A DNA stretch of 64,000 bases from a candidate division WOR-3 bacterium (GCA_025060695.1 JANXBH010000005.1:23276-87275); one strand, 5' to 3'; positions 1 to 64,000 are shown, numbered from the stretch's first letter. Notes: generated by a model from the sequence alone, not told the origin. Made by a program: numbers and translations.

Positions 1-308
1 ACGTTCCCCTTTGCTGTTGAAAAATTATTTTTTACAGATATTTCCATAGCTTTGATAATTCTAATACTATCTTCAAGGTATACATTTCCTTTTAAATATA
101 TATCGTCGCTTTTTTGAATATGCTTTAAATATTCTGATTTTATAATATAGTCCTTGCTTCTTACTATTACATTTCCACTAAGTTCAGAAACCCCCATATC
201 TTCATAGTATGTCCCCAAATTTGAGAAAATCTCATAGTTATCAGTTTTTATATATACATTCCCCATTAACTTATAAACATATCCTTTTTCTGTCATTACA
301 ATTTCCAT
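1..308 (-). CDS. partial ORF (open to window edge), OstA/LptA-like repeat protein, N-terminal part
   Basis: My reverse-complement translation from the ATG at 308 gives MEIVMTEKGYVYKLMGNVYIKTDNYEIF..SGNVIVRSKDY..LKGNVYLEDS. The repeated GNV-x-hydrophobic strands resemble the OstA/LptA fold. An in-frame stop lies just upstream of the ATG. Confidence 0.35.
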   Translation of the reverse strand, partial: MEIVMTEKGYVYKLMGNVYIKTDNYEIFSNLGTYYEDMGVSELSGNVIVRSKDYIIKSEYLKHIQKSDDIYLKGNVYLEDSIRIIKAMEISVKNNFSTAKGN

Positions 309-399
309 ATTGTTCGCTTTGAACTCAAAGTATGCAAAAATAAAGGAAATAATACAAATTTTAAAGCCTTAAAATTTTGGAAGTTAGTAGTTAAATTGT

Positions 400-3246
400 A
401 TGTTTTTAGTTCTTACACTAAATTTAGAACTTCATAAGAAAATCCTTGAAAGAAAGGCTTATGTAGAAAGCCAAATACAAAAACTAAATAAAAGAAGAAA
501 TCAATTGGATTTTTATAGACAAAAATTTAATACATTGCAGTTAGATACTATTACAGTTTGTATATTAGCCATAAGGGTGGAATTTCAAAAAGAGGAGCCA
601 GATGACCCTTTAACTACTGGAAATGGAACTTTTGATACTACAAGCTATGGAGCAAAAGGAACTTTTGAATATAAACCTCCATACGATAGTTTATATTTTC
701 TATCAATTTTAGAGTTTTCAAAAAATTACTTTCTTTCTGCTACATATAATAGAATAAAGTTTAAGTATTCAGTCTCTCCAATAGTAAAAGTTCCACATAA
801 AATTAGATATTATGGAGATTTGAACTTCTTTGCACAGGGTATTACTTCATTTTTTAGAGATGCTATTAGAAGTGCGGACCAAAAAGGTGTATTTTCGCAG
901 CCAAGTGCATATTGCAATCCACAAGCTGGAGAGTTAATTTTTAGAAGAATTGCTATATTCTATGCAGGTTCCGCATATCAAACTGATATAAATGGCGATA
1001 GTCCATATGATATTCCTGCCTTAACACTATTTGCGGGAGCATTAGAGTATTATCTTAATGAGCCATATATAGTTGTAAATAATGGGAATGATACAATATA
1101 CGATGGGACATTGCTTCCTCAAACACTGAGACAAGACGGTATAAACGTAGGGCTTGAGGGAACAGTAATTCATGAACTAAATCATTTAATATTTTTTGTA
1201 GATGACCTATATGACTATAGTGGACTTGGTACGGGGGCAGGATATTTTGATATAATGGGAACAGGTGGATATGGAGGTGATATAGATAATATTCCTGAGG
1301 GATATTTACCAACACTTCCCGGTGCATATACTAAGTTATATATGGACAGTATTTTTAATCTTATATGTCCAAGCTGTCAAAGAATTATAATGCCAAATGA
1401 AATTATGAATATACTACCAAGTGAAGTAGAGCAGGTTTTAAATACCTTACCTTCAAGTTTTTATCCTCAATTCTATAAAATTCCGTTTGACAATAAGGAG
1501 TATCTTTTGCTTGAATTTAGGAAAAGAGAAAAGTTAATGGACAATAAAGTTGAATTTATATGGAATAGTGATAGTTCATTAAGATTTGGTATAAAAGATA
1601 ACGAGTGGGATTATGCATTACCTGGAGAGGGTATTTTAATTTGGCATGTAGATAGAAATATTATAGATTCATTTCGTATTGACTTTCAAAGCAATAGACC
1701 TATGGGTGTTAGTATTATTGAAGCAGACGGTATACCTGATTTTCAGTATTTTATAAAATATCCAGAAGGATGGAAAGGTTCAAAATACGACTTATTTTAT
1801 AGTCCGCATAAAAATATTATTACTTCATATACTTATCCATCCCTTAAAAGTAATGAAGATAAAATTACTGGATTTGAAATTTACGATATTTCAAGTGTTT
1901 CATCTTCAATGAATTTTAAAATAAAAAATAGTATACTTTGGAAAGTTTATTTTGGAAATGAAAATTATAAGTTTCAAAGACAACTCTTCATTAGAGAGGG
2001 AAATATTGTTGCGCTTCTGTTTGATGGACATTTAGATACATTAGATAAGACATCTAATACGATAAGTATATACTCTGAACTCTATCTATTTAAGAAAAAT
2101 GGAGAAAGCTATTATAATCAGCCCTTAGTTAAAACATTTTCTCAAGTTAGAGACTTTACATTCTATCCATTTTTATTTAAATATCCTCCTCTCATTGCTG
2201 ACTTTAATAATAATGGGACTTATGAAGTATACATGGGAAATACTGACGGAAAAATATATAGTTTTATTATTTCAAACACATTTTCAAATAATTATATACA
2301 AAACTTTAATTTTCCTATAAGAAGTTGTTTAAGAAAATTCAAAAACTATATACTATTTGGCACTGATGAGGGGAAAGTTTTTCTATTTGAACCAATTACA
2401 AGAACAGTCTATAAGTCAAATTATCTTGGCTTTCCTATATCTACTTGTTTTCAGATAAAGAACGATACTATTTATTTACAAGGTATTGATGGAGTTTTTT
2501 ACATGCTTAATGATACTCTTGGAATTATAGGCAAAAAGGAACTTGAAATATTACCAAAACCTATAGAAGTTATTCCTATTGTTCTGAAAGATAGGATATA
2601 TACTCTTACGAATAATTACCTTTGGATACTTGATAAGAGCTTAAATATTTTAAATCAAGTTAAGCTAAAGTCAAGACCTATAAACTTAAGTTATTATAAA
2701 GATGGTATTTTAGTTATAACAAGGGATGGCATATATAAATATAGCTTTGAGGGTGCTTTGATGGGCTATATAAATGAAAAAATGAGCTTTTCTTTGTCTT
2801 CTGATAATAACATTATCTTCAATTCGTTTTTATTTAACTATTCAAAGAGCTTTTCAGATTTATATCCTATTATTACCGACAGTATTTTTGCTTATTCGGA
2901 CATAAAAAATAATATATACTTTTGGAGATTTAACTCAAATGAAATTTTTGTTGCATCTATTTACGATTATAAAGATATTTCTGATTTTAAAATACCAAAG
3001 AAAATTAAACCTATGGTCTATCCAAATCCAGTAAGGAAAAATGAGAAATTTACGGTAAGATTTTATGCTGAAGAATTGAAAACTTATAAAATCAAGATTT
3101 TTGACTTTTCTGGAAGAATAGTATTTGAAAGGGACGTGGATGTGAAGATGAAAGGAATAAACGATATATTAGTTGATAATAATTTTAAGGCAGGGGCATA
3201 TATAGTAGATATTAATGGAGAAAGAGCTAAGTTTTATCTAAAATAA
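400..3246 (+). CDS. M6 (immune inhibitor A)-like zinc metalloprotease with T9SS-type C-terminal sorting domain
   Basis: HExxH motif (VIHELNHLIFF). M6-like blocks ILAIRVEFQ, GILIWHVD and IEADGIPD. C-terminus VYPNPVRKNEKFTVRF..KIFDFSGRIV..GAYIVDINGERAKFYLK matches the Por_Secre_tail pattern. Confidence 0.7.
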   Translation: MFLVLTLNLELHKKILERKAYVESQIQKLNKRRNQLDFYRQKFNTLQLDTITVCILAIRVEFQKEEPDDPLTTGNGTFDTTSYGAKGTFEYKPPYDSLYFLSILEFSKNYFLSATYNRIKFKYSVSPIVKVPHKIRYYGDLNFFAQGITSFFRDAIRSADQKGVFSQPSAYCNPQAGELIFRRIAIFYAGSAYQTDINGDSPYDIPALTLFAGALEYYLNEPYIVVNNGNDTIYDGTLLPQTLRQDGINVGLEGTVIHELNHLIFFVDDLYDYSGLGTGAGYFDIMGTGGYGGDIDNIPEGYLPTLPGAYTKLYMDSIFNLICPSCQRIIMPNEIMNILPSEVEQVLNTLPSSFYPQFYKIPFDNKEYLLLEFRKREKLMDNKVEFIWNSDSSLRFGIKDNEWDYALPGEGILIWHVDRNIIDSFRIDFQSNRPMGVSIIEADGIPDFQYFIKYPEGWKGSKYDLFYSPHKNIITSYTYPSLKSNEDKITGFEIYDISSVSSSMNFKIKNSILWKVYFGNENYKFQRQLFIREGNIVALLFDGHLDTLDKTSNTISIYSELYLFKKNGESYYNQPLVKTFSQVRDFTFYPFLFKYPPLIADFNNNGTYEVYMGNTDGKIYSFIISNTFSNNYIQNFNFPIRSCLRKFKNYILFGTDEGKVFLFEPITRTVYKSNYLGFPISTCFQIKNDTIYLQGIDGVFYMLNDTLGIIGKKELEILPKPIEVIPIVLKDRIYTLTNNYLWILDKSLNILNQVKLKSRPINLSYYKDGILVITRDGIYKYSFEGALMGYINEKMSFSLSSDNNIIFNSFLFNYSKSFSDLYPIITDSIFAYSDIKNNIYFWRFNSNEIFVASIYDYKDISDFKIPKKIKPMVYPNPVRKNEKFTVRFYAEELKTYKIKIFDFSGRIVFERDVDVKMKGINDILVDNNFKAGAYIVDINGERAKFYLK

Positions 3247-3359
3247 CGAAAATTTTAATCAAAAGTTTTGCAAAAGAGAACAGAATATTGGCTACTGAAG
3301 CATGTATATTTTTAAGAAAATGTTTTAATTAAAAAGTCAAGTTTAAAATTTCAAAGTTC

Positions 3360-4115
3360 TTGAATATATTTCAAGCATTCATTTTGGGAATGGTTGAGGG
3401 TATTACTGAGTTTTTACCAATATCCTCAACAGGACACTTAATTTTAACCTCTAAACTTCTTTCAATAAACCAAGATGAATTTACTAAATCTTTTGAAATA
3501 ATTATACAGATGGGTGCAATCTTGTCAGTTGTTTTCATATATTTTAAAAAATTGATATCAGATTTAAGATTAATAAAAGTGCTTTTTATTGCATTTTTAC
3601 CTTCTGCAATTTTAGGTTTTTTGTTTTCAGACTACATAAAAAATTATTTTTTTAACTATATAGTAGTTTCAATTATGTTAGTTTTTTGGGGAACAGTGTT
3701 TATATTAGTAGAAAAGCTAAATGAAAAGAGAAAAAGTTTTAGGTCATACTTAGATTATAGAACTGCTTTCTTAGTTGGTGTTTTTCAGTGCTTTTCTTTA
3801 ATTCCGGGAACTTCTCGCTCAGGTGCTACAATTATTGGAGGTATGATATTAGGTTTAGATAGGAAAACAGCTACTGAATTTTCATTTTTATTGTCAGTTC
3901 CTACGATAGTTATTGCAAGTATATACGAATTTACAAAGGAAAGTCAATTTTTATTAAATTCAAATTTTTCCGTTCTTATCGTTGGTTTTATTACATCATT
4001 CGTTTTTGCCTATCTTTCTGTAAAGTGGTTAATAAACTTCGTCTCACATCATACTTTTATTGCTTTTGGTATTTATAGAATTTTATTAGGATTGATATTT
4101 TTAGTGTTTGCATGA
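3360..4115 (+). CDS. uppP: undecaprenyl-diphosphate phosphatase
   Basis: N-terminal GMVEGITEFLPISSTGHL signature, internal PGTSRSGATI motif, polytopic membrane profile. TTG start. Confidence 0.9.
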   Translation: MNIFQAFILGMVEGITEFLPISSTGHLILTSKLLSINQDEFTKSFEIIIQMGAILSVVFIYFKKLISDLRLIKVLFIAFLPSAILGFLFSDYIKNYFFNYIVVSIMLVFWGTVFILVEKLNEKRKSFRSYLDYRTAFLVGVFQCFSLIPGTSRSGATIIGGMILGLDRKTATEFSFLLSVPTIVIASIYEFTKESQFLLNSNFSVLIVGFITSFVFAYLSVKWLINFVSHHTFIAFGIYRILLGLIFLVFA

Positions 4116-5332
4116 AAGAAGTATTAGATATTTTAAATTCGTTTATAAACTATGAAAAAATTGGGACTATTCCAAGGGATTTGGAGAATTTTAAGAATTT
4201 CTTAAAAAAATTTGACAATCCACAACATAAGCTTAAGAATGTTGTTCACGTTGTAGGGACAAAGGGTAAAGGTTCAGTTAGTTTCTATTTATCAAGATTT
4301 CTTATAAATGCGGGTTTTAAGGTTGGAACTTATATTTCTCCACATCTTGTAAATATTAGAGAAAGAATAATGTTAGATTTAAATCCAATTAGTGAGAACG
4401 ATTTTGTAAGAATATTTCATAATGTATACAAAAACATGGAGATTAAATCTAAGAATTTTAGGACATTCTTTGAAACTCTTACTGCTATGGCTTTTTTGTA
4501 TTTTCTTGAAAACAACTGCGATTATTGTATTATAGAGGCAGGTCTTGGAGGAAGACTGGATGCTACTAATGTGTTTGATAAAAGTAATGTTATAATTACA
4601 AAAATCCACTACGACCATATGAATGTCTTAGGAGATACATTAGATAAAATAGCTTTTGAGAAGGCAAGTGTAATAAAGAAAAATTCATTAGTTTTTACTT
4701 CTTATCAGGAAAAAGAGGTTATGAAGGTTATAAATGATTTTGTTATGAAAAATAGTGCAGAGTTGTTTTTCGTTGAATTTGAAACTATAAATAGTTCACT
4801 ATATGGTGTTGAGTTTAGAGTAAAAGATAGAGTTTTTAAAACTCCTTTAGTTGGAAGCTTTCATGCTTATAATGCAAGTCTTTCTATTATTGCATTTGAA
4901 AAATTAACAAATATGAAATTTAAAAATGAGTTGTTTAAAGACATAAGAATACCGGGAAGATTTGAGGTTTTTAAAATAGGACAAAAAACAATAGTTTTAG
5001 ATGTTGCACATAACTACATTTCTATCTTAGAAACTATAAGTAATACTATTGACTTGTTTCATAAAGAGCCTATCATTATATTTTCACTCTCAAAGGATAA
5101 AGATTTAGAAAATATTTCAAGAATCATAAAACCATATCTTGTATTGCTTCCTCATATTGAAAATCCGAGACTGCTAAAGCCTCATGAAATTTCAGAATAT
5201 TTAGAAAAATATCTCATTTTTAATACTTTGAAAGATGCAATAGATTTCGCTATGCATAGTGATTTTGATATTGTCTTAATTACAGGTTCTAACTTTTTAG
5301 TTTCTGAATTTTTAGGACTTTATGCTTTATAA
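4112..5332 (+). CDS. folC: folylpolyglutamate synthase / dihydrofolate synthase (Mur ligase family)
   Basis: P-loop VVHVVGTKGKGSV, ISPHL motif, EAGLGGRLDATNV block. 4-nt overlap with uppP. Confidence 0.85.
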   Translation: MKEVLDILNSFINYEKIGTIPRDLENFKNFLKKFDNPQHKLKNVVHVVGTKGKGSVSFYLSRFLINAGFKVGTYISPHLVNIRERIMLDLNPISENDFVRIFHNVYKNMEIKSKNFRTFFETLTAMAFLYFLENNCDYCIIEAGLGGRLDATNVFDKSNVIITKIHYDHMNVLGDTLDKIAFEKASVIKKNSLVFTSYQEKEVMKVINDFVMKNSAELFFVEFETINSSLYGVEFRVKDRVFKTPLVGSFHAYNASLSIIAFEKLTNMKFKNELFKDIRIPGRFEVFKIGQKTIVLDVAHNYISILETISNTIDLFHKEPIIIFSLSKDKDLENISRIIKPYLVLLPHIENPRLLKPHEISEYLEKYLIFNTLKDAIDFAMHSDFDIVLITGSNFLVSEFLGLYAL

Positions 5333-5349
5333 TTTTCGCACTTTTTAAT

Positions 5350-5423
<74 letters not shown>

Positions 5424-5426
5424 TTT

Positions 5427-5576
5427 ATGCGTATTATAGTTGCTCTTGAGTGTAAAGCGTGTGGTAGAAGAAACTATACAACTACTAAAAATAGGGATAA
5501 AAAGGAAAAGCTAAGTTTGTCAAAATATTGCAAGTGGTGTAAGAAACACACTGAACATGTAGAAAAGAAAATTTAG
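5427..5576 (+). CDS. rpmG: 50S ribosomal protein L33
   Basis: Not in the ORF track (49 aa). My translation is [49 protein letters not shown]. It has two CxxC pairs typical of zinc-ribbon L33 and the conserved position before secE-nusG. Confidence 0.85.
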
Positions 5577-5590
5577 TTTGGAGGTATAGA

Positions 5591-5806
5591 ATGAATAAAG
5601 CCCTTGAGTATATTAAAAGTTTTCCAAAATTCATAAGTGAGTCTATAGAGGAAACGAAGAAATTGACATTTCCTACAAGAGAGTCAATATTAGCAGGGAC
5701 TCTTGTAGTTTTTTTAGTTTCTATAATACTTATAGTTTATATTTTTGCGATTGATTTTATAGTTTCAAATATAGTTGCATATATTATAAGGTTGTTTGGA
5801 GGTTAG
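5591..5806 (+). CDS. secE: preprotein translocase subunit SecE
   Basis: 71 aa with a single C-terminal TM segment. The ETKKLTFPTRES block matches the SecE E-x-KKV-x-WP motif. SD GGAGGT upstream. Synteny with nusG. Confidence 0.85.
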   Translation: MNKALEYIKSFPKFISESIEETKKLTFPTRESILAGTLVVFLVSIILIVYIFAIDFIVSNIVAYIIRLFGG

Positions 5807-5809
5807 TTT

Positions 5810-6385
5810 ATGCAGACTAAGGAGAAAGTTTGGATAGTTTTTCATACACGTACAGGTAGGGAGAAAAAAGTTAAGAAAATCATAGAAAATCTAATAAAAA
5901 ATATGAACTTAGAAGATAAAATTAGTAAAGTTTTAGTCCCAGTAGAGACTGTTGAAAAAACTAAACAGCTAAAAGGAGGTATTATAAAGAGAGTAAGAAT
6001 TGAAAAACCTATACCTCAGTATAAAGGTTATATTTTTGTGGAAATGGAAGAAGACCCGAACTTGGTTGATTTAATAGTGAAAGCGACAAGTATGAAAGCA
6101 TTACTTTCAAAGGATGAAGAAGGAAATTGGGAATTTACAACTTTAACTCAAGAACAAATAAAACATATAGAAGAGATTGTTGCGAGAGAAAACGAAAGAA
6201 AGAAGTTGCAATCACCATTCGTTAAGGGTGAAAAAGTAAAAATAGTAGCAGGACCATTTAAAGATAGAGAAGGTGAAGTAATTGACGTTATGCCTGAGAA
6301 ATCAAAGATGAAGGTAAGAATAGATATATTTGGAAGACCAACAGAAGTAGAAATAGATTTTATACAGGCGGAAAGAATATCATAA
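5810..6385 (+). CDS. nusG: transcription termination/antitermination factor NusG
   Basis: NGN domain (WIVFHTRTGREKKV) and KOW motif (GEKVKIVAGPFKDREGEVIDV). SD GGAGGT upstream. Confidence 0.95.
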   Translation: MQTKEKVWIVFHTRTGREKKVKKIIENLIKNMNLEDKISKVLVPVETVEKTKQLKGGIIKRVRIEKPIPQYKGYIFVEMEEDPNLVDLIVKATSMKALLSKDEEGNWEFTTLTQEQIKHIEEIVARENERKKLQSPFVKGEKVKIVAGPFKDREGEVIDVMPEKSKMKVRIDIFGRPTEVEIDFIQAERIS

Positions 6386-6397
6386 GGAGGTTCAATT

Positions 6398-6832
6398 ATG
6401 CCTGCTAAAAAAGAAATTACTGCGAAAGTGAAGCTTCAACTACCTGCAGGACAAGCAACACCTGCACCACCTGTTGGACCGGCACTTGGACAACATGGTG
6501 TTAATATTATGGATTTTGTAAAGAAATTTAACGATGCAACAAGAGATAAAATAGGAATGATACTTCCAGTTGAAATTACTATATACAAAGATAGAACTTA
6601 TGATTTTATAGTAAAGACACCTCCTGCTTCATTTTTGATTAAGAAGGCTGCAGGTATTGAAACAGGTGCTCACAGACCGGGACATGAAGTAGTCGGTAAG
6701 ATTACAAGAAAACAACTAAGGGAGATTGCCCAGATGAAGCTTCCTGACTTAAATACTACTGATTTGGAGGCAGCTATGAGAATAATTGAAGGGACTGCAA
6801 GGAATATGGGCATAAAAGTGGTGGAGGACTAA
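6398..6832 (+). CDS. rplK: 50S ribosomal protein L11
   Basis: [34 protein letters not shown] is the canonical L11 N-terminus. SD AAGGAGG upstream. Confidence 0.97.
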
Positions 6833-6833
6833 T

Positions 6834-7553
6834 ATGGCAAAGCGTGGAAAAAGGTATTTGAACCTTTTGAAAAAATACGATATTTTAAAGGAATATACAT
6901 TAAAAGAGGCAGTTGAAATTGTTAAATCACTAAATAGTGCAAAATTTGAAGAAACTGTAGAACTTTCCATAAAGACTAACTTGGATCCTACTAAAGCTGA
7001 CCAGATTATTAGGGGTGCAGTAGTTCTTCCCTATGGGAGAGGTAAAAAGGTTAGAGTTCTTGCTATTGTAAGGGATATTGAGAAGGAAAAAGAAGCAAAA
7101 GAAGCGGGTGCTGATTATGTAGGTTTTTCTGAATATTTAGAGAAAATAAAAGAAGGGTGGCTTGAATTTGATGCAGTTGTTGCTACTCCAGATGTAATGC
7201 CTGAACTTGGAAAACTTGGTAAGATATTGGGTCCAAGAGGTCTCATGCCATCACCAAAAACAGGCACAGTAACAAATGAAATAAGACAAGTTGTATCAGA
7301 ACTCAAAAAAGGAAGAATAGAATATAAACTTGACAAGAGTGCCAATTTACATTTGCCTGTTGGAAAAGCATCATTCCCATCTGAACATTTATATGAAAAT
7401 ATATTAGCGGTTTTTGAAGAAATCATAAAAAACAAACCACCAGGTGCTAAAGGTTCATTTATAAAATCTGCACACATATCTTTAACTATGAGTCCTTCAA
7501 TAAAAATTTCACTAAACGATATATTCAAAACTATAAAGGAGAGGACAAAATGA
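6834..7553 (+). CDS. rplA: 50S ribosomal protein L1
   Basis: MAKRGKRY.. N-terminus, GPRGLMPSPKTGTVT motif, synteny. Confidence 0.97.
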   Translation: MAKRGKRYLNLLKKYDILKEYTLKEAVEIVKSLNSAKFEETVELSIKTNLDPTKADQIIRGAVVLPYGRGKKVRVLAIVRDIEKEKEAKEAGADYVGFSEYLEKIKEGWLEFDAVVATPDVMPELGKLGKILGPRGLMPSPKTGTVTNEIRQVVSELKKGRIEYKLDKSANLHLPVGKASFPSEHLYENILAVFEEIIKNKPPGAKGSFIKSAHISLTMSPSIKISLNDIFKTIKERTK

Positions 7554-8074
7554 TAAGTGTTTCAAAAGTAAGGAAGAAAGAAATTATAGATATAACTAAA
7601 GAACTTATCTTAAAATCAAAGGGCTTTTATGTAATAGACTACAAGGGTTGGAATGTAGCTCAAGTAAATGAATTAAGGAAGAAATTAAAAGAAAAGTCCG
7701 CTTACATGAAAGTTATTAAAAATACTTTATTTCAGATAGCTTTGAACGAATTAAATATAAGATTATCAAATAAACTTGAAGGTACGAACGCATTTATATT
7801 TGTTCTTAAAGATGAAGTGGAGCCAATAAAATTAATATCCAATTTTATAAATGAAACAAACAAAGGTGCTTTAAAATTAGCCTATTTAAATGGATTAGAA
7901 TATAATAAAGAGCAAGTAGAGTTAATTTCTAAACTTCCTTCAATTGACGAGTTAAGGGCAAAGGTTATTGGTTCAATAAGTTCTCCTATTTACAGTCTTG
8001 TATATAGTCTAAAAGGACTAATAAATAAATTGGTTGTTCTTTTAAGTCAAATAAAGGAAAAAAGGGAGGAGTAA
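7550..8074 (+). CDS. rplJ: 50S ribosomal protein L10
   Basis: Size, position between rplA and rplL, L10-like N-terminal domain, SD AAGGAGAGG upstream. Confidence 0.9.
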
Positions 8075-8078
8075 GTGT

Positions 8079-8465
8079 ATGGCAAAACTAACAGTTGAAC
8101 AGATTGTGGAGGCAATTGAAAGCCTCACTGTAATTGAGCTTTCTGAGCTTGTAAAAGCTCTTGAGCAAAAGTTTGGTGTTTCCGCTGTTGTTCCTGTTTC
8201 CGCCTCCGCAGTTTCAGCACCTACAAGTCAAGCAGCACCTGTGGAAGAAGAAAAATCTGTATTTGATGTATTATTGGTTGATGCAGGTGATAAAAAAATT
8301 CAAGTTCTAAAAGTAGTAAGAGAACTAACAGGACTTGGCTTGGCGGAGGCAAAAGCCCTTCTTGAAAATCTTCCAAAACCAATAAAAGAAGGAGTTTCAA
8401 AACAGGAAGCAAATGAAATAAAGAAAAAATTAGAAGAAGTAGGTGCTAAGGTAGAATTAAAGTAA
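8079..8465 (+). CDS. rplL: 50S ribosomal protein L7/L12
   Basis: The pattern [26 protein letters not shown] .. Ala/Pro hinge .. [19 protein letters not shown] is canonical. Confidence 0.95.
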
Positions 8466-8480
8466 GCCCCTTTGGGGCTT
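8464..8480 (+). terminator. GC-rich hairpin between rplL and rpoB (attenuator/partial terminator candidate)
   Basis: AAGCCCC-TTT-GGGGCTT forms a 7-bp stem overlapping the rplL stop. No U-tract follows. The position matches the known rplL-rpoB attenuator of other bacteria. Confidence 0.45.
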
Positions 8481-8502
8481 AAATAAACTCAATGGGGGCT
8501 TT

Positions 8503-11500
8503 ATGGTAGTAAGAATAGGTTATAAAAAAGAACTTTATGAAATGCCCGATTTATTAACTGTTCAATTAGAATCTTATAAGAATTTTCTTCAAGAGGATAT
8601 TCCACCTAGTGAAAGGACATCAGAAAGCTTACATGGATTATTTAACGAAATATTCCCCATAATTGACTTGCAAGGCAGATATAGACTAGAATACATAAGT
8701 TATAGAATAGAAAAGCCCAAATATACGCCTGATGAATGCATACAAAAGAACTTAACCTATTCTGTGCCTATATTCTTAAAAATTCGTCTAAAGAAAATAA
8801 GACCTCAAACTAATGTTATAGAAAATGAAATAGAACAAGAAATATACTTTGGTGATATACCTTATATGACACCTAAAGGAACATTTATTATAAATGGTGT
8901 AGAAAGAGTTGTTTTAAGTCAAATACATAGAGCGCCTGGGGTATATTTTACAATTCAGGAAAAAGAAACTGAAGTATATACTGCTTTACTTGTCCCATAT
9001 AGGGGACCATGGATAGCTTTTACTATTGATGGTTCTAAAGTTATAAGCATGACGGTATCTAAAAGAAGAAAAATACCTGTTAGTAGATTTTTAAGGATTT
9101 TGGGGTATGAAGATTATAGGTCGATAATCAGTAATTTCTTGAAGGTAGAGGAGTTTTCTATAGATGATGAAAGATTATTAAGTGGTAATTACATTTTAGC
9201 TGATGATGTAGTAAGCGAAGAAACAGGAGAGTTGATATTTCAGATTGTGACTGAAAAAGGAGAATTTGTAAGAAAAGAGATAACTCAAAAATTTATAGAG
9301 GAATTAGAAAAAGAAGGGGTCAAAAAATTAAAAGTTTTAAACATGCAAGATCCTGCTACTGAAGCAATGATAACCACATTTAGACAAGATAGAATAAAAG
9401 ATGCACAAAAATCCCTTGCTAATATTTATAGAGTTTTAAAATACACTCAACCTAAAAGTCTTCAGGATGCGAAATTTGCAGTAGAAGATTTTTTCTTTTC
9501 TGGCACTAAATTGTTCTTAGGTGAAATAGGAAGATATAAGTTAAACCTTAGATTAAAACACGATGATAAAGGTTTTGCTATTCCACCTGAAAATACTTAT
9601 TCATTAACAAGAGAGGATTTTGTAGTTATAGTAAAAAGACTATTAGATTTATATAGAGGGGAAGAAATTGAAGATGACGTAGATGATATTTCAAATCGTA
9701 GAGTTAGGAGAGTTGGTGAAAGATTATATGAACACTTTAGAAACTCATTAATAAGAGCTTCCAAAGCCATAAAGGAAAAGCTATTAACTGAAATGGAAGA
9801 TGTTACTCCAAAAAAGCTATTTAACCCAAGACTAATAACAGCATCTATAAATAACTTCTTTACTACTGATACGCTTTCTCAGTTTCTTGATCAGACTAAT
9901 CCCTTAGCAGAACTAACACATAAAAGAAGAATTTCAGCACTCGGAAAAGGTGGCTTATCGCGTGAAAATGCAGGTATTGAAGTAAGAGACGTTCACCCAT
10001 CTCACTACGGAAGAATTTGCCCTATTGAAACTCCCGAAGGACAGAACATAGGTCTTGTGCTATCACTAACAACATATGCCATGATAGATAATTTTGGATT
10101 TATAAGAACACCACTAAGAAAAGTTAAAAATGGAACTTTAACTAATGAGGTTCTTTATGTTGCACCTTATGAAGAGGTAGACTATAGAATTGCAGGTGCA
10201 GATTTGAAAATCGCAAATGGTAAAATTATTGATAAAAGAATAATTGCAAGACATAAAAGAACATATAAAATTGTTTCTAATAAAGATGTAGACTATATAG
10301 ATGTATCTCCTAGGCAATTAGTATCACCTTCATCATCTCTTATTCCATTCTTAGAGCATGATGATGCAAATAGAGCTCTTATGGGTTCTAACATGCAAAG
10401 ACAAGCAGTTCCTCTTTTAATACCTGAATCACCAATTGTAGGGACAGGAATGGAGTCTAAAATAGCCAAAGATTCTGGAACGTTAGTTTTAGCAAAAAGA
10501 AGTGGTACAGTATCCTACGTGGACTCCAATAAAGTTATAATAATTCCAGATGAAAAGGAAGATGACTTTTTCGGTATTGATGAATATAAACTTCTAAAGT
10601 TTCAAAGATCAAATCAGAATACTCTTGTTCATCATATTCCTGTTGTAAAAATTGGTCAGAAAATTAAAAAGGGTGATATTATTGCGGAAATGGTAGCGGT
10701 AAAGGATGGAGAATTATCCCTTGGTAAGAATCTACTTGTTGCATTTATTCCTTGGTATGGATATAACTTTGAAGATTCTATAGTGGTTTCGGAAAGATTT
10801 TTAAAAGACGATATATTCACCTCTATACATATTGACAGCTACGAGATAGAAGTTAGGGAAACTAAACTTGGTCCAGAGCAGATAACAAGAGATTTACCGG
10901 GTGTGTATGAAGAAAGCCTTAGAAATCTTGATGAGCATGGAATAGTAAGAATAGGAACTGAAGTAAAGCCAGGAGATATTCTTGTTGGTAAAATTACACC
11001 TGAGGGAGAAAGAGAGCTAACACCGGAGGAAAGACTATTACAAACTATATTTGGTGAAAAAACAAAAGGTTATAGAAATACATCACTAAAAGTCCCACCT
11101 GGAGTTGTAGGAACTGTAGTAGATGTTGTAATTTTAACTAAATACGCGGAAAACGAGTTTTCAAAGAAAATATTAGAAGAAAGAAAAGAGAATGCTAATA
11201 AGAAGTATAAAGAAAGTATTGAAAGAGTAAAGAGTAGACTGATTGAGTTATTAGAAGAAAATCTAAAAGGTATAAAGTTTAAGAAAAATATTTATACCAA
11301 GGATGGAGAATTGGTTTTCAAAACAGGCGAAACCTTCTCGAAAGATAAAGTGGATGATCCACTTAAGTTGGTATTCGCTGATGGTTTTGTCGAAGACAAA
11401 ACCGTTATTTCAAAAATAAATAATTTCTATTCAGGAGCAAAGTCATTTATAAAGTCAATTGAGGATAATTATAAACTGGAGCTCTCGAGGATTGAAAGGG

Positions 11501-12429
11501 GAGATGAGCTACAACCCGGAGTTATTCAACTTATTAAGGTTTATATAGCTCAAAGAAGAAAATTTAATGTAGGTGATAAAATGGCTGGTAGACATGGTAA
11601 TAAAGGTGTTGTTTCAATTATAGCACCATTAGAAGATATGCCTTTTTTAGATGATGGAACACCGGTAGATGTTGTTTTAAATCCTCTTGGTGTTCCCTCA
11701 AGAATGAATATAGGTCAGATATTAGAAACACTTTTGGGTTGGGCTGGGGTTGAGTTAACGAAAAAGTTAGTTAATTTATTGAAAGAAGGAGATGCTTCAA
11801 AAATTAGAGAATTCCTCCTAACAATATATCAACCTCACAAAGATGAGGATTTTATTGAGTTTTTAAAGAATGCAAAAGAATCTGAAATTATTGCTTATGC
11901 AACTAATTTAGCAGAAAAAGGTATAAAGTATGCTTGTCCTGTTTTTGAAGGCTTAACTATAGATGAAGTTAAGGAACAACTTAAAATTGCAGGATTACCA
12001 GAAGACGGAAAAGTTAGATTAAGAGATGGTAGAACGGGAGAATATTTTGATTACCCTGTAACTGTAGGTTATATGTATATGATGAAGCTTGTTCATATGG
12101 TTGAAGATAAGATACATGCAAGAAGTGTTGGTTCTTATTCTATTATAACTCAGCAACCATTGGGAGGAAGAGCACATTTTGGTGGTCAGAGGTTTGGAGA
12201 AATGGAAGTTTGGGCAGCCGAAGCTCATGGTGCTGCATATGCACTTCAGGAACTGTTAACAGTAAAAAGTGATGACAGACTTGGTAGGAAACACTTATAT
12301 GAAGCTATCAGAAGAGGTGACTTACCACCTGAGCCAAGTCTGCCCGAGTCATTTAATGTTCTTGTTAAAAAGCTTAGGGGTCTTTGTATAGATGTTATAA
12401 TTGATTATCAAAAGGAGAGAAGGTTATGA
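8503..12429 (+). CDS. rpoB: DNA-directed RNA polymerase subunit beta
   Basis: 1308 aa with conserved blocks [37 protein letters not shown] and [10 protein letters not shown]. Confidence 0.98.
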
Positions 12430-15400
12430 TAGAAAGAGTTAAGGAGGAAATTTTAACTAAAATATCGCCAAAAAATCTTAAATCTATAATTATAAGATTA
12501 GCAGATCCTGATACTATTATAAGATGGTCGTATGCGGAAATGAAGGGAAGGGAAAGAGGTGAATACGGTCTTGGTGAAGTAACAAAGCCTGAAACTATAA
12601 ACTATAGAACTCAAAAACCGGAACCGGGTGGACTATTTTGTGAGAAAATTTTTGGTCCTGTAAATAGTTATAAGTGTTCTTGTGGTAAATACAGGGGTAA
12701 AAAGTACGCTGGTGTGATTTGTGATGTGTGCGGTGTAGAAGTTACCGATTCATCTGTAAGAAGAGAGAGGATGGGCTATGTAAAGCTTGCAGTTCCTGTA
12801 GCCCACATTTGGTTTTATAAAATACCACCTTCAATAATAGGAACTCTTTTGGATATTAGTAGAGCTAATCTTGAAGAAGTACTATATTATAATTCATATG
12901 TCGTTTTAAATCCTGGTAAAGTGCCTAATCTTAGAAAGGGAGAAGTACTAACCCTTAGTAAATATGATGAGTTAGTTAGAACTTATGGTAAGGGTGCTTT
13001 TGAAGCTGGTATGGGTGCACCTGCAATAAAGCAACTTCTAAAAGAATTATCTGAACCGATTTCTGGTAATAAAACGAGACTTGAAAAAATGCTTGAAGAT
13101 TTAACTATAAGGTTAAGAGTAGAAAAATCAGCTATACTAAGAAAGAAAATACTTCAAAAGTTGAGAATTGTTAAATCATTCGTTGAATCTGGAGTAGAAC
13201 CCCACTGGATGATATTAGAAGTTATACCTATTATACCTCCTGACCTTAGACCCTTAGTTGCACTTGATGGTGGAAGGTTCACTTCCAGTGATATAAATGA
13301 GCTGTATAGAAGACTTATATATAGAAATAGAAATTTAGCTAATATGTTGGCTGAAGCTCAAATGCCAGAACAAATTTTAAATAATGAAAAAAGAATAGTT
13401 CAAGAAATGGTCGATGCAGTTTTAGATAACTCAAGAAGAAAAAAACCAGTTACTGGAAGAGGAAATAGAAAACTAAAGTCTCTTTCAGATGATATTAGAG
13501 GTAAGAAGGGTCTGCTTAGGAGGAATCTGCTTGGTAAGAGAGTTGACTATTCGGCAAGAAGTGTAATAGTAGTTGGTCCAGATTTAAAAATTTATCAGGC
13601 AGGAGTGCCAAAGGATATAGCTGTTGAACTTTGGAAGCCATTCATTGAAAGAAAAGTTGAAGAAATGGGTCTTCCTGAGAGTCCTAAGAAACTTTTAAGA
13701 AGGAAATCAGAAGTTGTTTGGGAAATACTTGAAGATGTAGTTAAACACCATCCAATATGGTTGAATAGAGCGCCTACCTTGCATAGACCTTCTATTCAAG
13801 CTTTTGAGCCAGTGATAGTTGAAGGTAAGGCTATTAGATTGCATCCTCTTGTATGTACAGCATATAATGCGGATTTTGATGGAGACCAAATGGCTATATT
13901 TGTTCCTCTATCACCTGAAGCACAGCTTGAAAGTTATATGTTAGTTTTATCCGTTCACAACATACTCTCACCAGCTAATGGGAAGCCATTAGCAAGTGCA
14001 AGTCAAGACATGGTAATAGGTATAAATTATTTAACTAAATCCAAATTTACATCAAATATCAGAACATTTTACTCAATACACGAGGCAATAATTAGCTATG
14101 AAAATGGACAGATGGATTTACATACAACTATAAGAGTTCCAATATCTAAATCTGAACCACTGAGTGGTATTCCTCCATTTGAGTTTATAGAGACTACAAT
14201 TGGTAGAATTATATTCAATAGTATTTTACCGCCGGATTTTAGAATGAAATATGGTTTTATAAATAAGGAACTTAAAAAGAAAGATATTGCAGATATTGTA
14301 TATAAAATGCATCGTATGCTGGGTTCTTGGACCACAGCAGAATTCTTAGATAATATGAAAGATTTAGGTTTTAAATATGCAACCAAGTCTGGTTTAACAT
14401 TTGGTATAGACGATATTATTATCCCTGAAAGTAAATATCAAATAGTAGAAAAATCCTTTAAGGAGCTTGATAAAATAAATCGTAGGTTAGAAAAGGGTGA
14501 AATATCAAGAGCAGAACATTATCAACAAGTTGTAGACCTTTGGACAAGAACGACTGAGTCTGTAAAAAATGAACTTGAAAAGTCACTTCAGTCTGACAAG
14601 GAAGGATTTAATCCAATATACATGATGGTATATTCTGGTGCAAGGGGTAACATAATTCAAACTATGCAACTTTCAGCAATGAGAGGACTAATGGCAAGAC
14701 CAAGCAGAAAAGGTGAAATTGGTGATTTAATAGAAATTCCTGTTATCTCTTCTCTGAAAGAAGGCTTAAAAACTATGGAATACTTTATATCTACACATGG
14801 AGCAAGAAAAGGACAATCCGATACCGCACTAAAAACAGCTGATGCTGGTTATTTAACAAGAAGACTTGTGGATGTGGCACAAGATGTAGTAGTAACTATA
14901 GATGATTGTGGAACTATAAGAGGAAGAACAATAAGAGCACCAAATATTGCAAGTAAAATACTTGGAAGAATAGCACTTGAAGATATATATGACCCGAACA
15001 CTGGCGAGCTTATAGTTAGTGCAAATGAAGAAATAACTGATGAAAAAGCGGAAATGATAGAAAAAGCTGGTGTTGTTGAGGTAAATGTTCGTTCGGTTCT
15101 TTATTGTGAGGCAGAATATGGAGTTTGTGCTAAGTGCTATGGAAGGAACTTGGCAACAGGAAAGATTGTGGACATTGGAGAAGCTGTAGGAATTATTGCA
15201 GCACAATCAATAGGAGAACCGGGAACTCAGTTAACACTTAGAACTTTCCATACTGGTGGTATTGCTGAAAAAATAGCTGAAGAAAGCTTCTATTTATCAC
15301 CTTTCAAAGGCATAGTTAAATATATTAATCTAAAAACACTTGAGAGGGATGGAAAGAAAATAGTTATAAGCAAGAAGGGTAAAATAAGGGTAGTATCAAA

Positions 15401-16571
15401 TGATGGAAAAGAAAAGATTTACGATGTTCCATATGGAAGTGAAATATTCGTAGATGATGGTCAAATAGTGAAAGTTAATGAGAAATTAATAGAATGGGAG
15501 CCATATTCTCTTCCAATATTAACAACTAAAGAAGGAGTGCTTGATTTTGAAGATATTGTTGAAAATATCACATTGAAGGAAGAAGTTGAAGAAGGTAAAA
15601 TTGAATATGTAGTTCAAGTAGTGAGACAAAGAAAACTTTATCCTAAGGTTAATGTAAGAGATCCTAAGACAGGAGAAATATTAGAAGAAATACCATTAGT
15701 TAATGAAGCGAGATTAACCCAAAGAGTATATCAACTATTTAAGCAAGCAAAGCAAATTAAAAACTATAAGGATAGGGAAATAGTAAAAGCTGGTGAAATT
15801 ATTGCAAAACTACCAAAAATTACTGCGAAGACGAGGGATATCACTGGAGGACTTCCAAAGGTTGAAGAGTTATTCGAAGCAAGAGTTCCAAAAAATAAGG
15901 CCATATTAGCTGAAAGGGGAGGACAAGTAGAGATTCTCGGTCTTGAAAGGGGTATATTTAAAGTAAAGGTAGGAGAACAAATTTACGAAGTTCCATATGG
16001 TAGATATTTACTTGTTGGTAGTGGTGAGTATGTAGAGGCGGGTGATCCTCTTACTGATGGCGAAATTGACCCACATGACTTATTAAGAATAAAAGGTAAG
16101 GACTTCGTTCAAGAGTATCTATTTGAGAAAATACAAGGTATTTACAAAATGTCAGATGTTGAAATAAACGATAAACATATTGAGATTATAGTAAGGCAAA
16201 TGCTCAGAAAAGTAAAAATTATATCTTCAGGAACTACTAACTTGTTTGAGGATGACATAGTTGATTATTCCAAGGTTAAAAAAGAAAACGAAAGAGTCAT
16301 AACTGAAGGAGGAAAACCTGCAACCTATATGCATGTTTTACTTGGTATAACAAGAGCTTCGCTATCTACCGATTCATTTATTTCTGCCGCTTCGTTCCAA
16401 GAAACCACAAAAGTATTAGCATTTGCATCTATAGAAGGTAAATCGGACGAATTAAGAGGTTTAAAGGAAAATGTGATTATAGGAGGTCTAATACCTTCAG
16501 GGACGGGTAGAAAGGACCTAAAAGAAATGGCAATTTTGGCTGAAGAAGAAAAAGTAGAAGAAATAGCGTGA
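12426..16571 (+). CDS. rpoC: DNA-directed RNA polymerase subunit beta'
   Basis: 1381 aa. Zn-finger [14 protein letters not shown], catalytic [10 protein letters not shown], bridge and trigger-loop blocks. 4-nt overlap with rpoB. Confidence 0.98.
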
Positions 16572-17587
16572 TACTACTAATAGCAACTTTTTTAGAGAAA
16601 GAAGTTTATTTTCCTTCAATATACTTAATTTTACCTGATAGTGGGGATTTTAGAGTAATATCAGAGGAGTTTTTAAAAGGATTTGACCTTGCTATCCGTG
16701 ATGAATATAAATTTAGTATAATTGACGAAGACCCTGATACATCAATAGACTTTTCTGTTATTTATGAAAACATTGTAAATAAACATCCTAAAATCGTGGT
16801 TGGACCTATATTACCAAAACATCAAAGAATCTCTGCGGAAATTTCTATGAGAAAGAAAGTTATTCAAATCATACCTATAACATATGACCTCTATCTTGGA
16901 ACTTATGGAAATTACGTTTATCCATTCAATTACAAAATTTATATGTCAATAGAATCACTCTTGGATTATACCTTTAAGAAAGGTGATAGTAATGTGGTTT
17001 TACTTTACGAGAATACAACAAATGGTTTTTCTATAAAAAAATTCATAGATACGAAATATGATATTCCGACAATACCTATAAAAAATACCAAGATTTCAAA
17101 GGAGTATATAGCTGAACTGATAAAAGATCTAAAAAATTATGACGCTCTAATATTTTCAGATGGAGGAATTAATTCAGTAAATATTTACCTGAGTTTAAGA
17201 AAGAATGGATATAGTAAAGATGTATATGTATTTGATAGTTGGCTGTCGTTTGATATATTTCCGATGATCATAGGTTTGTCAGAAAATCTATATATCTTAT
17301 CCCTCAAGAGTATAAGTTATGCAAGCTATTTACTAAAGCTTGATAGAAAATACAAATTCATAGAAAATTACAGAAAGTTGTATAATTCAGAACCTACAAT
17401 AGCTTCCCAAATAGGATATGATACAGGAGTTTTAGTAAAGCAAGCTCTAAAGTCTGAAGATATAAAGAGTTTTCTTCTGAAGTATGGAATTTTAAGTGGT
17501 ATTAATGGAGATTATTTAATATCTAAAAATCCTGAGTATATAAAGATCTTTAAAATTTCAGGAGGTGGTTTAGAGGAGGTAAAGTAA
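16568..17587 (+). CDS. hypothetical protein with type-1 periplasmic-binding-protein-like (LivK/LpoA-like) features
   Basis: GTG start overlapping the rpoC stop (GTGA). The block [29 protein letters not shown] resembles the PBP type-1 pattern VIGP..S.....A........P.I.P. This is a weak call made by eye. Confidence 0.35.
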
Positions 17588-17739
17588 TGAAATTTTGGAT
17601 AGCCTTTTTTCTTTCACTTATTTTACAAATTATTGGACTAATACTAACTTCCTTCGGAGATACAGTGATAACTCCAATTCTATTTACTATAGCTCTATTT
17701 GTTATAATGATTTGGGGGATTTTAAGCTATAATGGTTAA
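17587..17739 (+). CDS. small (50 aa) two-TM membrane protein, hypothetical
   Basis: Not in the ORF track. My translation is [50 protein letters not shown]. The ATG overlaps the upstream stop (TAATG), and the 3' end overlaps the next ORF. Confidence 0.3.
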   Translation: MKFWIAFFLSLILQIIGLILTSFGDTVITPILFTIALFVIMIWGILSYNG

Positions 17740-18004
17740 AGCACAAGTTAGTATATATAGCTTTGAAAATTACGAAAATTTAGGAGAAACAGTAAGAGAA
17801 TTTTGGAATATACTAAAAAGTTATCGCCTTAATTTTATTTCTAATTCAATTTCTACAATTATATGGTCAGATGATGGGAGTTTAATTTTTGAAGTTTTAA
17901 AAGTTTCATTTGAAAAATTTAAGAAAAATAAATTAGTGTTTGATATAAAGATATTAAACTTTGGACCATATCCAGATTTTCAAATAAAGGATAGTGAAAT
18001 ATGA
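17732..18004 (+). CDS. hypothetical protein, possibly MTH1187/YkoF-like
   Basis: 90 aa. The N-terminal VKAQVSIYSF pattern and the size resemble the MTH1187 family. ATGA overlap with dapA. Weak call. Confidence 0.3.
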   Translation: MVKAQVSIYSFENYENLGETVREFWNILKSYRLNFISNSISTIIWSDDGSLIFEVLKVSFEKFKKNKLVFDIKILNFGPYPDFQIKDSEI

Positions 18005-18855
18005 AAGGTTTATATACCGCAATAATTACTCCTTTTGACAACGAGCTAAATATAGACTATGAAAGTTTAGAAAAATTGGTAGAATTTCAAATAATGCATA
18101 AAGTAGATGGAATAGTAGTATTTGGAACAACAGGTGAGGCACCTACTATTGAAGAGGAAGAATTTTTTAAAACTTTAAGTTTTATTAAAAAATATAAGGA
18201 TAGTATAGATATCGTTGTTGGTGCTGGGACAAATAGCACTAAGAAAACAATTGAAAAAACAAAAAAGTGTATGGACATGGGTTTTGATAAATTTTTAATA
18301 GTTTCACCTTATTATAATAAACCAAATACAAAAGGCTTATATGAACATTTTAAGGCTGTATTATCCTTAGGTGCAAAAGTTATAATCTATGAAATTCCTT
18401 CAAGGACAGGAATATCTATTCCATTGGAGGTTATTAAGTCATTAAAGGAGGAATTTAGTGAAAATTTTGTCGCCTTGAAATTTTCAAATAGTGATTTAGA
18501 CTTATTAAGTAGAATAATTTTGGAAGTGAAAGGTATTAATATTTTAAGTGGTGATGATAATTTAACACTTGCTATGATGTCATTAGGTGCAAATGGAGTT
18601 ATTTCAGTTTTAAGTAATGTATTTCCAAGTGAAATAAGGGAACTTGTTTATGATGCATTAGAGGGAGATTTCTTAAAGGCAAGAGAAATACATTATAGGA
18701 TGTATAAACTCTTTAAACTTGCATTTATAGAAACTAATCCAATACCGATAAAGTACATGGCATATAAGAAAAATATAATAAAAACACCAAAGCTAAGACT
18801 TCCACTTTCTGAACTTTCTGAAAGTAATATAAAGCTCATAGACAGCATTTTATAA
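18001..18855 (+). CDS. dapA: 4-hydroxy-tetrahydrodipicolinate synthase
   Basis: GLYTAIITPF.., GIVVFGTTGEAPTI, IYEIPSRTG, and LKFS carrying the active-site Lys. Confidence 0.9.
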   Translation: MKGLYTAIITPFDNELNIDYESLEKLVEFQIMHKVDGIVVFGTTGEAPTIEEEEFFKTLSFIKKYKDSIDIVVGAGTNSTKKTIEKTKKCMDMGFDKFLIVSPYYNKPNTKGLYEHFKAVLSLGAKVIIYEIPSRTGISIPLEVIKSLKEEFSENFVALKFSNSDLDLLSRIILEVKGINILSGDDNLTLAMMSLGANGVISVLSNVFPSEIRELVYDALEGDFLKAREIHYRMYKLFKLAFIETNPIPIKYMAYKKNIIKTPKLRLPLSELSESNIKLIDSIL

Positions 18856-18939
18856 TTTTTTCACTTTATTATAAAGTATTAACAAAAAAGCAAAAATAAT
18901 TATCCAGAATGCAAGATAGGCTAAAAATAGATATATCAT
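18850..18939 (-). CDS. ccmD: CcmD-like small membrane protein (29 aa)
   Basis: Not in the ORF track. My translation is MIYLFLAYLAFWIIIFAFLLILYNKVKKL. It has an AY-x3-W-x-hydrophobic TM segment followed by a basic tail, as in CcmD. ATGA overlap with the ccmC stop. Confidence 0.5.
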   Translation of the reverse strand: MIYLFLAYLAFWIIIFAFLLILYNKVKKL

Positions 18940-19610
18940 ATTTTAAGAATTCTCTTTATTTCAAACTTTTCTACTCTATATGTTAGATAAAACATTAATG
19001 CATAAAGAGATAACAAAGTAATAAGGCTAAAAATCATAACAAATGTAATCTCAGGAGACATATTGAACTTTTCATTTGTCCCCTCAATAACTATAGGATG
19101 AATACTCCTCCAAATTCTAATAGAAATGAAAGTTATCGGAACATTTATAAAACCAATAATTGCAATGAAAGAAGAAGTTTTAGCTCTCGTTTCAATATCG
19201 TCGGATAACATATTCCTCAATGCAATATATCCAAAATAATATAAAATTGTTATAGCCATAGTAGTTAGTCTTGGATCCCATGTCCAAAACACACCCCATG
19301 CAGGTTTTGCCCAGATTGAACCCATAACTAATGAAGCCATACCAAATAATATACCAAGTTTTATGCTAACACTTGCAAGAATATCGTAGTCTAATTTCTT
19401 ATTTCTTAAATAGAGGATAGAAAATATAAGTCCTATAAATAGTGAAATCATCATTATCCATGCAGATGAAACATGATAGTAAAATATTTTTTGTATATGA
19501 CCGAGAACTATTCCCTTTTCTCCTGGCCAGCTTACAGGTGGTGCCCAGATAAAAATTAAAAATAAATTTATAGAAACTAAAAGAAATACTATGAAAAAAA
19601 GTAAGCTCAA
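18936..19610 (-). CDS. ccmC: heme exporter protein CcmC (cytochrome c maturation system I)
   Basis: Tryptophan-rich WWD motif AKPAWGVFWTWDPRLTT (E. coli CcmC has WGTWWVWDARLTS), conserved His (YYHVSSAW), six-TM profile. Only a TTG start at 19610 is available upstream of TM1. Confidence 0.8.
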   Translation of the reverse strand: MSLLFFIVFLLVSINLFLIFIWAPPVSWPGEKGIVLGHIQKIFYYHVSSAWIMMISLFIGLIFSILYLRNKKLDYDILASVSIKLGILFGMASLVMGSIWAKPAWGVFWTWDPRLTTMAITILYYFGYIALRNMLSDDIETRAKTSSFIAIIGFINVPITFISIRIWRSIHPIVIEGTNEKFNMSPEITFVMIFSLITLLSLYALMFYLTYRVEKFEIKRILKI

Positions 19611-19611
19611 A

Positions 19612-19685
19612 AGCCTGCGGGCGGATTTGAACCGCCGACCTCTTCCTTACCAAGGAAGCGCTCTAACCTCCTGAGCTACGCAGGC
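19612..19685 (-). tRNA. trnT: tRNA-Thr (anticodon GGT), no encoded 3' CCA
   Basis: The reverse complement reads GCCTGCGTAGCTCAGGAGGTTAGAGCGCTTCCTTGGTAAGGAAGAGGTCGGCGGTTCAAATCCGCCCGCAGGCT. Acceptor GCCTGCG/CGCAGGC, anticodon loop TTGGTAA, T-loop GGTTCAAATCC. Confidence 0.9.
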
Positions 19686-19693
19686 TAAATGAA

Positions 19694-19699
19694 ATTTTA
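19694..19699 (-). promoter_or_regulatory. -10-like TAAAAT within GGCTTTAAAATTT, 8 nt upstream of the mature 5' end of tRNA-Thr
   Basis: Member of the recurrent GCTTTAAAAT intergenic motif. Confidence 0.4.
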
Positions 19700-19710
19700 A
19701 AGCCCATCTT

Positions 19711-19716
19711 TAAAAT
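19711..19716 (+). promoter_or_regulatory. -10-like TAAAAT, 10 nt upstream of the pdxH ATG
   Basis: TCTTTAAAATTTATTATCACATG, with no SD in the spacer. Confidence 0.4.
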
Positions 19717-19726
19717 TTATTATCAC

Positions 19727-20299
19727 ATGATTAATCCAATAAGTTTAGTAAAATCATATTATGAAAAAGCAAAGGAGCTAAATTTAAAATATTTTGATGC
19801 TGCAGTTCTTTGTACTTCGAGGGATAATATACCAGATGGAAGAAATGTGCTAATAAAAGAAATCACAGAAAATGGTTTTATATTCTATACAAATTACAAT
19901 TCAAAAAAAGGAAAAGATTTAGAATTGAATCCACATGCATGTATAGTTTTCTATTGGCAGGATTTAGGAATACAAATCAGGATAAGGGGGAAAGTAGAAA
20001 AAGTGGAGAATCAAAAATCAATTGAGTATTTTAGAACAAGGCCAAAAGGGAGCCAAATTTCCGCATATATATCAAAGCAGTCTGAAGAATTAGAAAGCTA
20101 TGAAAAGTTAGTTGAAATATTTGAAGAATATAGTAAAACATTTAAAGATAGGGAAGTGGAAAAGCCAGAAGATTGGGGCGGATATATATTGATACCGTCA
20201 GAGATTGAAATATGGGAGGAAAAACCATATAGACTTCACAAAAGGGTATTATACTACTTGGATGGAAATATATGGAAAATGAAATACCTATATCCATAG
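19727..20299 (+). CDS. pdxH: pyridoxamine 5'-phosphate oxidase
   Basis: Blocks RNVLIKE..FIFYTNYNSKKGKDL..NPHACIVFYW, EYFRTRPKGSQISAYISKQS and WGGY..P..IEIWEEKPYRLHKR. Confidence 0.9.
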   Translation: MINPISLVKSYYEKAKELNLKYFDAAVLCTSRDNIPDGRNVLIKEITENGFIFYTNYNSKKGKDLELNPHACIVFYWQDLGIQIRIRGKVEKVENQKSIEYFRTRPKGSQISAYISKQSEELESYEKLVEIFEEYSKTFKDREVEKPEDWGGYILIPSEIEIWEEKPYRLHKRVLYYLDGNIWKMKYLYP

Positions 20300-20943
20300 T
20301 TTTTTCTTTTAGTGGGGGAAAGGACAGTGTCCTTTCTATTTATAAACTATTAAAACAAAACTATAAAATTCAGTCCCTTATTACAACTATTACTGACATC
20401 TATAGCAGAGTATCAATACATGGAATAAGAGAAGAACTAATTATGGAGCAGGCTAATGCTATAGGTATTCCATTACATCTAATTTACATTCCGCATAATT
20501 GCGTAAATGAGGAATATGAGAGAATTATGCTTGAAAACATGAGCTTTTATAAAAGTTTTGGTGTTAATTATGTAGGTTTTGGTGATATTTTTTTGGAAGA
20601 TATTAGAAAATATAGAGAGGAAAATTTAAAAAAAATAGGTATGAAATGCATTTTTCCATTATGGAAGAAGAATACAAAGGATTTAGTTCGTGAATTTATA
20701 AGTCTTAAATTTAAGTCTATAGTTGTTGCAGTTGATAGTAATTTGTTAGATATTTCTATGCTTGGTATGGAATTTGAAGAGTTTATAAATTTCTTACCAA
20801 ATAATGTAGATGTTTGTGGAGAAAATGGTGAGTTTCATACTTTTGTATACGATGGTCCAATATTTAAAAAAAGAGTAAATTTTAGAAAAGGAGATATAGT
20901 AATAAAAAACAACTATGGATACATTGATTTATATCCCATTTAG
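20272..20943 (+). CDS. Dph6-related PP-loop ATP pyrophosphatase (MJ0570 family)
   Basis: PP-loop FSGGKDS near the N-terminus. FGDIFLEDIRKYRE and GENGEFHTFV blocks are typical of this family. Confidence 0.65.
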   Translation: MENEIPISIVFSFSGGKDSVLSIYKLLKQNYKIQSLITTITDIYSRVSIHGIREELIMEQANAIGIPLHLIYIPHNCVNEEYERIMLENMSFYKSFGVNYVGFGDIFLEDIRKYREENLKKIGMKCIFPLWKKNTKDLVREFISLKFKSIVVAVDSNLLDISMLGMEFEEFINFLPNNVDVCGENGEFHTFVYDGPIFKKRVNFRKGDIVIKNNYGYIDLYPI

Positions 20944-22018
20944 TCTCTGGGGAATTTCTCCTTTTGTCTCAAAGAATTTATATTTTCAATATAAAAGTCC
21001 AAAAATTAAAAATGTTGAAATTTACAATGTTTTAGACTATGGCTTGGTTTTGAGAAAGGAAATAAAGAAAGCTGATAGCTTGCCACTTTCCTATATTTAT
21101 TCTATTCAATTTCCTATAGATAACTATTCGCAATACGGTGTTATATTTTCAAGATATATAAGTAGATTTTTATTTTCGTTAGCATACGACTATAATGACA
21201 AATTTAAACAAGGTTCATTTTCAATGGATTATAGAAATTTAAATCTGAGTTATTATGAAATCTTTAAATTAGAACAGCACTTAAGATTCTTCTACTTAGG
21301 CTATTTTGAAATTATAAAGTTAAGCTATCAAATATATAATGACACTAATACATTTTATGCAAAATTTTATAAAAGCGAACTGATATACTCTAATTTACAG
21401 AAAGAAATATATCTCAATTATGGTCTTGATAGGTCGCATTTTTCAATTAGTGGGGGTATATATCGCAATTTCAAAAAAAACTTTAACTATCTAAATTACG
21501 AGTTTTTTCTAAACTTAAAGTATCTTAAAATTTACTCCTCTCTTAAACCATTTCAAATCTTTGATACTATATACAAGTACAATGAACACTTACTTAAAAT
21601 AGATTATAAATTCTTAAGTTTTTCCTATACATACATTGAGAATTTAGTTCCCATTGATACAATGAATTTTTCATTTTCATATATAAACTCGTTTTCGGTT
21701 TCTATAAAGACAAGTTTTTTAAAATTTACTTCAATGAGAAGTTTTGGAACCCCAATAAAGTGGATTTTAAACTTTTCTACATTTTACAATTATAAGTTTA
21801 AAAAAGATATAACTATAACACCATTTGTTAATGCAAGTTATATAGAAAACGATTTTAAGAAGCCAATTGAAGATATATTTATTTTAAATTCTGGAGTAAG
21901 TTTAAATTTGTTTGATGGTATATATTTACAAGTTAGCTACTTTTCTAACTTGTTTATTCAAAGTTTATGGAATTATAATAGTTATAGTATTTTTCTAAGA
22001 ATTTCTATGGAAGATTAG
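20915..22018 (+). CDS. hypothetical protein, Tyr/Phe/Asn/Ser-rich, beta-barrel-like alternating pattern
   Basis: Long ORF with no recognisable motif. The alternating aromatic/polar pattern suggests an outer-membrane beta-barrel. Confidence 0.3.
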   Translation: MDTLIYIPFSLWGISPFVSKNLYFQYKSPKIKNVEIYNVLDYGLVLRKEIKKADSLPLSYIYSIQFPIDNYSQYGVIFSRYISRFLFSLAYDYNDKFKQGSFSMDYRNLNLSYYEIFKLEQHLRFFYLGYFEIIKLSYQIYNDTNTFYAKFYKSELIYSNLQKEIYLNYGLDRSHFSISGGIYRNFKKNFNYLNYEFFLNLKYLKIYSSLKPFQIFDTIYKYNEHLLKIDYKFLSFSYTYIENLVPIDTMNFSFSYINSFSVSIKTSFLKFTSMRSFGTPIKWILNFSTFYNYKFKKDITITPFVNASYIENDFKKPIEDIFILNSGVSLNLFDGIYLQVSYFSNLFIQSLWNYNSYSIFLRISMED

Positions 22019-24845
22019 CAAGACTATCTAATTCCATTAATTTTTCTTCTATTCTTGTCATTGCATAGTTAACAAATTCAGTATCATTAATTTGCGATAT
22101 TTTCAATTTTAGTTTATTCAGTAAATTTTTTGCTTCGCTAAATTTCTTCATTTTTATTAAATTATCTGCAATTTCTAATTCTGCATTGAAAATTTGTAAA
22201 TAAACATAAATATCTCCTAATGTAATAGCTCTTAAGAACATATTTCCAAATTCAAAATATCTATTGGATTTTTCGTAGTTGCCTTGAATTTTGTACATAT
22301 TGGCAACCTGAAATGCTACCATAGCATAGTTTCTATATATCCTTTGATGATTTTCATCCTTGTAAACTGACGTATCAAATATACTCCTATATCTAAATAT
22401 GCTATCGCTCGCAAGTTTATATTTTTTTGCATAGTTTTCAATATAGTAAATTGGGTCAAAATTACCACTTAATAAGTAAGTCGTTCTTTCTAAGTTTACT
22501 TTAGAAAATTCATCTGTTTCGCTTAAGCTTGTATAGTCATTGTTTATTCTCCAAGCAAGTCCCTCAAGAATAAATAGTTTTTTATAGTCCCTATATGCAT
22601 CAGGATCACATGTAATTGAAAAATATATTGGAACTTTAAACTCTTTTCCTATTACTACTTCTTCTATAAATTCATCTCCGTCTTCTAAATAAATCTGTGG
22701 TATTTTTACTATTCCTTTTTCAGTTAAAATACTTACGTATTCATCAGTTTTGTATCCTACGCTTGTTGCAATCATATCCCTAATTGCTAAATCTCTTAAT
22801 AGAATAAGTCCATTGTTAGTAGGTATGAATACAGGTAATTTATCAATGTCTTCATTTGAAAGGCTTATAGGTGCTCCCCATCCCTTAAGCTGCTTAATAT
22901 ACCAGTTTGTATTTAGTAGTGATAAATTTGCATTAAATACATCTCTTCTATATCCTAATACTTCTTGCATGAACCATACTGGAAATGTGTCATTGTCTCC
23001 ATTTGTAAATAGAACAGCTCCGTTAGGAGATTTTATAGGACTAGAAAGTATATTATAAGAAAAATCTTCAGCTATATAGTTTTTATGTCTGTCGTTATAT
23101 TTCCAATTATGATTTATCATATTGTAAACTACCCATACTGTAAATATTGTTATTACTATTGTAGGAATAATTGAAAGCTTCAAAGACTTCTTTAGTATCC
23201 TTGCAACTTCAAGTAGTCCGAAGCCTCCATAGAATATAATAGTCGAATACAGCAGGATATAAAAATATTCCCTGTCTCTAACTTCCATTTTTACTTGTCC
23301 TGTTATTGGATCAGGTGTGATATTTGACGGATTAACAGGTAAGCTTGGTGCATCTGCAGGATTTTGGTATATAAATAGTCCTACAACTGCTCCTACTAAT
23401 CCAAATAAATATAACCAAAATAAGGTTCTATTTTCTGAAAAGATAAGTATAAATCCAAATATCATGAGGATAAGGATAATGTATAAAATTGGTAATGACT
23501 GTTCAGTTGTAATATATGGAATTGAGGTAAATTGCCAAGATGTATAAATTCCCAATACTTGAAATTGTTCAAATATTGGTATTCTTCTTTCAAAGGGATT
23601 TGGAGGACCATATTGTTTTCTTGTTAACATATCCATAAATGCATACCAGTTAGATGGATCACCTTCGTTTATTCTTACTATAGGATTATGAGTTAAGTAG
23701 TGTGCTCTTGATAGTAGCCAAAATTCACATACAATTGCAAGCAAGATAACTATTAGTGCGACACCTTTCCAGTTTTTATAAAGTTGTGTATAAATGAAAA
23801 ATAAAGATATGGCTAATAGTCCTGAGGAACTTGCAATAATAAGACTAATTACAGAGCCATGAGCGAAGTGAAAAAATATGCTAATTATCATAAGTAAGAC
23901 AATTAAAATTGTAAGAGTATTACTAAAATTAAGTTTTCTAAACTTATGCATTGTCCATATCATTGATATATAAGCAATTAAGAGCATGATGTTGTATATA
24001 AAGATATTTCTCGTAATTTTTGACATTTCATTATAAATCAACTCAGGATTATATGTAATAATATTTACTTGGTTTGAAAATTTCTGAAAGTTAATAAGGC
24101 TATTTTCGTAATTGATATATTGCAAAACATTATAAGAATTAAACCAAATAACAAAAATGCCTAATATAGTTGCTAATACTCCCCAAAAGTAGTCATCCCA
24201 TATATACTTTCTTTGAAATATAGCAAGGAATAGGAAAATTCCAATAAATCCAAATAGTGAAATAGCTTGAATGCCTGTAGCTACTGCTAAAATATATGCA
24301 GCTAAGATTAGCCATTTAATAGAACCTGCTTTTTCTCTATTCTTTAACCAAACTAAAACAAAATATACAGCCATTACATTTGAGACAAGAGAGGGTGTAT
24401 AAGTTTCCGCTTCTATAGAGTTAAACCATTGAGAATAGGTAAATGCTTGAGTTAATGCTACAAATATACCAACTATATGTACCCAAATGTTTTCGTAGTC
24501 CTTATTTTTGAATAAACTAACACTATCGACTACTATCAAGTAAAAGAAACCTGCCATTAAACCACCTGTTAATATAGGTATTAATGTAATTCTTAGAACA
24601 ATTTGGTTAGCTTCGTATCCTTGAAGGAATTCCTTTATTTCCTTTAATGGTATTGGAAGCATTGAGAAGAATTTTGCTAATAAAACATATAGTGGTGTCC
24701 CTGGAGGATGTGGAATTCCAAGATTATAACTTGATGCTAAGAACTCACCAACATCCCAAAACACAACAGTCGGTGCTGTAGAAAGAAAGTATATAAATGA
24801 AACAAAGAGCGTAATTATAGAAAATATTATCCACTTAACTTTCAT
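22005..24845 (-). CDS. DUF2723/TMEM260-like polytopic membrane protein (GT-C glycosyltransferase fold) with C-terminal TPR-like region
   Basis: N-terminal signature [25 protein letters not shown], more than 10 predicted TM segments, and a soluble C-terminal half ending in TPR-like helices. Confidence 0.65.
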
Positions 24846-25468
24846 TTTCTCTTTCTTATAACTTCATCTATCATTCCATATTCTCTTGCTTCAAGGGCTG
24901 ACATGTAGTAATTCCTTTCAGTATCTTTTTGAATTTTTTCATATGACTGTCCTGTATGCTCTGATAAAATTTTTATTAATAAGTCTTTTAGTCTTAATAT
25001 TTCCTTTGCTTCAATTTCTATGTCGGTTGCTTGACCTTGAACTCCTCCCCAAGGTTGGTGTATCATTATTCTTGCATTTGGAAGAGAAAATCTTTTACCT
25101 TTCGTTCCTGATGCAAGTAAAACTGCAGCCATCGAAGCTGCTATGCCTATACATATTGTCACTACGTTAGGTTTTATATACTGTATCGTATCATATATTG
25201 CAAGGCCAGCGGTAACATATCCTCCGGGTGAATGAATATATAAATTTATATCTTTCTCAGGGTCTTCTGCTTCTAAGAATAGTAATTGAGCGACTATAAT
25301 ATTTCCCACGTTGTCATCAATAGCTGTCCCTAAAAATACTATTCTATCCTTTAATAACCTTGAATATATATCATATGCCCTTTCTCCTCTTGATGTTTGC
25401 TCAATTACATATGGAATATAGTATTGGTCATATTGTTTTTTATATCTCTCTACTTTCCACTTTTTCAT
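24842..25468 (-). CDS. clpP: ATP-dependent Clp protease proteolytic subunit
   Basis: [50 protein letters not shown] (catalytic Ser), MIHQP (catalytic His). Confidence 0.95.
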
Positions 25469-25482
25469 AGTTTACCTCCACT

Positions 25483-26547
25483 TCAGCTCCTTGTAGCAAC
25501 TAAGTATTTTAAACTATCATTCTCTGATTTTATTAAAATCCTTGATAATTCAGGATAAATGTAAATATATATCTCATTCTCTTCAATAGCATCAAATATG
25601 TGCCTAAGCTTATCATATTGCAAATATATCTCTAAGTCGTCGCCTTCATACTTACCAAGTAAATTTGCCCTAAATTCTTCTCCACTATATGAAGAACCAG
25701 CAATTTCAATAATATCTCCAACTTTCAAGCTAAATATATCAATATCTATAGAGGACATAGCTTTGAGCTTATGCTTTATTTCATCTTTATTAATGATTAA
25801 TTTATTAGGTATATCCTCTTCAAATAAAGAAGCATAATCTGGGTAGGTCCCTGAAATCAATCTAAGACTTAGAAAACCATTTGAAAATTTTAAAATCATT
25901 TTTTCATCTTTGTAAAAACCGATTTTTATTTCATTGTCTTCAATATCTGATAACAAGTTATAAATAATTCTTGGCATTATTACCTGGAAGTCTCCAAAAT
26001 TATCTTCTAATAACTCAGTATATAGCCCAAGAACATTCCTATCAGATGCTACAAAATTAGCAATATTGCCTTTATTATCCCATAGTATACCTGAAAAGAT
26101 AGATTCATCGTCCTTATCTACACAAAATTCTATTTTTGAAAGAATTTCTTTTAGTTTTTTACTAGAAAATGTGAAACTTTCTATTTTTTCATTACTTTCT
26201 GAAATCTTCGTAAAAACCGTCGTATCTAAAATAGGTATTTTATAGTAAATATCTTCAAAGAATATTTTTAGTATATTTTCTAGTTCAAAGTGCAATACTG
26301 AAAAGTCAGGAGTATTTTTTAATATATGCATTAAAGTTGAACCATTTATTAAAACTTCACCATCTTTACCATTTAGAACCTTTGAAAAACCAATATGTTG
26401 AACGTCTGGACTATGCGAGTGGACATAAAGAACATTATCTTTAACTTCTAATAGAATGTTGTTTTCAATACTTTTCCTCTTTCCTAAGATTCTATTTGTT
26501 ATACGCAAAACTTTTTCAATTTCTTTCTTTTCTATTGAAAATTTCAT
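25483..26547 (-). CDS. dnaN: DNA polymerase III subunit beta (sliding clamp)
   Basis: 354 aa. The N-terminus MKFSIEKKEIEKVLRITNRILGKRKSIENNILLEVKDNVLYVHSHSPDV follows the DnaN pattern, and the length fits three domains. Confidence 0.75.
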   Translation of the reverse strand: MKFSIEKKEIEKVLRITNRILGKRKSIENNILLEVKDNVLYVHSHSPDVQHIGFSKVLNGKDGEVLINGSTLMHILKNTPDFSVLHFELENILKIFFEDIYYKIPILDTTVFTKISESNEKIESFTFSSKKLKEILSKIEFCVDKDDESIFSGILWDNKGNIANFVASDRNVLGLYTELLEDNFGDFQVIMPRIIYNLLSDIEDNEIKIGFYKDEKMILKFSNGFLSLRLISGTYPDYASLFEEDIPNKLIINKDEIKHKLKAMSSIDIDIFSLKVGDIIEIAGSSYSGEEFRANLLGKYEGDDLEIYLQYDKLRHIFDAIEENEIYIYIYPELSRILIKSENDSLKYLVATRS

Positions 26548-26819
26548 AGTTTTGAAAGTTTAAAGCTATATAACTATGTTTATTCAGAAAGTCTTTTTTA
26601 TAAGAAAATGGCTATTGCAATAGCAAGAAAAAATACTTGTGTGCCTGAAATAGTTATCAAGAAATTTAGAAGATGGATTAAGCTTGAAATTAGCAATCTA
26701 AATTCCATACCCTTGAAAGTTTTTATTTTTGTGCTTTAAAATCTAAAAGCTATGTTAAATATCCTTATAAATTTTGAGGTTATCTTTCCTACAAGTCCCT
26801 TTTTAGGGAAATAGTAGAG

Positions 26820-28208
26820 TTGAAAGGAGAAAATGCGGTAAATAGCAAAGAAGATATAAGAGTATCTAATCTTACATTCAATAGAGTGCTTATATGTTCT
26901 CCTGGACATAGCGGTTATGTATGGGTGATTACTGACAGATACGGAGTAGTAACGGATATTGACGGTAATGGACTAAATGATATTCCATTTACTGAGGGTA
27001 ATCCCAATTTGGCATACTGGATGGGTTATGTAAGGGTAGCATTTCAGACATCAGAAGGAAACTTTCAGTGCGTTCCAGTTAGTAATTTACACTATGTTCC
27101 ATATGCTGTATCTGTAGGGGATTTCAACGCAGATAATAGACCAGATTTAGTTTTTACAAGTGCGGCTGAGCTAAAAGCATTTACTTTAAGAAACAATGGA
27201 GGATGGAGCTTTATTGAACAGCAAATATCTGCAGGAACACTTTATCCAAACCACATAGCTGTAAGGAATGTAAATGCTGGTCCAGGTTCTGAAATAATCT
27301 TTACTGATGAAGGTTATCGTTTATTTGTTCATAATTTCTTAACTAATTCTACAAGTATTATAAATAATGAATGTATGGAAGGTTTAAGTTTAGCTGATCT
27401 TAATAATGATGGTAGACAAGATGTTGTTTGCGGTACGACTAATGCTTATTTTGAAGAGGGCTATGTTAGATATCAACTCAATCAAGGTAATAACTGGTCT
27501 CAGACTTATAATGTGAGTAACTTATCTGGTTCATGGCACGGTGTTACAACGGGTGATTTCAATAAAGATAGTAGAGTAGATATTGCTGCCTGTAATGCTT
27601 TTGATGATAGGATATATATATTTTACAACAATGGAGGTAATCCACCGACATTTACCCAAGTAGCAAGTGTTTTGGTAAATGATTTAGACTCATGTGAGCT
27701 TACGGTTGCGGATATAGATTGTGATGGAGATTATGATATAATTTGGTCAAGAGGTTGGGGTGGAACTGGAGCAAGTATTGGATATTTACAAAATCCAACT
27801 TGGACTAATCATGTTATTGAAGGTGGTACATTTATTGCTTATGGAGTAGCTGTTAGTTATGTAAACAAAGATAAGAAACCGGACGTGATAGCTGGTTTAA
27901 ATAATGGACTTTATGTATATTATAATACATCAAACATTGATACTACTTTATGTGCTCCTATTACACCTGTTGATATTATTGAAAATAGAGGAGTAAATTA
28001 TAGCATAGTAAAAGATAAAAATAAAGTAAAGTTTTTATTTAATGTGTCATTAAGCGGAAGTATAGATGTATATAGTTTAGATGGAACTAAGGTGGTTAGC
28101 AAAAAATTTAGTGGTAAAGAAGTTAGTTTAAGCTTGAAAAAAGGTCTATATATTATTTCAATCAATTCTAACTTATTAACTAAGAAAGAAAGATTAGCAA
28201 TGTACTAA
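26820..28208 (+). CDS. FG-GAP/VCBS repeat protein with T9SS-type C-terminal sorting domain
   Basis: Repeats VGDFNADNRPDLVF, LADLNNDGRQDVVCG, TGDFNKDSRVDIAA, VADIDCDGDYDIIW. C-terminus IDVYSLDGTKVVSKKFSGKEVSLSLKKGLYIISI. TTG start. Confidence 0.7.
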   Translation: MKGENAVNSKEDIRVSNLTFNRVLICSPGHSGYVWVITDRYGVVTDIDGNGLNDIPFTEGNPNLAYWMGYVRVAFQTSEGNFQCVPVSNLHYVPYAVSVGDFNADNRPDLVFTSAAELKAFTLRNNGGWSFIEQQISAGTLYPNHIAVRNVNAGPGSEIIFTDEGYRLFVHNFLTNSTSIINNECMEGLSLADLNNDGRQDVVCGTTNAYFEEGYVRYQLNQGNNWSQTYNVSNLSGSWHGVTTGDFNKDSRVDIAACNAFDDRIYIFYNNGGNPPTFTQVASVLVNDLDSCELTVADIDCDGDYDIIWSRGWGGTGASIGYLQNPTWTNHVIEGGTFIAYGVAVSYVNKDKKPDVIAGLNNGLYVYYNTSNIDTTLCAPITPVDIIENRGVNYSIVKDKNKVKFLFNVSLSGSIDVYSLDGTKVVSKKFSGKEVSLSLKKGLYIISINSNLLTKKERLAMY

Positions 28209-28226
28209 GTCTCCCTTTGGGGGACT
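28208..28226. terminator. bidirectional hairpin between convergent genes
   Basis: AGTCTCCC-TTT-GGGGGACT, an 8-bp stem including one G-U pair, fills the 18-nt gap between the stops at 28208 and 28227. Confidence 0.45.
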
Positions 28227-28931
28227 TTAAAATCCTATTCCTATACTATTTGAATTTCCTAAAAATGGATGAGTTTTAAATTGATAACCAACTCTCGTTA
28301 AATTTGTATAAACGATAATACCTGCGTTAAATGTGGTATTTGCGGTATTATAACCTAAAATGAGATTTATATTTCTGTGAAGTTTAATTAAAGATGAAAT
28401 CATATACGATAGTGGATAACTCTCCTCAAGTAGAGCGTCTATAAAAATATCGTAATTTTTTGCGGAGTATCTAAATGAAAGTATACCAGCATTTCTTCCT
28501 TCATTTCCTGCATATAAAGCACTTGCGGAAAACCAAAACGGTTCTATATATCTGTAAAATCCAATAATACCTCTTAAATAGAGTTTAGTTTCTTCTTTTC
28601 CTGATTCATTTATTATCTCTTGTGGTTCTAAATTTAGACCTATACCTAAGTTTCTATAACCTATACCTATTGCAAGAAGGTGTTCTGAAAATTCTTCTGC
28701 TCTTATAGAATACCAGCCAAGCCCTAAATTATAAAACTGCATTCCAAAGAAATATCTATTTATTATATTTGAAAAATCGGAACTATATGAAAATTCAAAA
28801 GATAACTTTTTTCCGAGAAGCTGAGGGCTATATAAAACGGCTTCAGGTCTAAAAAAAGTAGATAGGATGTTTGAGGAAACTGAAAAAGGTGATGGTAAAA
28901 ATGGTGATATGAAACTTAATATTACTAACAT
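28227..28931 (-). CDS. hypothetical outer-membrane beta-barrel-like protein
   Basis: Alternating hydrophobic pattern, Gly/Tyr-rich, C-terminal ..SIGIGF ending in Phe as in many outer-membrane proteins. Confidence 0.35.
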   Translation of the reverse strand: MLVILSFISPFLPSPFSVSSNILSTFFRPEAVLYSPQLLGKKLSFEFSYSSDFSNIINRYFFGMQFYNLGLGWYSIRAEEFSEHLLAIGIGYRNLGIGLNLEPQEIINESGKEETKLYLRGIIGFYRYIEPFWFSASALYAGNEGRNAGILSFRYSAKNYDIFIDALLEESYPLSYMISSLIKLHRNINLILGYNTANTTFNAGIIVYTNLTRVGYQFKTHPFLGNSNSIGIGF

Positions 28932-28933
28932 AA

Positions 28934-29284
28934 CTATCTCCTCAGTTCTTTCTTTTCTTTTTGATATTCTATTAAGTTCTTTTTACTGAAACTAATATCC
29001 AATAAATTTCCTGCTATGAGTAGAAATATGAAAAATATCGGCATAAGTGCAAAACCTAATGTTAGTTTATCTTCGTATCTTAGGTACATAAAAAATAGTA
29101 AAAGTAGTAATACCTGAATAGAAGAAAGTAGTAATATCAAAAATGAGCCAAAACCTCCCCAATTCAAATAAAAAATCATTGTGTTTATAACTGAAATAAA
29201 AGATATAGCTAAAAATACAATAACATATGGAAGATAATTTAAAGGTGGTTCTCTAAAGTGTTCTTTGTTGTTAGCCATAGCCAA
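28934..29284 (-). CDS. small 3-TM protein resembling prokaryotic cytochrome oxidase subunit IV (COX4_pro-like)
   Basis: Three TM segments. LLLLLFFMYLRYE resembles the LQLLMFMHM block of Bacillus CtaF-type subunits. The likely true start is the ATG at 29278 (MANNKEH..), 7 nt after TAAAAT. Confidence 0.35.
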   Translation of the reverse strand: MAMANNKEHFREPPLNYLPYVIVFLAISFISVINTMIFYLNWGGFGSFLILLLSSIQVLLLLLFFMYLRYEDKLTLGFALMPIFFIFLLIAGNLLDISFSKKNLIEYQKEKKELRR

Positions 29285-29285
29285 A

Positions 29286-29291
29286 ATTTTA
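29286..29291 (-). promoter_or_regulatory. -10-like TAAAAT in AGCTTTAAAATTTTGGCTATGG, 7 nt upstream of ATG 29278
   Basis: The 22-nt string is identical to the one upstream of nuoA. Confidence 0.45.
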
Positions 29292-29297
29292 AAGCTA

Positions 29298-29303
29298 TAA
29301 AAT
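29298..29303 (+). promoter_or_regulatory. -10-like TAAAAT, 9 nt upstream of the ATG at 29313
   Basis: GCTATAAAATTTTAGCAGTATG, with no SD. Confidence 0.4.
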
Positions 29304-29312
29304 TTTAGCAGT

Positions 29313-30035
29313 ATGAAAAGTGCGATTATTACAGGAGCAAGTAGTGGTATTGGTAAAGCTATTGCTTATGAGCTTGCAAAGGAGAAATATGAACTACTTT
29401 TGATTGCAAGAAGAGAAAATTTGCTAAATGAAATATGTGAAGATATAAGAAATAAATTTAAAACCAAGGTAAATTATCTAATAATTGATTTAAGTAATAG
29501 GAATTCAAATTTCTCTTTTATAAAAGACTATTTTCTTGAAAATTACGATAATTTGAATATTTTGGTTAATAACGCAGGTATTGGATATTACGGTGAAATA
29601 GAAAATCTTAGAATGGAAGATATTGAAAGATTATTCTGGACTAATCTATTTTCGCATATACTCATAACTAAAGATTTGGTTGATATAATGAAAAAACAAG
29701 GTTTTGGTACAATAGTAAATATAATTAGTTTAATAGCATTTTTCCCAATAAAAAAGTGGTCTTTATATGCATCTACTAAGTCCGCTCAAATGGGTTTTTT
29801 TAAGAGTTTAAGAAGAGAACTTTATAGAAATAGAATTAGAGTAATTAATGTTTATCCTTCTGCAACTGAAACCGAGTTTTTTAATAACTTAAATCTCCCA
29901 TATCGTTTTCCACAATTGGACAAACCTGAAAAAGTAGCTAAAAAAGTTGTCAAATTTATTAAGAAAAATAAAAATGCGGAAGTATTTATTTCTCCTTTAC
30001 ACTGGCTTGCTCATAAGTTATCTGTTTGGTTTTAA
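29313..30035 (+). CDS. SDR-family oxidoreductase
   Basis: TGASSGIGKAIA cofactor motif, NNAG, and the YASTKSA catalytic Y-x3-K. Confidence 0.85.
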   Translation: MKSAIITGASSGIGKAIAYELAKEKYELLLIARRENLLNEICEDIRNKFKTKVNYLIIDLSNRNSNFSFIKDYFLENYDNLNILVNNAGIGYYGEIENLRMEDIERLFWTNLFSHILITKDLVDIMKKQGFGTIVNIISLIAFFPIKKWSLYASTKSAQMGFFKSLRRELYRNRIRVINVYPSATETEFFNNLNLPYRFPQLDKPEKVAKKVVKFIKKNKNAEVFISPLHWLAHKLSVWF

Positions 30036-30540
30036 TTTTATCCATCCAATCTTTCATAATAATTGCTCTTTTTTCAGGAGATATATAGTCTATAATTAAG
30101 ATACCATTTAAATGGTCTATTTCATGTTGTATAGCTCTTGCTAATAGTCCTTTTGCCTGTATTTCAAAGTCTTCAAATGTTCTTGTTTTTAAATTTAGTT
30201 TTTTTGCCCTTACAATAATAAAACTTGCCCTCTGTATTTTTACGTATAGTTCAGGAAATGACAAGCAACCTTCTTCGTCAATTTCTATACCCTCTTTGTA
30301 AACTATTGTAGGATTTGCCAATACTAAAAATCCCTTTCCTTCTTTTACTGCATCTAAATCTATTGCACATAGTCTATAAATTTTGCCTATTTGATTTGCT
30401 GATATTCCTAAACCGTCGTAGTATCTCATAGTATCTATTAAATCAAGGGCTAATTGTAGTATTTCGGAGTTTAGTTGCTCTACTTCTTGCGTCTTTGTTC
30501 TTAAAAATTTATTTGGATAAATTAGAATTTCCTTAACCAC
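29986..30540 (-). CDS. def: peptide deformylase
   Basis: All three motifs are present: GISANQIG, EGCLSFP, HEIDHLNG. Confidence 0.95.
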   Translation of the reverse strand: MVKEILIYPNKFLRTKTQEVEQLNSEILQLALDLIDTMRYYDGLGISANQIGKIYRLCAIDLDAVKEGKGFLVLANPTIVYKEGIEIDEEGCLSFPELYVKIQRASFIIVRAKKLNLKTRTFEDFEIQAKGLLARAIQHEIDHLNGILIIDYISPEKRAIIMKDWMDKIKTKQITYEQASVKEK

Positions 30541-30806
30541 TACTTTACTACCTCATTTATTGCCCATTTTTTAATTTTTAAAACTGTCTTTTCACTTTCA
30601 ATTAGCACGTAGTCATCACCTATAGTTTGAATCTCTCCTATTATTCCTGATATCGTAATCACTTTATCCCCTTTCTTCAAGTTCTTTATCATTTGTTCTT
30701 TCCTTTTCTTTTCCCTTTGTTGTGGTAATATAAGAATTAAGTATAGCACAACAAAAAGAAGTAAGTAAAATATTAAAAGCGAAATCCAATTACCTTGTTC
30801 TTGCAT
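30540..30806 (-). CDS. yajC: preprotein translocase subunit YajC
   Basis: Single N-terminal TM segment, then QQREKKRKEQMIKNLKKGDKVITISGIIGEI, the typical YajC core. Confidence 0.85.
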   Translation of the reverse strand: MQEQGNWISLLIFYLLLFVVLYLILILPQQREKKRKEQMIKNLKKGDKVITISGIIGEIQTIGDDYVLIESEKTVLKIKKWAINEVVK

Positions 30807-30815
30807 ATTTAGAAA

Positions 30816-30821
30816 ATTTTA
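30816..30821 (-). promoter_or_regulatory. -10-like TAAAAT, 9 nt upstream of the yajC ATG
   Basis: ACCTTTAAAATTTTCTAAATATG, with no SD. Confidence 0.4.
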
Positions 30822-30835
30822 AAGGTTATTAGCTT

Positions 30836-30841
30836 TAAAAT
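30836..30841 (+). promoter_or_regulatory. -10-like TAAAAT, 9 nt upstream of the ATG at 30851
   Basis: AGCTTTAAAATTGTTAAACTATG, with no SD. Confidence 0.4.
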
Positions 30842-30850
30842 TGTTAAACT

Positions 30851-31024
30851 ATGGAAGAAAAAATTCTTAATGAGCTTTTAGAAATCTTGGCATGTCCAAT
30901 ATGCAAGGGTGATATAGAGTATAAACAGGATGAAAACAAACTTATATGTAATAAGTGTAGATTAAAATTTCCCATAAAGGAAGGTATTCCCATACTATTG
31001 GAGGAAGAAGCGGAAAAGTTTTAG
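30851..31024 (+). CDS. Trm112/UPF0434 (YcaR)-family zinc-ribbon protein, 57 aa
   Basis: Not in the ORF track. My translation is [57 protein letters not shown]. The pattern LACPxCKG .. C..C .. FPI..GIPILL is the family signature. Confidence 0.7.
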
Positions 31025-31030
31025 AAGTCT

Positions 31031-34000
31031 ATGTTATATATTCTCACTTTTTTTGAAGTTTTAAAGAATAATCCAGATGAATTTGAATTTTTGTTTGAAA
31101 TACCAGAAGTTTATAATCCTACAATTTACTCTTATAAAATTGCTATTCCTCCAGATGGTTACTACGAAATTTCCTACGAAGTTTTAAATTATTCAAAGTT
31201 AAACTATAGTGATATTTTAAATTTATCGAGCGATAAAGTTTTTGAAGTTAATAGAAAAAATGCGATAGATTTGGAATACATTGAACTAAAAATTAATCCA
31301 TACTATAAAGTAAATGATGAACTATATATTAGAAACAAAATTAAATTCAGAGTAAAGTTCTACTTATCTGAAAGTAAAAAAGTAGGTGATTATTTACCAC
31401 ACCATAGAGAATTTATAAATTTTCCATTTCCTAAAAGTTGGATAAAAAAGAAAGTACTTTCAACTCCTCCAGACTTCTTTTCTATGGCTCAATTTTGGAT
31501 TAAGATAAAAATAAAAGAAAGAGGTGTTTATAAAATATCCGCTGCCGATTTAATAAATTTAGGCATTTTGCAAGAATACTTAACAATAAACAGAATTTCC
31601 TTATTCGCAAAAATTGACACTTTCAATAGTTCGTTAATTTATGCGGATAGTTTAATAAAACAAGTTTCAATTCATGTATATGATGAAAATGGTGATGGTA
31701 TTTTAAATCAAAATGATTATATTTTATTTTTTGGAGAAGGTTCTGAGGGTTTCAGAAACTACAATAATTCAATAGTTTTCTATAGAAATCCATATGATGT
31801 TTATAGTTATTACATACTTGGAATAAACTCAAATATTCCTCCAAAGTTTATGACAATAACCAATTTTAATTATGGTCAAACTATTTACTCAACTGGTATG
31901 TATAGGCATGATAGTGATTTGATTAATACAGGCAAAAAAGGAAGAATTTGGCTTGGTGAGGAAATAAAGTATAGTAATAGCTTTAATTTCAATTTAGAAG
32001 GTATTGTTTCAAATACTGGAAGTTTGACTTTGTCAATAGTAGGTGCTGAGCCATTAGCTCCCAATGAATGCGGAAACGGAAAATTGCAGATTGTACTAAA
32101 TAACCAGGAATTAGACAATAACTTTATAGTTTTTGATGTTCAAAGAACTACAAAAAGCTATAATATTTCAAATTTACAATATTCTAATAATATTTCTATA
32201 AACGTATTATCTTCAAATTGTTCAAATCCAAGATTTTATTTAGACTATTTTGAAGTTAGATATACAAGAAATATACCTGAGGAGGGTAGTGTATATTTCC
32301 AAACTACCGCATCTGCAAGAATTACAAATAATGCTCTTATGGTTTTAGATATTACAAATTTATACGAACCTGTAATTTTAAATAATTTTTCAGATAATGT
32401 AGTGCCTAATAAAATATACTTCATATCAAAAACTTATTTAAAACCGCTAAGTATTGAAATTATAAATATAACTGAAAACTTGTATAGTCTAAGTAATGTT
32501 GAGTATATTATAATAGGACCAAATGATTGGTTTAATTCTATAAATAATTACATTGAATTCAGAAAAAGATATTTTCCAACTATATGTGGCGTAAATTTTT
32601 GTATAGATTCTACGGGTTTTCATAATGTAAAGTATATTTCAATTGAAAATGTATTTGAGCAATTTGGTTTTGGTATGAAAGACCCTGTTGCTATAAGAAA
32701 TTTTCTATATACATTATATAGGAATTCTCAAAATTTACTATATGGCTTATTATTAGGCGATGCAACTTATGATTATAGAAATATTCTTCAAAAAGGTGGA
32801 AATATTCTTCCCGTTTACTACGATTTTAATGAAAGTTTTGATATAAATCTTTCATTTGCCGGTTCATTTGATGACTTTTATTTTGATTTTAGTGGAGATA
32901 GGTATGCGGATATAAACTATGCAAGGTTTCCTGCAAGAGATAAATCAGAAGTTTTTAACTATTTTAAAAAAGTAATAGACTACGAATTAAATAGATTTTT
33001 TTCTGACTGGAAAAATAGATTATTGCTCGTAGCGGATGATTTTTCTAATCCATACCCATGTGAAAGTTCATGGCATTTGCTTCCTTCTGACAATATTCAA
33101 AAATTCTATATACCTAAAAATGTCATAGTTCATCATTTATATATGCACGAATATCCATTAGAAGGTGGAAGAAAACCTACCGCTAATAGAGATTTTATTG
33201 ATAGATTCAATAATGGCTATCTATTAATTAATATATTCTCTCATGGAAATCCCTCTCAAATAGCAAGTGAAATGCTACTTTCACTAATGGACGTTCAAAA
33301 GTTAAATGCATATAATAAGCCTCCATTTGTATTGATTTTAAGTTGCAAAACTAATGTCTTTGATAGATTGGATGGAGATTTAGCAGGACCTAAAGGACTT
33401 GGAGAATATTTAGTTACTTACACTGGTGGAGCTATTGGTGTTCTCTCTTCGACAGCCCTTTCATTTGTAGGAGCTAATGTAGCTTATGCACAGCAAATAT
33501 TTTCTGCATTAAAAACTAATAGACCTTATCCTATGGGATATATATCTAAACTTGGGAAAAATAACTGGTATTATGTTCTCTTTGGTGATCCATCGGTTAT
33601 GATAGGTTATCCAGACACTAATAGTAATTTATCTTTTCCTGATAGTGCCTTCGTAGGTGCTTTATACAAAGGTTCATTTTTGGAAACGAAAAACTATAGT
33701 GTTAGCATTAGCTTAATCCCATCTACAAGGGTGGTGGTAGATGCAACATGTTCTCCACCTCAAAGTTATAATATATTAGAACCTCATAGAATTTTATATA
33801 GAGCCTATATTAATACTGATTCCTTGAAAGTATTTATCCCAAAGGATTTAAATCCAAATAGAAAATTACAACTAAGGGGCGTTTATGCTTATTCTAACAA
33901 GTTTAAGGATTCTATAAGTTTAGGTTTTAAAGCTGAACTAATTGAACAAGATAATGAAGGTCCAAAGTTAAAATTATTGTATTATTTAAAGGAAGTTTTT

Positions 34001-34570
34001 GATAGTTCTAAATTTACACCAAAAGTAAGATTAACTCTATGGGCAAGTGATGAACATGGTATATATTTAAGTCCAGGTTATAGAGATGTAGAAATTTATA
34101 TAGATGACGTGGAGGTTATAAAACTTACCGATAAATTTATCTATGAACCTAATAGTTTTACAACTGGTAGTGCGGATTTTGAATTGGACTTTTCAAATAA
34201 TCAAGGTTGGCATAAATTAACACTTAGAGCATTTGATAACTACAATAACTTTTCTACTAAAGACTACTATCTAAACTTTTCAGACGAAAATATTTCAGTA
34301 TACGATTTACTTGTATATCCAAATCCTTATAAAAAAGGTCCTTTTTATATTACATTTAATTCAAATAGTCAAGCTAACGCCCAATTTAAAATTTACACTT
34401 TAAATAGTAATTTAATATATGCAAGTTCAAGATATACCATAAATCCAGGTTTTAATGTTTTAAAATTAGAGAATCTGGATATAGGAAGTGGTTTATATAT
34501 TTTGGTCTTAGAATTAAAGAAGGAAAACCGAAGTTTAAAAGTAAGGAAAAAATTTGCTGTTGTTAAGTAA
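31031..34570 (+). CDS. PorU-like C25 (gingipain-family) cysteine peptidase with T9SS-type C-terminal domain; candidate T9SS sortase
   Basis: 1179 aa, the size range of PorU. Clan-CD-like dyad context NIFSHGNPSQ (His-Gly) and FVLILSCKTNVFD (Cys). LLLGDATYDYRN block. C-terminus LLVYPNPYKKGPFYITF..FKIYTLNSNLIY..GLYILVLE. Confidence 0.6.
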   Translation: MLYILTFFEVLKNNPDEFEFLFEIPEVYNPTIYSYKIAIPPDGYYEISYEVLNYSKLNYSDILNLSSDKVFEVNRKNAIDLEYIELKINPYYKVNDELYIRNKIKFRVKFYLSESKKVGDYLPHHREFINFPFPKSWIKKKVLSTPPDFFSMAQFWIKIKIKERGVYKISAADLINLGILQEYLTINRISLFAKIDTFNSSLIYADSLIKQVSIHVYDENGDGILNQNDYILFFGEGSEGFRNYNNSIVFYRNPYDVYSYYILGINSNIPPKFMTITNFNYGQTIYSTGMYRHDSDLINTGKKGRIWLGEEIKYSNSFNFNLEGIVSNTGSLTLSIVGAEPLAPNECGNGKLQIVLNNQELDNNFIVFDVQRTTKSYNISNLQYSNNISINVLSSNCSNPRFYLDYFEVRYTRNIPEEGSVYFQTTASARITNNALMVLDITNLYEPVILNNFSDNVVPNKIYFISKTYLKPLSIEIINITENLYSLSNVEYIIIGPNDWFNSINNYIEFRKRYFPTICGVNFCIDSTGFHNVKYISIENVFEQFGFGMKDPVAIRNFLYTLYRNSQNLLYGLLLGDATYDYRNILQKGGNILPVYYDFNESFDINLSFAGSFDDFYFDFSGDRYADINYARFPARDKSEVFNYFKKVIDYELNRFFSDWKNRLLLVADDFSNPYPCESSWHLLPSDNIQKFYIPKNVIVHHLYMHEYPLEGGRKPTANRDFIDRFNNGYLLINIFSHGNPSQIASEMLLSLMDVQKLNAYNKPPFVLILSCKTNVFDRLDGDLAGPKGLGEYLVTYTGGAIGVLSSTALSFVGANVAYAQQIFSALKTNRPYPMGYISKLGKNNWYYVLFGDPSVMIGYPDTNSNLSFPDSAFVGALYKGSFLETKNYSVSISLIPSTRVVVDATCSPPQSYNILEPHRILYRAYINTDSLKVFIPKDLNPNRKLQLRGVYAYSNKFKDSISLGFKAELIEQDNEGPKLKLLYYLKEVFDSSKFTPKVRLTLWASDEHGIYLSPGYRDVEIYIDDVEVIKLTDKFIYEPNSFTTGSADFELDFSNNQGWHKLTLRAFDNYNNFSTKDYYLNFSDENISVYDLLVYPNPYKKGPFYITFNSNSQANAQFKIYTLNSNLIYASSRYTINPGFNVLKLENLDIGSGLYILVLELKKENRSLKVRKKFAVVK

Positions 34571-35735
34571 AATTCAAGTAGCGTCTAAACAAGTACAAGT
34601 ATAAAACCGTACTTAATAAACTAAAACTACTTATACTAAACCACATTAGTACGTGGCTATTTTTATAAATATCTACTATCATACCTCCTATTATAGGACC
34701 TAAAGACCATCCTAAGCCTTGAATAAATCCGAAAAATCCCATATAGCTTCCAAGTTTCTCTTTATCTGATAGAATACTTGCCATGGTTTGACCTGAAGGA
34801 ACTGCAAACATTTCCGCTATGGTTATTATAACTATAGATACTATAAGTCCATAAAAATCTTTCATAAATCCAATTGAGAAGTATCCTATAAAGTAGAAGA
34901 ATGTTCCCAAAATAAGGGCTTTCTTTTGATTAATTCTATCAATATAATTTGAGATAGGGATTTGCAAAAATACCACGAGTATTCCATTTATTGCATACAA
35001 AATACCAAGTTCATTATTATCTATTGAAACGAAATTAGTTGCATAAACTGATAGTGTTGATATCAACTGACTCATAGTTATAAAAAAACCAAGAGAAAAA
35101 GTTGAAAATAGTATAAAAATTTTATTGCTCAATATTTCATTTATAGGAAATTCAAAATTTCTTGAATTTCTATTAGATTTGACATTGGGTATTGTTAGCA
35201 TTAGCATAATTGCGGAGAGTATAGTTGCAAGAAAGGAAATAAAAAATAACAATGAATAGGACTTTGTCGAAATTATTCCCCCAATTGCAGGTCCAAGCGC
35301 CCATCCTAAATTAACTCCAACCCTACTTATACTATAGGCAAAATTTCTTTCCTCTTCTTTACTTAATTGTGCTACAAGTATATCAAGATTTGACATGTTA
35401 ATATTAAAAAACAAGGCATTTAAAATGAGTATAGGGACAAATAATCTATAATCTAAATTGAATGCTATTGTTAGACTAATAAAAAGGAATATAAACGACC
35501 TTACAAAGAATGATACAATGAGAACATGTTTTGAACCAAATTGGTCTGATAATATCCCACCTAAGATTCTTCCAAATATACCAATTAGTCCTGAAATACC
35601 AAGTATTGAACCTATTAGACTCATAGATATGTTCTTGACTTCGTATAAATATATTGATAAAAATGGGAAAGCTACTGAAAATCCAAATGCCATGATTAAG
35701 CGAGCAAAAGCCAAACTTAAAATATCTCTATTCAA
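34563..35735 (-). CDS. MFS transporter
   Basis: 12-TM profile. The GRILGGILSDQFGSKH loop matches the MFS motif A (G-x3-D-R/K-x-G-R-K/R) region. Confidence 0.8.
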   Translation of the reverse strand: MNRDILSLAFARLIMAFGFSVAFPFLSIYLYEVKNISMSLIGSILGISGLIGIFGRILGGILSDQFGSKHVLIVSFFVRSFIFLFISLTIAFNLDYRLFVPILILNALFFNINMSNLDILVAQLSKEEERNFAYSISRVGVNLGWALGPAIGGIISTKSYSLLFFISFLATILSAIMLMLTIPNVKSNRNSRNFEFPINEILSNKIFILFSTFSLGFFITMSQLISTLSVYATNFVSIDNNELGILYAINGILVVFLQIPISNYIDRINQKKALILGTFFYFIGYFSIGFMKDFYGLIVSIVIITIAEMFAVPSGQTMASILSDKEKLGSYMGFFGFIQGLGWSLGPIIGGMIVDIYKNSHVLMWFSISSFSLLSTVLYLYLFRRYLNFT

Positions 35736-35752
35736 GATTATACAATAAGCTT

Positions 35753-35758
35753 TAAAAT
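35753..35758 (+). promoter_or_regulatory. -10-like TAAAAT, 9 nt upstream of the ATG at 35768
   Basis: AGCTTTAAAATTTTAAGGTTATG. Confidence 0.4.
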
Positions 35759-35767
35759 TTTAAGGTT

Positions 35768-36892
35768 ATGTTAATATTAATAATTAGTCAAATAACGAGG
35801 CAGGATACTGCTAAAATGTGGTTTTCAGTAGCAAAAGACTATTTTCAAAAGAACCAATTTCAAAGTGCAATTGAAAATTACAAGAGGGCACTTTCATACG
35901 ATGATAAGTTCTTACCAGCATATTTAGAACTTGCTTTATCATATGTTGCTATTAAACAAGCTGACTCCGCACTAATGGTATATGAAAAAATTACTAAGCT
36001 ATTTCCTGAGAGACCTGAAGGTTATCAAGGTTTAGGCTATATTTATGGATATATAAAAAACGACTATCAAAAGTCTATAGAAAATTATAAAAAAGCTCTT
36101 GAAATAGATCATAATAACGAAACTATAATAAAACTGCTACTTGGTGTATGTGAAAAAGCAAAGGATTACACAACTGCGGAAAGCTTGTACGTAAATTTAT
36201 TAAAAAAATATCCAAATGATAAAAAACTACTTAAATCTTACGTACAAATTCTTGTTAGACTTGAAAGATATAAAGATGTTTCTGACAAGATAGAAGAATT
36301 ATATAGTATTGATAGTAGTGATAAAGAAATTATCGTTTTAGGTTATAGTGTAAATCAAAGACTTCAAAATGAAAATGTTAAGTTGTATAAACCAAGATAT
36401 TTAAAATATCTTGAAAGACTATATAGTTTAGAGCCTAACAATGTTGATTATTTAGATGCTATTGTGAATGAAGCTATAAGTGATAAAAATTATAAAAAAG
36501 CGGTAAACTACCTTGAAAACTATCTGAAAGCAAATGAAAATTCTTCAGTATATTTGAAACTGGGAACAATATATTTTGAATATCTAAAAAATTATTCAAA
36601 GGCTGAAGAACTATTTAATAGGGCTATTTCTTTAGCTCAGCGTGAAGGTCAATCCTTAGTTATAGCTTTTGCTAATGCAAGTCTTGGAGATATTTACTTG
36701 GATAGAGCTCAAAGCTTATTTAACAACGAAAAATATAGTGATGCAATAAAACTATATGATGTCGCAATAAACTACTATACAAAATCACTAAATACTGCAA
36801 CTGGAACTCTAAAGAACTACGTATCAGAACAACTTGAAAGAGCAAGGAAGTATAGACAAACTTCTTGGAGAAGGGCGAATAATATAGAGTAA
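35768..36892 (+). CDS. TPR-repeat protein
   Basis: Multiple 34-aa repeats with the A-x3-Y-x2-A-L pattern (AIENYKRALSYDD, SIENYKKALEID, AEELFNRAISLA). Confidence 0.75.
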   Translation: MLILIISQITRQDTAKMWFSVAKDYFQKNQFQSAIENYKRALSYDDKFLPAYLELALSYVAIKQADSALMVYEKITKLFPERPEGYQGLGYIYGYIKNDYQKSIENYKKALEIDHNNETIIKLLLGVCEKAKDYTTAESLYVNLLKKYPNDKKLLKSYVQILVRLERYKDVSDKIEELYSIDSSDKEIIVLGYSVNQRLQNENVKLYKPRYLKYLERLYSLEPNNVDYLDAIVNEAISDKNYKKAVNYLENYLKANENSSVYLKLGTIYFEYLKNYSKAEELFNRAISLAQREGQSLVIAFANASLGDIYLDRAQSLFNNEKYSDAIKLYDVAINYYTKSLNTATGTLKNYVSEQLERARKYRQTSWRRANNIE

Positions 36893-36894
36893 GC

Positions 36895-37392
36895 TTGAGT
36901 CGGGTTTTAGTATTAAATCAAACTTTTGAACCGTTAAATATTATAAGTATAAAAAGAGCAATAAAGTTAATATTTACATTAAAAGCGGATATAATTTATG
37001 CTAATAGCAAGCTAATAAGAGCGCAAAGTATAGCTATACCTGAGCCAAGTGTTATAAGACTTAAATACTATATTAAGGTAAAGTACAAAGAACCTTCTCT
37101 GTCAAAAAAAAATATAATTTTAAGAGATAGAAGGACATGTCAATATTGTGGAACTCAAAAGGGACCATTTACAGTTGATCATATTACTCCAAAGTCAAGA
37201 GGTGGTAAGGACACTTGGGAAAATTTAGTTTGTGCTTGCATGAAGTGCAATTTAAAAAAGGGAGATATGTTACCAGAGGAAGTAGGTATGAAATTAATTT
37301 CTAAGCCAAGGAAACCCACATATTTTGAACTAAATATTTTAAGAGATAGCATTCCAGATGAAAGATGGAAGGAATTTTTATACTTAAAATAG
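36895..37392 (+). CDS. HNH endonuclease-family protein (small, widely conserved type)
   Basis: CQYCG..VDHITPKSRGGKDTWENLVCACMKCNLKKG is a complete HNH/zinc motif. TTG start 2 nt after the TPR gene stop. Confidence 0.85.
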   Translation: MSRVLVLNQTFEPLNIISIKRAIKLIFTLKADIIYANSKLIRAQSIAIPEPSVIRLKYYIKVKYKEPSLSKKNIILRDRRTCQYCGTQKGPFTVDHITPKSRGGKDTWENLVCACMKCNLKKGDMLPEEVGMKLISKPRKPTYFELNILRDSIPDERWKEFLYLK

Positions 37393-38393
37393 TTGGTGAT
37401 ACGAACTTAATAAGAGTTTCTAAAGACCCAAACTTTGAAATAAATAGCCTTGTAAAGGAATTTTTAAATAAAGGTTATCCATTTACTACGTTTAATTTAA
37501 TAAAAATAGGCAAAATTCAAGATACCATAGTAATTGAATACAGTTTTACTAAAGGTGCGATTTATATAGTAAAATCAATTAAATTTTCAGATTATTACTC
37601 AAAGAAATTTGTCTATCAAAGATTTTTAAATAACTTCAAAAATTCCATTTTAGACTTTCAGAATATTAGCAAAACTATAAATAGTCTTGATAATTTTTAT
37701 AAATTAGAAACTCAACTAACTATAGAAAAGGAGTATTTAGTTCTTAAGAATAAAAAAATACCTTTTGAAGGTTATGGAGGGCTTACGATTTCAGATACTC
37801 AGATAAATGGGAACGTTAGTCTAAGATTTGATTTTTTAAAATTCATCTATAGTAAAAATTTCAAGAACATTGGTCTTGAATTTCCATTTCCTATAAAATT
37901 TCCAAATAATTTCGGTTTTTCCTATTATAGTATTTTAGAAGATAAAAACTTTGAAGTATATGCAAATATTTCTGGATACATTATGGGTTATAGACTTTAT
38001 AACGATAAATTGGGTATTTTTGGAGCTTATAGTAAGCATAGTATTTATTTAAGATTAGATGCGTTGAATTTTTTTTATAAATTATTTTTCAACTATGAAA
38101 ACAAATTTTTAAACTTGCAGTTTTCTATAAACCAAATTGATAAAAATGTAATAGGTGGTTCTCATAGTATTTTGGGTTATCTTGACAATTCCATTATTTG
38201 TAATAACTACTTGTTCTTAACTTTTAGAACGAACTTAAATTTTTTCTTACCAGTTTTTCAAATATATTGGATTGACAAAAGTAAAATGCTGTATTCCTAT
38301 GGATTGGGTATAGGTAATGAAAGTTTTGGTATATATTTTATTATAAATGGTAGGGAAAACAAGCCCTACCTTCACTTTCTAATTAAAAGTTAA
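37365..38393 (+). CDS. hypothetical protein, possible POTRA-like N-terminus plus beta-barrel (Omp85/FhaC-like?)
   Basis: LNKGYPFTTFNLIKIGKIQDTIVIEYSFTKGAIYIVKSIKF resembles a POTRA unit. The remainder is Tyr/Phe/Gly-rich with alternating strands. Weak call. Confidence 0.3.
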   Translation: MEGIFILKIVGDTNLIRVSKDPNFEINSLVKEFLNKGYPFTTFNLIKIGKIQDTIVIEYSFTKGAIYIVKSIKFSDYYSKKFVYQRFLNNFKNSILDFQNISKTINSLDNFYKLETQLTIEKEYLVLKNKKIPFEGYGGLTISDTQINGNVSLRFDFLKFIYSKNFKNIGLEFPFPIKFPNNFGFSYYSILEDKNFEVYANISGYIMGYRLYNDKLGIFGAYSKHSIYLRLDALNFFYKLFFNYENKFLNLQFSINQIDKNVIGGSHSILGYLDNSIICNNYLFLTFRTNLNFFLPVFQIYWIDKSKMLYSYGLGIGNESFGIYFIINGRENKPYLHFLIKS

Positions 38394-39975
38394 TTTCTCT
38401 ATAAATCCAAAATCTTGCTAAAAAGCTTCCAGCATCAGCCTTTGAATAATTTACAATTTGTCCACCGATATTCGTAACGTCTCCTGTTAATAGTCCTACC
38501 TTTTGCAATGCTGCTAAAGAAGTTGGTCTTATCCAGCCATATTTTAATCTATTTCCAGGTATGAAATATCCTATTATAAATCCTAAATCAGCCACTTCTG
38601 CATACCTAAATCTGAGAGACAGGTCAAATTCATAGCCTAAATCTAGTGCATATGCTTGATCTGGCTCTATAGGAAACTTTGTGCTATCTACTGTAATGTA
38701 TTCTTTTTCGGGACCCCAATATTCCCAATAACCAAGAAAGTCAAATCTTGCCTTCAATGAGTGAAAAATTGTGTATGGAACTGCTTCAAGATATACATTT
38801 ATAATTCTGAGATCTGACATTACACTTGCAAATATATCCCTGTATAAGCCGGGTTTCATACCCCAAGTGAATATTTCACCAATACCACTCCACTTACTCC
38901 AATTGCTATTTAATGATAATTCACCTCTTAAAGATGGAGCAAACCAACCTTCATAGACATCGTTTGTATTACCATTGTCACCTTGAAAACTTGTATAACT
39001 AATACCCATTCCAAATGTTTCACTAGCAATATATTTTGCATCAATTGTAAATGCTAACGAGTTAAACCTATAACCTTGACATTCTTGGTTTAAATTAGGA
39101 TCGCAGTTTCTAATAATAGTATATAGCTTATCAGGAAGATCATTGTATACTGGTTTTACCGCATCCCATCTTCCAAACATATAACCTATTTCACCTCTTA
39201 TATTAAACTTTCTAAATGGACCTACATCTATATATAGTCCTGTCCAAAATGGATTAAAACCGGGTGATATAGCTCTGTCTTCAGCAAGTGCCAAAAAGTA
39301 TATGTTAAATGCGTATGGTTGATCTGTTCTTTTTAGTTTTCTTAAGACTATACCATAGTTTTCTAAGTCATATTTTGTGTATATCCAATAGTACCATTTT
39401 GTATTCTCTGTATTTATAGCAACAGGAAAGTAGAACCAATCTTCCTGATTACCTCCTCCCTCTGAAATTTTAGTATATACGAAATCTAAATAAACTTCTT
39501 GATTTTCATTTGGTCTTAGAAATATACCGAATGTATTATATCCTTGCCCATAGAAGTCTGAAAACAGAAGACCTAAACCATAATTTCTTACCATTCTTCC
39601 ACCTGCTATTACTGCTTTTGTCCCAAACGGCCAATTTAGAGTATCTGTCATTACAAAGGCTTCACTTATAAAAGGGAAATTCTTCTTAGAAAATCCAGAC
39701 CACAATCCCCACCAAGTAAGTCCAAGTCCTATAGTAAATATATCATTTACTCTTATACGAGCATTTAGTCTTGCATAACCTGCTTGGAACATTTCGTTTT
39801 CCGCACTCGCAGCAGTAGCTGTTAGATCTGGAATGTGAGAAGTTACATATACATTAGTGGCAAGAACTTCTCCGTAGAACCTTGCATCAATCACATCACC
39901 TTCTCTAAAGAGTTCAACTTGTGCCCAACTTACTGAAAAGAGACTTAAAATAAGAAAAATCTTACGCATCATCAT
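38383..39975 (-). CDS. outer-membrane beta-barrel/porin-like protein
   Basis: Canonical signal peptide MMMRKIFLILSLFSVSWAQ, aromatic-girdle-rich sequence, C-terminal ..IYREINF. Confidence 0.4.
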   Translation of the reverse strand: MMMRKIFLILSLFSVSWAQVELFREGDVIDARFYGEVLATNVYVTSHIPDLTATAASAENEMFQAGYARLNARIRVNDIFTIGLGLTWWGLWSGFSKKNFPFISEAFVMTDTLNWPFGTKAVIAGGRMVRNYGLGLLFSDFYGQGYNTFGIFLRPNENQEVYLDFVYTKISEGGGNQEDWFYFPVAINTENTKWYYWIYTKYDLENYGIVLRKLKRTDQPYAFNIYFLALAEDRAISPGFNPFWTGLYIDVGPFRKFNIRGEIGYMFGRWDAVKPVYNDLPDKLYTIIRNCDPNLNQECQGYRFNSLAFTIDAKYIASETFGMGISYTSFQGDNGNTNDVYEGWFAPSLRGELSLNSNWSKWSGIGEIFTWGMKPGLYRDIFASVMSDLRIINVYLEAVPYTIFHSLKARFDFLGYWEYWGPEKEYITVDSTKFPIEPDQAYALDLGYEFDLSLRFRYAEVADLGFIIGYFIPGNRLKYGWIRPTSLAALQKVGLLTGDVTNIGGQIVNYSKADAGSFLARFWIYREINF

Positions 39976-39987
39976 AGAGTGTCAAAA

Positions 39988-40416
39988 TTATAAAGCATAC
40001 ATTATTAAAGCAATAATTATTCCCCATATGGCTCCTATAAATACTTCCACAGGTGTATGTCCTAAAAGTTCCTTTAATTTCTCATCCGCTTTTCTACCTG
40101 CATATAAATCATCAAGTATTTTATTTAATATCTCTGCTTGTTTTCCTGCTGCTCTTCTTATTCCTGCTGCATCGTACATTACGATAAAACTAAAGAATAA
40201 GCATATTGCAAAAATATTGGAATTAAATCCTTCTTCAATTCCAACAGCTGTTGAAAGTGCCATTACTGATGCAGCATGAGAACTAGGCATTCCACCTGTT
40301 GAGAATATAATCCTAAAATCTATTTTTTTATAATATATGTAATTTATTATAATTTTTAGTACTTGAGCTGATAAGCTACCGACAATAGCAGTTAGAAGAA
40401 CTTTATTCATAACCAA
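39988..40416 (-). CDS. divergent PAP2-family (DUF212) membrane protein
   Basis: GGMPSSHAA, YDAAGIRRAAGKQAE and GHTPVEV blocks are characteristic of this family. Confidence 0.8.
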   Translation of the reverse strand: MVMNKVLLTAIVGSLSAQVLKIIINYIYYKKIDFRIIFSTGGMPSSHAASVMALSTAVGIEEGFNSNIFAICLFFSFIVMYDAAGIRRAAGKQAEILNKILDDLYAGRKADEKLKELLGHTPVEVFIGAIWGIIIALIMYAL

Positions 40417-41206
40417 TTACCAAGAAATCTACAAAATCATATAGAATCCTACCTTCCTCAAAGTTTTCTATTATTAGTATTTGCAATGAATTCTTTAGTT
40501 CATTAATTTTCTCTATGGTAGCTTCATATCCTAGAAATTTCAATACATTAGTTTCCTCATTTTTATTTTTGTCTGCAACGTCATCAACTAACTGAAACAA
40601 TAAACCTATATTTTTACCTATTTCAGAGATAGTTCTTATCTTTTCACCGCCTGATAACATATAGCCTGCAGTAAGACTAGCTTCAATTAATTTTCCTGTC
40701 TTGTAATAGTGTAGTTTTTGAAGATCATTAAAGGTTTTTACATTCTTCTGAATATCAATAACTTGTCCTCCTATCATACCATTACTTAAAAGTGCATCTA
40801 TTATGATTTCCGATATCTTTTTATCTAATCTATTTAGAAATTTGAATGCATATGCAAATAGTGCATCTCCAGTTAAAATAGCTATGCTTTCTGAAAATTT
40901 CTTGTGAACACTTAGTTTATTTCTTCTATAGTCGTCATTATCTAATGCTGGTAAGTCATCATGGACTATAGAAAATGTATGAATTAATTCTATTGCTGAT
41001 GCAAGGTCGTATAGCTTTTCATTCACGTGTTCAATATTCAGTCTATATCCAAGATATGCTAAAAATGGTCTTACTCTCTTCCCACCTTCAAGACTATACC
41101 ACATTGCTTCATGGAGTATAGACGGTTCTTCCCATACTTTTGGTAAATTTTGGTATAAATATTCTTCAAGACTTTTATTAAAATTACTCCAAATTTCTTT
41201 TAACAT
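40403..41206 (-). CDS. ispA: polyprenyl diphosphate synthase (FPP/GGPP synthase type)
   Basis: First DDxxD region HDDLPALDNDDYRR, second FQLVDDVAD, and GKRVRP. Confidence 0.85.
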   Translation of the reverse strand: MLKEIWSNFNKSLEEYLYQNLPKVWEEPSILHEAMWYSLEGGKRVRPFLAYLGYRLNIEHVNEKLYDLASAIELIHTFSIVHDDLPALDNDDYRRNKLSVHKKFSESIAILTGDALFAYAFKFLNRLDKKISEIIIDALLSNGMIGGQVIDIQKNVKTFNDLQKLHYYKTGKLIEASLTAGYMLSGGEKIRTISEIGKNIGLLFQLVDDVADKNKNEETNVLKFLGYEATIEKINELKNSLQILIIENFEEGRILYDFVDFLVIGYE

Positions 41207-41257
41207 TTATATCAAAAGTTTAAAGTATAAGCACAAAAGCCTTAAAATTTTATATAA

Positions 41258-42121
41258 TTGAAAAGATTATTTTGCTTTCTGATATTATTTGGTTGTAATG
41301 AAGAGTTAAATCTTAAAATTGAGGATTTAAATAAATTTTATATATTCTCCGAAAATGATGAAATTAAAAGATTTTTCATTTCTTACTTTGATACGAATTT
41401 TTATAGATTTTTGGAAATAAAGAATTTATCAGAGCTAAATAAAATAAACAATCTTATTATTATACTTACTGAAAATAGTAGGGAATTTTACAGATTTTAT
41501 AAATACATAAATGACGAACTGGGATATAAGCATAACTATAGTAGAGATGGTAGTTTTTTATTTGGTATATTTGGAAAAAATGAAGAAGATTTAAAATTCA
41601 ATATTTACAAAAATAGAAGCTATATTGATAGCGTATTAAAGAAAAGAGTTTACGAACTTGCATACAAAAGAATTTTTTACTTCGGAATTGATAAAGAGAA
41701 AACGAGGCTTTTTAAAGAAAAATTATATTTAACTTTGGATATTCCAGTAGGTTGGAGAATTTTAGATAGTCAAAGTATATCGCATGGTTCATTCTTTCGT
41801 TTTGTAAAGGAAAATCCAAAAAGGTATATGAGTTTATATATCTTAAATACTAAACCAACATTGAGCTATAGTAATATCTCAGAGACTAGAAAACTCCTAA
41901 TGGATACATTTTGGAATACTAAAATTTCATATATTGCTATGGACAAACTATGTATAGATGGTAATATTAAGCAGGGAGTTTTTAGAAGCTGTATGGGTTA
42001 TTTAAATAGTAAAGCTTACTTCTATGACATTAGCGTTATAGATAGTTATTTAAATAATTTAGTTCTATACATTGTTGAGATAGACGCGATTTTAAGTAAT
42101 TTAAGTGTAAATGAAAAATAG
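41258..42121 (+). CDS. hypothetical lipoprotein
   Basis: Lipobox MKRLFCFLILFGC. TTG start. No recognisable domain. Confidence 0.4.
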   Translation: MKRLFCFLILFGCNEELNLKIEDLNKFYIFSENDEIKRFFISYFDTNFYRFLEIKNLSELNKINNLIIILTENSREFYRFYKYINDELGYKHNYSRDGSFLFGIFGKNEEDLKFNIYKNRSYIDSVLKKRVYELAYKRIFYFGIDKEKTRLFKEKLYLTLDIPVGWRILDSQSISHGSFFRFVKENPKRYMSLYILNTKPTLSYSNISETRKLLMDTFWNTKISYIAMDKLCIDGNIKQGVFRSCMGYLNSKAYFYDISVIDSYLNNLVLYIVEIDAILSNLSVNEK

Positions 42122-42966
42122 TCATTTTTTATCGGTTTGATATAGTATATATCCAATAAGTGTGAGGATAAGTTCAATAATTAAGTTAAAAATTCTAAAA
42201 AGAATGCTTATTTTATTTGAAAGATCAATATCAAAAAATTTCATGAGCATGAATATCATAACCCCTTCTCTTACTCCAATACCTGCTGGTGCTATCAGAG
42301 ATAGTATACCTATGTTGTAAGAAATAGGAAAAATTAGAAGGCTGTAGAATAAGCTTATTTCTCTATTTAATGATAGTATAAAGAAGTAAAGTGATAATCC
42401 CACTAATAGCCACATAAATAGAAACATAGTAAGTAAAACGAAGAAAGTGCTTAGCTTGATACTAAATTCGTATTTCTTTGAAAGAAAATACAAAACTATC
42501 GGAAATAAGAAAAATACTATGATAGAGCCAAAGAGTAAAATGTAATTCTTTATTTCGTAGAAATAAAAGCAAAGCATAGGTATTGCACTATAAATTAAAT
42601 AGAACTGATTTAGTAAAATACCTTTTGCTATTGATTTTATATTTAAATTCAGACTTTTGGAAATACCAATTAGCAATGTAAATGTCCAAAATCTTCCCGG
42701 TAGATATCTTCCAAGTATTGAAAGAAATGATATATAAAAGACTCTTTTATAGGATAACTCTAAATGGAATAGTTCGTATATAAATCTAACTATGTAGACA
42801 GAATATAGATTGAATGCTAAAAAAAAATAGAAGATAAAAGAAAATAGATTTTATTAGAAGAAATTAGTATTTCTTTTATCTTTTCAATATCTTTAAATGC
42901 AAAGTAAAACATTACAAGGAAAAGAAGAAGCGATACTAAGGAAAGAAAGACCCTTAATTTATTCAT
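42122..42966 (-). pseudogene. UPF0104 (LPG_synthase_TM / flippase-like) membrane protein interrupted by a frameshift in an A9/T9 homopolymer
   Basis: The ATG at 42966 (ATGA overlap with the serS stop) opens MNKLRVFLSLVSLLLFLVMFYFAFKDIEKIKEIL..SSIFF, then reaches TAG inside T9 (plus-strand A9 at 42819-42827). A +1 T continues as LAFNLYSVYIVRF..LGRYLPGRFWTFTLLIGISKSL.., directly into the track ORF 42122..42676, which carries APAGIGVREG. Confidence 0.65.
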
Positions 42967-44231
42967 TTAATTATATCTAAGCCAAGATATTTTCTTAGTG
43001 GTTCGGGGACAACTATATAACCTTCCTTGGTTTGATTATTCTCTATTATAGAAATTAAAACTCTTGGAGTCGCAAGTCCAGAACCATTTAAAGTGTGAAC
43101 AAATTCTTTCTTACCATTTTTTCTTCTAACTTTAATATTTGCCCTTCTACTTTGAAAATTCTCTACATTACTAATAGAACTTGCTTCTAAGTATTCCTTT
43201 TGACCTACACAGTATACTTCAATATCGTAAGTTTTTGCTGAAGCAAATCCCATATCTCCAGTGCAAAGAAGAACAACTCTATATGGTATATTTAAACTTT
43301 TTAATAACTCCTCAACATCTTCAACCATCTTTTCATGTTCTATATATGAATTTTCTGGAAGAGTAAACTTATATAGTTCTACTTTATTAAATTGATGCAT
43401 CCTTTTAATACCCCTTACATCTTTTCCATAAGCTCCTGCTTCTCTTCTAAAGCATGGGGTATAAGCAAAGTAATATACTGGTAATTCGCTTTCTTCTAAA
43501 ACTCTATCTACAAATAAGCTCGTTAATGGAACTTCTGCTGTAGGAACTAAATATAAATTATCTTTTTCAATATAATACATTTCATCTTTAAATTTTGGAA
43601 GTTGACCACTATTGAACATAGTTCTTTCATTTACTAAAAATGGTGGAATAATTTCTGCATATCCTCTTTTCTTTGCAAACTCCCTAAAGTAGTTTATTAA
43701 AGCCCATTCAAGTTCTGCACCAAGACCTTTATATACTACAAATCTTGAACCTGCTATTTCTCCTCCTTTTTGGAAATCTATAATATTTAATTTTTCTGCA
43801 ATTTCCCAATGTGGTTTTGGTTCAAAGTCAAACTTAGGAATATCCCCCCAGCTTCTAATAATTTTATTTTCCGAACTATCCTTTCCTACAGGCACGCTTT
43901 CATGTGGAATATTCGGAATAAGGCTCCAATAATAATAAAATTCATTTTCTATAATTTTTCTTTCATCTTCTAATAGTTGAAGCTCGTTGTCTATTTGTTT
44001 TGCTTCTTCAATTAAATTACTTACATCTTCATTTTTTACTTTAAGCTGTGAAATTTTTTTAGATACTTCATTTTTCTTCGCTCTTAATTCATCAACTTTT
44101 TTTATATACTCTTTTCTTTTGTTATCAAGTTCCAAAACTTTTTCAATTAATTCTAATCCATATCCACGATTTTTTAAAGAAACTTTTAATTTTTCTAATT
44201 TATCTCCTTTTAAATAAGATAAGTCAAGCAT
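42963..44231 (-). CDS. serS: seryl-tRNA synthetase
   Basis: N-terminal coiled-coil arm. Class II motifs FRREAG, GIKRMHQFNKVE and TLNGSGLATPR. Confidence 0.97.
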   Translation of the reverse strand: MLDLSYLKGDKLEKLKVSLKNRGYGLELIEKVLELDNKRKEYIKKVDELRAKKNEVSKKISQLKVKNEDVSNLIEEAKQIDNELQLLEDERKIIENEFYYYWSLIPNIPHESVPVGKDSSENKIIRSWGDIPKFDFEPKPHWEIAEKLNIIDFQKGGEIAGSRFVVYKGLGAELEWALINYFREFAKKRGYAEIIPPFLVNERTMFNSGQLPKFKDEMYYIEKDNLYLVPTAEVPLTSLFVDRVLEESELPVYYFAYTPCFRREAGAYGKDVRGIKRMHQFNKVELYKFTLPENSYIEHEKMVEDVEELLKSLNIPYRVVLLCTGDMGFASAKTYDIEVYCVGQKEYLEASSISNVENFQSRRANIKVRRKNGKKEFVHTLNGSGLATPRVLISIIENNQTKEGYIVVPEPLRKYLGLDIIK

Positions 44232-44237
44232 TTTAAA

Positions 44238-44243
44238 ATTTTA
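44238..44243 (-). promoter_or_regulatory. -10-like TAAAAT, 6 nt upstream of the serS ATG, inside the 18-nt yraN-serS spacer
   Basis: ACCTTAAAATTTTAAAATG, with no SD. Confidence 0.4.
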
Positions 44244-44249
44244 AGGTTT

Positions 44250-44582
44250 TTATATATAGTCAATTTCGCCATGGTAGACTATTTTTTGATTACTATATAT
44301 AACTATTTCAAACTTATAATTTTCTATATTATTTTCAAGCACGTATTTATTTATGCAGTCTTCTAATTTCTTAATTTTACTTATACTAATTGTCATTGAA
44401 GGCTCAAGTTTGTTTATTGTTCTTACTTCAATAAATACTATAGTATTATCCTTTTTAGCAATTATATCAATTTCTCCATGTTTACCGCAAAAGTAATTCT
44501 GTTCTAAAATTTCATATCCTAAGCTTCTTAGATAATTGCAAGCTATTCTTTCTGCTTTTAAACCTTTCTCCCTTCTATTCAA
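44250..44582 (-). CDS. yraN: YraN-family (UPF0102) endonuclease-like protein
   Basis: The pattern G..AE..A..YL...GYEILEQNY....GEIDIIAKKDNTIVFIEVRT is the family signature. Confidence 0.8.
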   Translation of the reverse strand: MNRREKGLKAERIACNYLRSLGYEILEQNYFCGKHGEIDIIAKKDNTIVFIEVRTINKLEPSMTISISKIKKLEDCINKYVLENNIENYKFEIVIYSNQKIVYHGEIDYI

Positions 44583-45927
44583 ATGGTATATCTTCTAAAC
44601 TTGGGGTTTCTAAGTCATCTTGCATCATAGTTGTAAATCTAAAAACACTACTTTCAAATATAAGGGTATCTTCTCCTATTGGTCCATTTCTATTTTTTGC
44701 AACGTTCACACCTATTATTCTTTGTGAGTCATCCTTAGTTCTATATAGCAGTACTACTATATCCGCATCTTGTTCAATACTTCCACTTTCTCTTAAGTCT
44801 GAAAGTTGAGGTTTTTTATCAGCCCTTTCTTCAGCTTTTCTTGATAGTTGACTTAACACAATTATCGGAATATTTAGTTCTTTTGCAAAATTCTTTAAAT
44901 TCCTCGTAATGAAAGCTATTTCTTGTTGTCTACTTTCTCTTCTTTTTCTTTCATGTGGTTCAAGTTCTATAAGTTGCAAGTAATCAATTGTAATAAGTTT
45001 TACCTTATTTTCTCTAACTACTCTTCTTGCTTTTGCCTTAATTTCTAATAATGACGATGAACTATCATCTATCCATAAAGGTGCAGATTCTTTTAGTTTG
45101 CCTATAGCTTCTATTATTTTTGCAAATTCTTCTAAATTAATTGAACCTGTTCTGATTTTCATGTTGCTAACATTTGATTGCATAGAAATGAATCTTTGTG
45201 CAAGTTCATTTGCACTCATCTCAAGCGAAAATATTGCAGTTGCCTCATTTTTTTCTACACTTAAATATCTATGAATAAATAGTGCAAAGGATGTCTTTCC
45301 TACACTTGGTCTTGAAGCAATAATTATTAAGTTTCCTGGTAAAAAACCTCCTGTTAAGTTGTCCAAAAAACTTATACCCGATGGTAATCCAATAACGCTG
45401 CTTCTTTTATTTGCCTTTTCAATTATCTCATTTTCATGTTCTTCAATAATTTCTAATAAATTAGTGAAACCCTTTCTAATTCCTCTGTCTCTTATTTCAA
45501 GTATTCTTGCTTCTGCAAAATCTAATAGTTCATTGGCTTTTCTCTCTTGCTTTTCTGCTTCTCTTATTATAGTTTTTGAGGTCTCTATAACCTTTCTATA
45601 TATACTTTTTTCAATTAGTATGTTAATATGGTAATCAATTGTTGATGCTTCAGAGTAGAATTTTTCAATAATTTGATATAAATAGTCGTAACCTCCTATT
45701 TTTTCAAATGTTCCTCTTTTTTCAAGTTTGTCCTTTAACATTCCAACATCTATAATTTCTTTATTTTCTATTAGATATAGGTCTCTAATGGCCGCAAAAA
45801 TTTCCCTATTTTTTGCATCTACAAAGTCTTCTTCATTTAGTTTTTCCATTACTTTTCCTATAGTTTCTTTAGGATATACAAGCATTAGATATATTATGGT
45901 CATTTCTGATACTATTGCATCTGGCAT
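44575..45927 (-). CDS. dnaB: replicative DNA helicase
   Basis: Walker A SRPSVGKTSFAL, Walker B LITIDYLQL, and the SQLSR and ESGSIEQDADIV blocks. Confidence 0.95.
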   Translation of the reverse strand: MPDAIVSEMTIIYLMLVYPKETIGKVMEKLNEEDFVDAKNREIFAAIRDLYLIENKEIIDVGMLKDKLEKRGTFEKIGGYDYLYQIIEKFYSEASTIDYHINILIEKSIYRKVIETSKTIIREAEKQERKANELLDFAEARILEIRDRGIRKGFTNLLEIIEEHENEIIEKANKRSSVIGLPSGISFLDNLTGGFLPGNLIIIASRPSVGKTSFALFIHRYLSVEKNEATAIFSLEMSANELAQRFISMQSNVSNMKIRTGSINLEEFAKIIEAIGKLKESAPLWIDDSSSSLLEIKAKARRVVRENKVKLITIDYLQLIELEPHERKRRESRQQEIAFITRNLKNFAKELNIPIIVLSQLSRKAEERADKKPQLSDLRESGSIEQDADIVVLLYRTKDDSQRIIGVNVAKNRNGPIGEDTLIFESSVFRFTTMMQDDLETPSLEDIPFE

Positions 45928-45934
45928 GCTATAA

Positions 45935-45940
45935 ATTTTA
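45935..45940 (-). promoter_or_regulatory. -10-like TAAAAT, 7 nt upstream of the dnaB ATG
   Basis: GGCTTTAAAATTTATAGCATG, with no SD. Confidence 0.45.
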
Positions 45941-45953
45941 AAGCCACTTACTT

Positions 45954-45959
45954 TAAAAT
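45954..45959 (+). promoter_or_regulatory. -10-like TAAAAT, 7 nt upstream of the ATG at 45967
   Basis: TACTTTAAAATTTTATGTATG, with no SD. Confidence 0.45.
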
Positions 45960-45966
45960 TTTATGT

Positions 45967-46428
45967 ATGGTAAGAATTTTGTTTGTAAGTTTATTTTTTT
46001 TAATGATTTCTTGTAAGAAGAAAAGTGAAACAAGTAGTTCTTGTGAACAACCTGCAACTAATCTTAGTGGTATTTGGAAAGGTTCTTGGGTTTTGCCACC
46101 AGATCCTCCATATAATAGCCAGACAGGTCAGATTTGCACAAGGATAGTTCAAACTGGAAGTTTAATAGACGGGAAGCTATATGATATGGATAATTCAAGT
46201 CAGTTTTTTGATAGTGTAGATATAAAAGGAAATATATGTGGTTCGGTAGTTAATTTAAGAACTGATACTATGGTTTATTTTAATATTAAAATAATTGCTA
46301 AATTTAATGGTAATGTTGTGTATGATACTTCTGGCGGAACGTTTAAAATTCAAGCTCCTCAGAATAACTATGAAAGCTCAGATGGAACTTGGTGGATGAA
46401 AAGGGATACAGCTGCTTCATGTAAATGA
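45967..46428 (+). CDS. hypothetical lipoprotein
   Basis: Lipobox MVRILFVSLFFLMISC. No recognisable domain. Confidence 0.45.
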   Translation: MVRILFVSLFFLMISCKKKSETSSSCEQPATNLSGIWKGSWVLPPDPPYNSQTGQICTRIVQTGSLIDGKLYDMDNSSQFFDSVDIKGNICGSVVNLRTDTMVYFNIKIIAKFNGNVVYDTSGGTFKIQAPQNNYESSDGTWWMKRDTAASCK

Positions 46429-47438
46429 ACTTTATTATATCTCAAGTTTTTGAAAGTGCCTATCCTGTATTTGAATTAAGAAATGTAAATCCTTATGGTT
46501 TTTTTGATAGAAAAGCAAATTACATATGGTTTTTTAAGTATAATGAATACTACATTATGGAAGCGTATTTTAAAAGAAATAATGAATTAAAAAAATTAGT
46601 TATTTTACTTGATAGACCAAGTTATTTAAGTATTGTAAATGACTATAAAAAATTTTCTTCTGAGAATTACTTTGTTCATTACTTAGCTTCTCAAACTTTA
46701 ATCTCATATTTATTTTATTCTGATTTCCCAAGTACTATTGAAATAGACCAGAAGCTTGTAAATCCACTAAGAACTGTGTTTCCACTTATGTGGTTAGGTT
46801 TTAGTTATGCAGTTCAAATGAGATTCAGTCCTATAAGTAGCTCTATGGTTTATGCATCAAGTTATGGAGCAGTAAGTGGTTATTTAAAGAACTTTTTAGT
46901 TTTAGATACATATGAAAGGATAATTTGGAGTATGTCCGAAAATTTGCTATATTTTATTTCTACTTACTATTTCAAGCCTCGCATTCCTATTATTACAAGA
47001 AGCATATTTTTGACAACATTATATTATTTCAATCACTATGCATTTGAAAATTCAGTTTTTGACTTAAGAAGTTCTATAAACTCAAGTATAATATCATTTT
47101 CTAATTTAGCACTTTTTAGAAATGACATAAGAACTACTAACGGTGACGTGTTTTTCGAAGCAATTTCTTCTATTTCTTTTGGTTTTAGTTCTTATAATCT
47201 AAAAAATGACTTTGAGTATTTGGTTATTGGTGCTAATTTGGGATATTTATTAGGATTATATATGTCTCAAAAAAATGATATAGCTCTTTCAAGTTCCTTT
47301 GCAAGTGCAATTTTTACAACTATTATCACTTATACAATTTCTGGAATATTTTCCGATATTAAAAGACAAGTTTATATTATCACACCCTTTATCTTATATG
47401 CTAATTATTTCTTAATTGATAGACTGTTTGATTTTTAA
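46425..47438 (+). CDS. hypothetical membrane protein
   Basis: Long ORF with several hydrophobic segments. ATGA overlap with the upstream lipoprotein gene. Confidence 0.4.
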   Translation: MNFIISQVFESAYPVFELRNVNPYGFFDRKANYIWFFKYNEYYIMEAYFKRNNELKKLVILLDRPSYLSIVNDYKKFSSENYFVHYLASQTLISYLFYSDFPSTIEIDQKLVNPLRTVFPLMWLGFSYAVQMRFSPISSSMVYASSYGAVSGYLKNFLVLDTYERIIWSMSENLLYFISTYYFKPRIPIITRSIFLTTLYYFNHYAFENSVFDLRSSINSSIISFSNLALFRNDIRTTNGDVFFEAISSISFGFSSYNLKNDFEYLVIGANLGYLLGLYMSQKNDIALSSSFASAIFTTIITYTISGIFSDIKRQVYIITPFILYANYFLIDRLFDF

Positions 47439-47439
47439 T

Positions 47440-47976
47440 TTAAAGATGAATTCTAAAGATTATTTTTATAGTATCATTGAGACTCATTTGGTATATCTTT
47501 TTTATAGGAACTATCCAAATTAATTTATTTTCTGAAATACTATCTGCATTGGATTGAAGGATTTTTTTCTCAGAAAATACAGAGAGTTTATAGTAATTTT
47601 CATCACTTATAAATGGTTCTAAATTTTTTGTTAAAGTATCCGATAGCACCAAGAACTTATAAAACTCAATATAGTCCTTTCCCTTATAAAATTTTAGTGA
47701 ACTATCTTTAACTATAAGTTCATCTAAGTTCAAATTTTCATAAAAAATCTCTATTCTTCCTATATTCTTTATAGTATCCTTTTCAATCTTCGTATATTTT
47801 GCTCTTTCATCCTTTAAATTCATGTTTAAACTATCTTCTGAAAAAATTTGAAGTACAAATAGTGGTATTTCAACTTTATATAGTAGGTCAAATTTATTAT
47901 TTTTCTTTATGTGAATTTCCTCCTCAATTGTAAAACATCCTAAGAGTAATAAAAATGGAGTATATCTTAGCGACAT
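47440..47976 (-). CDS. hypothetical lipoprotein
   Basis: Lipobox MSLRYTPFLLLLGC. Confidence 0.4.
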   Translation of the reverse strand: MSLRYTPFLLLLGCFTIEEEIHIKKNNKFDLLYKVEIPLFVLQIFSEDSLNMNLKDERAKYTKIEKDTIKNIGRIEIFYENLNLDELIVKDSSLKFYKGKDYIEFYKFLVLSDTLTKNLEPFISDENYYKLSVFSEKKILQSNADSISENKLIWIVPIKKIYQMSLNDTIKIIFRIHL

Positions 47977-48386
47977 TTATTTAGCTTTAGTTGTATTGGG
48001 TAGTCGTACTTTGGAATTTTTATGAAAACCGATGGATATGTTATAACCATAAGGACAATTTGATCCTTTTTTGGACATTCCTCATTAGCATATATATTAA
48101 TTTTTTTATTTTCTAATAAAACTTTTGTAATGTTTATACTATATCCACTTGTTGGTCTTTGACCTAAAAATATGCCAATAAGTATCTCTTTGTTAAAGTC
48201 AATAGTTAACTTTGGAATTTCATCTGATATAATATTTGTGTGTTCTCTATAAAAATTTTCGTATTCTTTGTATGATTTGAAAATTTTTATACCTTCACTT
48301 TGATATCCTAAACTAATATTTTCTACTATTTCATAGTGTATTTCTTTTGGACTATTACCCATAAATGATAGAAAAAAATATATCAT
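47967..48386 (-). CDS. PrcB C-terminal-domain-like protein
   Basis: GIFLGQRPTSGYSINITKV matches the G..PTGGYSI.I core of the PrcB_C domain. Confidence 0.5.
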   Translation of the reverse strand: MIYFFLSFMGNSPKEIHYEIVENISLGYQSEGIKIFKSYKEYENFYREHTNIISDEIPKLTIDFNKEILIGIFLGQRPTSGYSINITKVLLENKKINIYANEECPKKDQIVLMVITYPSVFIKIPKYDYPIQLKLNKCR

Positions 48387-48392
48387 TTTAGT

Positions 48393-48411
48393 TGGGGTCC
48401 TTTGGACCCCA
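48393..48411 (-). terminator. GC-rich hairpin after the small lipoprotein gene
   Basis: TGGGGTCC-TTT-GGACCCCA, a perfect 8-bp stem, lies between the stop at 48419 and the next start at 48386. Confidence 0.45.
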
Positions 48412-48418
48412 GTTTATG

Positions 48419-48628
48419 TTATTTTTTCCCTTCTGGTGCTTGCTTGGTTTGTTGAGCGGCGGTATCAGTGGTTTGCTTTTGAGCAGTGTCAGTAACAGGT
48501 TGGGTTTGTTCTGCTGGTTGAGTTTGCTGTGGTTGTTCAGCAGGCTTTTGTTCTTCTGCTTTTTGCTGTGGTTCACCGCAAGCACCGAGTGCTATTATCA
48601 AGCTGAGAGCCCATACAAAGTTTCTCAT
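48419..48628 (-). CDS. small lipoprotein with Gln/Pro/Glu/Thr/Ala-rich disordered tail
   Basis: Signal peptide and lipobox MRNFVWALSLIIALGAC. Strong SD AAGGGAGGTTAAGGAG. This is the only one of three overlapping frames with a start context. The segment is visibly more G+C-rich than its surroundings. Confidence 0.6.
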   Translation of the reverse strand: MRNFVWALSLIIALGACGEPQQKAEEQKPAEQPQQTQPAEQTQPVTDTAQKQTTDTAAQQTKQAPEGKK

Positions 48629-48658
48629 CTCCTTAACCTCCCTTAAGTAAGTTTGATA

Positions 48659-48664
48659 ATTTTA
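48659..48664 (-). promoter_or_regulatory. -10-like TAAAAT in TGCTTTAAAATTATC; here followed by a leader of about 24 nt with an SD
   Basis: Motif member. This is the exception where a leader with an SD follows. Confidence 0.4.
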
Positions 48665-48674
48665 AAGCATAACA

Positions 48675-50759
48675 TCATTGATTATCAATTAAGTCTTTAA
48701 AAAATTGTTCTTCTATTTTAGTTTCGGTGTTTTCTTTAGTGTGAACATCACAAGTTTCTGTCGGTTCTTTATGTGTTCTAAAAGGTTCATATATAATGGG
48801 ACAATATCTTGTAGGAAGTTTTCCTGAAACTCTACAAACCTTTCTAAATTCAACACCATAAGGTATGTAAAAATCCTTAGTAGACTTATCTTTATATATT
48901 TCCTTCATAATTAAAGACCATATTGGAACCGCTAAATATGTACTGGTTGCATTTGGAAATATAGTCCTGGTGCTATCGTATCCTACCCAAACACCAACTG
49001 TAATATCAGGAGTAAAACCTATAAACCATGCATCTCTATAGTCATCAGTCGTTCCAGTCTTACCTGCTGCGTGCTCGTTAAATTTGTATATTAATCTTGC
49101 GTCAATAGCTGTTCCTGCATCTAATACATGTTTTAATAAGTTTATTGTTAAATATGCACTAATTGAATCTAAAACTTGCGTATATTGTGGTTTATTTTCC
49201 TCTAAGATTATACCATTTGCATCTTCTACTTTTGTTATAAATATAATTTTCTTTCTGCTTCCATAGCTTGCAATTGTGCTAAAGGCATTTACTAATTCTA
49301 TTGGTCTAATGTCTATTGAACCAAGTGCAACTGAATAGTAGGGTGGGACTGGAGTTTCTATACCTAGTCTTTTTGCCATCTCACTTGCAGATGCAGGTCC
49401 AATATCCATTAGTAGTCTTACAGTTGCTAAGTTTTTTGATAGCGCGACTGCTTTCCAAATAGGTATAGCTCCATCGTATTCTCTATCGTAATTTGAAGGT
49501 TGCCATACGGAGTTATCTGATAGCTTAATAGAAATAGGTAAGTCATATATAATATCGCTTGCATTGTAACCTTTTTCTATAGCAGATGCATATGTAAATA
49601 TCTTAAATGCAGAGCCTGCCTGTCTGTATGCCTGAGTTGCCCTGTTAAATTGACTATGAAGATAGTTTCTGCCTCCTATCATTGCAAGCACATATCCTGT
49701 CTTATTATCTAATACTATAACTGCACCTTGTAGATAATTTGGTTTCTTATTTGACTTTGGATTGTAGTCTTTATATTTAGGTCTTGTTGGAAATTTCATA
49801 TCGTATACATTTAGCATACTGTCAAGAACTTTATTACATATCTCTTGTATTCTACTATTTAGTGTTGTATATATTTTACCTCCACCTCTAAAAAGAAACT
49901 CCTCTCCATACTTACTTTCTATATACTTTCTAACTTCATCAATAAAGTATGGTGCAATTCCTCCGTATAATACAGGTGATTTATGATAAACAATTTCAGG
50001 CTTGTATTTTTTGTATTTTTCATAGTCAGTTTTGGTTATTACTTTATAGTTATATAGCATTTTTAGCACGATATTCGCTCTTTCCAATGCCAAGTTGTAG
50101 TTTTTCGTTGGTGAATATCTTGATGGATTTTTCGGAATACCTGCTAATATTGCACTCTCCTTTGGATTTAAATCACTTGCACTTTTTCCAAAATAATACT
50201 GCGAAGCATTTTCAATACCATACAATCCACTTCCCATGTAAATTTGATTTAAATATCTTTCTAAAATTTCATCTTTACTAAATGTTCTCTCTAATTTGAT
50301 TGCAAGTAGAATTTCTCTAATTTTTCTTGTGAGTGTTCTTTCTTGTGTTAAAAACATATTTCTTGCAAGTTGTTGAGTAATCGTGCTTGCACCTTCCCTA
50401 ATACTAAAAGTTAAAATATTCTTTATCATAGCTTTAATCACCCTATCAATATCTACGCCCCAGTGCTTGTAAAATTTCCTGTCCTCGAGTAAGATAAATG
50501 ACATTATAACATGTTTTGGAAGTTTATCTATTCTTGTGGGTACTCTTCTTTCTTCGTGAAATTCGTATATTAGTTTTCCATTTATGTCATAAACTTTCGT
50601 TGAATTAGGTGCTCTATATCTTTCTATTTCATCTAATGACGGAAGTCCAATTGAAAGATAAATTAATGCAGGTATTGAAATAGTAATTATAACTAAGTAA
50701 GTAATAAGCGACCACTTAATACCCCACAAAAATTTTTTGAAATCAAATTTAAAGTTCAT
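48675..50759 (-). CDS. mrcA: class A penicillin-binding protein (glycosyltransferase + transpeptidase)
   Basis: GT51 motifs LLEDRKFYKHWGVD, GASTITQQLARN and RKIRE. Transpeptidase motifs GSAFK, SKN and KTGTT. Confidence 0.93.
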   Translation of the reverse strand: MNFKFDFKKFLWGIKWSLITYLVIITISIPALIYLSIGLPSLDEIERYRAPNSTKVYDINGKLIYEFHEERRVPTRIDKLPKHVIMSFILLEDRKFYKHWGVDIDRVIKAMIKNILTFSIREGASTITQQLARNMFLTQERTLTRKIREILLAIKLERTFSKDEILERYLNQIYMGSGLYGIENASQYYFGKSASDLNPKESAILAGIPKNPSRYSPTKNYNLALERANIVLKMLYNYKVITKTDYEKYKKYKPEIVYHKSPVLYGGIAPYFIDEVRKYIESKYGEEFLFRGGGKIYTTLNSRIQEICNKVLDSMLNVYDMKFPTRPKYKDYNPKSNKKPNYLQGAVIVLDNKTGYVLAMIGGRNYLHSQFNRATQAYRQAGSAFKIFTYASAIEKGYNASDIIYDLPISIKLSDNSVWQPSNYDREYDGAIPIWKAVALSKNLATVRLLMDIGPASASEMAKRLGIETPVPPYYSVALGSIDIRPIELVNAFSTIASYGSRKKIIFITKVEDANGIILEENKPQYTQVLDSISAYLTINLLKHVLDAGTAIDARLIYKFNEHAAGKTGTTDDYRDAWFIGFTPDITVGVWVGYDSTRTIFPNATSTYLAVPIWSLIMKEIYKDKSTKDFYIPYGVEFRKVCRVSGKLPTRYCPIIYEPFRTHKEPTETCDVHTKENTETKIEEQFFKDLIDNQ

Positions 50760-52405
50760 CTTAACTTGTATCTATATCCTAAGTCTTCTTTTTCAAAAAT
50801 CCATGCAACTATCTCACCACTTTCAAAATTAAAGTCATAAATTGTTCTATTAAATAAGGAAGAATATGAGTTATTTTCAATTTCTTTCAATATTTCTCTT
50901 ATTCTTTCTTTCCAATTTTCTATATTTTTTCTTGAAATTTCTATCCATTCGTAATTTAAGAAAAATTTTATATTACTTTCGTTAGCTTTCCATTTACTTT
51001 CCCAATGTTTGTCCCTTATTTCTCTTTTTGCAAAAATAAGTCCATCTGGTTCTATAAATATGGGAATACCTATGGAAATTGCAGTTTTCCTATATTCACT
51101 ATTTTTTAGAACAAAATCCAAGAGTTTTTTAAATATTTCCTCAGTATCTATATTTATAAATTCATTAAATTTATAATTTTGCTTTATAAGTTCCGCTTCC
51201 ATTATAAGTTTGCTAAGTCTTGGTGGTCCTAAAATTTCAAATGCCCAACTTCTTGCATTGTGTTTTTGTTTTAATTCTTCAAGTATTTTTATAGCTCTAT
51301 ATCTTAGATAGCCTGCTCTATAAGTGGGATGCATGATTGCAGAAGAGATTGCACTGATTATATCGTAAGATGTACTGTTTCCAATAGTTTCTAAAAATAC
51401 AACTTCCGCTATTTCCTCAGGTGTAATTGCTTCCATCTGATTTAGACTCGTTATTGCCCTAAATTCTTCTAATGAAAATACCCCGTTTTCTCCTGTATCT
51501 ATGTATAAGTCTTCCATAATTCCCTCTTCAGTCCCGTAGTCTAAATGCTCAATATCAAAAATATCACCTAATCTTAGTCTATAAATTCTCTCTTCATCAT
51601 ATAACTTTAGTTCCTTATTATTTTTCTTAATTTTCCCATAAGCTATATTCTTATATGCAATAAGTGATGCGGGTTTTATTTCTTTTATTATGGGTGCTCT
51701 TTTGTCTTTGTTAGGTTTTGATAATATTGAAAAGTTTGGTGTTTTTGATAATAAAAACAATAGCAATGTGTGTGCACCTGCAAGTGCACTTTTTGCCAAG
51801 AGAACTCTTGAAGGTCTTTCTTCACCATGAGTATAGGGTATATTTATTCCCATTCCTCCTGTGCCAGTAGTTCCAATCTTTATATAAATCTTGATTTCAT
51901 TTTGAATTAAAGTTTCCCAGAGTATTTGTATGTGTCTTATTAGTAGCGGAATTGAAGAGGATGCAATCAAGTTGTATATTTTTTCAACTCTTATGTTATC
52001 TAATGAATTTAATATTTCTTGAGATATTTTAAAGATGTCTTGATATGCAAGTGCGGTTGCGGTATTTATTGTATCAATGATTACTTCAGGCTTATGCCTA
52101 CTTACGATATTGTAAAGATGAGAATCTTTTAATATTTCTTCATTAAACTCACTAATGGCATCTTCTACTATTTCTTTTAATATTTCTTCTTTTGGTTTGT
52201 CCTTTGATTTTTCCCTTGCGAATATGTTTCCATATTCATATTGTAAGTTTGCACTTGGAAATTCTTTTTTTAACTTTTCTATTGCATCTAATACCTCTTC
52301 CCTTGTTAAACCTGAAATTATAATATCTTTAAACCCTTCCTTTAAAAACTTTTTGCAAATAGAAATACCAACTTGTCCTGCACCCCCAAGAACTAATATT
52401 TTCAT
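50756..52405 (-). CDS. NAD(P)-binding Rossmann-fold protein of unknown function (549 aa)
   Basis: N-terminal [13 protein letters not shown] dinucleotide-binding motif. A conserved-looking block [19 protein letters not shown] do not recognise the remainder. ATGA overlaps on both sides. Confidence 0.5.
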
Positions 52406-52989
52406 GCTTTATTTCTTCTTTGCTTGTATTCCATTTCAACTTTTTCTGAAAGTTTAATAATTCCATTTATAAGTGCATCTGGTGTAGGTGGACAACCTGG
52501 AACATAAATATCTACAGGGACAACTTGATCTACTCCCGGAACTACTGAATATACATTTCTATAATGGTCTCCACTTATTGCGCAACTTCCCATTGCTATT
52601 ACCCATTTTGGATATGGCATTTGGTCGTATAGTCTTTTTATTCTTGGTGCCATTTTAATAGTAACTGTGCCTGCAACTATCATTAAGTCAGCTTGCCTCG
52701 GTGTTGCTCTTAAAATTGAACCTATTCTCTCTGCGTCAAACTCTGGGCCATAAGTTGCCATAAGTTCAATCGCACAGCAAGCAAGACCAAAAGTTAATGC
52801 CCAAGGACTTTTCGCTTTTGCCCAGTTTAGTACAGATGAAACTGAGGTTATTAAAATCTCACCACCCGGAAACTTTTCAAACTTATATATAAAATCTTCA
52901 AAAATTGAAGTAGGATTTTCCTTAATATATCCTTGTTCTAAAATTTTTACATTTATGGTGTCTTTTTTGGTAATTTTAAGCTTTGCCAT
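52402..52989 (-). CDS. nuoB: NADH-quinone oxidoreductase subunit B (or NuoB-like small subunit)
   Basis: [29 protein letters not shown] and GCPPTP give the four Cys ligands of cluster N2. Confidence 0.88.
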
Positions 52990-52993
52990 GGTT

Positions 52994-53356
52994 CTACTCC
53001 CATCTGTAAGCCTTTTTTCTATATAGGTATATCCATCCTATTAAAAGTATGAATATAAACACAAAAGCTTCAATAACAGCAAATAAACCAAGTTTTTTAA
53101 ATACAACCGTAAATGGTAATATAAATGCAACTTCTATATCAAATATTAAAAATAAAAATGCAACGATATAAAACCTAACTGGATATCTAAGCCACGCATC
53201 TGTTATGGGAACTTCCCCTGATTCATATGGTAAATATTTATTTTCATTTTGAGTAGGTTTTGGTGAAAGAATCTTTTGAATTAGTATCATACCGATTGGT
53301 ATAAGTAGAGAGAATATTACTATAAGCAGCAATTTAATATAAACTTCCATAGCCAA
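52994..53356 (-). CDS. nuoA: NADH-quinone oxidoreductase subunit A
   Basis: [28 protein letters not shown] is the NuoA signature. The track start is TTG 53356. The ATG at 53350 (MEVYIKL) is more likely, being 7 nt after TAAAAT. Confidence 0.85.
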
Positions 53357-53357
53357 A

Positions 53358-53363
53358 ATTTTA
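53358..53363 (-). promoter_or_regulatory. -10-like TAAAAT in AGCTTTAAAATTTTGGCTATGG, 7 nt upstream of ATG 53350
   Basis: Overlaps the stop codon of the upstream M24 peptidase gene (53361). The 22-mer is identical to 29275-29296. Confidence 0.45.
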
Positions 53364-54503
53364 AAGCTCTACGATTTGTTCTTGTTTTATGGTTGTTATG
53401 TTTGCTCTATTTTTTTGTATATATACATTTATCTCAGACCTTATGCCAAAATTGTTTTGAATATATATTCCCGGTTCAACAGAAAACAAGCAGCCATTTA
53501 TAATATTTCTATCATCGTGCGTCTCAAAATTATCTAAATTTACATTTATCCAATGAACACTTCTTCCAATTGAATGACCAGTTCTATGAACAAAGTTTTC
53601 TCCATATCCCTTTTTACCTATATATCTTCTAACAAGGTCATCTACCTCATATCCAAAAACATCCTTTCCTTTTTCTAATCTTTCAGTTATAAAATCAACT
53701 GCCATATCTCTCGCAGTTTTTACTATGTCAAAGACTTTTTTATATTCATCACTTGCCTTTCCATAGTATCCAATATAAGTAATATCGTAGTATATACTAT
53801 TTTTTATGTTTAACCTTGCCCAAATATCTATTAAAAATGGTTTTCTATATTCAATCTTCGTTGGATTTTCCTTTTTTGGAAAATAGTGAGGATTTGAAGT
53901 GTTTTCTCCTGTTGCAAATATAGGCATATCTCCGTCCATAGTAAGATTATTCTTTGTTAAATATTCATATATAAACTCTTGAACTTCATGCTCATATTTA
54001 AAATTTTTAAAATTCTCTAATACTTCAAATAGTGCTTGCTTTATTATCTCACCTGCCCTATAGTGTGTTTCCATTTCTTCCTCTTTAATTATTGATAGGT
54101 TTTGGACTATTTTAGAGGACGAGACGATATTTATTTTAAAACCCTTTATGATTTCATAAATTCCTGCATCTAAAATAGATAAATGTGGAATAGAGAACTT
54201 TTTAGAATATTCCATAGCGACTATATTATATGGACTTAGAATTTCCTTTAACTTTTCTCTCATTTCTTTCCATGTTCTATAGAAAATAATTTCTCCTGCA
54301 AAATTACTTAATTTATCAGGTTCTACTTTTGAAAGTAGCTTAATTGGTTTTCCCTGTTTTGGTATAAAGTAAAATAGTACCCTTGTTGTATGCTCAGTTA
54401 TATTTAATATGCTTCTTGCTATATAGTTTTTATTTTGAAAATCGTAAATTAGCCATCCATCTATATTTAGACTTTTTAATATATTTTGAATTTCTTCAAT
54501 CAT
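53361..54503 (-). CDS. M24-family metallopeptidase (Xaa-Pro aminopeptidase/dipeptidase type)
   Basis: HRTGHSIG, FSVEPGIY and the IDIWA region (metal ligands) are typical of the pita-bread fold. Confidence 0.85.
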   Translation of the reverse strand: MIEEIQNILKSLNIDGWLIYDFQNKNYIARSILNITEHTTRVLFYFIPKQGKPIKLLSKVEPDKLSNFAGEIIFYRTWKEMREKLKEILSPYNIVAMEYSKKFSIPHLSILDAGIYEIIKGFKINIVSSSKIVQNLSIIKEEEMETHYRAGEIIKQALFEVLENFKNFKYEHEVQEFIYEYLTKNNLTMDGDMPIFATGENTSNPHYFPKKENPTKIEYRKPFLIDIWARLNIKNSIYYDITYIGYYGKASDEYKKVFDIVKTARDMAVDFITERLEKGKDVFGYEVDDLVRRYIGKKGYGENFVHRTGHSIGRSVHWINVNLDNFETHDDRNIINGCLFSVEPGIYIQNNFGIRSEINVYIQKNRANITTIKQEQIVEL

Positions 54504-55083
54504 TTCTTAAAAGTAGTTGCTTTAAGACTAACTCTTTTTCTTTGCTTATGAAATAAACATTATTTAATATTGTAGTATCAGGACCAAGTTTTGCATACAC
54601 TATGAAACTATCAGGTGCAAAAATATAGTATCTATGTATAGATTTTTGTGTATTTATAGTTTTCTCAAAATAGTCGTAGTTTATTGCATATCTTAGTTCC
54701 TCTCTTTGAACTTTTATACTTACTTTAATTAGATAGCCATCACCTGAGAATGCATATTCTTTATTAAATCCATTTACAAATGGATATGGAAAATAAGGTA
54801 CATCACCATTAAATGCAACTATTAAATTTTCATTATCTGAGTATTCAACTACCCTTTTTATCATTAACATATCTCCCGTATTTGAAATATATTCTCTTTC
54901 TCCTTCAAAATCAAGTATTATAAAGAAGCTGTCGCTTTTTATTGCAGAGATTTTAAATTCCTTATTTTCTTTGTCCAAATATATCCATGTTGAAAATTTT
55001 TTAAATGGTAAATAATCAGAAGTTTCTATATCTACTATATCAGAACAACTTAAAATTAGAAGAAATGTTAAAAATCTTGGCAT
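54496..55083 (-). CDS. hypothetical lipoprotein
   Basis: Lipobox MPRFLTFLLILSC. Overlaps both neighbours. Confidence 0.4.
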   Translation of the reverse strand: MPRFLTFLLILSCSDIVDIETSDYLPFKKFSTWIYLDKENKEFKISAIKSDSFFIILDFEGEREYISNTGDMLMIKRVVEYSDNENLIVAFNGDVPYFPYPFVNGFNKEYAFSGDGYLIKVSIKVQREELRYAINYDYFEKTINTQKSIHRYYIFAPDSFIVYAKLGPDTTILNNVYFISKEKELVLKQLLLRND

Positions 55084-55385
55084 TTTGGATTTCTTTTGTT
55101 TAGTTTATTATAGCTTTCCAAAATTTGTAAATAGAATCTATGTGGATTTTCTGCTTTAAAATACGAAAAACCAAGCCTTATTCCTTTCGTAAATAGTTCT
55201 TTTATGCATGGATTAGTATTTTCATATATCTTTAAAAGTTCATTTTTAATACTGCTTCCATATCCAAAATATACAATCTCTTCATTTTCGTATATGAATA
55301 TATAAAATGCACCCGGTTCATCTGGTGCAAATTGGTTTATATAAAAGTCGTAAAATGGATATTTTTTATGCCAGTTAGGCCACAT
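55068..55385 (-). CDS. hypothetical protein (weak GIY-YIG-like N-terminal pattern)
   Basis: PGAFYIFIYENEEIVYFGYGSSIKNELLKIY loosely resembles GIY-x10-YIG. No further catalytic residues are recognisable. Confidence 0.3.
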   Translation of the reverse strand: MWPNWHKKYPFYDFYINQFAPDEPGAFYIFIYENEEIVYFGYGSSIKNELLKIYENTNPCIKELFTKGIRLGFSYFKAENPHRFYLQILESYNKLNKRNPKCQDF

Positions 55386-55394
55386 CGTTCTGAA

Positions 55395-55400
55395 ATTTTA
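55395..55400 (-). promoter_or_regulatory. -10-like TAAAAT, 9 nt upstream of the ATG at 55385
   Basis: AACTTTAAAATTTCAGAACGATG. Confidence 0.4.
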
Positions 55401-55418
55401 AAGTTTTTAAAATTACTT

Positions 55419-55424
55419 TAAAAT
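55419..55424 (+). promoter_or_regulatory. -10-like TAAAAT (followed by TATAAT at 55425-55430) upstream of mnmG
   Basis: TACTTTAAAATTATAATTCTATATG, with no SD. Confidence 0.4.
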
Positions 55425-55435
55425 TATAATTCTAT

Positions 55436-57295
55436 ATGATAAAGAAAAGTTTTGACGTAATTGTAGTTGGTGGTGGGCATGCAGGTATTGAGGCAAGTTT
55501 GGCAAGTGCAAGAATGGGTTTAAAGACATTACTTATAACATTAGATATAGATAAAATTGGTCAAATGTCATGTAATCCAGCTATGGGTGGAATTGCAAAA
55601 GCACACTTAATAAAAGAAATAGATGCACTTGGTGGAGAGATGGCGAGAGCAACTGATGAATCTGCAATATCTACAAAAATGTTAAATGTAAGAAAAGGAC
55701 CTGCTGTATGGTCCTTAAGAGCACAAGTAGACAGAAAAGAATATAGAGAAAGAATGAAAAAGGTAGTAATGAATACAAAAAATCTTGAGGTATTTCAAGA
55801 AGAAGTGGCAAAGCTAATTATAGAAAAATATAAAGTAATGGGATTAATTACTTCACTTGGATATGAATTTTATGCAAAAGCAATAGTTTTAACGACTGGA
55901 ACTTTTCTTGGAGGGAAAATTTATATAGGTAATACTACGAAATTAGCAGGAAGATTAGGAGAATCTTCATCTATTGAACTTTCTAAACAAATAAGAGAAA
56001 TATTTGCTGTATCAAGACTAAAGACAGGTACATCACCAAGAATAGATGGAAGAACCATTGATTTTTCAAAGCTAAAAGTAGATGAACCAGACAACCCTCC
56101 AAGAGGGTTTTCATTTAGGAATCCGTATTTAAATATAGAACAAATACCATGCTATGTTACTTATACAAATGAAAACACTCACAAAATAGTAATGGATAAC
56201 TTAAACTTAGCTCCAATGTATAATGGGACAATAAAAACAAAAGGACCAAGGTATTGTCCAAGTTTTGAGACAAAAGTAGTAGAGTTCTTTAAGGAAGTGA
56301 ATAGTCATAGAATAATATTAGAACCTGATGGTAGGGATACCAATGAGTGGTATTTAAACGGATTTTCTACATCCTTGCCACTTGAAATACAATATGAAAT
56401 GCTAAGGACTATACCAGGACTTGAAAATGCAGTTATACTAAGACCGGGATATGCAGTAGAGTATGACTTTGTAGATCCAAGGGAACTATATCCTTGGCTT
56501 GAAACGAAGAAGATAGAAAATCTATTCCTTGCCGGACAAATAAATGGCACAACAGGTTATGAAGAAGCGGGAGCACAGGGAATAATTGCAGGAATAAACG
56601 CAGGACTAAGAGCAATGAATAAAGAGCCATTTTACTTGACAAGACAAGATGGATATATAGGAGTTTTGATTGATGATTTAATTACAAAAGGAGCTGATGA
56701 ACCATATAGAATGTTAACCGCAAGAAACGAATATAGACTAATTCATAGAATGGATAATGCATATGAAAGATTATCGGAATATGGTTATAAATTTGGATTG
56801 CTAAGTCATAATGAGTATAGCATTATAAAAGAGAAAATACAAGTTGTTAAAGACGAGATTGAAAGACTAAAAACTACGAAACTAAAGGCAATTGAAATAA
56901 ATGAAAAATTAAGAGAAATTGGTTCCAGTGAAGTAAACGTAGTTATTACTCTATTTGAACTATTAAAAAGAAGTGAAGTAAACTATGAACACTTTATTAA
57001 TTGGGGTTATGCGAGAGTGGAGGATAAGCTATTAATTGAAAAGATAGAAGTTGAGGTTAAGTACGAAGGTTATATAAAGAGATTATTAGAAGAGGCTCAG
57101 AAGTTAAAAAGCATGGAAAGATTTATTATACCAGATAATATATCTTACGAAAAGATTGAAGTTATATCAAATGAAGGAAGAGATAAACTTAGAAAATATA
57201 GACCACAAACTTTAGGACAAGCCCTAAGAATACCCGGAATCAAGCCTACGGACGTAATAAATCTATATTACTACTTAAGAAGAGTTAACCAATAG
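55436..57295 (+). CDS. mnmG: tRNA uridine 5-carboxymethylaminomethyl modification enzyme MnmG (GidA)
   Basis: [18 protein letters not shown] motif, [36 protein letters not shown]. Confidence 0.97.
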
Positions 57296-57364
57296 TATGG
57301 ATGTTCTTATCTTTTCTTTACTTTTTATGACAAGTTTATATTGGATATTAAGACCACTTTTTAA

Positions 57365-58039
57365 ATGAGTATACTTGAAGTAAAAAATCTTAGCGTAATT
57401 TTGGGTAATAAGGAAATATTGAAAGATATTAGCTTTTCGCTAAATGAAGGTGAAATACTACTTGTAATTGGTCCGAATGGGGGAGGAAAGACAACATTAC
57501 TAAAAGCTATACTAAATATTATTCCATACAGTGGAAAAATATATATAAAACAAGGATATAAACTTGGATATGTGCCACAAAATTTAGAGAACGTATCTAA
57601 TTTACCAATATGTGTTTTTGAAATGTTTAAGTTCTTTACAAATGCAAGTAGTAAAAAAGTAGAGGAAATTATGGAGTTTTTTAAGTTAAGGGAATATAAA
57701 GATGAGTTATTTAAAAATCTTTCAGGTGGTTTAAAGCAAAAAGTTCTAATATCAATCTCAATTTTAAAAGATAGTAAAATACTACTTTTAGATGAACCTA
57801 CAAATAATCTTGATGTAAGTGCACAAAATGAATTTTACAGGCTTATAAAAGAACTAAGAGAGAAATATGGGGTTTCATTTATAATAGTTAGCCATGATAT
57901 TGGGATAGTAAACTCAACTGCTGATAAAATTCTATGTCTAAATAAAGTCATGTATTATCATGGAATTGTAAAAGTAGATGAGGAAATTATAAGAAAGCTA
58001 TATCAAAGTGAAGTGAAAATAATATTACATGATCATTAG
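57365..58039 (+). CDS. metal (Zn/Mn-type) ABC transporter ATP-binding protein
   Basis: Walker A GPNGGGKTT, signature LSGGLKQK, Walker B LLLDEPTNNLD. Paired with an ABC-3 permease. Confidence 0.88.
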   Translation: MSILEVKNLSVILGNKEILKDISFSLNEGEILLVIGPNGGGKTTLLKAILNIIPYSGKIYIKQGYKLGYVPQNLENVSNLPICVFEMFKFFTNASSKKVEEIMEFFKLREYKDELFKNLSGGLKQKVLISISILKDSKILLLDEPTNNLDVSAQNEFYRLIKELREKYGVSFIIVSHDIGIVNSTADKILCLNKVMYYHGIVKVDEEIIRKLYQSEVKIILHDH

Positions 58040-58808
58040 TGCAATAATTTTTGGTAGTATTATTTCTTTGGTTTTAGGTATTTTGTCTTTCTTTGTAGTT
58101 TCAAGAAATTTGGAGTTCGCAGGGACTGGCATTTCACACGCGGTTTTTGGTGGTCTTGCAATAGGTATTCTACTAAATATAAATCCTTTAATTACAGCAA
58201 CAATATTTTCAATAATTTTCTCGTTATTAATTGTGGAAAGTTCAAATAAACAAAATGAAAATACCGCAATAGGTGTTCTATATCCATTTTCCATGGCTAT
58301 TGGAATTTTCATTCTTTCAAAGTTTTCAAAGAACTACCAAGACATTTGGTCATATTTATTTGGAAATATTTTTCTTATTAGTAAGTTTGATTTCTTTGTC
58401 TTTTTAGTTTATTCAGTCGTTATAGTTTTTTTTATTTTATTTCGCTTTAAAGAACTTGTACTTATTGCTTTTCATAAAGAGCTTGCAATTTCCAATGGTA
58501 TAAATGTAAAACTTTATGACTATTTATTTTTTATAGTTCTGTCTATAGGTATAATACTCTCGGTTAAACTGCTTGGAGTTATTTTGTCTACTGCATTTTT
58601 AGTAATTCCCTCAGCTATAAGTTTTAGACTATTTAAGGGTATAATAAAGAATATAGTATTTTCCTGTTTAATCTCATTATCATTCACAGCATTAGGTATA
58701 GTTCTATCCTATCTCTTTGATCTTCCTGTATCCTCTACAATTGTTATTATGGCATCAACTTTATATTTAATTTTAAGCTTGTTTCAACTACGGGGCAAAC
58801 ACTCTTAA
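58029..58808 (+). CDS. ABC-3 family metal transporter permease (ZnuB/TroC-like)
   Basis: Polytopic membrane protein. AGTGISHAVFGGLAIG resembles the ABC-3 D/G-x-ISHA motif. Confidence 0.8.
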   Translation: MIISAIIFGSIISLVLGILSFFVVSRNLEFAGTGISHAVFGGLAIGILLNINPLITATIFSIIFSLLIVESSNKQNENTAIGVLYPFSMAIGIFILSKFSKNYQDIWSYLFGNIFLISKFDFFVFLVYSVVIVFFILFRFKELVLIAFHKELAISNGINVKLYDYLFFIVLSIGIILSVKLLGVILSTAFLVIPSAISFRLFKGIIKNIVFSCLISLSFTALGIVLSYLFDLPVSSTIVIMASTLYLILSLFQLRGKHS

Positions 58809-59945
58809 TGCTCCATTACTATATTTTATAATATAAATTCCTGTCCCTAAACTATTTATATTTAATCTATTTGCTTTAGTTTGAAGTATTTTCCTTCCAG
58901 AAACTTCATAAACCTCTATAAATTCTTCCTTACTAAAGTATATAACTCCATCCTTTACCACATATCTCTCTTGAATAGATACAGGATTTCCAATTATTGC
59001 CTTAATATATCCACTTCCTACATCGTTATTATGATGGGTGTAGTAATAGGAGAAATTGTCAGATTCTCTTAAAACATATATTGCATTTGAACCTCCTGTA
59101 AATCCGCCAAGAGAAAATTTAAAATATTCTCCGTCATAGTCCACTCCGCCAAATCCTCCAAAATTCAACTTAAAGCTATCTATTTGGTTAAAATCGTTCT
59201 TATTGATTTTATATACCTTCACGCTGTCAAATTTCCAAACCCCTGCAAAAATATAGTTATTTCCAACTGCAAATTCGAAAACATTCTCAAGATTTCTTGT
59301 AGAGTCAATAATTGTAAAACTAATAGGTTCTATTTTGTATATAGTCGAGTTATTCTGGGGTTGCCAGTTTACATAAGTTCCAGCGGTCATTACATATACA
59401 AAATTATTATCGCATTTTATGGACTTTGCATTTGAACGAACCCTAATTCTTGTAGTATTATTATTACTTGGGTTAATTCTGTGAACAGAAGAAGTGTCGT
59501 CATAAGAATAATCACTATTTATACCTGTTGACGCTACAAATATATATCCAAAACAATATGCAATACCATCAGGTCTTTTAGATACAGTTATTGAATCCAC
59601 TATGTTGTAGTTTTGAATTATATAAACCTTATTATTGAAAGTATTACCGAAGTCTGTAAAATATAGTTTATTGTTAACTTTTACTATTTGCATAGGGTTC
59701 ATATGGCTTGGGAGAAGTAGTTCGTAAATGATATTATTATTTCTTATAAAAGCTATAGAACCATCTCCTGAAAATCCACCTGAATTTACCACTATGAACG
59801 TGTCATTGGAGATAATAAAGTGATTTGGGACAGGTCTTGTACCAGTGGTAAAACTATCTACTATCTGGTTTTGATATATTGCATATATTCTTTGTGTATT
59901 TTGACCTATTACATATGCACCATACGATATAATTAACCATGTCAT
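58788..59945 (-). CDS. beta-propeller-like protein (about 7 blade-like repeats) with T9SS-type C-terminal domain; third gene of the B12-riboswitch operon
   Basis: About 40-aa repeats (IYAIYQNQIVDSF.., NKVYIIQNYNIVDSI.., STIYKIEPISFTIIDS.., VKVYKINKNDFNQIDS..). C-terminus IEVYEVSGRKILQTKANRLNINSLGTGIYIIKY. SD AAGGAGGT lies 6 nt upstream of the ATG. Confidence 0.5.
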   Translation of the reverse strand: MTWLIISYGAYVIGQNTQRIYAIYQNQIVDSFTTGTRPVPNHFIISNDTFIVVNSGGFSGDGSIAFIRNNNIIYELLLPSHMNPMQIVKVNNKLYFTDFGNTFNNKVYIIQNYNIVDSITVSKRPDGIAYCFGYIFVASTGINSDYSYDDTSSVHRINPSNNNTTRIRVRSNAKSIKCDNNFVYVMTAGTYVNWQPQNNSTIYKIEPISFTIIDSTRNLENVFEFAVGNNYIFAGVWKFDSVKVYKINKNDFNQIDSFKLNFGGFGGVDYDGEYFKFSLGGFTGGSNAIYVLRESDNFSYYYTHHNNDVGSGYIKAIIGNPVSIQERYVVKDGVIYFSKEEFIEVYEVSGRKILQTKANRLNINSLGTGIYIIKYSNGALRVFAP

Positions 59946-61027
59946 CTTCTTACCTCCTTTTTAATAAGTTTATTTTGTCTTACTATAAAAACCCCCCTAT
60001 TTTTAAAATCCTTATAATTTCCATAAAATATCCTCTTGCCATCAATTGTAAATATTTCTACATTTTCATTTTCTACTATCTTCTCCTCTAATTTAACATT
60101 AAATACTTCAATACCATCAACACAGGTATTTTCATCACTTCTGATTGCTAATATTCTTACAGTGTCCGATACACCAAATGGACTTGAAATACTTCTTGAT
60201 TTTAGAGAGTCTATCTCACCAAGTGTATCTGGTCTTGTATTATAGTAGAATGCATTTATAAAGTTAAGTCTTCCATCGCCTCCATATATTCTTACAGGTT
60301 TATTTGAAACTATCTTAAAATCAATACCTTGCTTATTTATTATATTTAAACTTCTAAAAATTAAAACTCCATTTTCACCAATATTTAAGCAATTTCCGTC
60401 CACAAAACTAACCTTATGTTCCCAATTTATAGTATCTCCATTAGTCCCAACCGCATAGATAATACTTGGCATGATATAGTTGTAATTAGAAGTTTGACAA
60501 TTTAAGCAAGCTACCGCATCTAAATCATAGCCACTACATAAATTATGCTTGCACTTACTAATCCAATCCGCTATTATAATAAACCTTACGGTGTCATTAA
60601 ATAAAAATTTATCTCCCATCCATATATTAGGATCATTTACATTGGCTCCATAGTTTGTAGGTTTGATACCACTAAGACCTTTCCAATAGTAAATATTACT
60701 ATTTGATGTATCAAAAGAATACTGAAAGAACAACTTTCCATTCTTTGAATAATATAAAATTCCGGGTTCTGCAAAAACTTGAGTATCTGGGTTTGTAGAG
60801 TATATAAATACATTCTCAAAAGTCCTAATTTCACTTAAAGTAAATTTATTCTTAAATCCAAGCATAATGAAGCCAAATTTACCAAGAGAAAGAACATCAA
60901 GTGAAGGATTAGTTGGAGTTGCACTTGTAGGAGGATTATTATAGACTATATATGGATAATTATTTTGACCATACCACTGACCATCTCCATGTGAAAATAA
61001 ATATATAGTATCTATCCAAGCTACCAT
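59942..61027 (-). CDS. unknown Cys-rich protein with T9SS-CTD-like tail; second gene of the B12-riboswitch operon
   Basis: SD AAGGAGG lies 6 nt upstream of the ATG. Cys cluster CKHNLCSGYDLDAVACLNC. C-terminus VEIFTIDGKRIFYGNYKDFKNRGVFIV. No family recognised. Confidence 0.45.
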   Translation of the reverse strand: MVAWIDTIYLFSHGDGQWYGQNNYPYIVYNNPPTSATPTNPSLDVLSLGKFGFIMLGFKNKFTLSEIRTFENVFIYSTNPDTQVFAEPGILYYSKNGKLFFQYSFDTSNSNIYYWKGLSGIKPTNYGANVNDPNIWMGDKFLFNDTVRFIIIADWISKCKHNLCSGYDLDAVACLNCQTSNYNYIMPSIIYAVGTNGDTINWEHKVSFVDGNCLNIGENGVLIFRSLNIINKQGIDFKIVSNKPVRIYGGDGRLNFINAFYYNTRPDTLGEIDSLKSRSISSPFGVSDTVRILAIRSDENTCVDGIEVFNVKLEEKIVENENVEIFTIDGKRIFYGNYKDFKNRGVFIVRQNKLIKKEVRR

Positions 61028-62445
61028 CTTACGCCTCCTTTTATGTTAATAGAAAAACTCTCCATAGGATATCCAGCTATAAACTCATACGACTTATTTA
61101 AAAGGTTCTTAAAATATAGATAAACAAAAAAGCTTTTAAAATCGAAGAACTTATAGTAATCTATAATTAAAATTGGCTTTAGCTTTTCACTTGAAGGATA
61201 GTAATACCTTGGTCTTGTTGAATAAAACACGAAAGCAATTTCATCCCTTAGGAATTCAGAAAAGTTATAAATGACTTTTGCACTAAGATTTAACTTTGGT
61301 CTATAAGGTAATACTCTATTTTTTGAAAGCTTATTTTCAATGTAGGATGCGGAAATATTTAAAAATCTAAATTTTCCATTCAATTCAATACCATAAAGTA
61401 ATAAGTATTTTTCATTTTTAGCTATCCAATATTCGTTTTCAGGAAGCCAAAGTATAGGATTTTGAATGTATGTTATAAAAGTATTAATAAATAAATAACT
61501 AATTGATGCACTATAGAAGTTTTCAGGGTTTAGGAATTTATCTCCTTTTGCATAGTTTGAACTATAGTAAAGCTCGGAAAAGTTCGGAAGTCTTCTTTTT
61601 ATAGACAAGTCTAAAGTAAAACTCCATAAGTCAAAAGTTTTTGAAAAATTATAGTCATATCTAAAAATACCCTCATCATAAACTAAAGAAATATTAACAA
61701 GGTTTTTTATTGGCACTTTTAATATATGTCTTTGATGTATTTTTTTCATACTTACTACTATGCTCTCAAAATATTTTAGACTTAAGCTATAACTTTCATA
61801 TGGTTTTTCGTGGTTATATTGATAAAACTGATAAGAAAAGTAGAATTTTTTATGTGAAGATAGAAAGCCTCTTACTCTTTCAAAGTCATTTCCCTCATTT
61901 CCATACCCTCTAAGTGGCATACCAAACTTTGCACTATAAAATATTAATTTATAGTCTTTATAATTTACATACCCCCCAAGCTTGTCTTCAAAATTGTTTT
62001 TTCTAAAATACTCTCTATTGAAACTATCCCAATATTTAAAATTGTTCTCATTGTAAGTTCTTTCTATTCCAAAATTCCCATAATTTAGAAATATTGAACT
62101 TTTTCCATAAGAACCAAGAAGTACTCCTAATTCCCTAATCTTAGAAAATTCTAAGCTTATCCTATAGTCATTTAAAAAAACTTGTGAATTTGAAATAAGA
62201 TTTAAAGGTAATACATTAGTATAAAAGAAGCCCCAGATAGGACTATTTAATTTTATGTTTTCTAAATAAATTTCATTTTGCTTGTCTTCAAGTCCTCTAA
62301 TTGATACAACTATTCTATTTGAGAGCTCTCTAAATACTATATTTGAACGAACTCTATATACTTCTCTAAAATCTCCAAACTTATAAACACTATCAATTTT
62401 ATATAAATACCTAAAAGTATCTATCACTACGATAGTATCAAGCAT
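61021..62445 (-). CDS. TonB-dependent-receptor-like outer-membrane barrel (BtuB-like by context), unusually short and lacking a signal peptide
   Basis: N-terminus MLDTIVVID resembles the E. coli BtuB TonB box DTLVVTA. Plug-like RIVVSIRGLEDKQNEIYLENIKLNSP. C-terminus FKNLLNKSYEFIAGYPMESFSINIKGGVRW (aromatic terminus). Directly downstream of the cobalamin riboswitch. Confidence 0.7.
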   Translation of the reverse strand: MLDTIVVIDTFRYLYKIDSVYKFGDFREVYRVRSNIVFRELSNRIVVSIRGLEDKQNEIYLENIKLNSPIWGFFYTNVLPLNLISNSQVFLNDYRISLEFSKIRELGVLLGSYGKSSIFLNYGNFGIERTYNENNFKYWDSFNREYFRKNNFEDKLGGYVNYKDYKLIFYSAKFGMPLRGYGNEGNDFERVRGFLSSHKKFYFSYQFYQYNHEKPYESYSLSLKYFESIVVSMKKIHQRHILKVPIKNLVNISLVYDEGIFRYDYNFSKTFDLWSFTLDLSIKRRLPNFSELYYSSNYAKGDKFLNPENFYSASISYLFINTFITYIQNPILWLPENEYWIAKNEKYLLLYGIELNGKFRFLNISASYIENKLSKNRVLPYRPKLNLSAKVIYNFSEFLRDEIAFVFYSTRPRYYYPSSEKLKPILIIDYYKFFDFKSFFVYLYFKNLLNKSYEFIAGYPMESFSINIKGGVRW

Positions 62446-62460
62446 TATTCTAACTCCTCA

Positions 62461-62484
62461 CCTTCCTGAACCCTAGCAGGAAGG
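62461..62484 (-). promoter_or_regulatory. riboswitch expression-platform hairpin sequestering SD-proximal sequence
   Basis: The minus strand reads CCTTCCTG-CTAGGGTT-CAGGAAGG, a perfect 8-bp stem, immediately followed by TGAGGAG and then 8 nt to the ATG at 62445. Confidence 0.55.
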
Positions 62485-62491
62485 TTTTGAA

Positions 62492-62640
62492 AGCTCGTTA
62501 GCAGGTCTTCCGGCTTAGGGCAATTTTAGCCCTTGGCCTTCCCATCCTTTAAGGACAGTGGCTCTAAGGGCAAACTTACACCCATCACGGCTGCTAGGAC
62601 AGCGTGGGATTTTCACCCAACTTCCCTGTCGCTAACGAGC
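62492..62640 (-). promoter_or_regulatory. cobalamin (B12) riboswitch aptamer
   Basis: The minus strand reads GCTCGTTAGCGACAGGGAAGTTGGGTGAAAATCCCACGCTGTCCTAGCAGCCGTGA..GCCACTGTCC..GGATGGGAAGGC..AAGCCGGAAGACCTGCTAACGAGC. It has a 10-bp P1, the conserved GGGAA/GGTGAAAATCC core, GCCACTG and the B12 box. Confidence 0.9.
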
Positions 62641-62646
62641 AATAAA

Positions 62647-62652
62647 ATTTTA
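62647..62652 (-). promoter_or_regulatory. -10-like TAAAAT, 6 nt upstream of the first P1 nucleotide of the riboswitch
   Basis: TGCTTTAAAATTTTATT|GCTCGTTAGC. Confidence 0.45.
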
Positions 62653-62666
62653 AAGCATAAAAACTT

Positions 62667-62672
62667 TAAAAT
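62667..62672 (+). promoter_or_regulatory. -10-like TAAAAT, 7 nt upstream of the tig ATG
   Basis: AACTTTAAAATTTGAATTATG, with no SD. Confidence 0.45.
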
Positions 62673-62679
62673 TTGAATT

Positions 62680-63882
62680 ATGGCAGTAATACCTGATGAA
62701 AGAAAAGCCTTAAGGGAGCTAAAATTACAAATAGAAAAATTAAAAGTTTTAGAAGAGGAAGATAAGGTTGCATTAGAATTTCAAAAATTTGTAGAAATAC
62801 CCGGCTTTAGAAAAGGAAAAGTGCCTATATCTCTTATAAAACAAAAATATAAAGAAGATATTAAAAATGAAGCAATAAAGAGTGCTATAAGACAAAAAAT
62901 AGATGAACTAAGGAGTGAATACGAAATAGTATCAGATGTAGGAATAAAGGATATTCATGAAGCGGATAATTCTTATGAAGTTTTAATAGAATTTGAGGTT
63001 ATACCAAAAATTGAGCTACCAGACTTTACAAATATCCAAGTAGATAGAAAAATATATAAGGTTTCAGACTTGGATGTTGCTGAGTATATAGAAAATTTAA
63101 GGAAAAAATTTAGTGAAGAGGTAAAGGTAGAAGAAGATAGAGAAATACAAGATGATGATATTATTATTGCAAAGATGGAAGATTATGATAAAGATGGAAA
63201 TTTAGTATCAAGTGAGGATGTATATATTGAATATAAAAAAGATGAGATAGATGAAAGGTTATATAGGGCTTTGGCTAATAAAAAAGTAAACGATATAGCG
63301 GAAGTTAAGTTTGACGACGGTTCAAGGCAAGTTTTTAAAATTCAAGAAATAAAAGTAAGGAAATTGCCTGAACTAAATGATGAATTTGCACAGATAAATG
63401 GATATATGGACTTGGAAGAAATGAAGCAGAAAATTAGAGAAATGCTTGAAAAAGAAGCAAAGGTGAGAGGGGAATTTGAATATGAAACTCAGATAATTGA
63501 TAAGATATATGAAGCTTATCCATTTCAGCCACCAAGTAAGTTCGTAATAAATGCTTATGAGAATATTGTAAAAAATATGGAAGTTCCTAAGTTTAATAGA
63601 AAGGAGGAAGAAAAAGCATTTCAGGAGCAAGTTTTAAGTCTTGCATATAAATCAGTAATTAGAGAGCTTATTTTAAGGGAGGTAATTAAGCAGAAGTCAA
63701 TAGAAGTAAGTGATGAAGAAGTTATAGAATATTTAAAACAAAGAGGTGAGGAAAATCCAGAGGAATATATAAAAAGAAGTAAGCAAAGAGGTCAATATGA
63801 ATCAATTATAGAAAGTGTAAAAATGAAAAAGGCTTTTGACTATATTAAAAACCTTGTAAGAACTAAAGTTATAGTAGAATGA
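62680..63882 (+). CDS. tig: trigger factor
   Basis: IPGFRKGKVP ribosome-binding signature. About 400 aa with an acidic C-terminal arm domain. Confidence 0.88.
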   Translation: MAVIPDERKALRELKLQIEKLKVLEEEDKVALEFQKFVEIPGFRKGKVPISLIKQKYKEDIKNEAIKSAIRQKIDELRSEYEIVSDVGIKDIHEADNSYEVLIEFEVIPKIELPDFTNIQVDRKIYKVSDLDVAEYIENLRKKFSEEVKVEEDREIQDDDIIIAKMEDYDKDGNLVSSEDVYIEYKKDEIDERLYRALANKKVNDIAEVKFDDGSRQVFKIQEIKVRKLPELNDEFAQINGYMDLEEMKQKIREMLEKEAKVRGEFEYETQIIDKIYEAYPFQPPSKFVINAYENIVKNMEVPKFNRKEEEKAFQEQVLSLAYKSVIRELILREVIKQKSIEVSDEEVIEYLKQRGEENPEEYIKRSKQRGQYESIIESVKMKKAFDYIKNLVRTKVIVE

Positions 63883-64000
63883 TACTGATTTTTGCGTTTA
63901 ATTTAGATTCTTTAGTGAAATCTATTGAAAATGATGGTACTACAATAGCAATTATATTCTACGACCTTGAAAAGGACAGTTTGATATATGAATACAATTC
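63879..64000 (+). CDS. partial ORF (runs off window), possibly serine hydrolase / class-A beta-lactamase-like
   Basis: ATGA overlap with the tig stop. My translation MILIFAFNLDSLVKSIENDGTTIAIIFYDLEKDSLIYEYN resembles the N-terminal strand pattern of class A beta-lactamase-like proteins. Only 40 aa are visible. Confidence 0.25.
   Translation, partial: MILIFAFNLDSLVKSIENDGTTIAIIFYDLEKDSLIYEYN

Follow-up and report, generated by a model that had tools for sequence, protein, structure and literature searches.

The window, as we call the whole 64,000-nucleotide stretch of DNA analyzed here from a candidate division WOR-3 bacterium, carries on its minus strand a cobalamin riboswitch followed by three open reading frames, A, B, and C (61021–62445, 59942–61027, and 58788–59945), which encode proteins of 474, 361, and 385 aa. 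A and B overlap by 7 nt and B and C by 4 nt, and ribosome-binding sites (GAGGAG, AGGAGG, and AGGAGG, respectively) lie 6–8 nt ahead of the three ATGs, confirming what an earlier sequence-only reading had described as three overlapping genes with AGGAGG-type Shine–Dalgarno sites. A survey of relatives for the order of riboswitch, barrel, unassigned protein, and propeller, which that reading had proposed, found it kept in at least six other WOR-3 loci, among them L001, L003, L005, L006, and L009. The flanking genes are unlike each other in the window, L001, L003, L005, and L006; the downstream flank of L009 is the same as that of L006. All three genes are intact in every genome seen, and their dN/dS values (0.10–0.31 across the three and 0.15–0.18 for A) indicate purifying selection.

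The riboswitch aptamer (62483–62651, minus strand) matches the Rfam model RF00174 in a cmscan search at 87.4 bits (E = 3.4e-20) against a gathering score of 31.5 bits, and the match covers positions 1–189 of 189 without truncation. The cobalamin riboswitch that had been claimed upstream of the operon is therefore present, and the motifs quoted for it (the P1 stem, GGGAAG...GGTGAAAATCCCAC, GCCACTG...GGGAAGGC, and AAGCCGGAAGACCTGC) are all found in the sequence. Equivalently placed riboswitches at these five named loci score 68–89 bits. The 3′ end of the aptamer lies 38 nt ahead of the gene A ATG, on the same strand. An expression-platform hairpin (CCUUCCUG / CAGGAAGG, with loop CUAGGGUU; 62461–62484, minus strand) lies directly 5′ of the gene A ribosome-binding site, which by direct reading of the sequence is the GAGGAG at 62454–62459 (minus strand), 8 nt 5′ of the ATG at 62445. 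The hairpin appears in both the predicted MFE and centroid folds. It is conserved across an alignment of 6 loci: 97.9% of cells are paired, four of its eight pairs covary through compensatory changes, and 0 of 500 shuffles attained the observed value. A purine-rich counterpart of the ribosome-binding site is present in all 6 aligned loci, and inspection of the sequence 3′ of the hairpin found no U-tract terminator. The riboswitch may thus control translation of the operon through the hairpin beside the ribosome-binding site. At high intracellular cobalamin, the bound aptamer would stabilize the hairpin, blocking translation of gene A and likewise of the coupled B and C; under B12 scarcity, A, B, and C would all be produced.

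Profile searches, AF2 modeling, and Foldseek together identify the product of gene A as a miniature BtuB-like TonB-dependent transporter. The AF2 model contains ∼22 barrel strands over residues 125–472 (pLDDT 70–90), and TonB-dependent transporters make up all 50 of the Foldseek matches listed, which bears out the TonB-dependent-type barrel proposed for the first gene. The best of those 50 is Bacteroides thetaiotaomicron (B. theta) BtuB1 (8blw_A, E = 1.5e-9); siderophore, zinc, and copper transporters are also among them, with similar E-values. At the sequence level, the gene A family profile reaches E < 0.01 among PDB sequences only for Bacteroides BtuB3 (8p97_A and 8p98_A, E = 1.3e-5). The window protein itself has no direct Pfam match to the barrel family PF00593, and its homologue in L009 exceeds that cut-off (28.6 bits vs. 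27). By motif inspection, the N-terminal MLDTIVVID resembles a TonB box, which in Escherichia coli BtuB reads DTLVVTA; homologues from a more distant clade have EVVVV or EVVVS at this position. The plug is less well defined: the window protein matches PF07715 weakly (E = 0.19, 12.7 bits vs. a cut-off of 23.9), its homologues score 13–14 bits, the alignment of the family profile with the BtuB3 plug scores only 8.7 bits, and in the AF2 model residues 1–95 have pLDDT < 50, falling below 30 in the plug. An IRGLEDKQN...NP.WG motif is invariant, and an aromatic C terminus ending in KGGVRW is conserved in the window clade and in P0007. Inspection of the N terminus revealed no cleavable Sec signal peptide, there being no hydrophobic leader before the TonB-box-like motif; 5 codons before the start there is an in-frame TGA, and the leaders of distant homologues are short (8–12 residues).

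Residues ∼7–319 of the gene C product (58989–59927, minus strand) form a seven-bladed BtuG-like β-propeller in AF2, Foldseek, and hhalign analyses. The model, with pLDDT mostly 80–95, has 28 strands arranged as seven blades with 3+1 closure, in agreement with the propeller that had been anticipated. When this model was compared with known structures, BtuG1, BtuG2, and BtuG3 took ranks 2–13 of 945 matches (E ≤ 0.001), with TM-scores of 0.65–0.73 and rmsd mostly ∼4 Å (3.8–5.6), and the top matches are mostly BtuG proteins with cobalamin bound. B. theta BtuG1 belongs to PF16819 (DUF5074), a family for which the window protein and its homologues give no match at E up to 1, and a direct hhalign comparison of C with BtuG1 reaches a probability of only 34%. 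The profile link runs instead through riboswitch-linked environmental DUF5074-like propellers, to which C aligns at 94.8% and which align to BtuG1 at 100%. The likeness to BtuG is thus stronger than first claimed, and modeled fold and profile comparison support the view that C is more than a mere BtuG analogue. Its N terminus, MTWLIISYGAYVIGQNT, contains no cysteine and hence no lipobox.

The gene B product had been set down as a Cys-rich protein assignable to no family. We reject the latter claim, since profile searches and hhalign place residues ∼4–185 (60473–61018, minus strand) in a compact BtuH-related domain. This domain, marked by the motifs HGDGQW, SLGxFG, FENVF, AEPG, and GYDLDA, has no Pfam model, and 933 representative clusters match B solely across these N-terminal ∼185 residues. 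The profile of this domain family finds the BtuH-type portion of BtuG1 (8blw_B residues 431–497; E = 6e-4 and 1.8e-3). By hhalign, the domain family matches a BtuH alignment, itself verified against 7BIZ at 1e-81, with a probability of 98.1% (E = 1e-13), and the WOR-3 proteins alone do so at 93.8% (E = 1.7e-7). The alignment spans ∼105 columns, corresponding to the N-terminal half of the BtuH domain. BtuH2 residues Q333/F334, N399/F401, and E406 are reported to contact B12 or its metal site (PMC13616437), and Q17/W18, N72/F74, and E87 of B align with them. By the same alignment and residue list (PMC13616437), B lacks a counterpart of the BtuH region containing Y475/H476, Y510, D522, and W577, and S582/E584 are not conserved. 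[quoted passage not shown] Genomic context is in keeping with this assignment. In 25 of 31 sampled loci of the wider domain family, a cobalamin riboswitch lies upstream on the same strand, the operons encode TonB-dependent transporters and DUF5074 propellers, some of them T9SS-tailed, and in P0030 and P0040 the B-type domain is fused to a propeller.

Downstream of this domain, residues ∼186–300 of B (60128–60472, minus strand) form a middle region found in WOR-3 proteins only. AF2 models it as β-rich (pLDDT 50–78), and hhalign gives a weak match to the domain family (70%, 32 columns). P0029 has two tandem copies of the B-type domain, and the middle region of B is possibly a degenerate second copy. 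Four of the six cysteines in B are invariant (C159, C164, C174, and C177), although six in 361 aa makes the label “Cys-rich” an overstatement. In the window clade, B has no canonical signal peptide; the protein starts with MVAWIDT, exactly at the start of the domain.

Both B and C end in tails resembling type IX secretion system (T9SS) sorting domains. In C, residues ∼328–385 plus the stop codon (58788–58964, minus strand) form a putative T9SS type A C-terminal sorting domain (CTD). The window protein stays under the cut-offs of PF18962 (20.2 bits, E = 7e-4, vs. 27) and TIGR04183 (19.9 bits vs. 23), its homologue P0027 exceeds the former (27.5 bits vs. 27), and hhalign aligns the tail with genuine T9SS CTDs at a probability of 96.5% (E = 7e-10). 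In B, residues ∼301–361 plus the stop codon (59942–60127, minus strand) form a short CTD-like tail with no direct Pfam match; it matches the tail of C at 96.5% (E = 8e-10) and genuine CTDs at 81% (E = 1.2e-5) by hhalign, and MAFFT aligns it with true CTDs. The T9SS-like tails reported from sequence are supported by homologues and profile comparison, while the window proteins on their own do not clear the cut-offs of Pfam or NCBIfam. The related genome L003 has a PorV gene next to the module, and the window also encodes a C25 peptidase and a 948-aa cargo protein whose T9SS sorting tail scores 33.6 bits. These two proteins and a periplasmic binding protein, all of exported type, begin with only 7–10 hydrophobic residues. 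Short leaders thus appear to be characteristic of this organism.

Since A is BtuB-like, B BtuH-like, and C BtuG-like, the module can be read as a divergent BtuB/BtuH-like/BtuG-like corrinoid uptake system. We consider it likely that the operon is a self-contained, B12-repressed apparatus for corrinoid capture and import at the outer membrane, evolutionarily related to BtuB–BtuH–BtuG of Bacteroides. In such a system, A, a minimal TonB-dependent barrel of 22 strands whose external loops are very short, would transport the corrinoid through the outer membrane; C would catch it on one face of the propeller and probably sit on A as a lid; and B, through its compact BtuH-like domain, would serve as an additional surface binder that passes the corrinoid on. 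B and C are predicted to be exported by the T9SS and anchored through their C-terminal sorting tails, in place of the N-terminal lipid used in Bacteroides.

The same parts and ligand could be deployed differently. T9SS type A tails allow either release or attachment, and B, C, or both might be set free by tail cleavage as soluble “corrinophores”, comparable to hemophores, that would scavenge B12 at a distance for A. Besides fitting such tails as well as attachment does, release would suit a barrel nearly devoid of external loops to hold a stable lid, a B tail that is short and atypical, and the observation that the association of BtuH with BtuBG in Bacteroides is not stable (PMC10404256). However, the structures nearest to C are those of BtuG, which form stable lids on BtuB, and the tight translational coupling created by the 7- and 4-nt overlaps suggests a stoichiometric A–B–C complex. 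We regard release as unlikely. A second alternative concerns the ligand, which might be non-corrinoid or partial (cobalt, a precursor only, or a nutrient tied to B12 status), the resemblances to BtuB, BtuG, and BtuH then reflecting folds rather than ligands. B12-independent isoenzymes and cobalt transporters are further targets of cobalamin riboswitches, B lacks half of the BtuH binding site, and the fold matches of A extend at similar E-values to transporters of siderophores, zinc, and copper. This reading is nevertheless highly improbable, as three independent components each indicate B12 machinery specifically: the sole PDB sequence match of A at E < 0.01 is BtuB3, the best fold matches of C are mostly cobalamin-bound BtuG, and B keeps the Q/aromatic, N/F, and E residues of BtuH. 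Moreover, the 25 of 31 sampled wider-family loci that lie behind B12 riboswitches carry the same partner genes.

We give slightly less credence still to the idea that what the window clade retains is a remnant of the module, decaying or relocated, with its signal peptides lost, A and B cytoplasmic, and its surface function gone. It is true that A and B start with MLDTIVV and MVAWIDT, lacking a hydrophobic leader, and that the more distant WOR-3 clade retains short ones (MYAFSLLIAG|Q and MSWILLIAF). Yet the riboswitch is fully conserved, the three genes are intact in every genome seen and under purifying selection, and other window proteins that need export also begin with just 7–10 hydrophobic residues.

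The module is best compared with BtuB–BtuG of B. theta (loci 1–3; 8BLW, 8BM0, 8P97, and 8P98), in which a riboswitch likewise precedes a BtuB-type transporter and a seven-bladed propeller. The best sequence match of A is BtuB3 and its best listed fold match BtuB1, and the fold matches of C are mainly BtuG1, BtuG2, and BtuG3. The differences are considerable. A has 474 aa vs. ∼620–710 aa for the B. theta BtuB proteins, and its external loops are minimal; therefore, the long EL8 “spring” loop of the latter is probably absent. B. theta BtuG is a lipoprotein of PF16819, whereas C is undetectable as PF16819 by direct search and carries a T9SS-type sorting domain instead of a lipobox or lipoprotein export signal. 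The hosts also differ, WOR-3 here and Bacteroidota there; within a panel of gut strains, BtuG was reported to be exclusive to Bacteroidetes (PMC6143338).

For B, the counterpart is the BtuH domain (BtuH2/BT1956, 7BIZ; BtuH1/BT1488; and the C-terminal H domain of BtuG1/BT1490), with which it shares homology over ∼105 columns (probability 93.8–98.1%) and a genomic setting downstream of a B12 riboswitch, next to genes resembling btuB and btuG; the propeller fusions in its wider family recall BtuG1. The domain of B is shorter (∼185 vs. ∼290 aa) and ends in GYDLDA rather than GEVSTEV. Unlike BtuH, B lacks both PKD domains and a lipid anchor, and it has a T9SS-like tail, a WOR-3-specific four-cysteine cluster, and the extra middle region. 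The ∼185-aa domain is also common to the NF033170 LIC_13355 lipoproteins of Leptospira and to “cell surface protein” entries such as Myxococcus xanthus WP_140800104.1. Matches to NF033170, among them that of the WOR-3 B homologue P0013, have E-values of 1e-9 to 3e-8 but score below the cut-off. No link to B12 is known for these lipoproteins; going by the title of one study, Leptospira LIC_13355 has been examined for binding activities.

E. coli BtuB (1NQE and others), at ranks 3 and 10–11 among the listed fold matches of A, resembles it in being a 22-strand TonB-dependent barrel that has a DT[IL]VV-type TonB box and is controlled by a cobalamin riboswitch, the corrinoid role of A being predicted. 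By contrast, E. coli BtuB acts alone, carries a normal signal peptide, and uses long calcium-stabilized loops to bind B12, whereas A has ∼120 residues fewer and is accompanied by two partner proteins.

These comparisons bear on the suggestion that the module is an undescribed system. Because B is assignable to BtuH, the part list is that of the Bacteroides system, BtuB, BtuH, and BtuG, and the suggestion was overstated. What appears to be new is the predicted anchoring through T9SS tails rather than lipid, occurrence in the WOR-3 phylum, a very small barrel, and a compact BtuH-like domain. Overall, our analysis points to a stripped-down and differently anchored relative of BtuB–BtuH–BtuG, a system described to date from gut Bacteroides.

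The sequence-only reading had placed a cobalamin riboswitch upstream of a three-gene operon and had proposed a search with the Rfam model RF00174 as its check. An Rfam scan of the whole window recovered that riboswitch on the minus strand at 62483-62651 with 87.4 bits (E 3.4e-20; gathering score 31.5 bits) and the full model covered, and all of the sequence strings quoted for it are present. The scan found no other riboswitch in the window, whose G+C content is 29.9%; its sole other matches were two tRNA genes, at 5350-5423 (+) and 19612-19685 (-). The ATG of gene A (61021-62445, minus strand, 474 aa) lies 38 nt from the aptamer end and is followed by gene B (59942-61027, minus strand, 361 aa) and gene C (58788-59945, minus strand, 385 aa). 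As originally read, these genes overlap successively by 7 and 4 nt, and a ribosome-binding site (GAGGAG or AGGAGG) stands 6-8 nt 5' of each ATG. Between the aptamer and gene A, abutting the ribosome-binding site on its 5' side, is a hairpin (62461-62484, minus strand) in which 97.9% of cells are paired across six loci and 4 of 8 pairs show compensatory changes, an observed value unmatched by any shuffle. Its loop (C-Y-R-GGG-Y) could make the usual kissing contact with the aptamer. No U-rich terminator was found 3' of the aptamer, and transcription termination was therefore rejected as the control mode. B12 binding by the riboswitch would repress translation of A, and B and C would be repressed along with it through translational coupling.

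Searches of A, B and C as single sequences against Pfam, NCBIfam and the PDB sequences returned nothing significant; for A, the best Pfam trace was Plug, at E 0.19. A first profile of A had no significant match among the PDB sequences either. Once two distant homologues had been added to the alignment, the only significant PDB sequence matches were 8p97_A and 8p98_A (E 1.3e-5), the B. thetaiotaomicron "vitamin B12 transporter BtuB" (BtuB3), and the homologue of A in a more remote WOR-3 locus, L009, passes PF00593. The AlphaFold2 model of A (mean pLDDT 63; 70-90 in the barrel, <50 for residues 1-95) has about 22 strands in residues 125-472, joined by very short connections. TonB-dependent transporters made up all 50 of the Foldseek matches listed, with B. 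theta BtuB1 (8blw_A, E 1.5e-9) at rank 1 and E. coli BtuB at ranks 3 and 10-11. The protein starts MLDTIVV, which is TonB-box-like, and ends ...NLLNKSYEFIAGYPMESFSINIKGGVRW, its last residue being aromatic. Given the BtuB profile matches, the PF00593 homologue, the barrel model and the termini, A is therefore a BtuB-type TonB-dependent transporter, which bears out its initial description as TonB-dependent-receptor-like. By comparison with solved BtuB proteins, A is ~120-240 residues shorter, and its barrel is about 20-30% smaller than those of known BtuB proteins. The model, together with insertions seen when A is aligned with BtuB3, suggests that external loops account for most of the missing length.

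B itself has no match in Pfam, NCBIfam or the PDB, and it had been considered unassignable to any family. Its domain profile, however, picked out a single relevant chain in the PDB, 8blw_B (residues 431-497; E 6e-4 and 1.8e-3). This chain is BtuG1/BT1490, and the matched residues lie in its C-terminal extension, which binds B12 and is described as "homologous to the BtuH2 protein" (PMC10404256). A BtuH reference profile, built by aligning 58 BtuH-domain loci, matches BtuG1 at 1e-132 and BtuH2 (7BIZ) at 1.2e-81 and is thereby verified as BtuH. In BT1490 (8BLW chain B), the BtuH profile match spans residues 363-662 of 663 and is thus C-terminal, and the 2023 structure paper (PMC10404256) also puts the domain at the C-terminus; a 2026 review (PMC13616437, sections 5.1/5.3) puts it N-terminal to the propeller. 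Aligned by hhalign, the family of B-type domains matches the BtuH family with Prob 98.1-98.2% (E 1e-13 to 4e-14, 107-108 columns), and the ten WOR-3 B proteins alone do so with Prob 93.8% (E 1.7e-7). Thus, the N-terminal domain of B can be assigned after all, as a distant homolog of the BtuH domain. A BtuJ/DUF4465 jelly-roll was rejected as an identity for B because it had no supporting profile match, whereas the BtuH signal was strong.

The correspondence extends to individual residues. In BtuH2, Q333/F334, N399/F401 and E406 contact B12 or its metal site (PMC13616437). Mapped through the 7BIZ alignment (chain index + 100 = UniProt numbering), Q333/F334 (PAPGQF) fall on Q17/W18 of B (HGDGQW), N399/F401 (GNAF) on N72/F74 (FENVF) and E406 (EPG) on E87 (AEPG), whereas the rest of the BtuH site, Y475/H476, Y510, D522 and W577, lies in ~100 residues absent from B. 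The N-terminal domain of B has a pLDDT below 35 in the AlphaFold2 model, so the BtuH link is one of sequence only. The description of B as Cys-rich proved overstated, as it has 6 cysteines, four of them invariant. A four-Cys motif, C-x4-C-x9-C-x2-C (KCKHNLCSGYDLDAVACLNC; 60497-60553, minus strand; B residues 159-177), flanks a conserved GYDLDA on both sides; its cysteines could pair as two disulfides or make up a metal site. The motif is WOR-3-specific, being invariant in 10 of 10 B homologs and absent from the wider family. Outside the module family, B is closest to P0029 (494 aa, from a Logan assembly), which has two tandem BtuH-like domains and a T9SS-like tail; these tandem domains fit a weak sign that the middle region of B is a decayed second copy.

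For structure prediction of C, B and C were concatenated in AlphaFold2 with a block-wise alignment, and C was modeled at pLDDT mostly 80-95. The approximately seven blade-like repeats first read in C correspond to 28 strands forming seven four-stranded blades with 3+1 closure (residues ~7-319), after which comes a small beta-sandwich (residues ~328-385). Among 350,542 PDB chains, Foldseek ranked 1L0Q, an archaeal YVTN propeller-plus-PKD protein, first and placed BtuG (BT2095/BtuG3, BT1954/BtuG2, BtuG1 and 3DSM) at ranks 2-13, 15, 17, 19 and 20, with TM 0.65-0.73 and rmsd mostly about 4 A at ranks 2-13. Most of these BtuG structures were solved with cobalamin bound. By sequence, C has no direct match to PF16819 or to Bacteroides BtuG (Prob 34%). 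It does align with DUF5074-like propellers of other riboswitch-controlled operons (Prob 94.8%, E 4.8e-8), which in turn align with the propeller of BtuG1, itself a PF16819 member, at Prob 100% (E 1e-47). The structural ranking and this profile link both uphold the proposed likeness to BtuG, and the best reading of C is that of a BtuG homolog that has diverged very far.

The T9SS-type tails that had been attributed to both proteins are better founded in C than in B. The tail of C scores just below T9SS cut-offs, that of its homolog P0027 lies above the Pfam cut-off, and C tails align with genuine T9SS C-terminal domains with Prob 96.5% (E 7e-10, hhalign). The shorter tail of B aligns with that of C (Prob 96.5%, E 8e-10) and more weakly with true T9SS C-terminal domains (Prob 81%). 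A PorV gene adjoins the module in a related locus, L003, and the window encodes a C25 gingipain-family peptidase (31031-34570, plus strand) and a 948-aa cargo protein (400-3246, plus strand) whose T9SS sorting tail is clear.

The main reason for caution is the missing leaders of A and B. In the clade of the window, A opens exactly with the TonB-box-like motif and B with the first residue of the domain, and 5 codons before the start of A there is an in-frame stop. Their counterparts in the distant clade retain leaders of 8-12 residues, with a glutamine as the next residue; C starts MTWLIISYGAYVIG followed directly by Q. Only 7-10 uncharged hydrophobic residues, and no canonical signal peptide, begin four other presumed-exported window proteins: the 948-aa cargo protein (MFLVLTLN), the C25 peptidase (MLYILTFF), a periplasmic binding protein (16568-17587, plus strand; MILLIATF) and a likely small outer-membrane protein ending ...IGIGF (28227-28931, minus strand; MLVILSF). 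Short leaders therefore seem typical of this organism. Other window proteins have normal signal peptides, such as that at 38383-39975 (MMMRKIFLILSLFSVSWAQ).

Close relatives of the three proteins are few, with only 7-11 clusters for each among 5.8 billion proteins, and all named clusters belong to candidate division WOR-3. Within these relatives, gene order beside B12 riboswitches, which the sequence-only reading had proposed to survey, is conserved. The order riboswitch-A-B-C recurs in L001 (GCA_054044325.1), L003 (GCA_039803025.1) and L005 (JGI metagenome), and in the distant clade in L006/L007/L008 (GCA_054023595.1) and L009/L010 (GCA_015494735.1), with RF00174 at 68-89 bits in all module loci whose upstream DNA is included. 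The flanking genes differ among the window, L001, L003, L005 and the distant clade, and the module therefore travels as a unit; within the distant clade, L006-L011 have a downstream flank in common. Pseudogenisation was rejected on dN/dS values of 0.10-0.31 for A, B and C between three genomes, with dS near saturation, which indicate purifying selection. A convergent ABC transporter (57365-58808, plus strand), comprising an ABC ATPase and an ABC-3 permease, was rejected as the inner-membrane partner because it belongs to the ABC-3 (Zn/Mn) type, is encoded on the other strand and does not adjoin the module in other genomes. Its permease also scores 27 bits on FecCD, and the permease gene and gene C, which run in opposite directions, share 21 nt at their 3' ends.

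More broadly, the profile of B matched 933 clusters (E<=1e-3) when 1.84 billion representative proteins, clustered at 50% identity, were searched, and almost all matches listed cover only B residues ~4-185. This domain family has no Pfam model. Its typical member combines a signal peptide, the domain and a T9SS sorting tail in ~300 aa; others are lipoproteins, and some domains are placed after a YncE/DUF5074 propeller. Family lipoproteins of Myxococcus xanthus (P0037 cluster, WP_140800104.1 and others) are named only "cell surface protein", and the sole curated relative is NF033170, the Leptospira LIC_13355 lipoproteins (E ~1e-9, below cut-off). One study (PMC11891782), by its title, reportedly evaluates binding activities of LIC_13355; we found no literature linking it to B12. 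A scan of metagenomes with a 9-sequence subset of the 47-sequence family alignment returned 80 loci, and a same-strand RF00174 match lies 0.1-5.6 kb upstream in 25 of the 31 with enough upstream DNA, which marks this as a B12-regulon family. Among the genes between and around riboswitch and family member are those for TonB-dependent transporters with plug and barrel and for other T9SS cargo proteins. DUF5074 propellers also occur in these operons, one of them (in L105) with a T9SS sorting tail. T9SS-tailed propellers and BtuH-like proteins controlled by B12 riboswitches are therefore not confined to WOR-3.

Other architectures were seen among these loci. In L116 (7859-10735), a cobalamin riboswitch is followed immediately by one ORF of 958 aa. 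By tblastn match coordinates, its N-terminus is a BtuH-like domain, for which the domain profile gave no confirmation in a local HMM search, and a complete TonB-dependent transporter comes next (plug at 330-419, barrel at 557-922). N-terminal extensions of TonB-dependent transporters are normally periplasmic, so this layout would be odd for a surface capture domain. Proteins of 850-1000 aa with a BtuH-like domain in the middle stand behind cobalamin riboswitches in L108 (4341-7325), L111 (6504-9365), L109 and L138, and those of L108 and L111 have thrombospondin type 3 (calcium-binding) repeats too. Four family riboswitches (L095 7758-7881, L116 7719-7848, L121 6237-6358 and L147 4622-4804; 49-90 bits) cover RF00174 positions ~45-169 only. 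These compact cobalamin aptamers lack the peripheral elements on the 5' and 3' sides and may represent another riboswitch class than the full-length WOR-3 ones. Finally, Phycisphaerae (L063-L069) have BtuH-domain proteins with a long additional insertion and the motifs ALGPP, LDFIVFGNAFF and WAECGVVEVS. These Planctomycetota proteins seem to stand midway from Bacteroides BtuH to the compact family, and the range of BtuH-type domains therefore extends beyond Bacteroidota and a few Firmicutes.

Few microbes make vitamin B12 but most need it, and the mode of its capture therefore shapes communities. The three building blocks of the Bacteroides type occur here in a deep-branching, uncultured, thermophile-type lineage, and this natural "minimal" version lends itself to structural and mechanistic studies. 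Of most interest among the by-products is a specific, testable function, corrinoid binding, for a large unannotated domain family of about a thousand clusters labeled "hypothetical" or "cell surface protein"; this also suggests a route to B12-scavenging genes in metagenomes. We offer the following joint reading tentatively, with doubt slightly outweighing conviction. The B-domain family, with at least 933 clusters, would consist of compact corrinoid-binding domains ("mini-BtuH") that occur in many phyla, as T9SS cargo, as lipoproteins or fused to propellers and even to a TonB-dependent transporter. Surface or secreted B12 scavenging of the BtuG/BtuH type would then be widespread in the environment and not a gut-Bacteroides speciality. 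Its partner in WOR-3 would be the smallest TonB-dependent transporter so far, whose lost loops would be functionally replaced by T9SS-delivered partners.

It is useful to set the module against the Bacteroides system, since its architecture had been thought undescribed. To our knowledge, gut Bacteroidota are the only group for which the lipoprotein-assisted BtuBG(H) mechanism has been described, and we found no literature linking T9SS with BtuG/BtuH in B12 uptake or WOR-3 with cobalamin uptake. The claim of novelty nevertheless holds only in part. In their functional parts, A, C and B match the Bacteroides BtuB-BtuG core and BtuH (PMC10404256, PMC8941943, PMC13616437); what differs is the phylum, the presumed anchoring and the size. 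Where the Bacteroides system uses lipid anchors and lipoprotein export signals, the WOR-3 module has T9SS-like tails. By comparison with Bacteroides BtuB, A is a 474-aa barrel with minimal loops, and in B the BtuH-like domain is cut to ~185 aa and accompanied by a four-Cys cluster and an extra middle region, both lineage-specific. Overall, the WOR-3 proteins share their parts with the Bacteroides system and have diverged from it in sequence beyond the reach of curated models.
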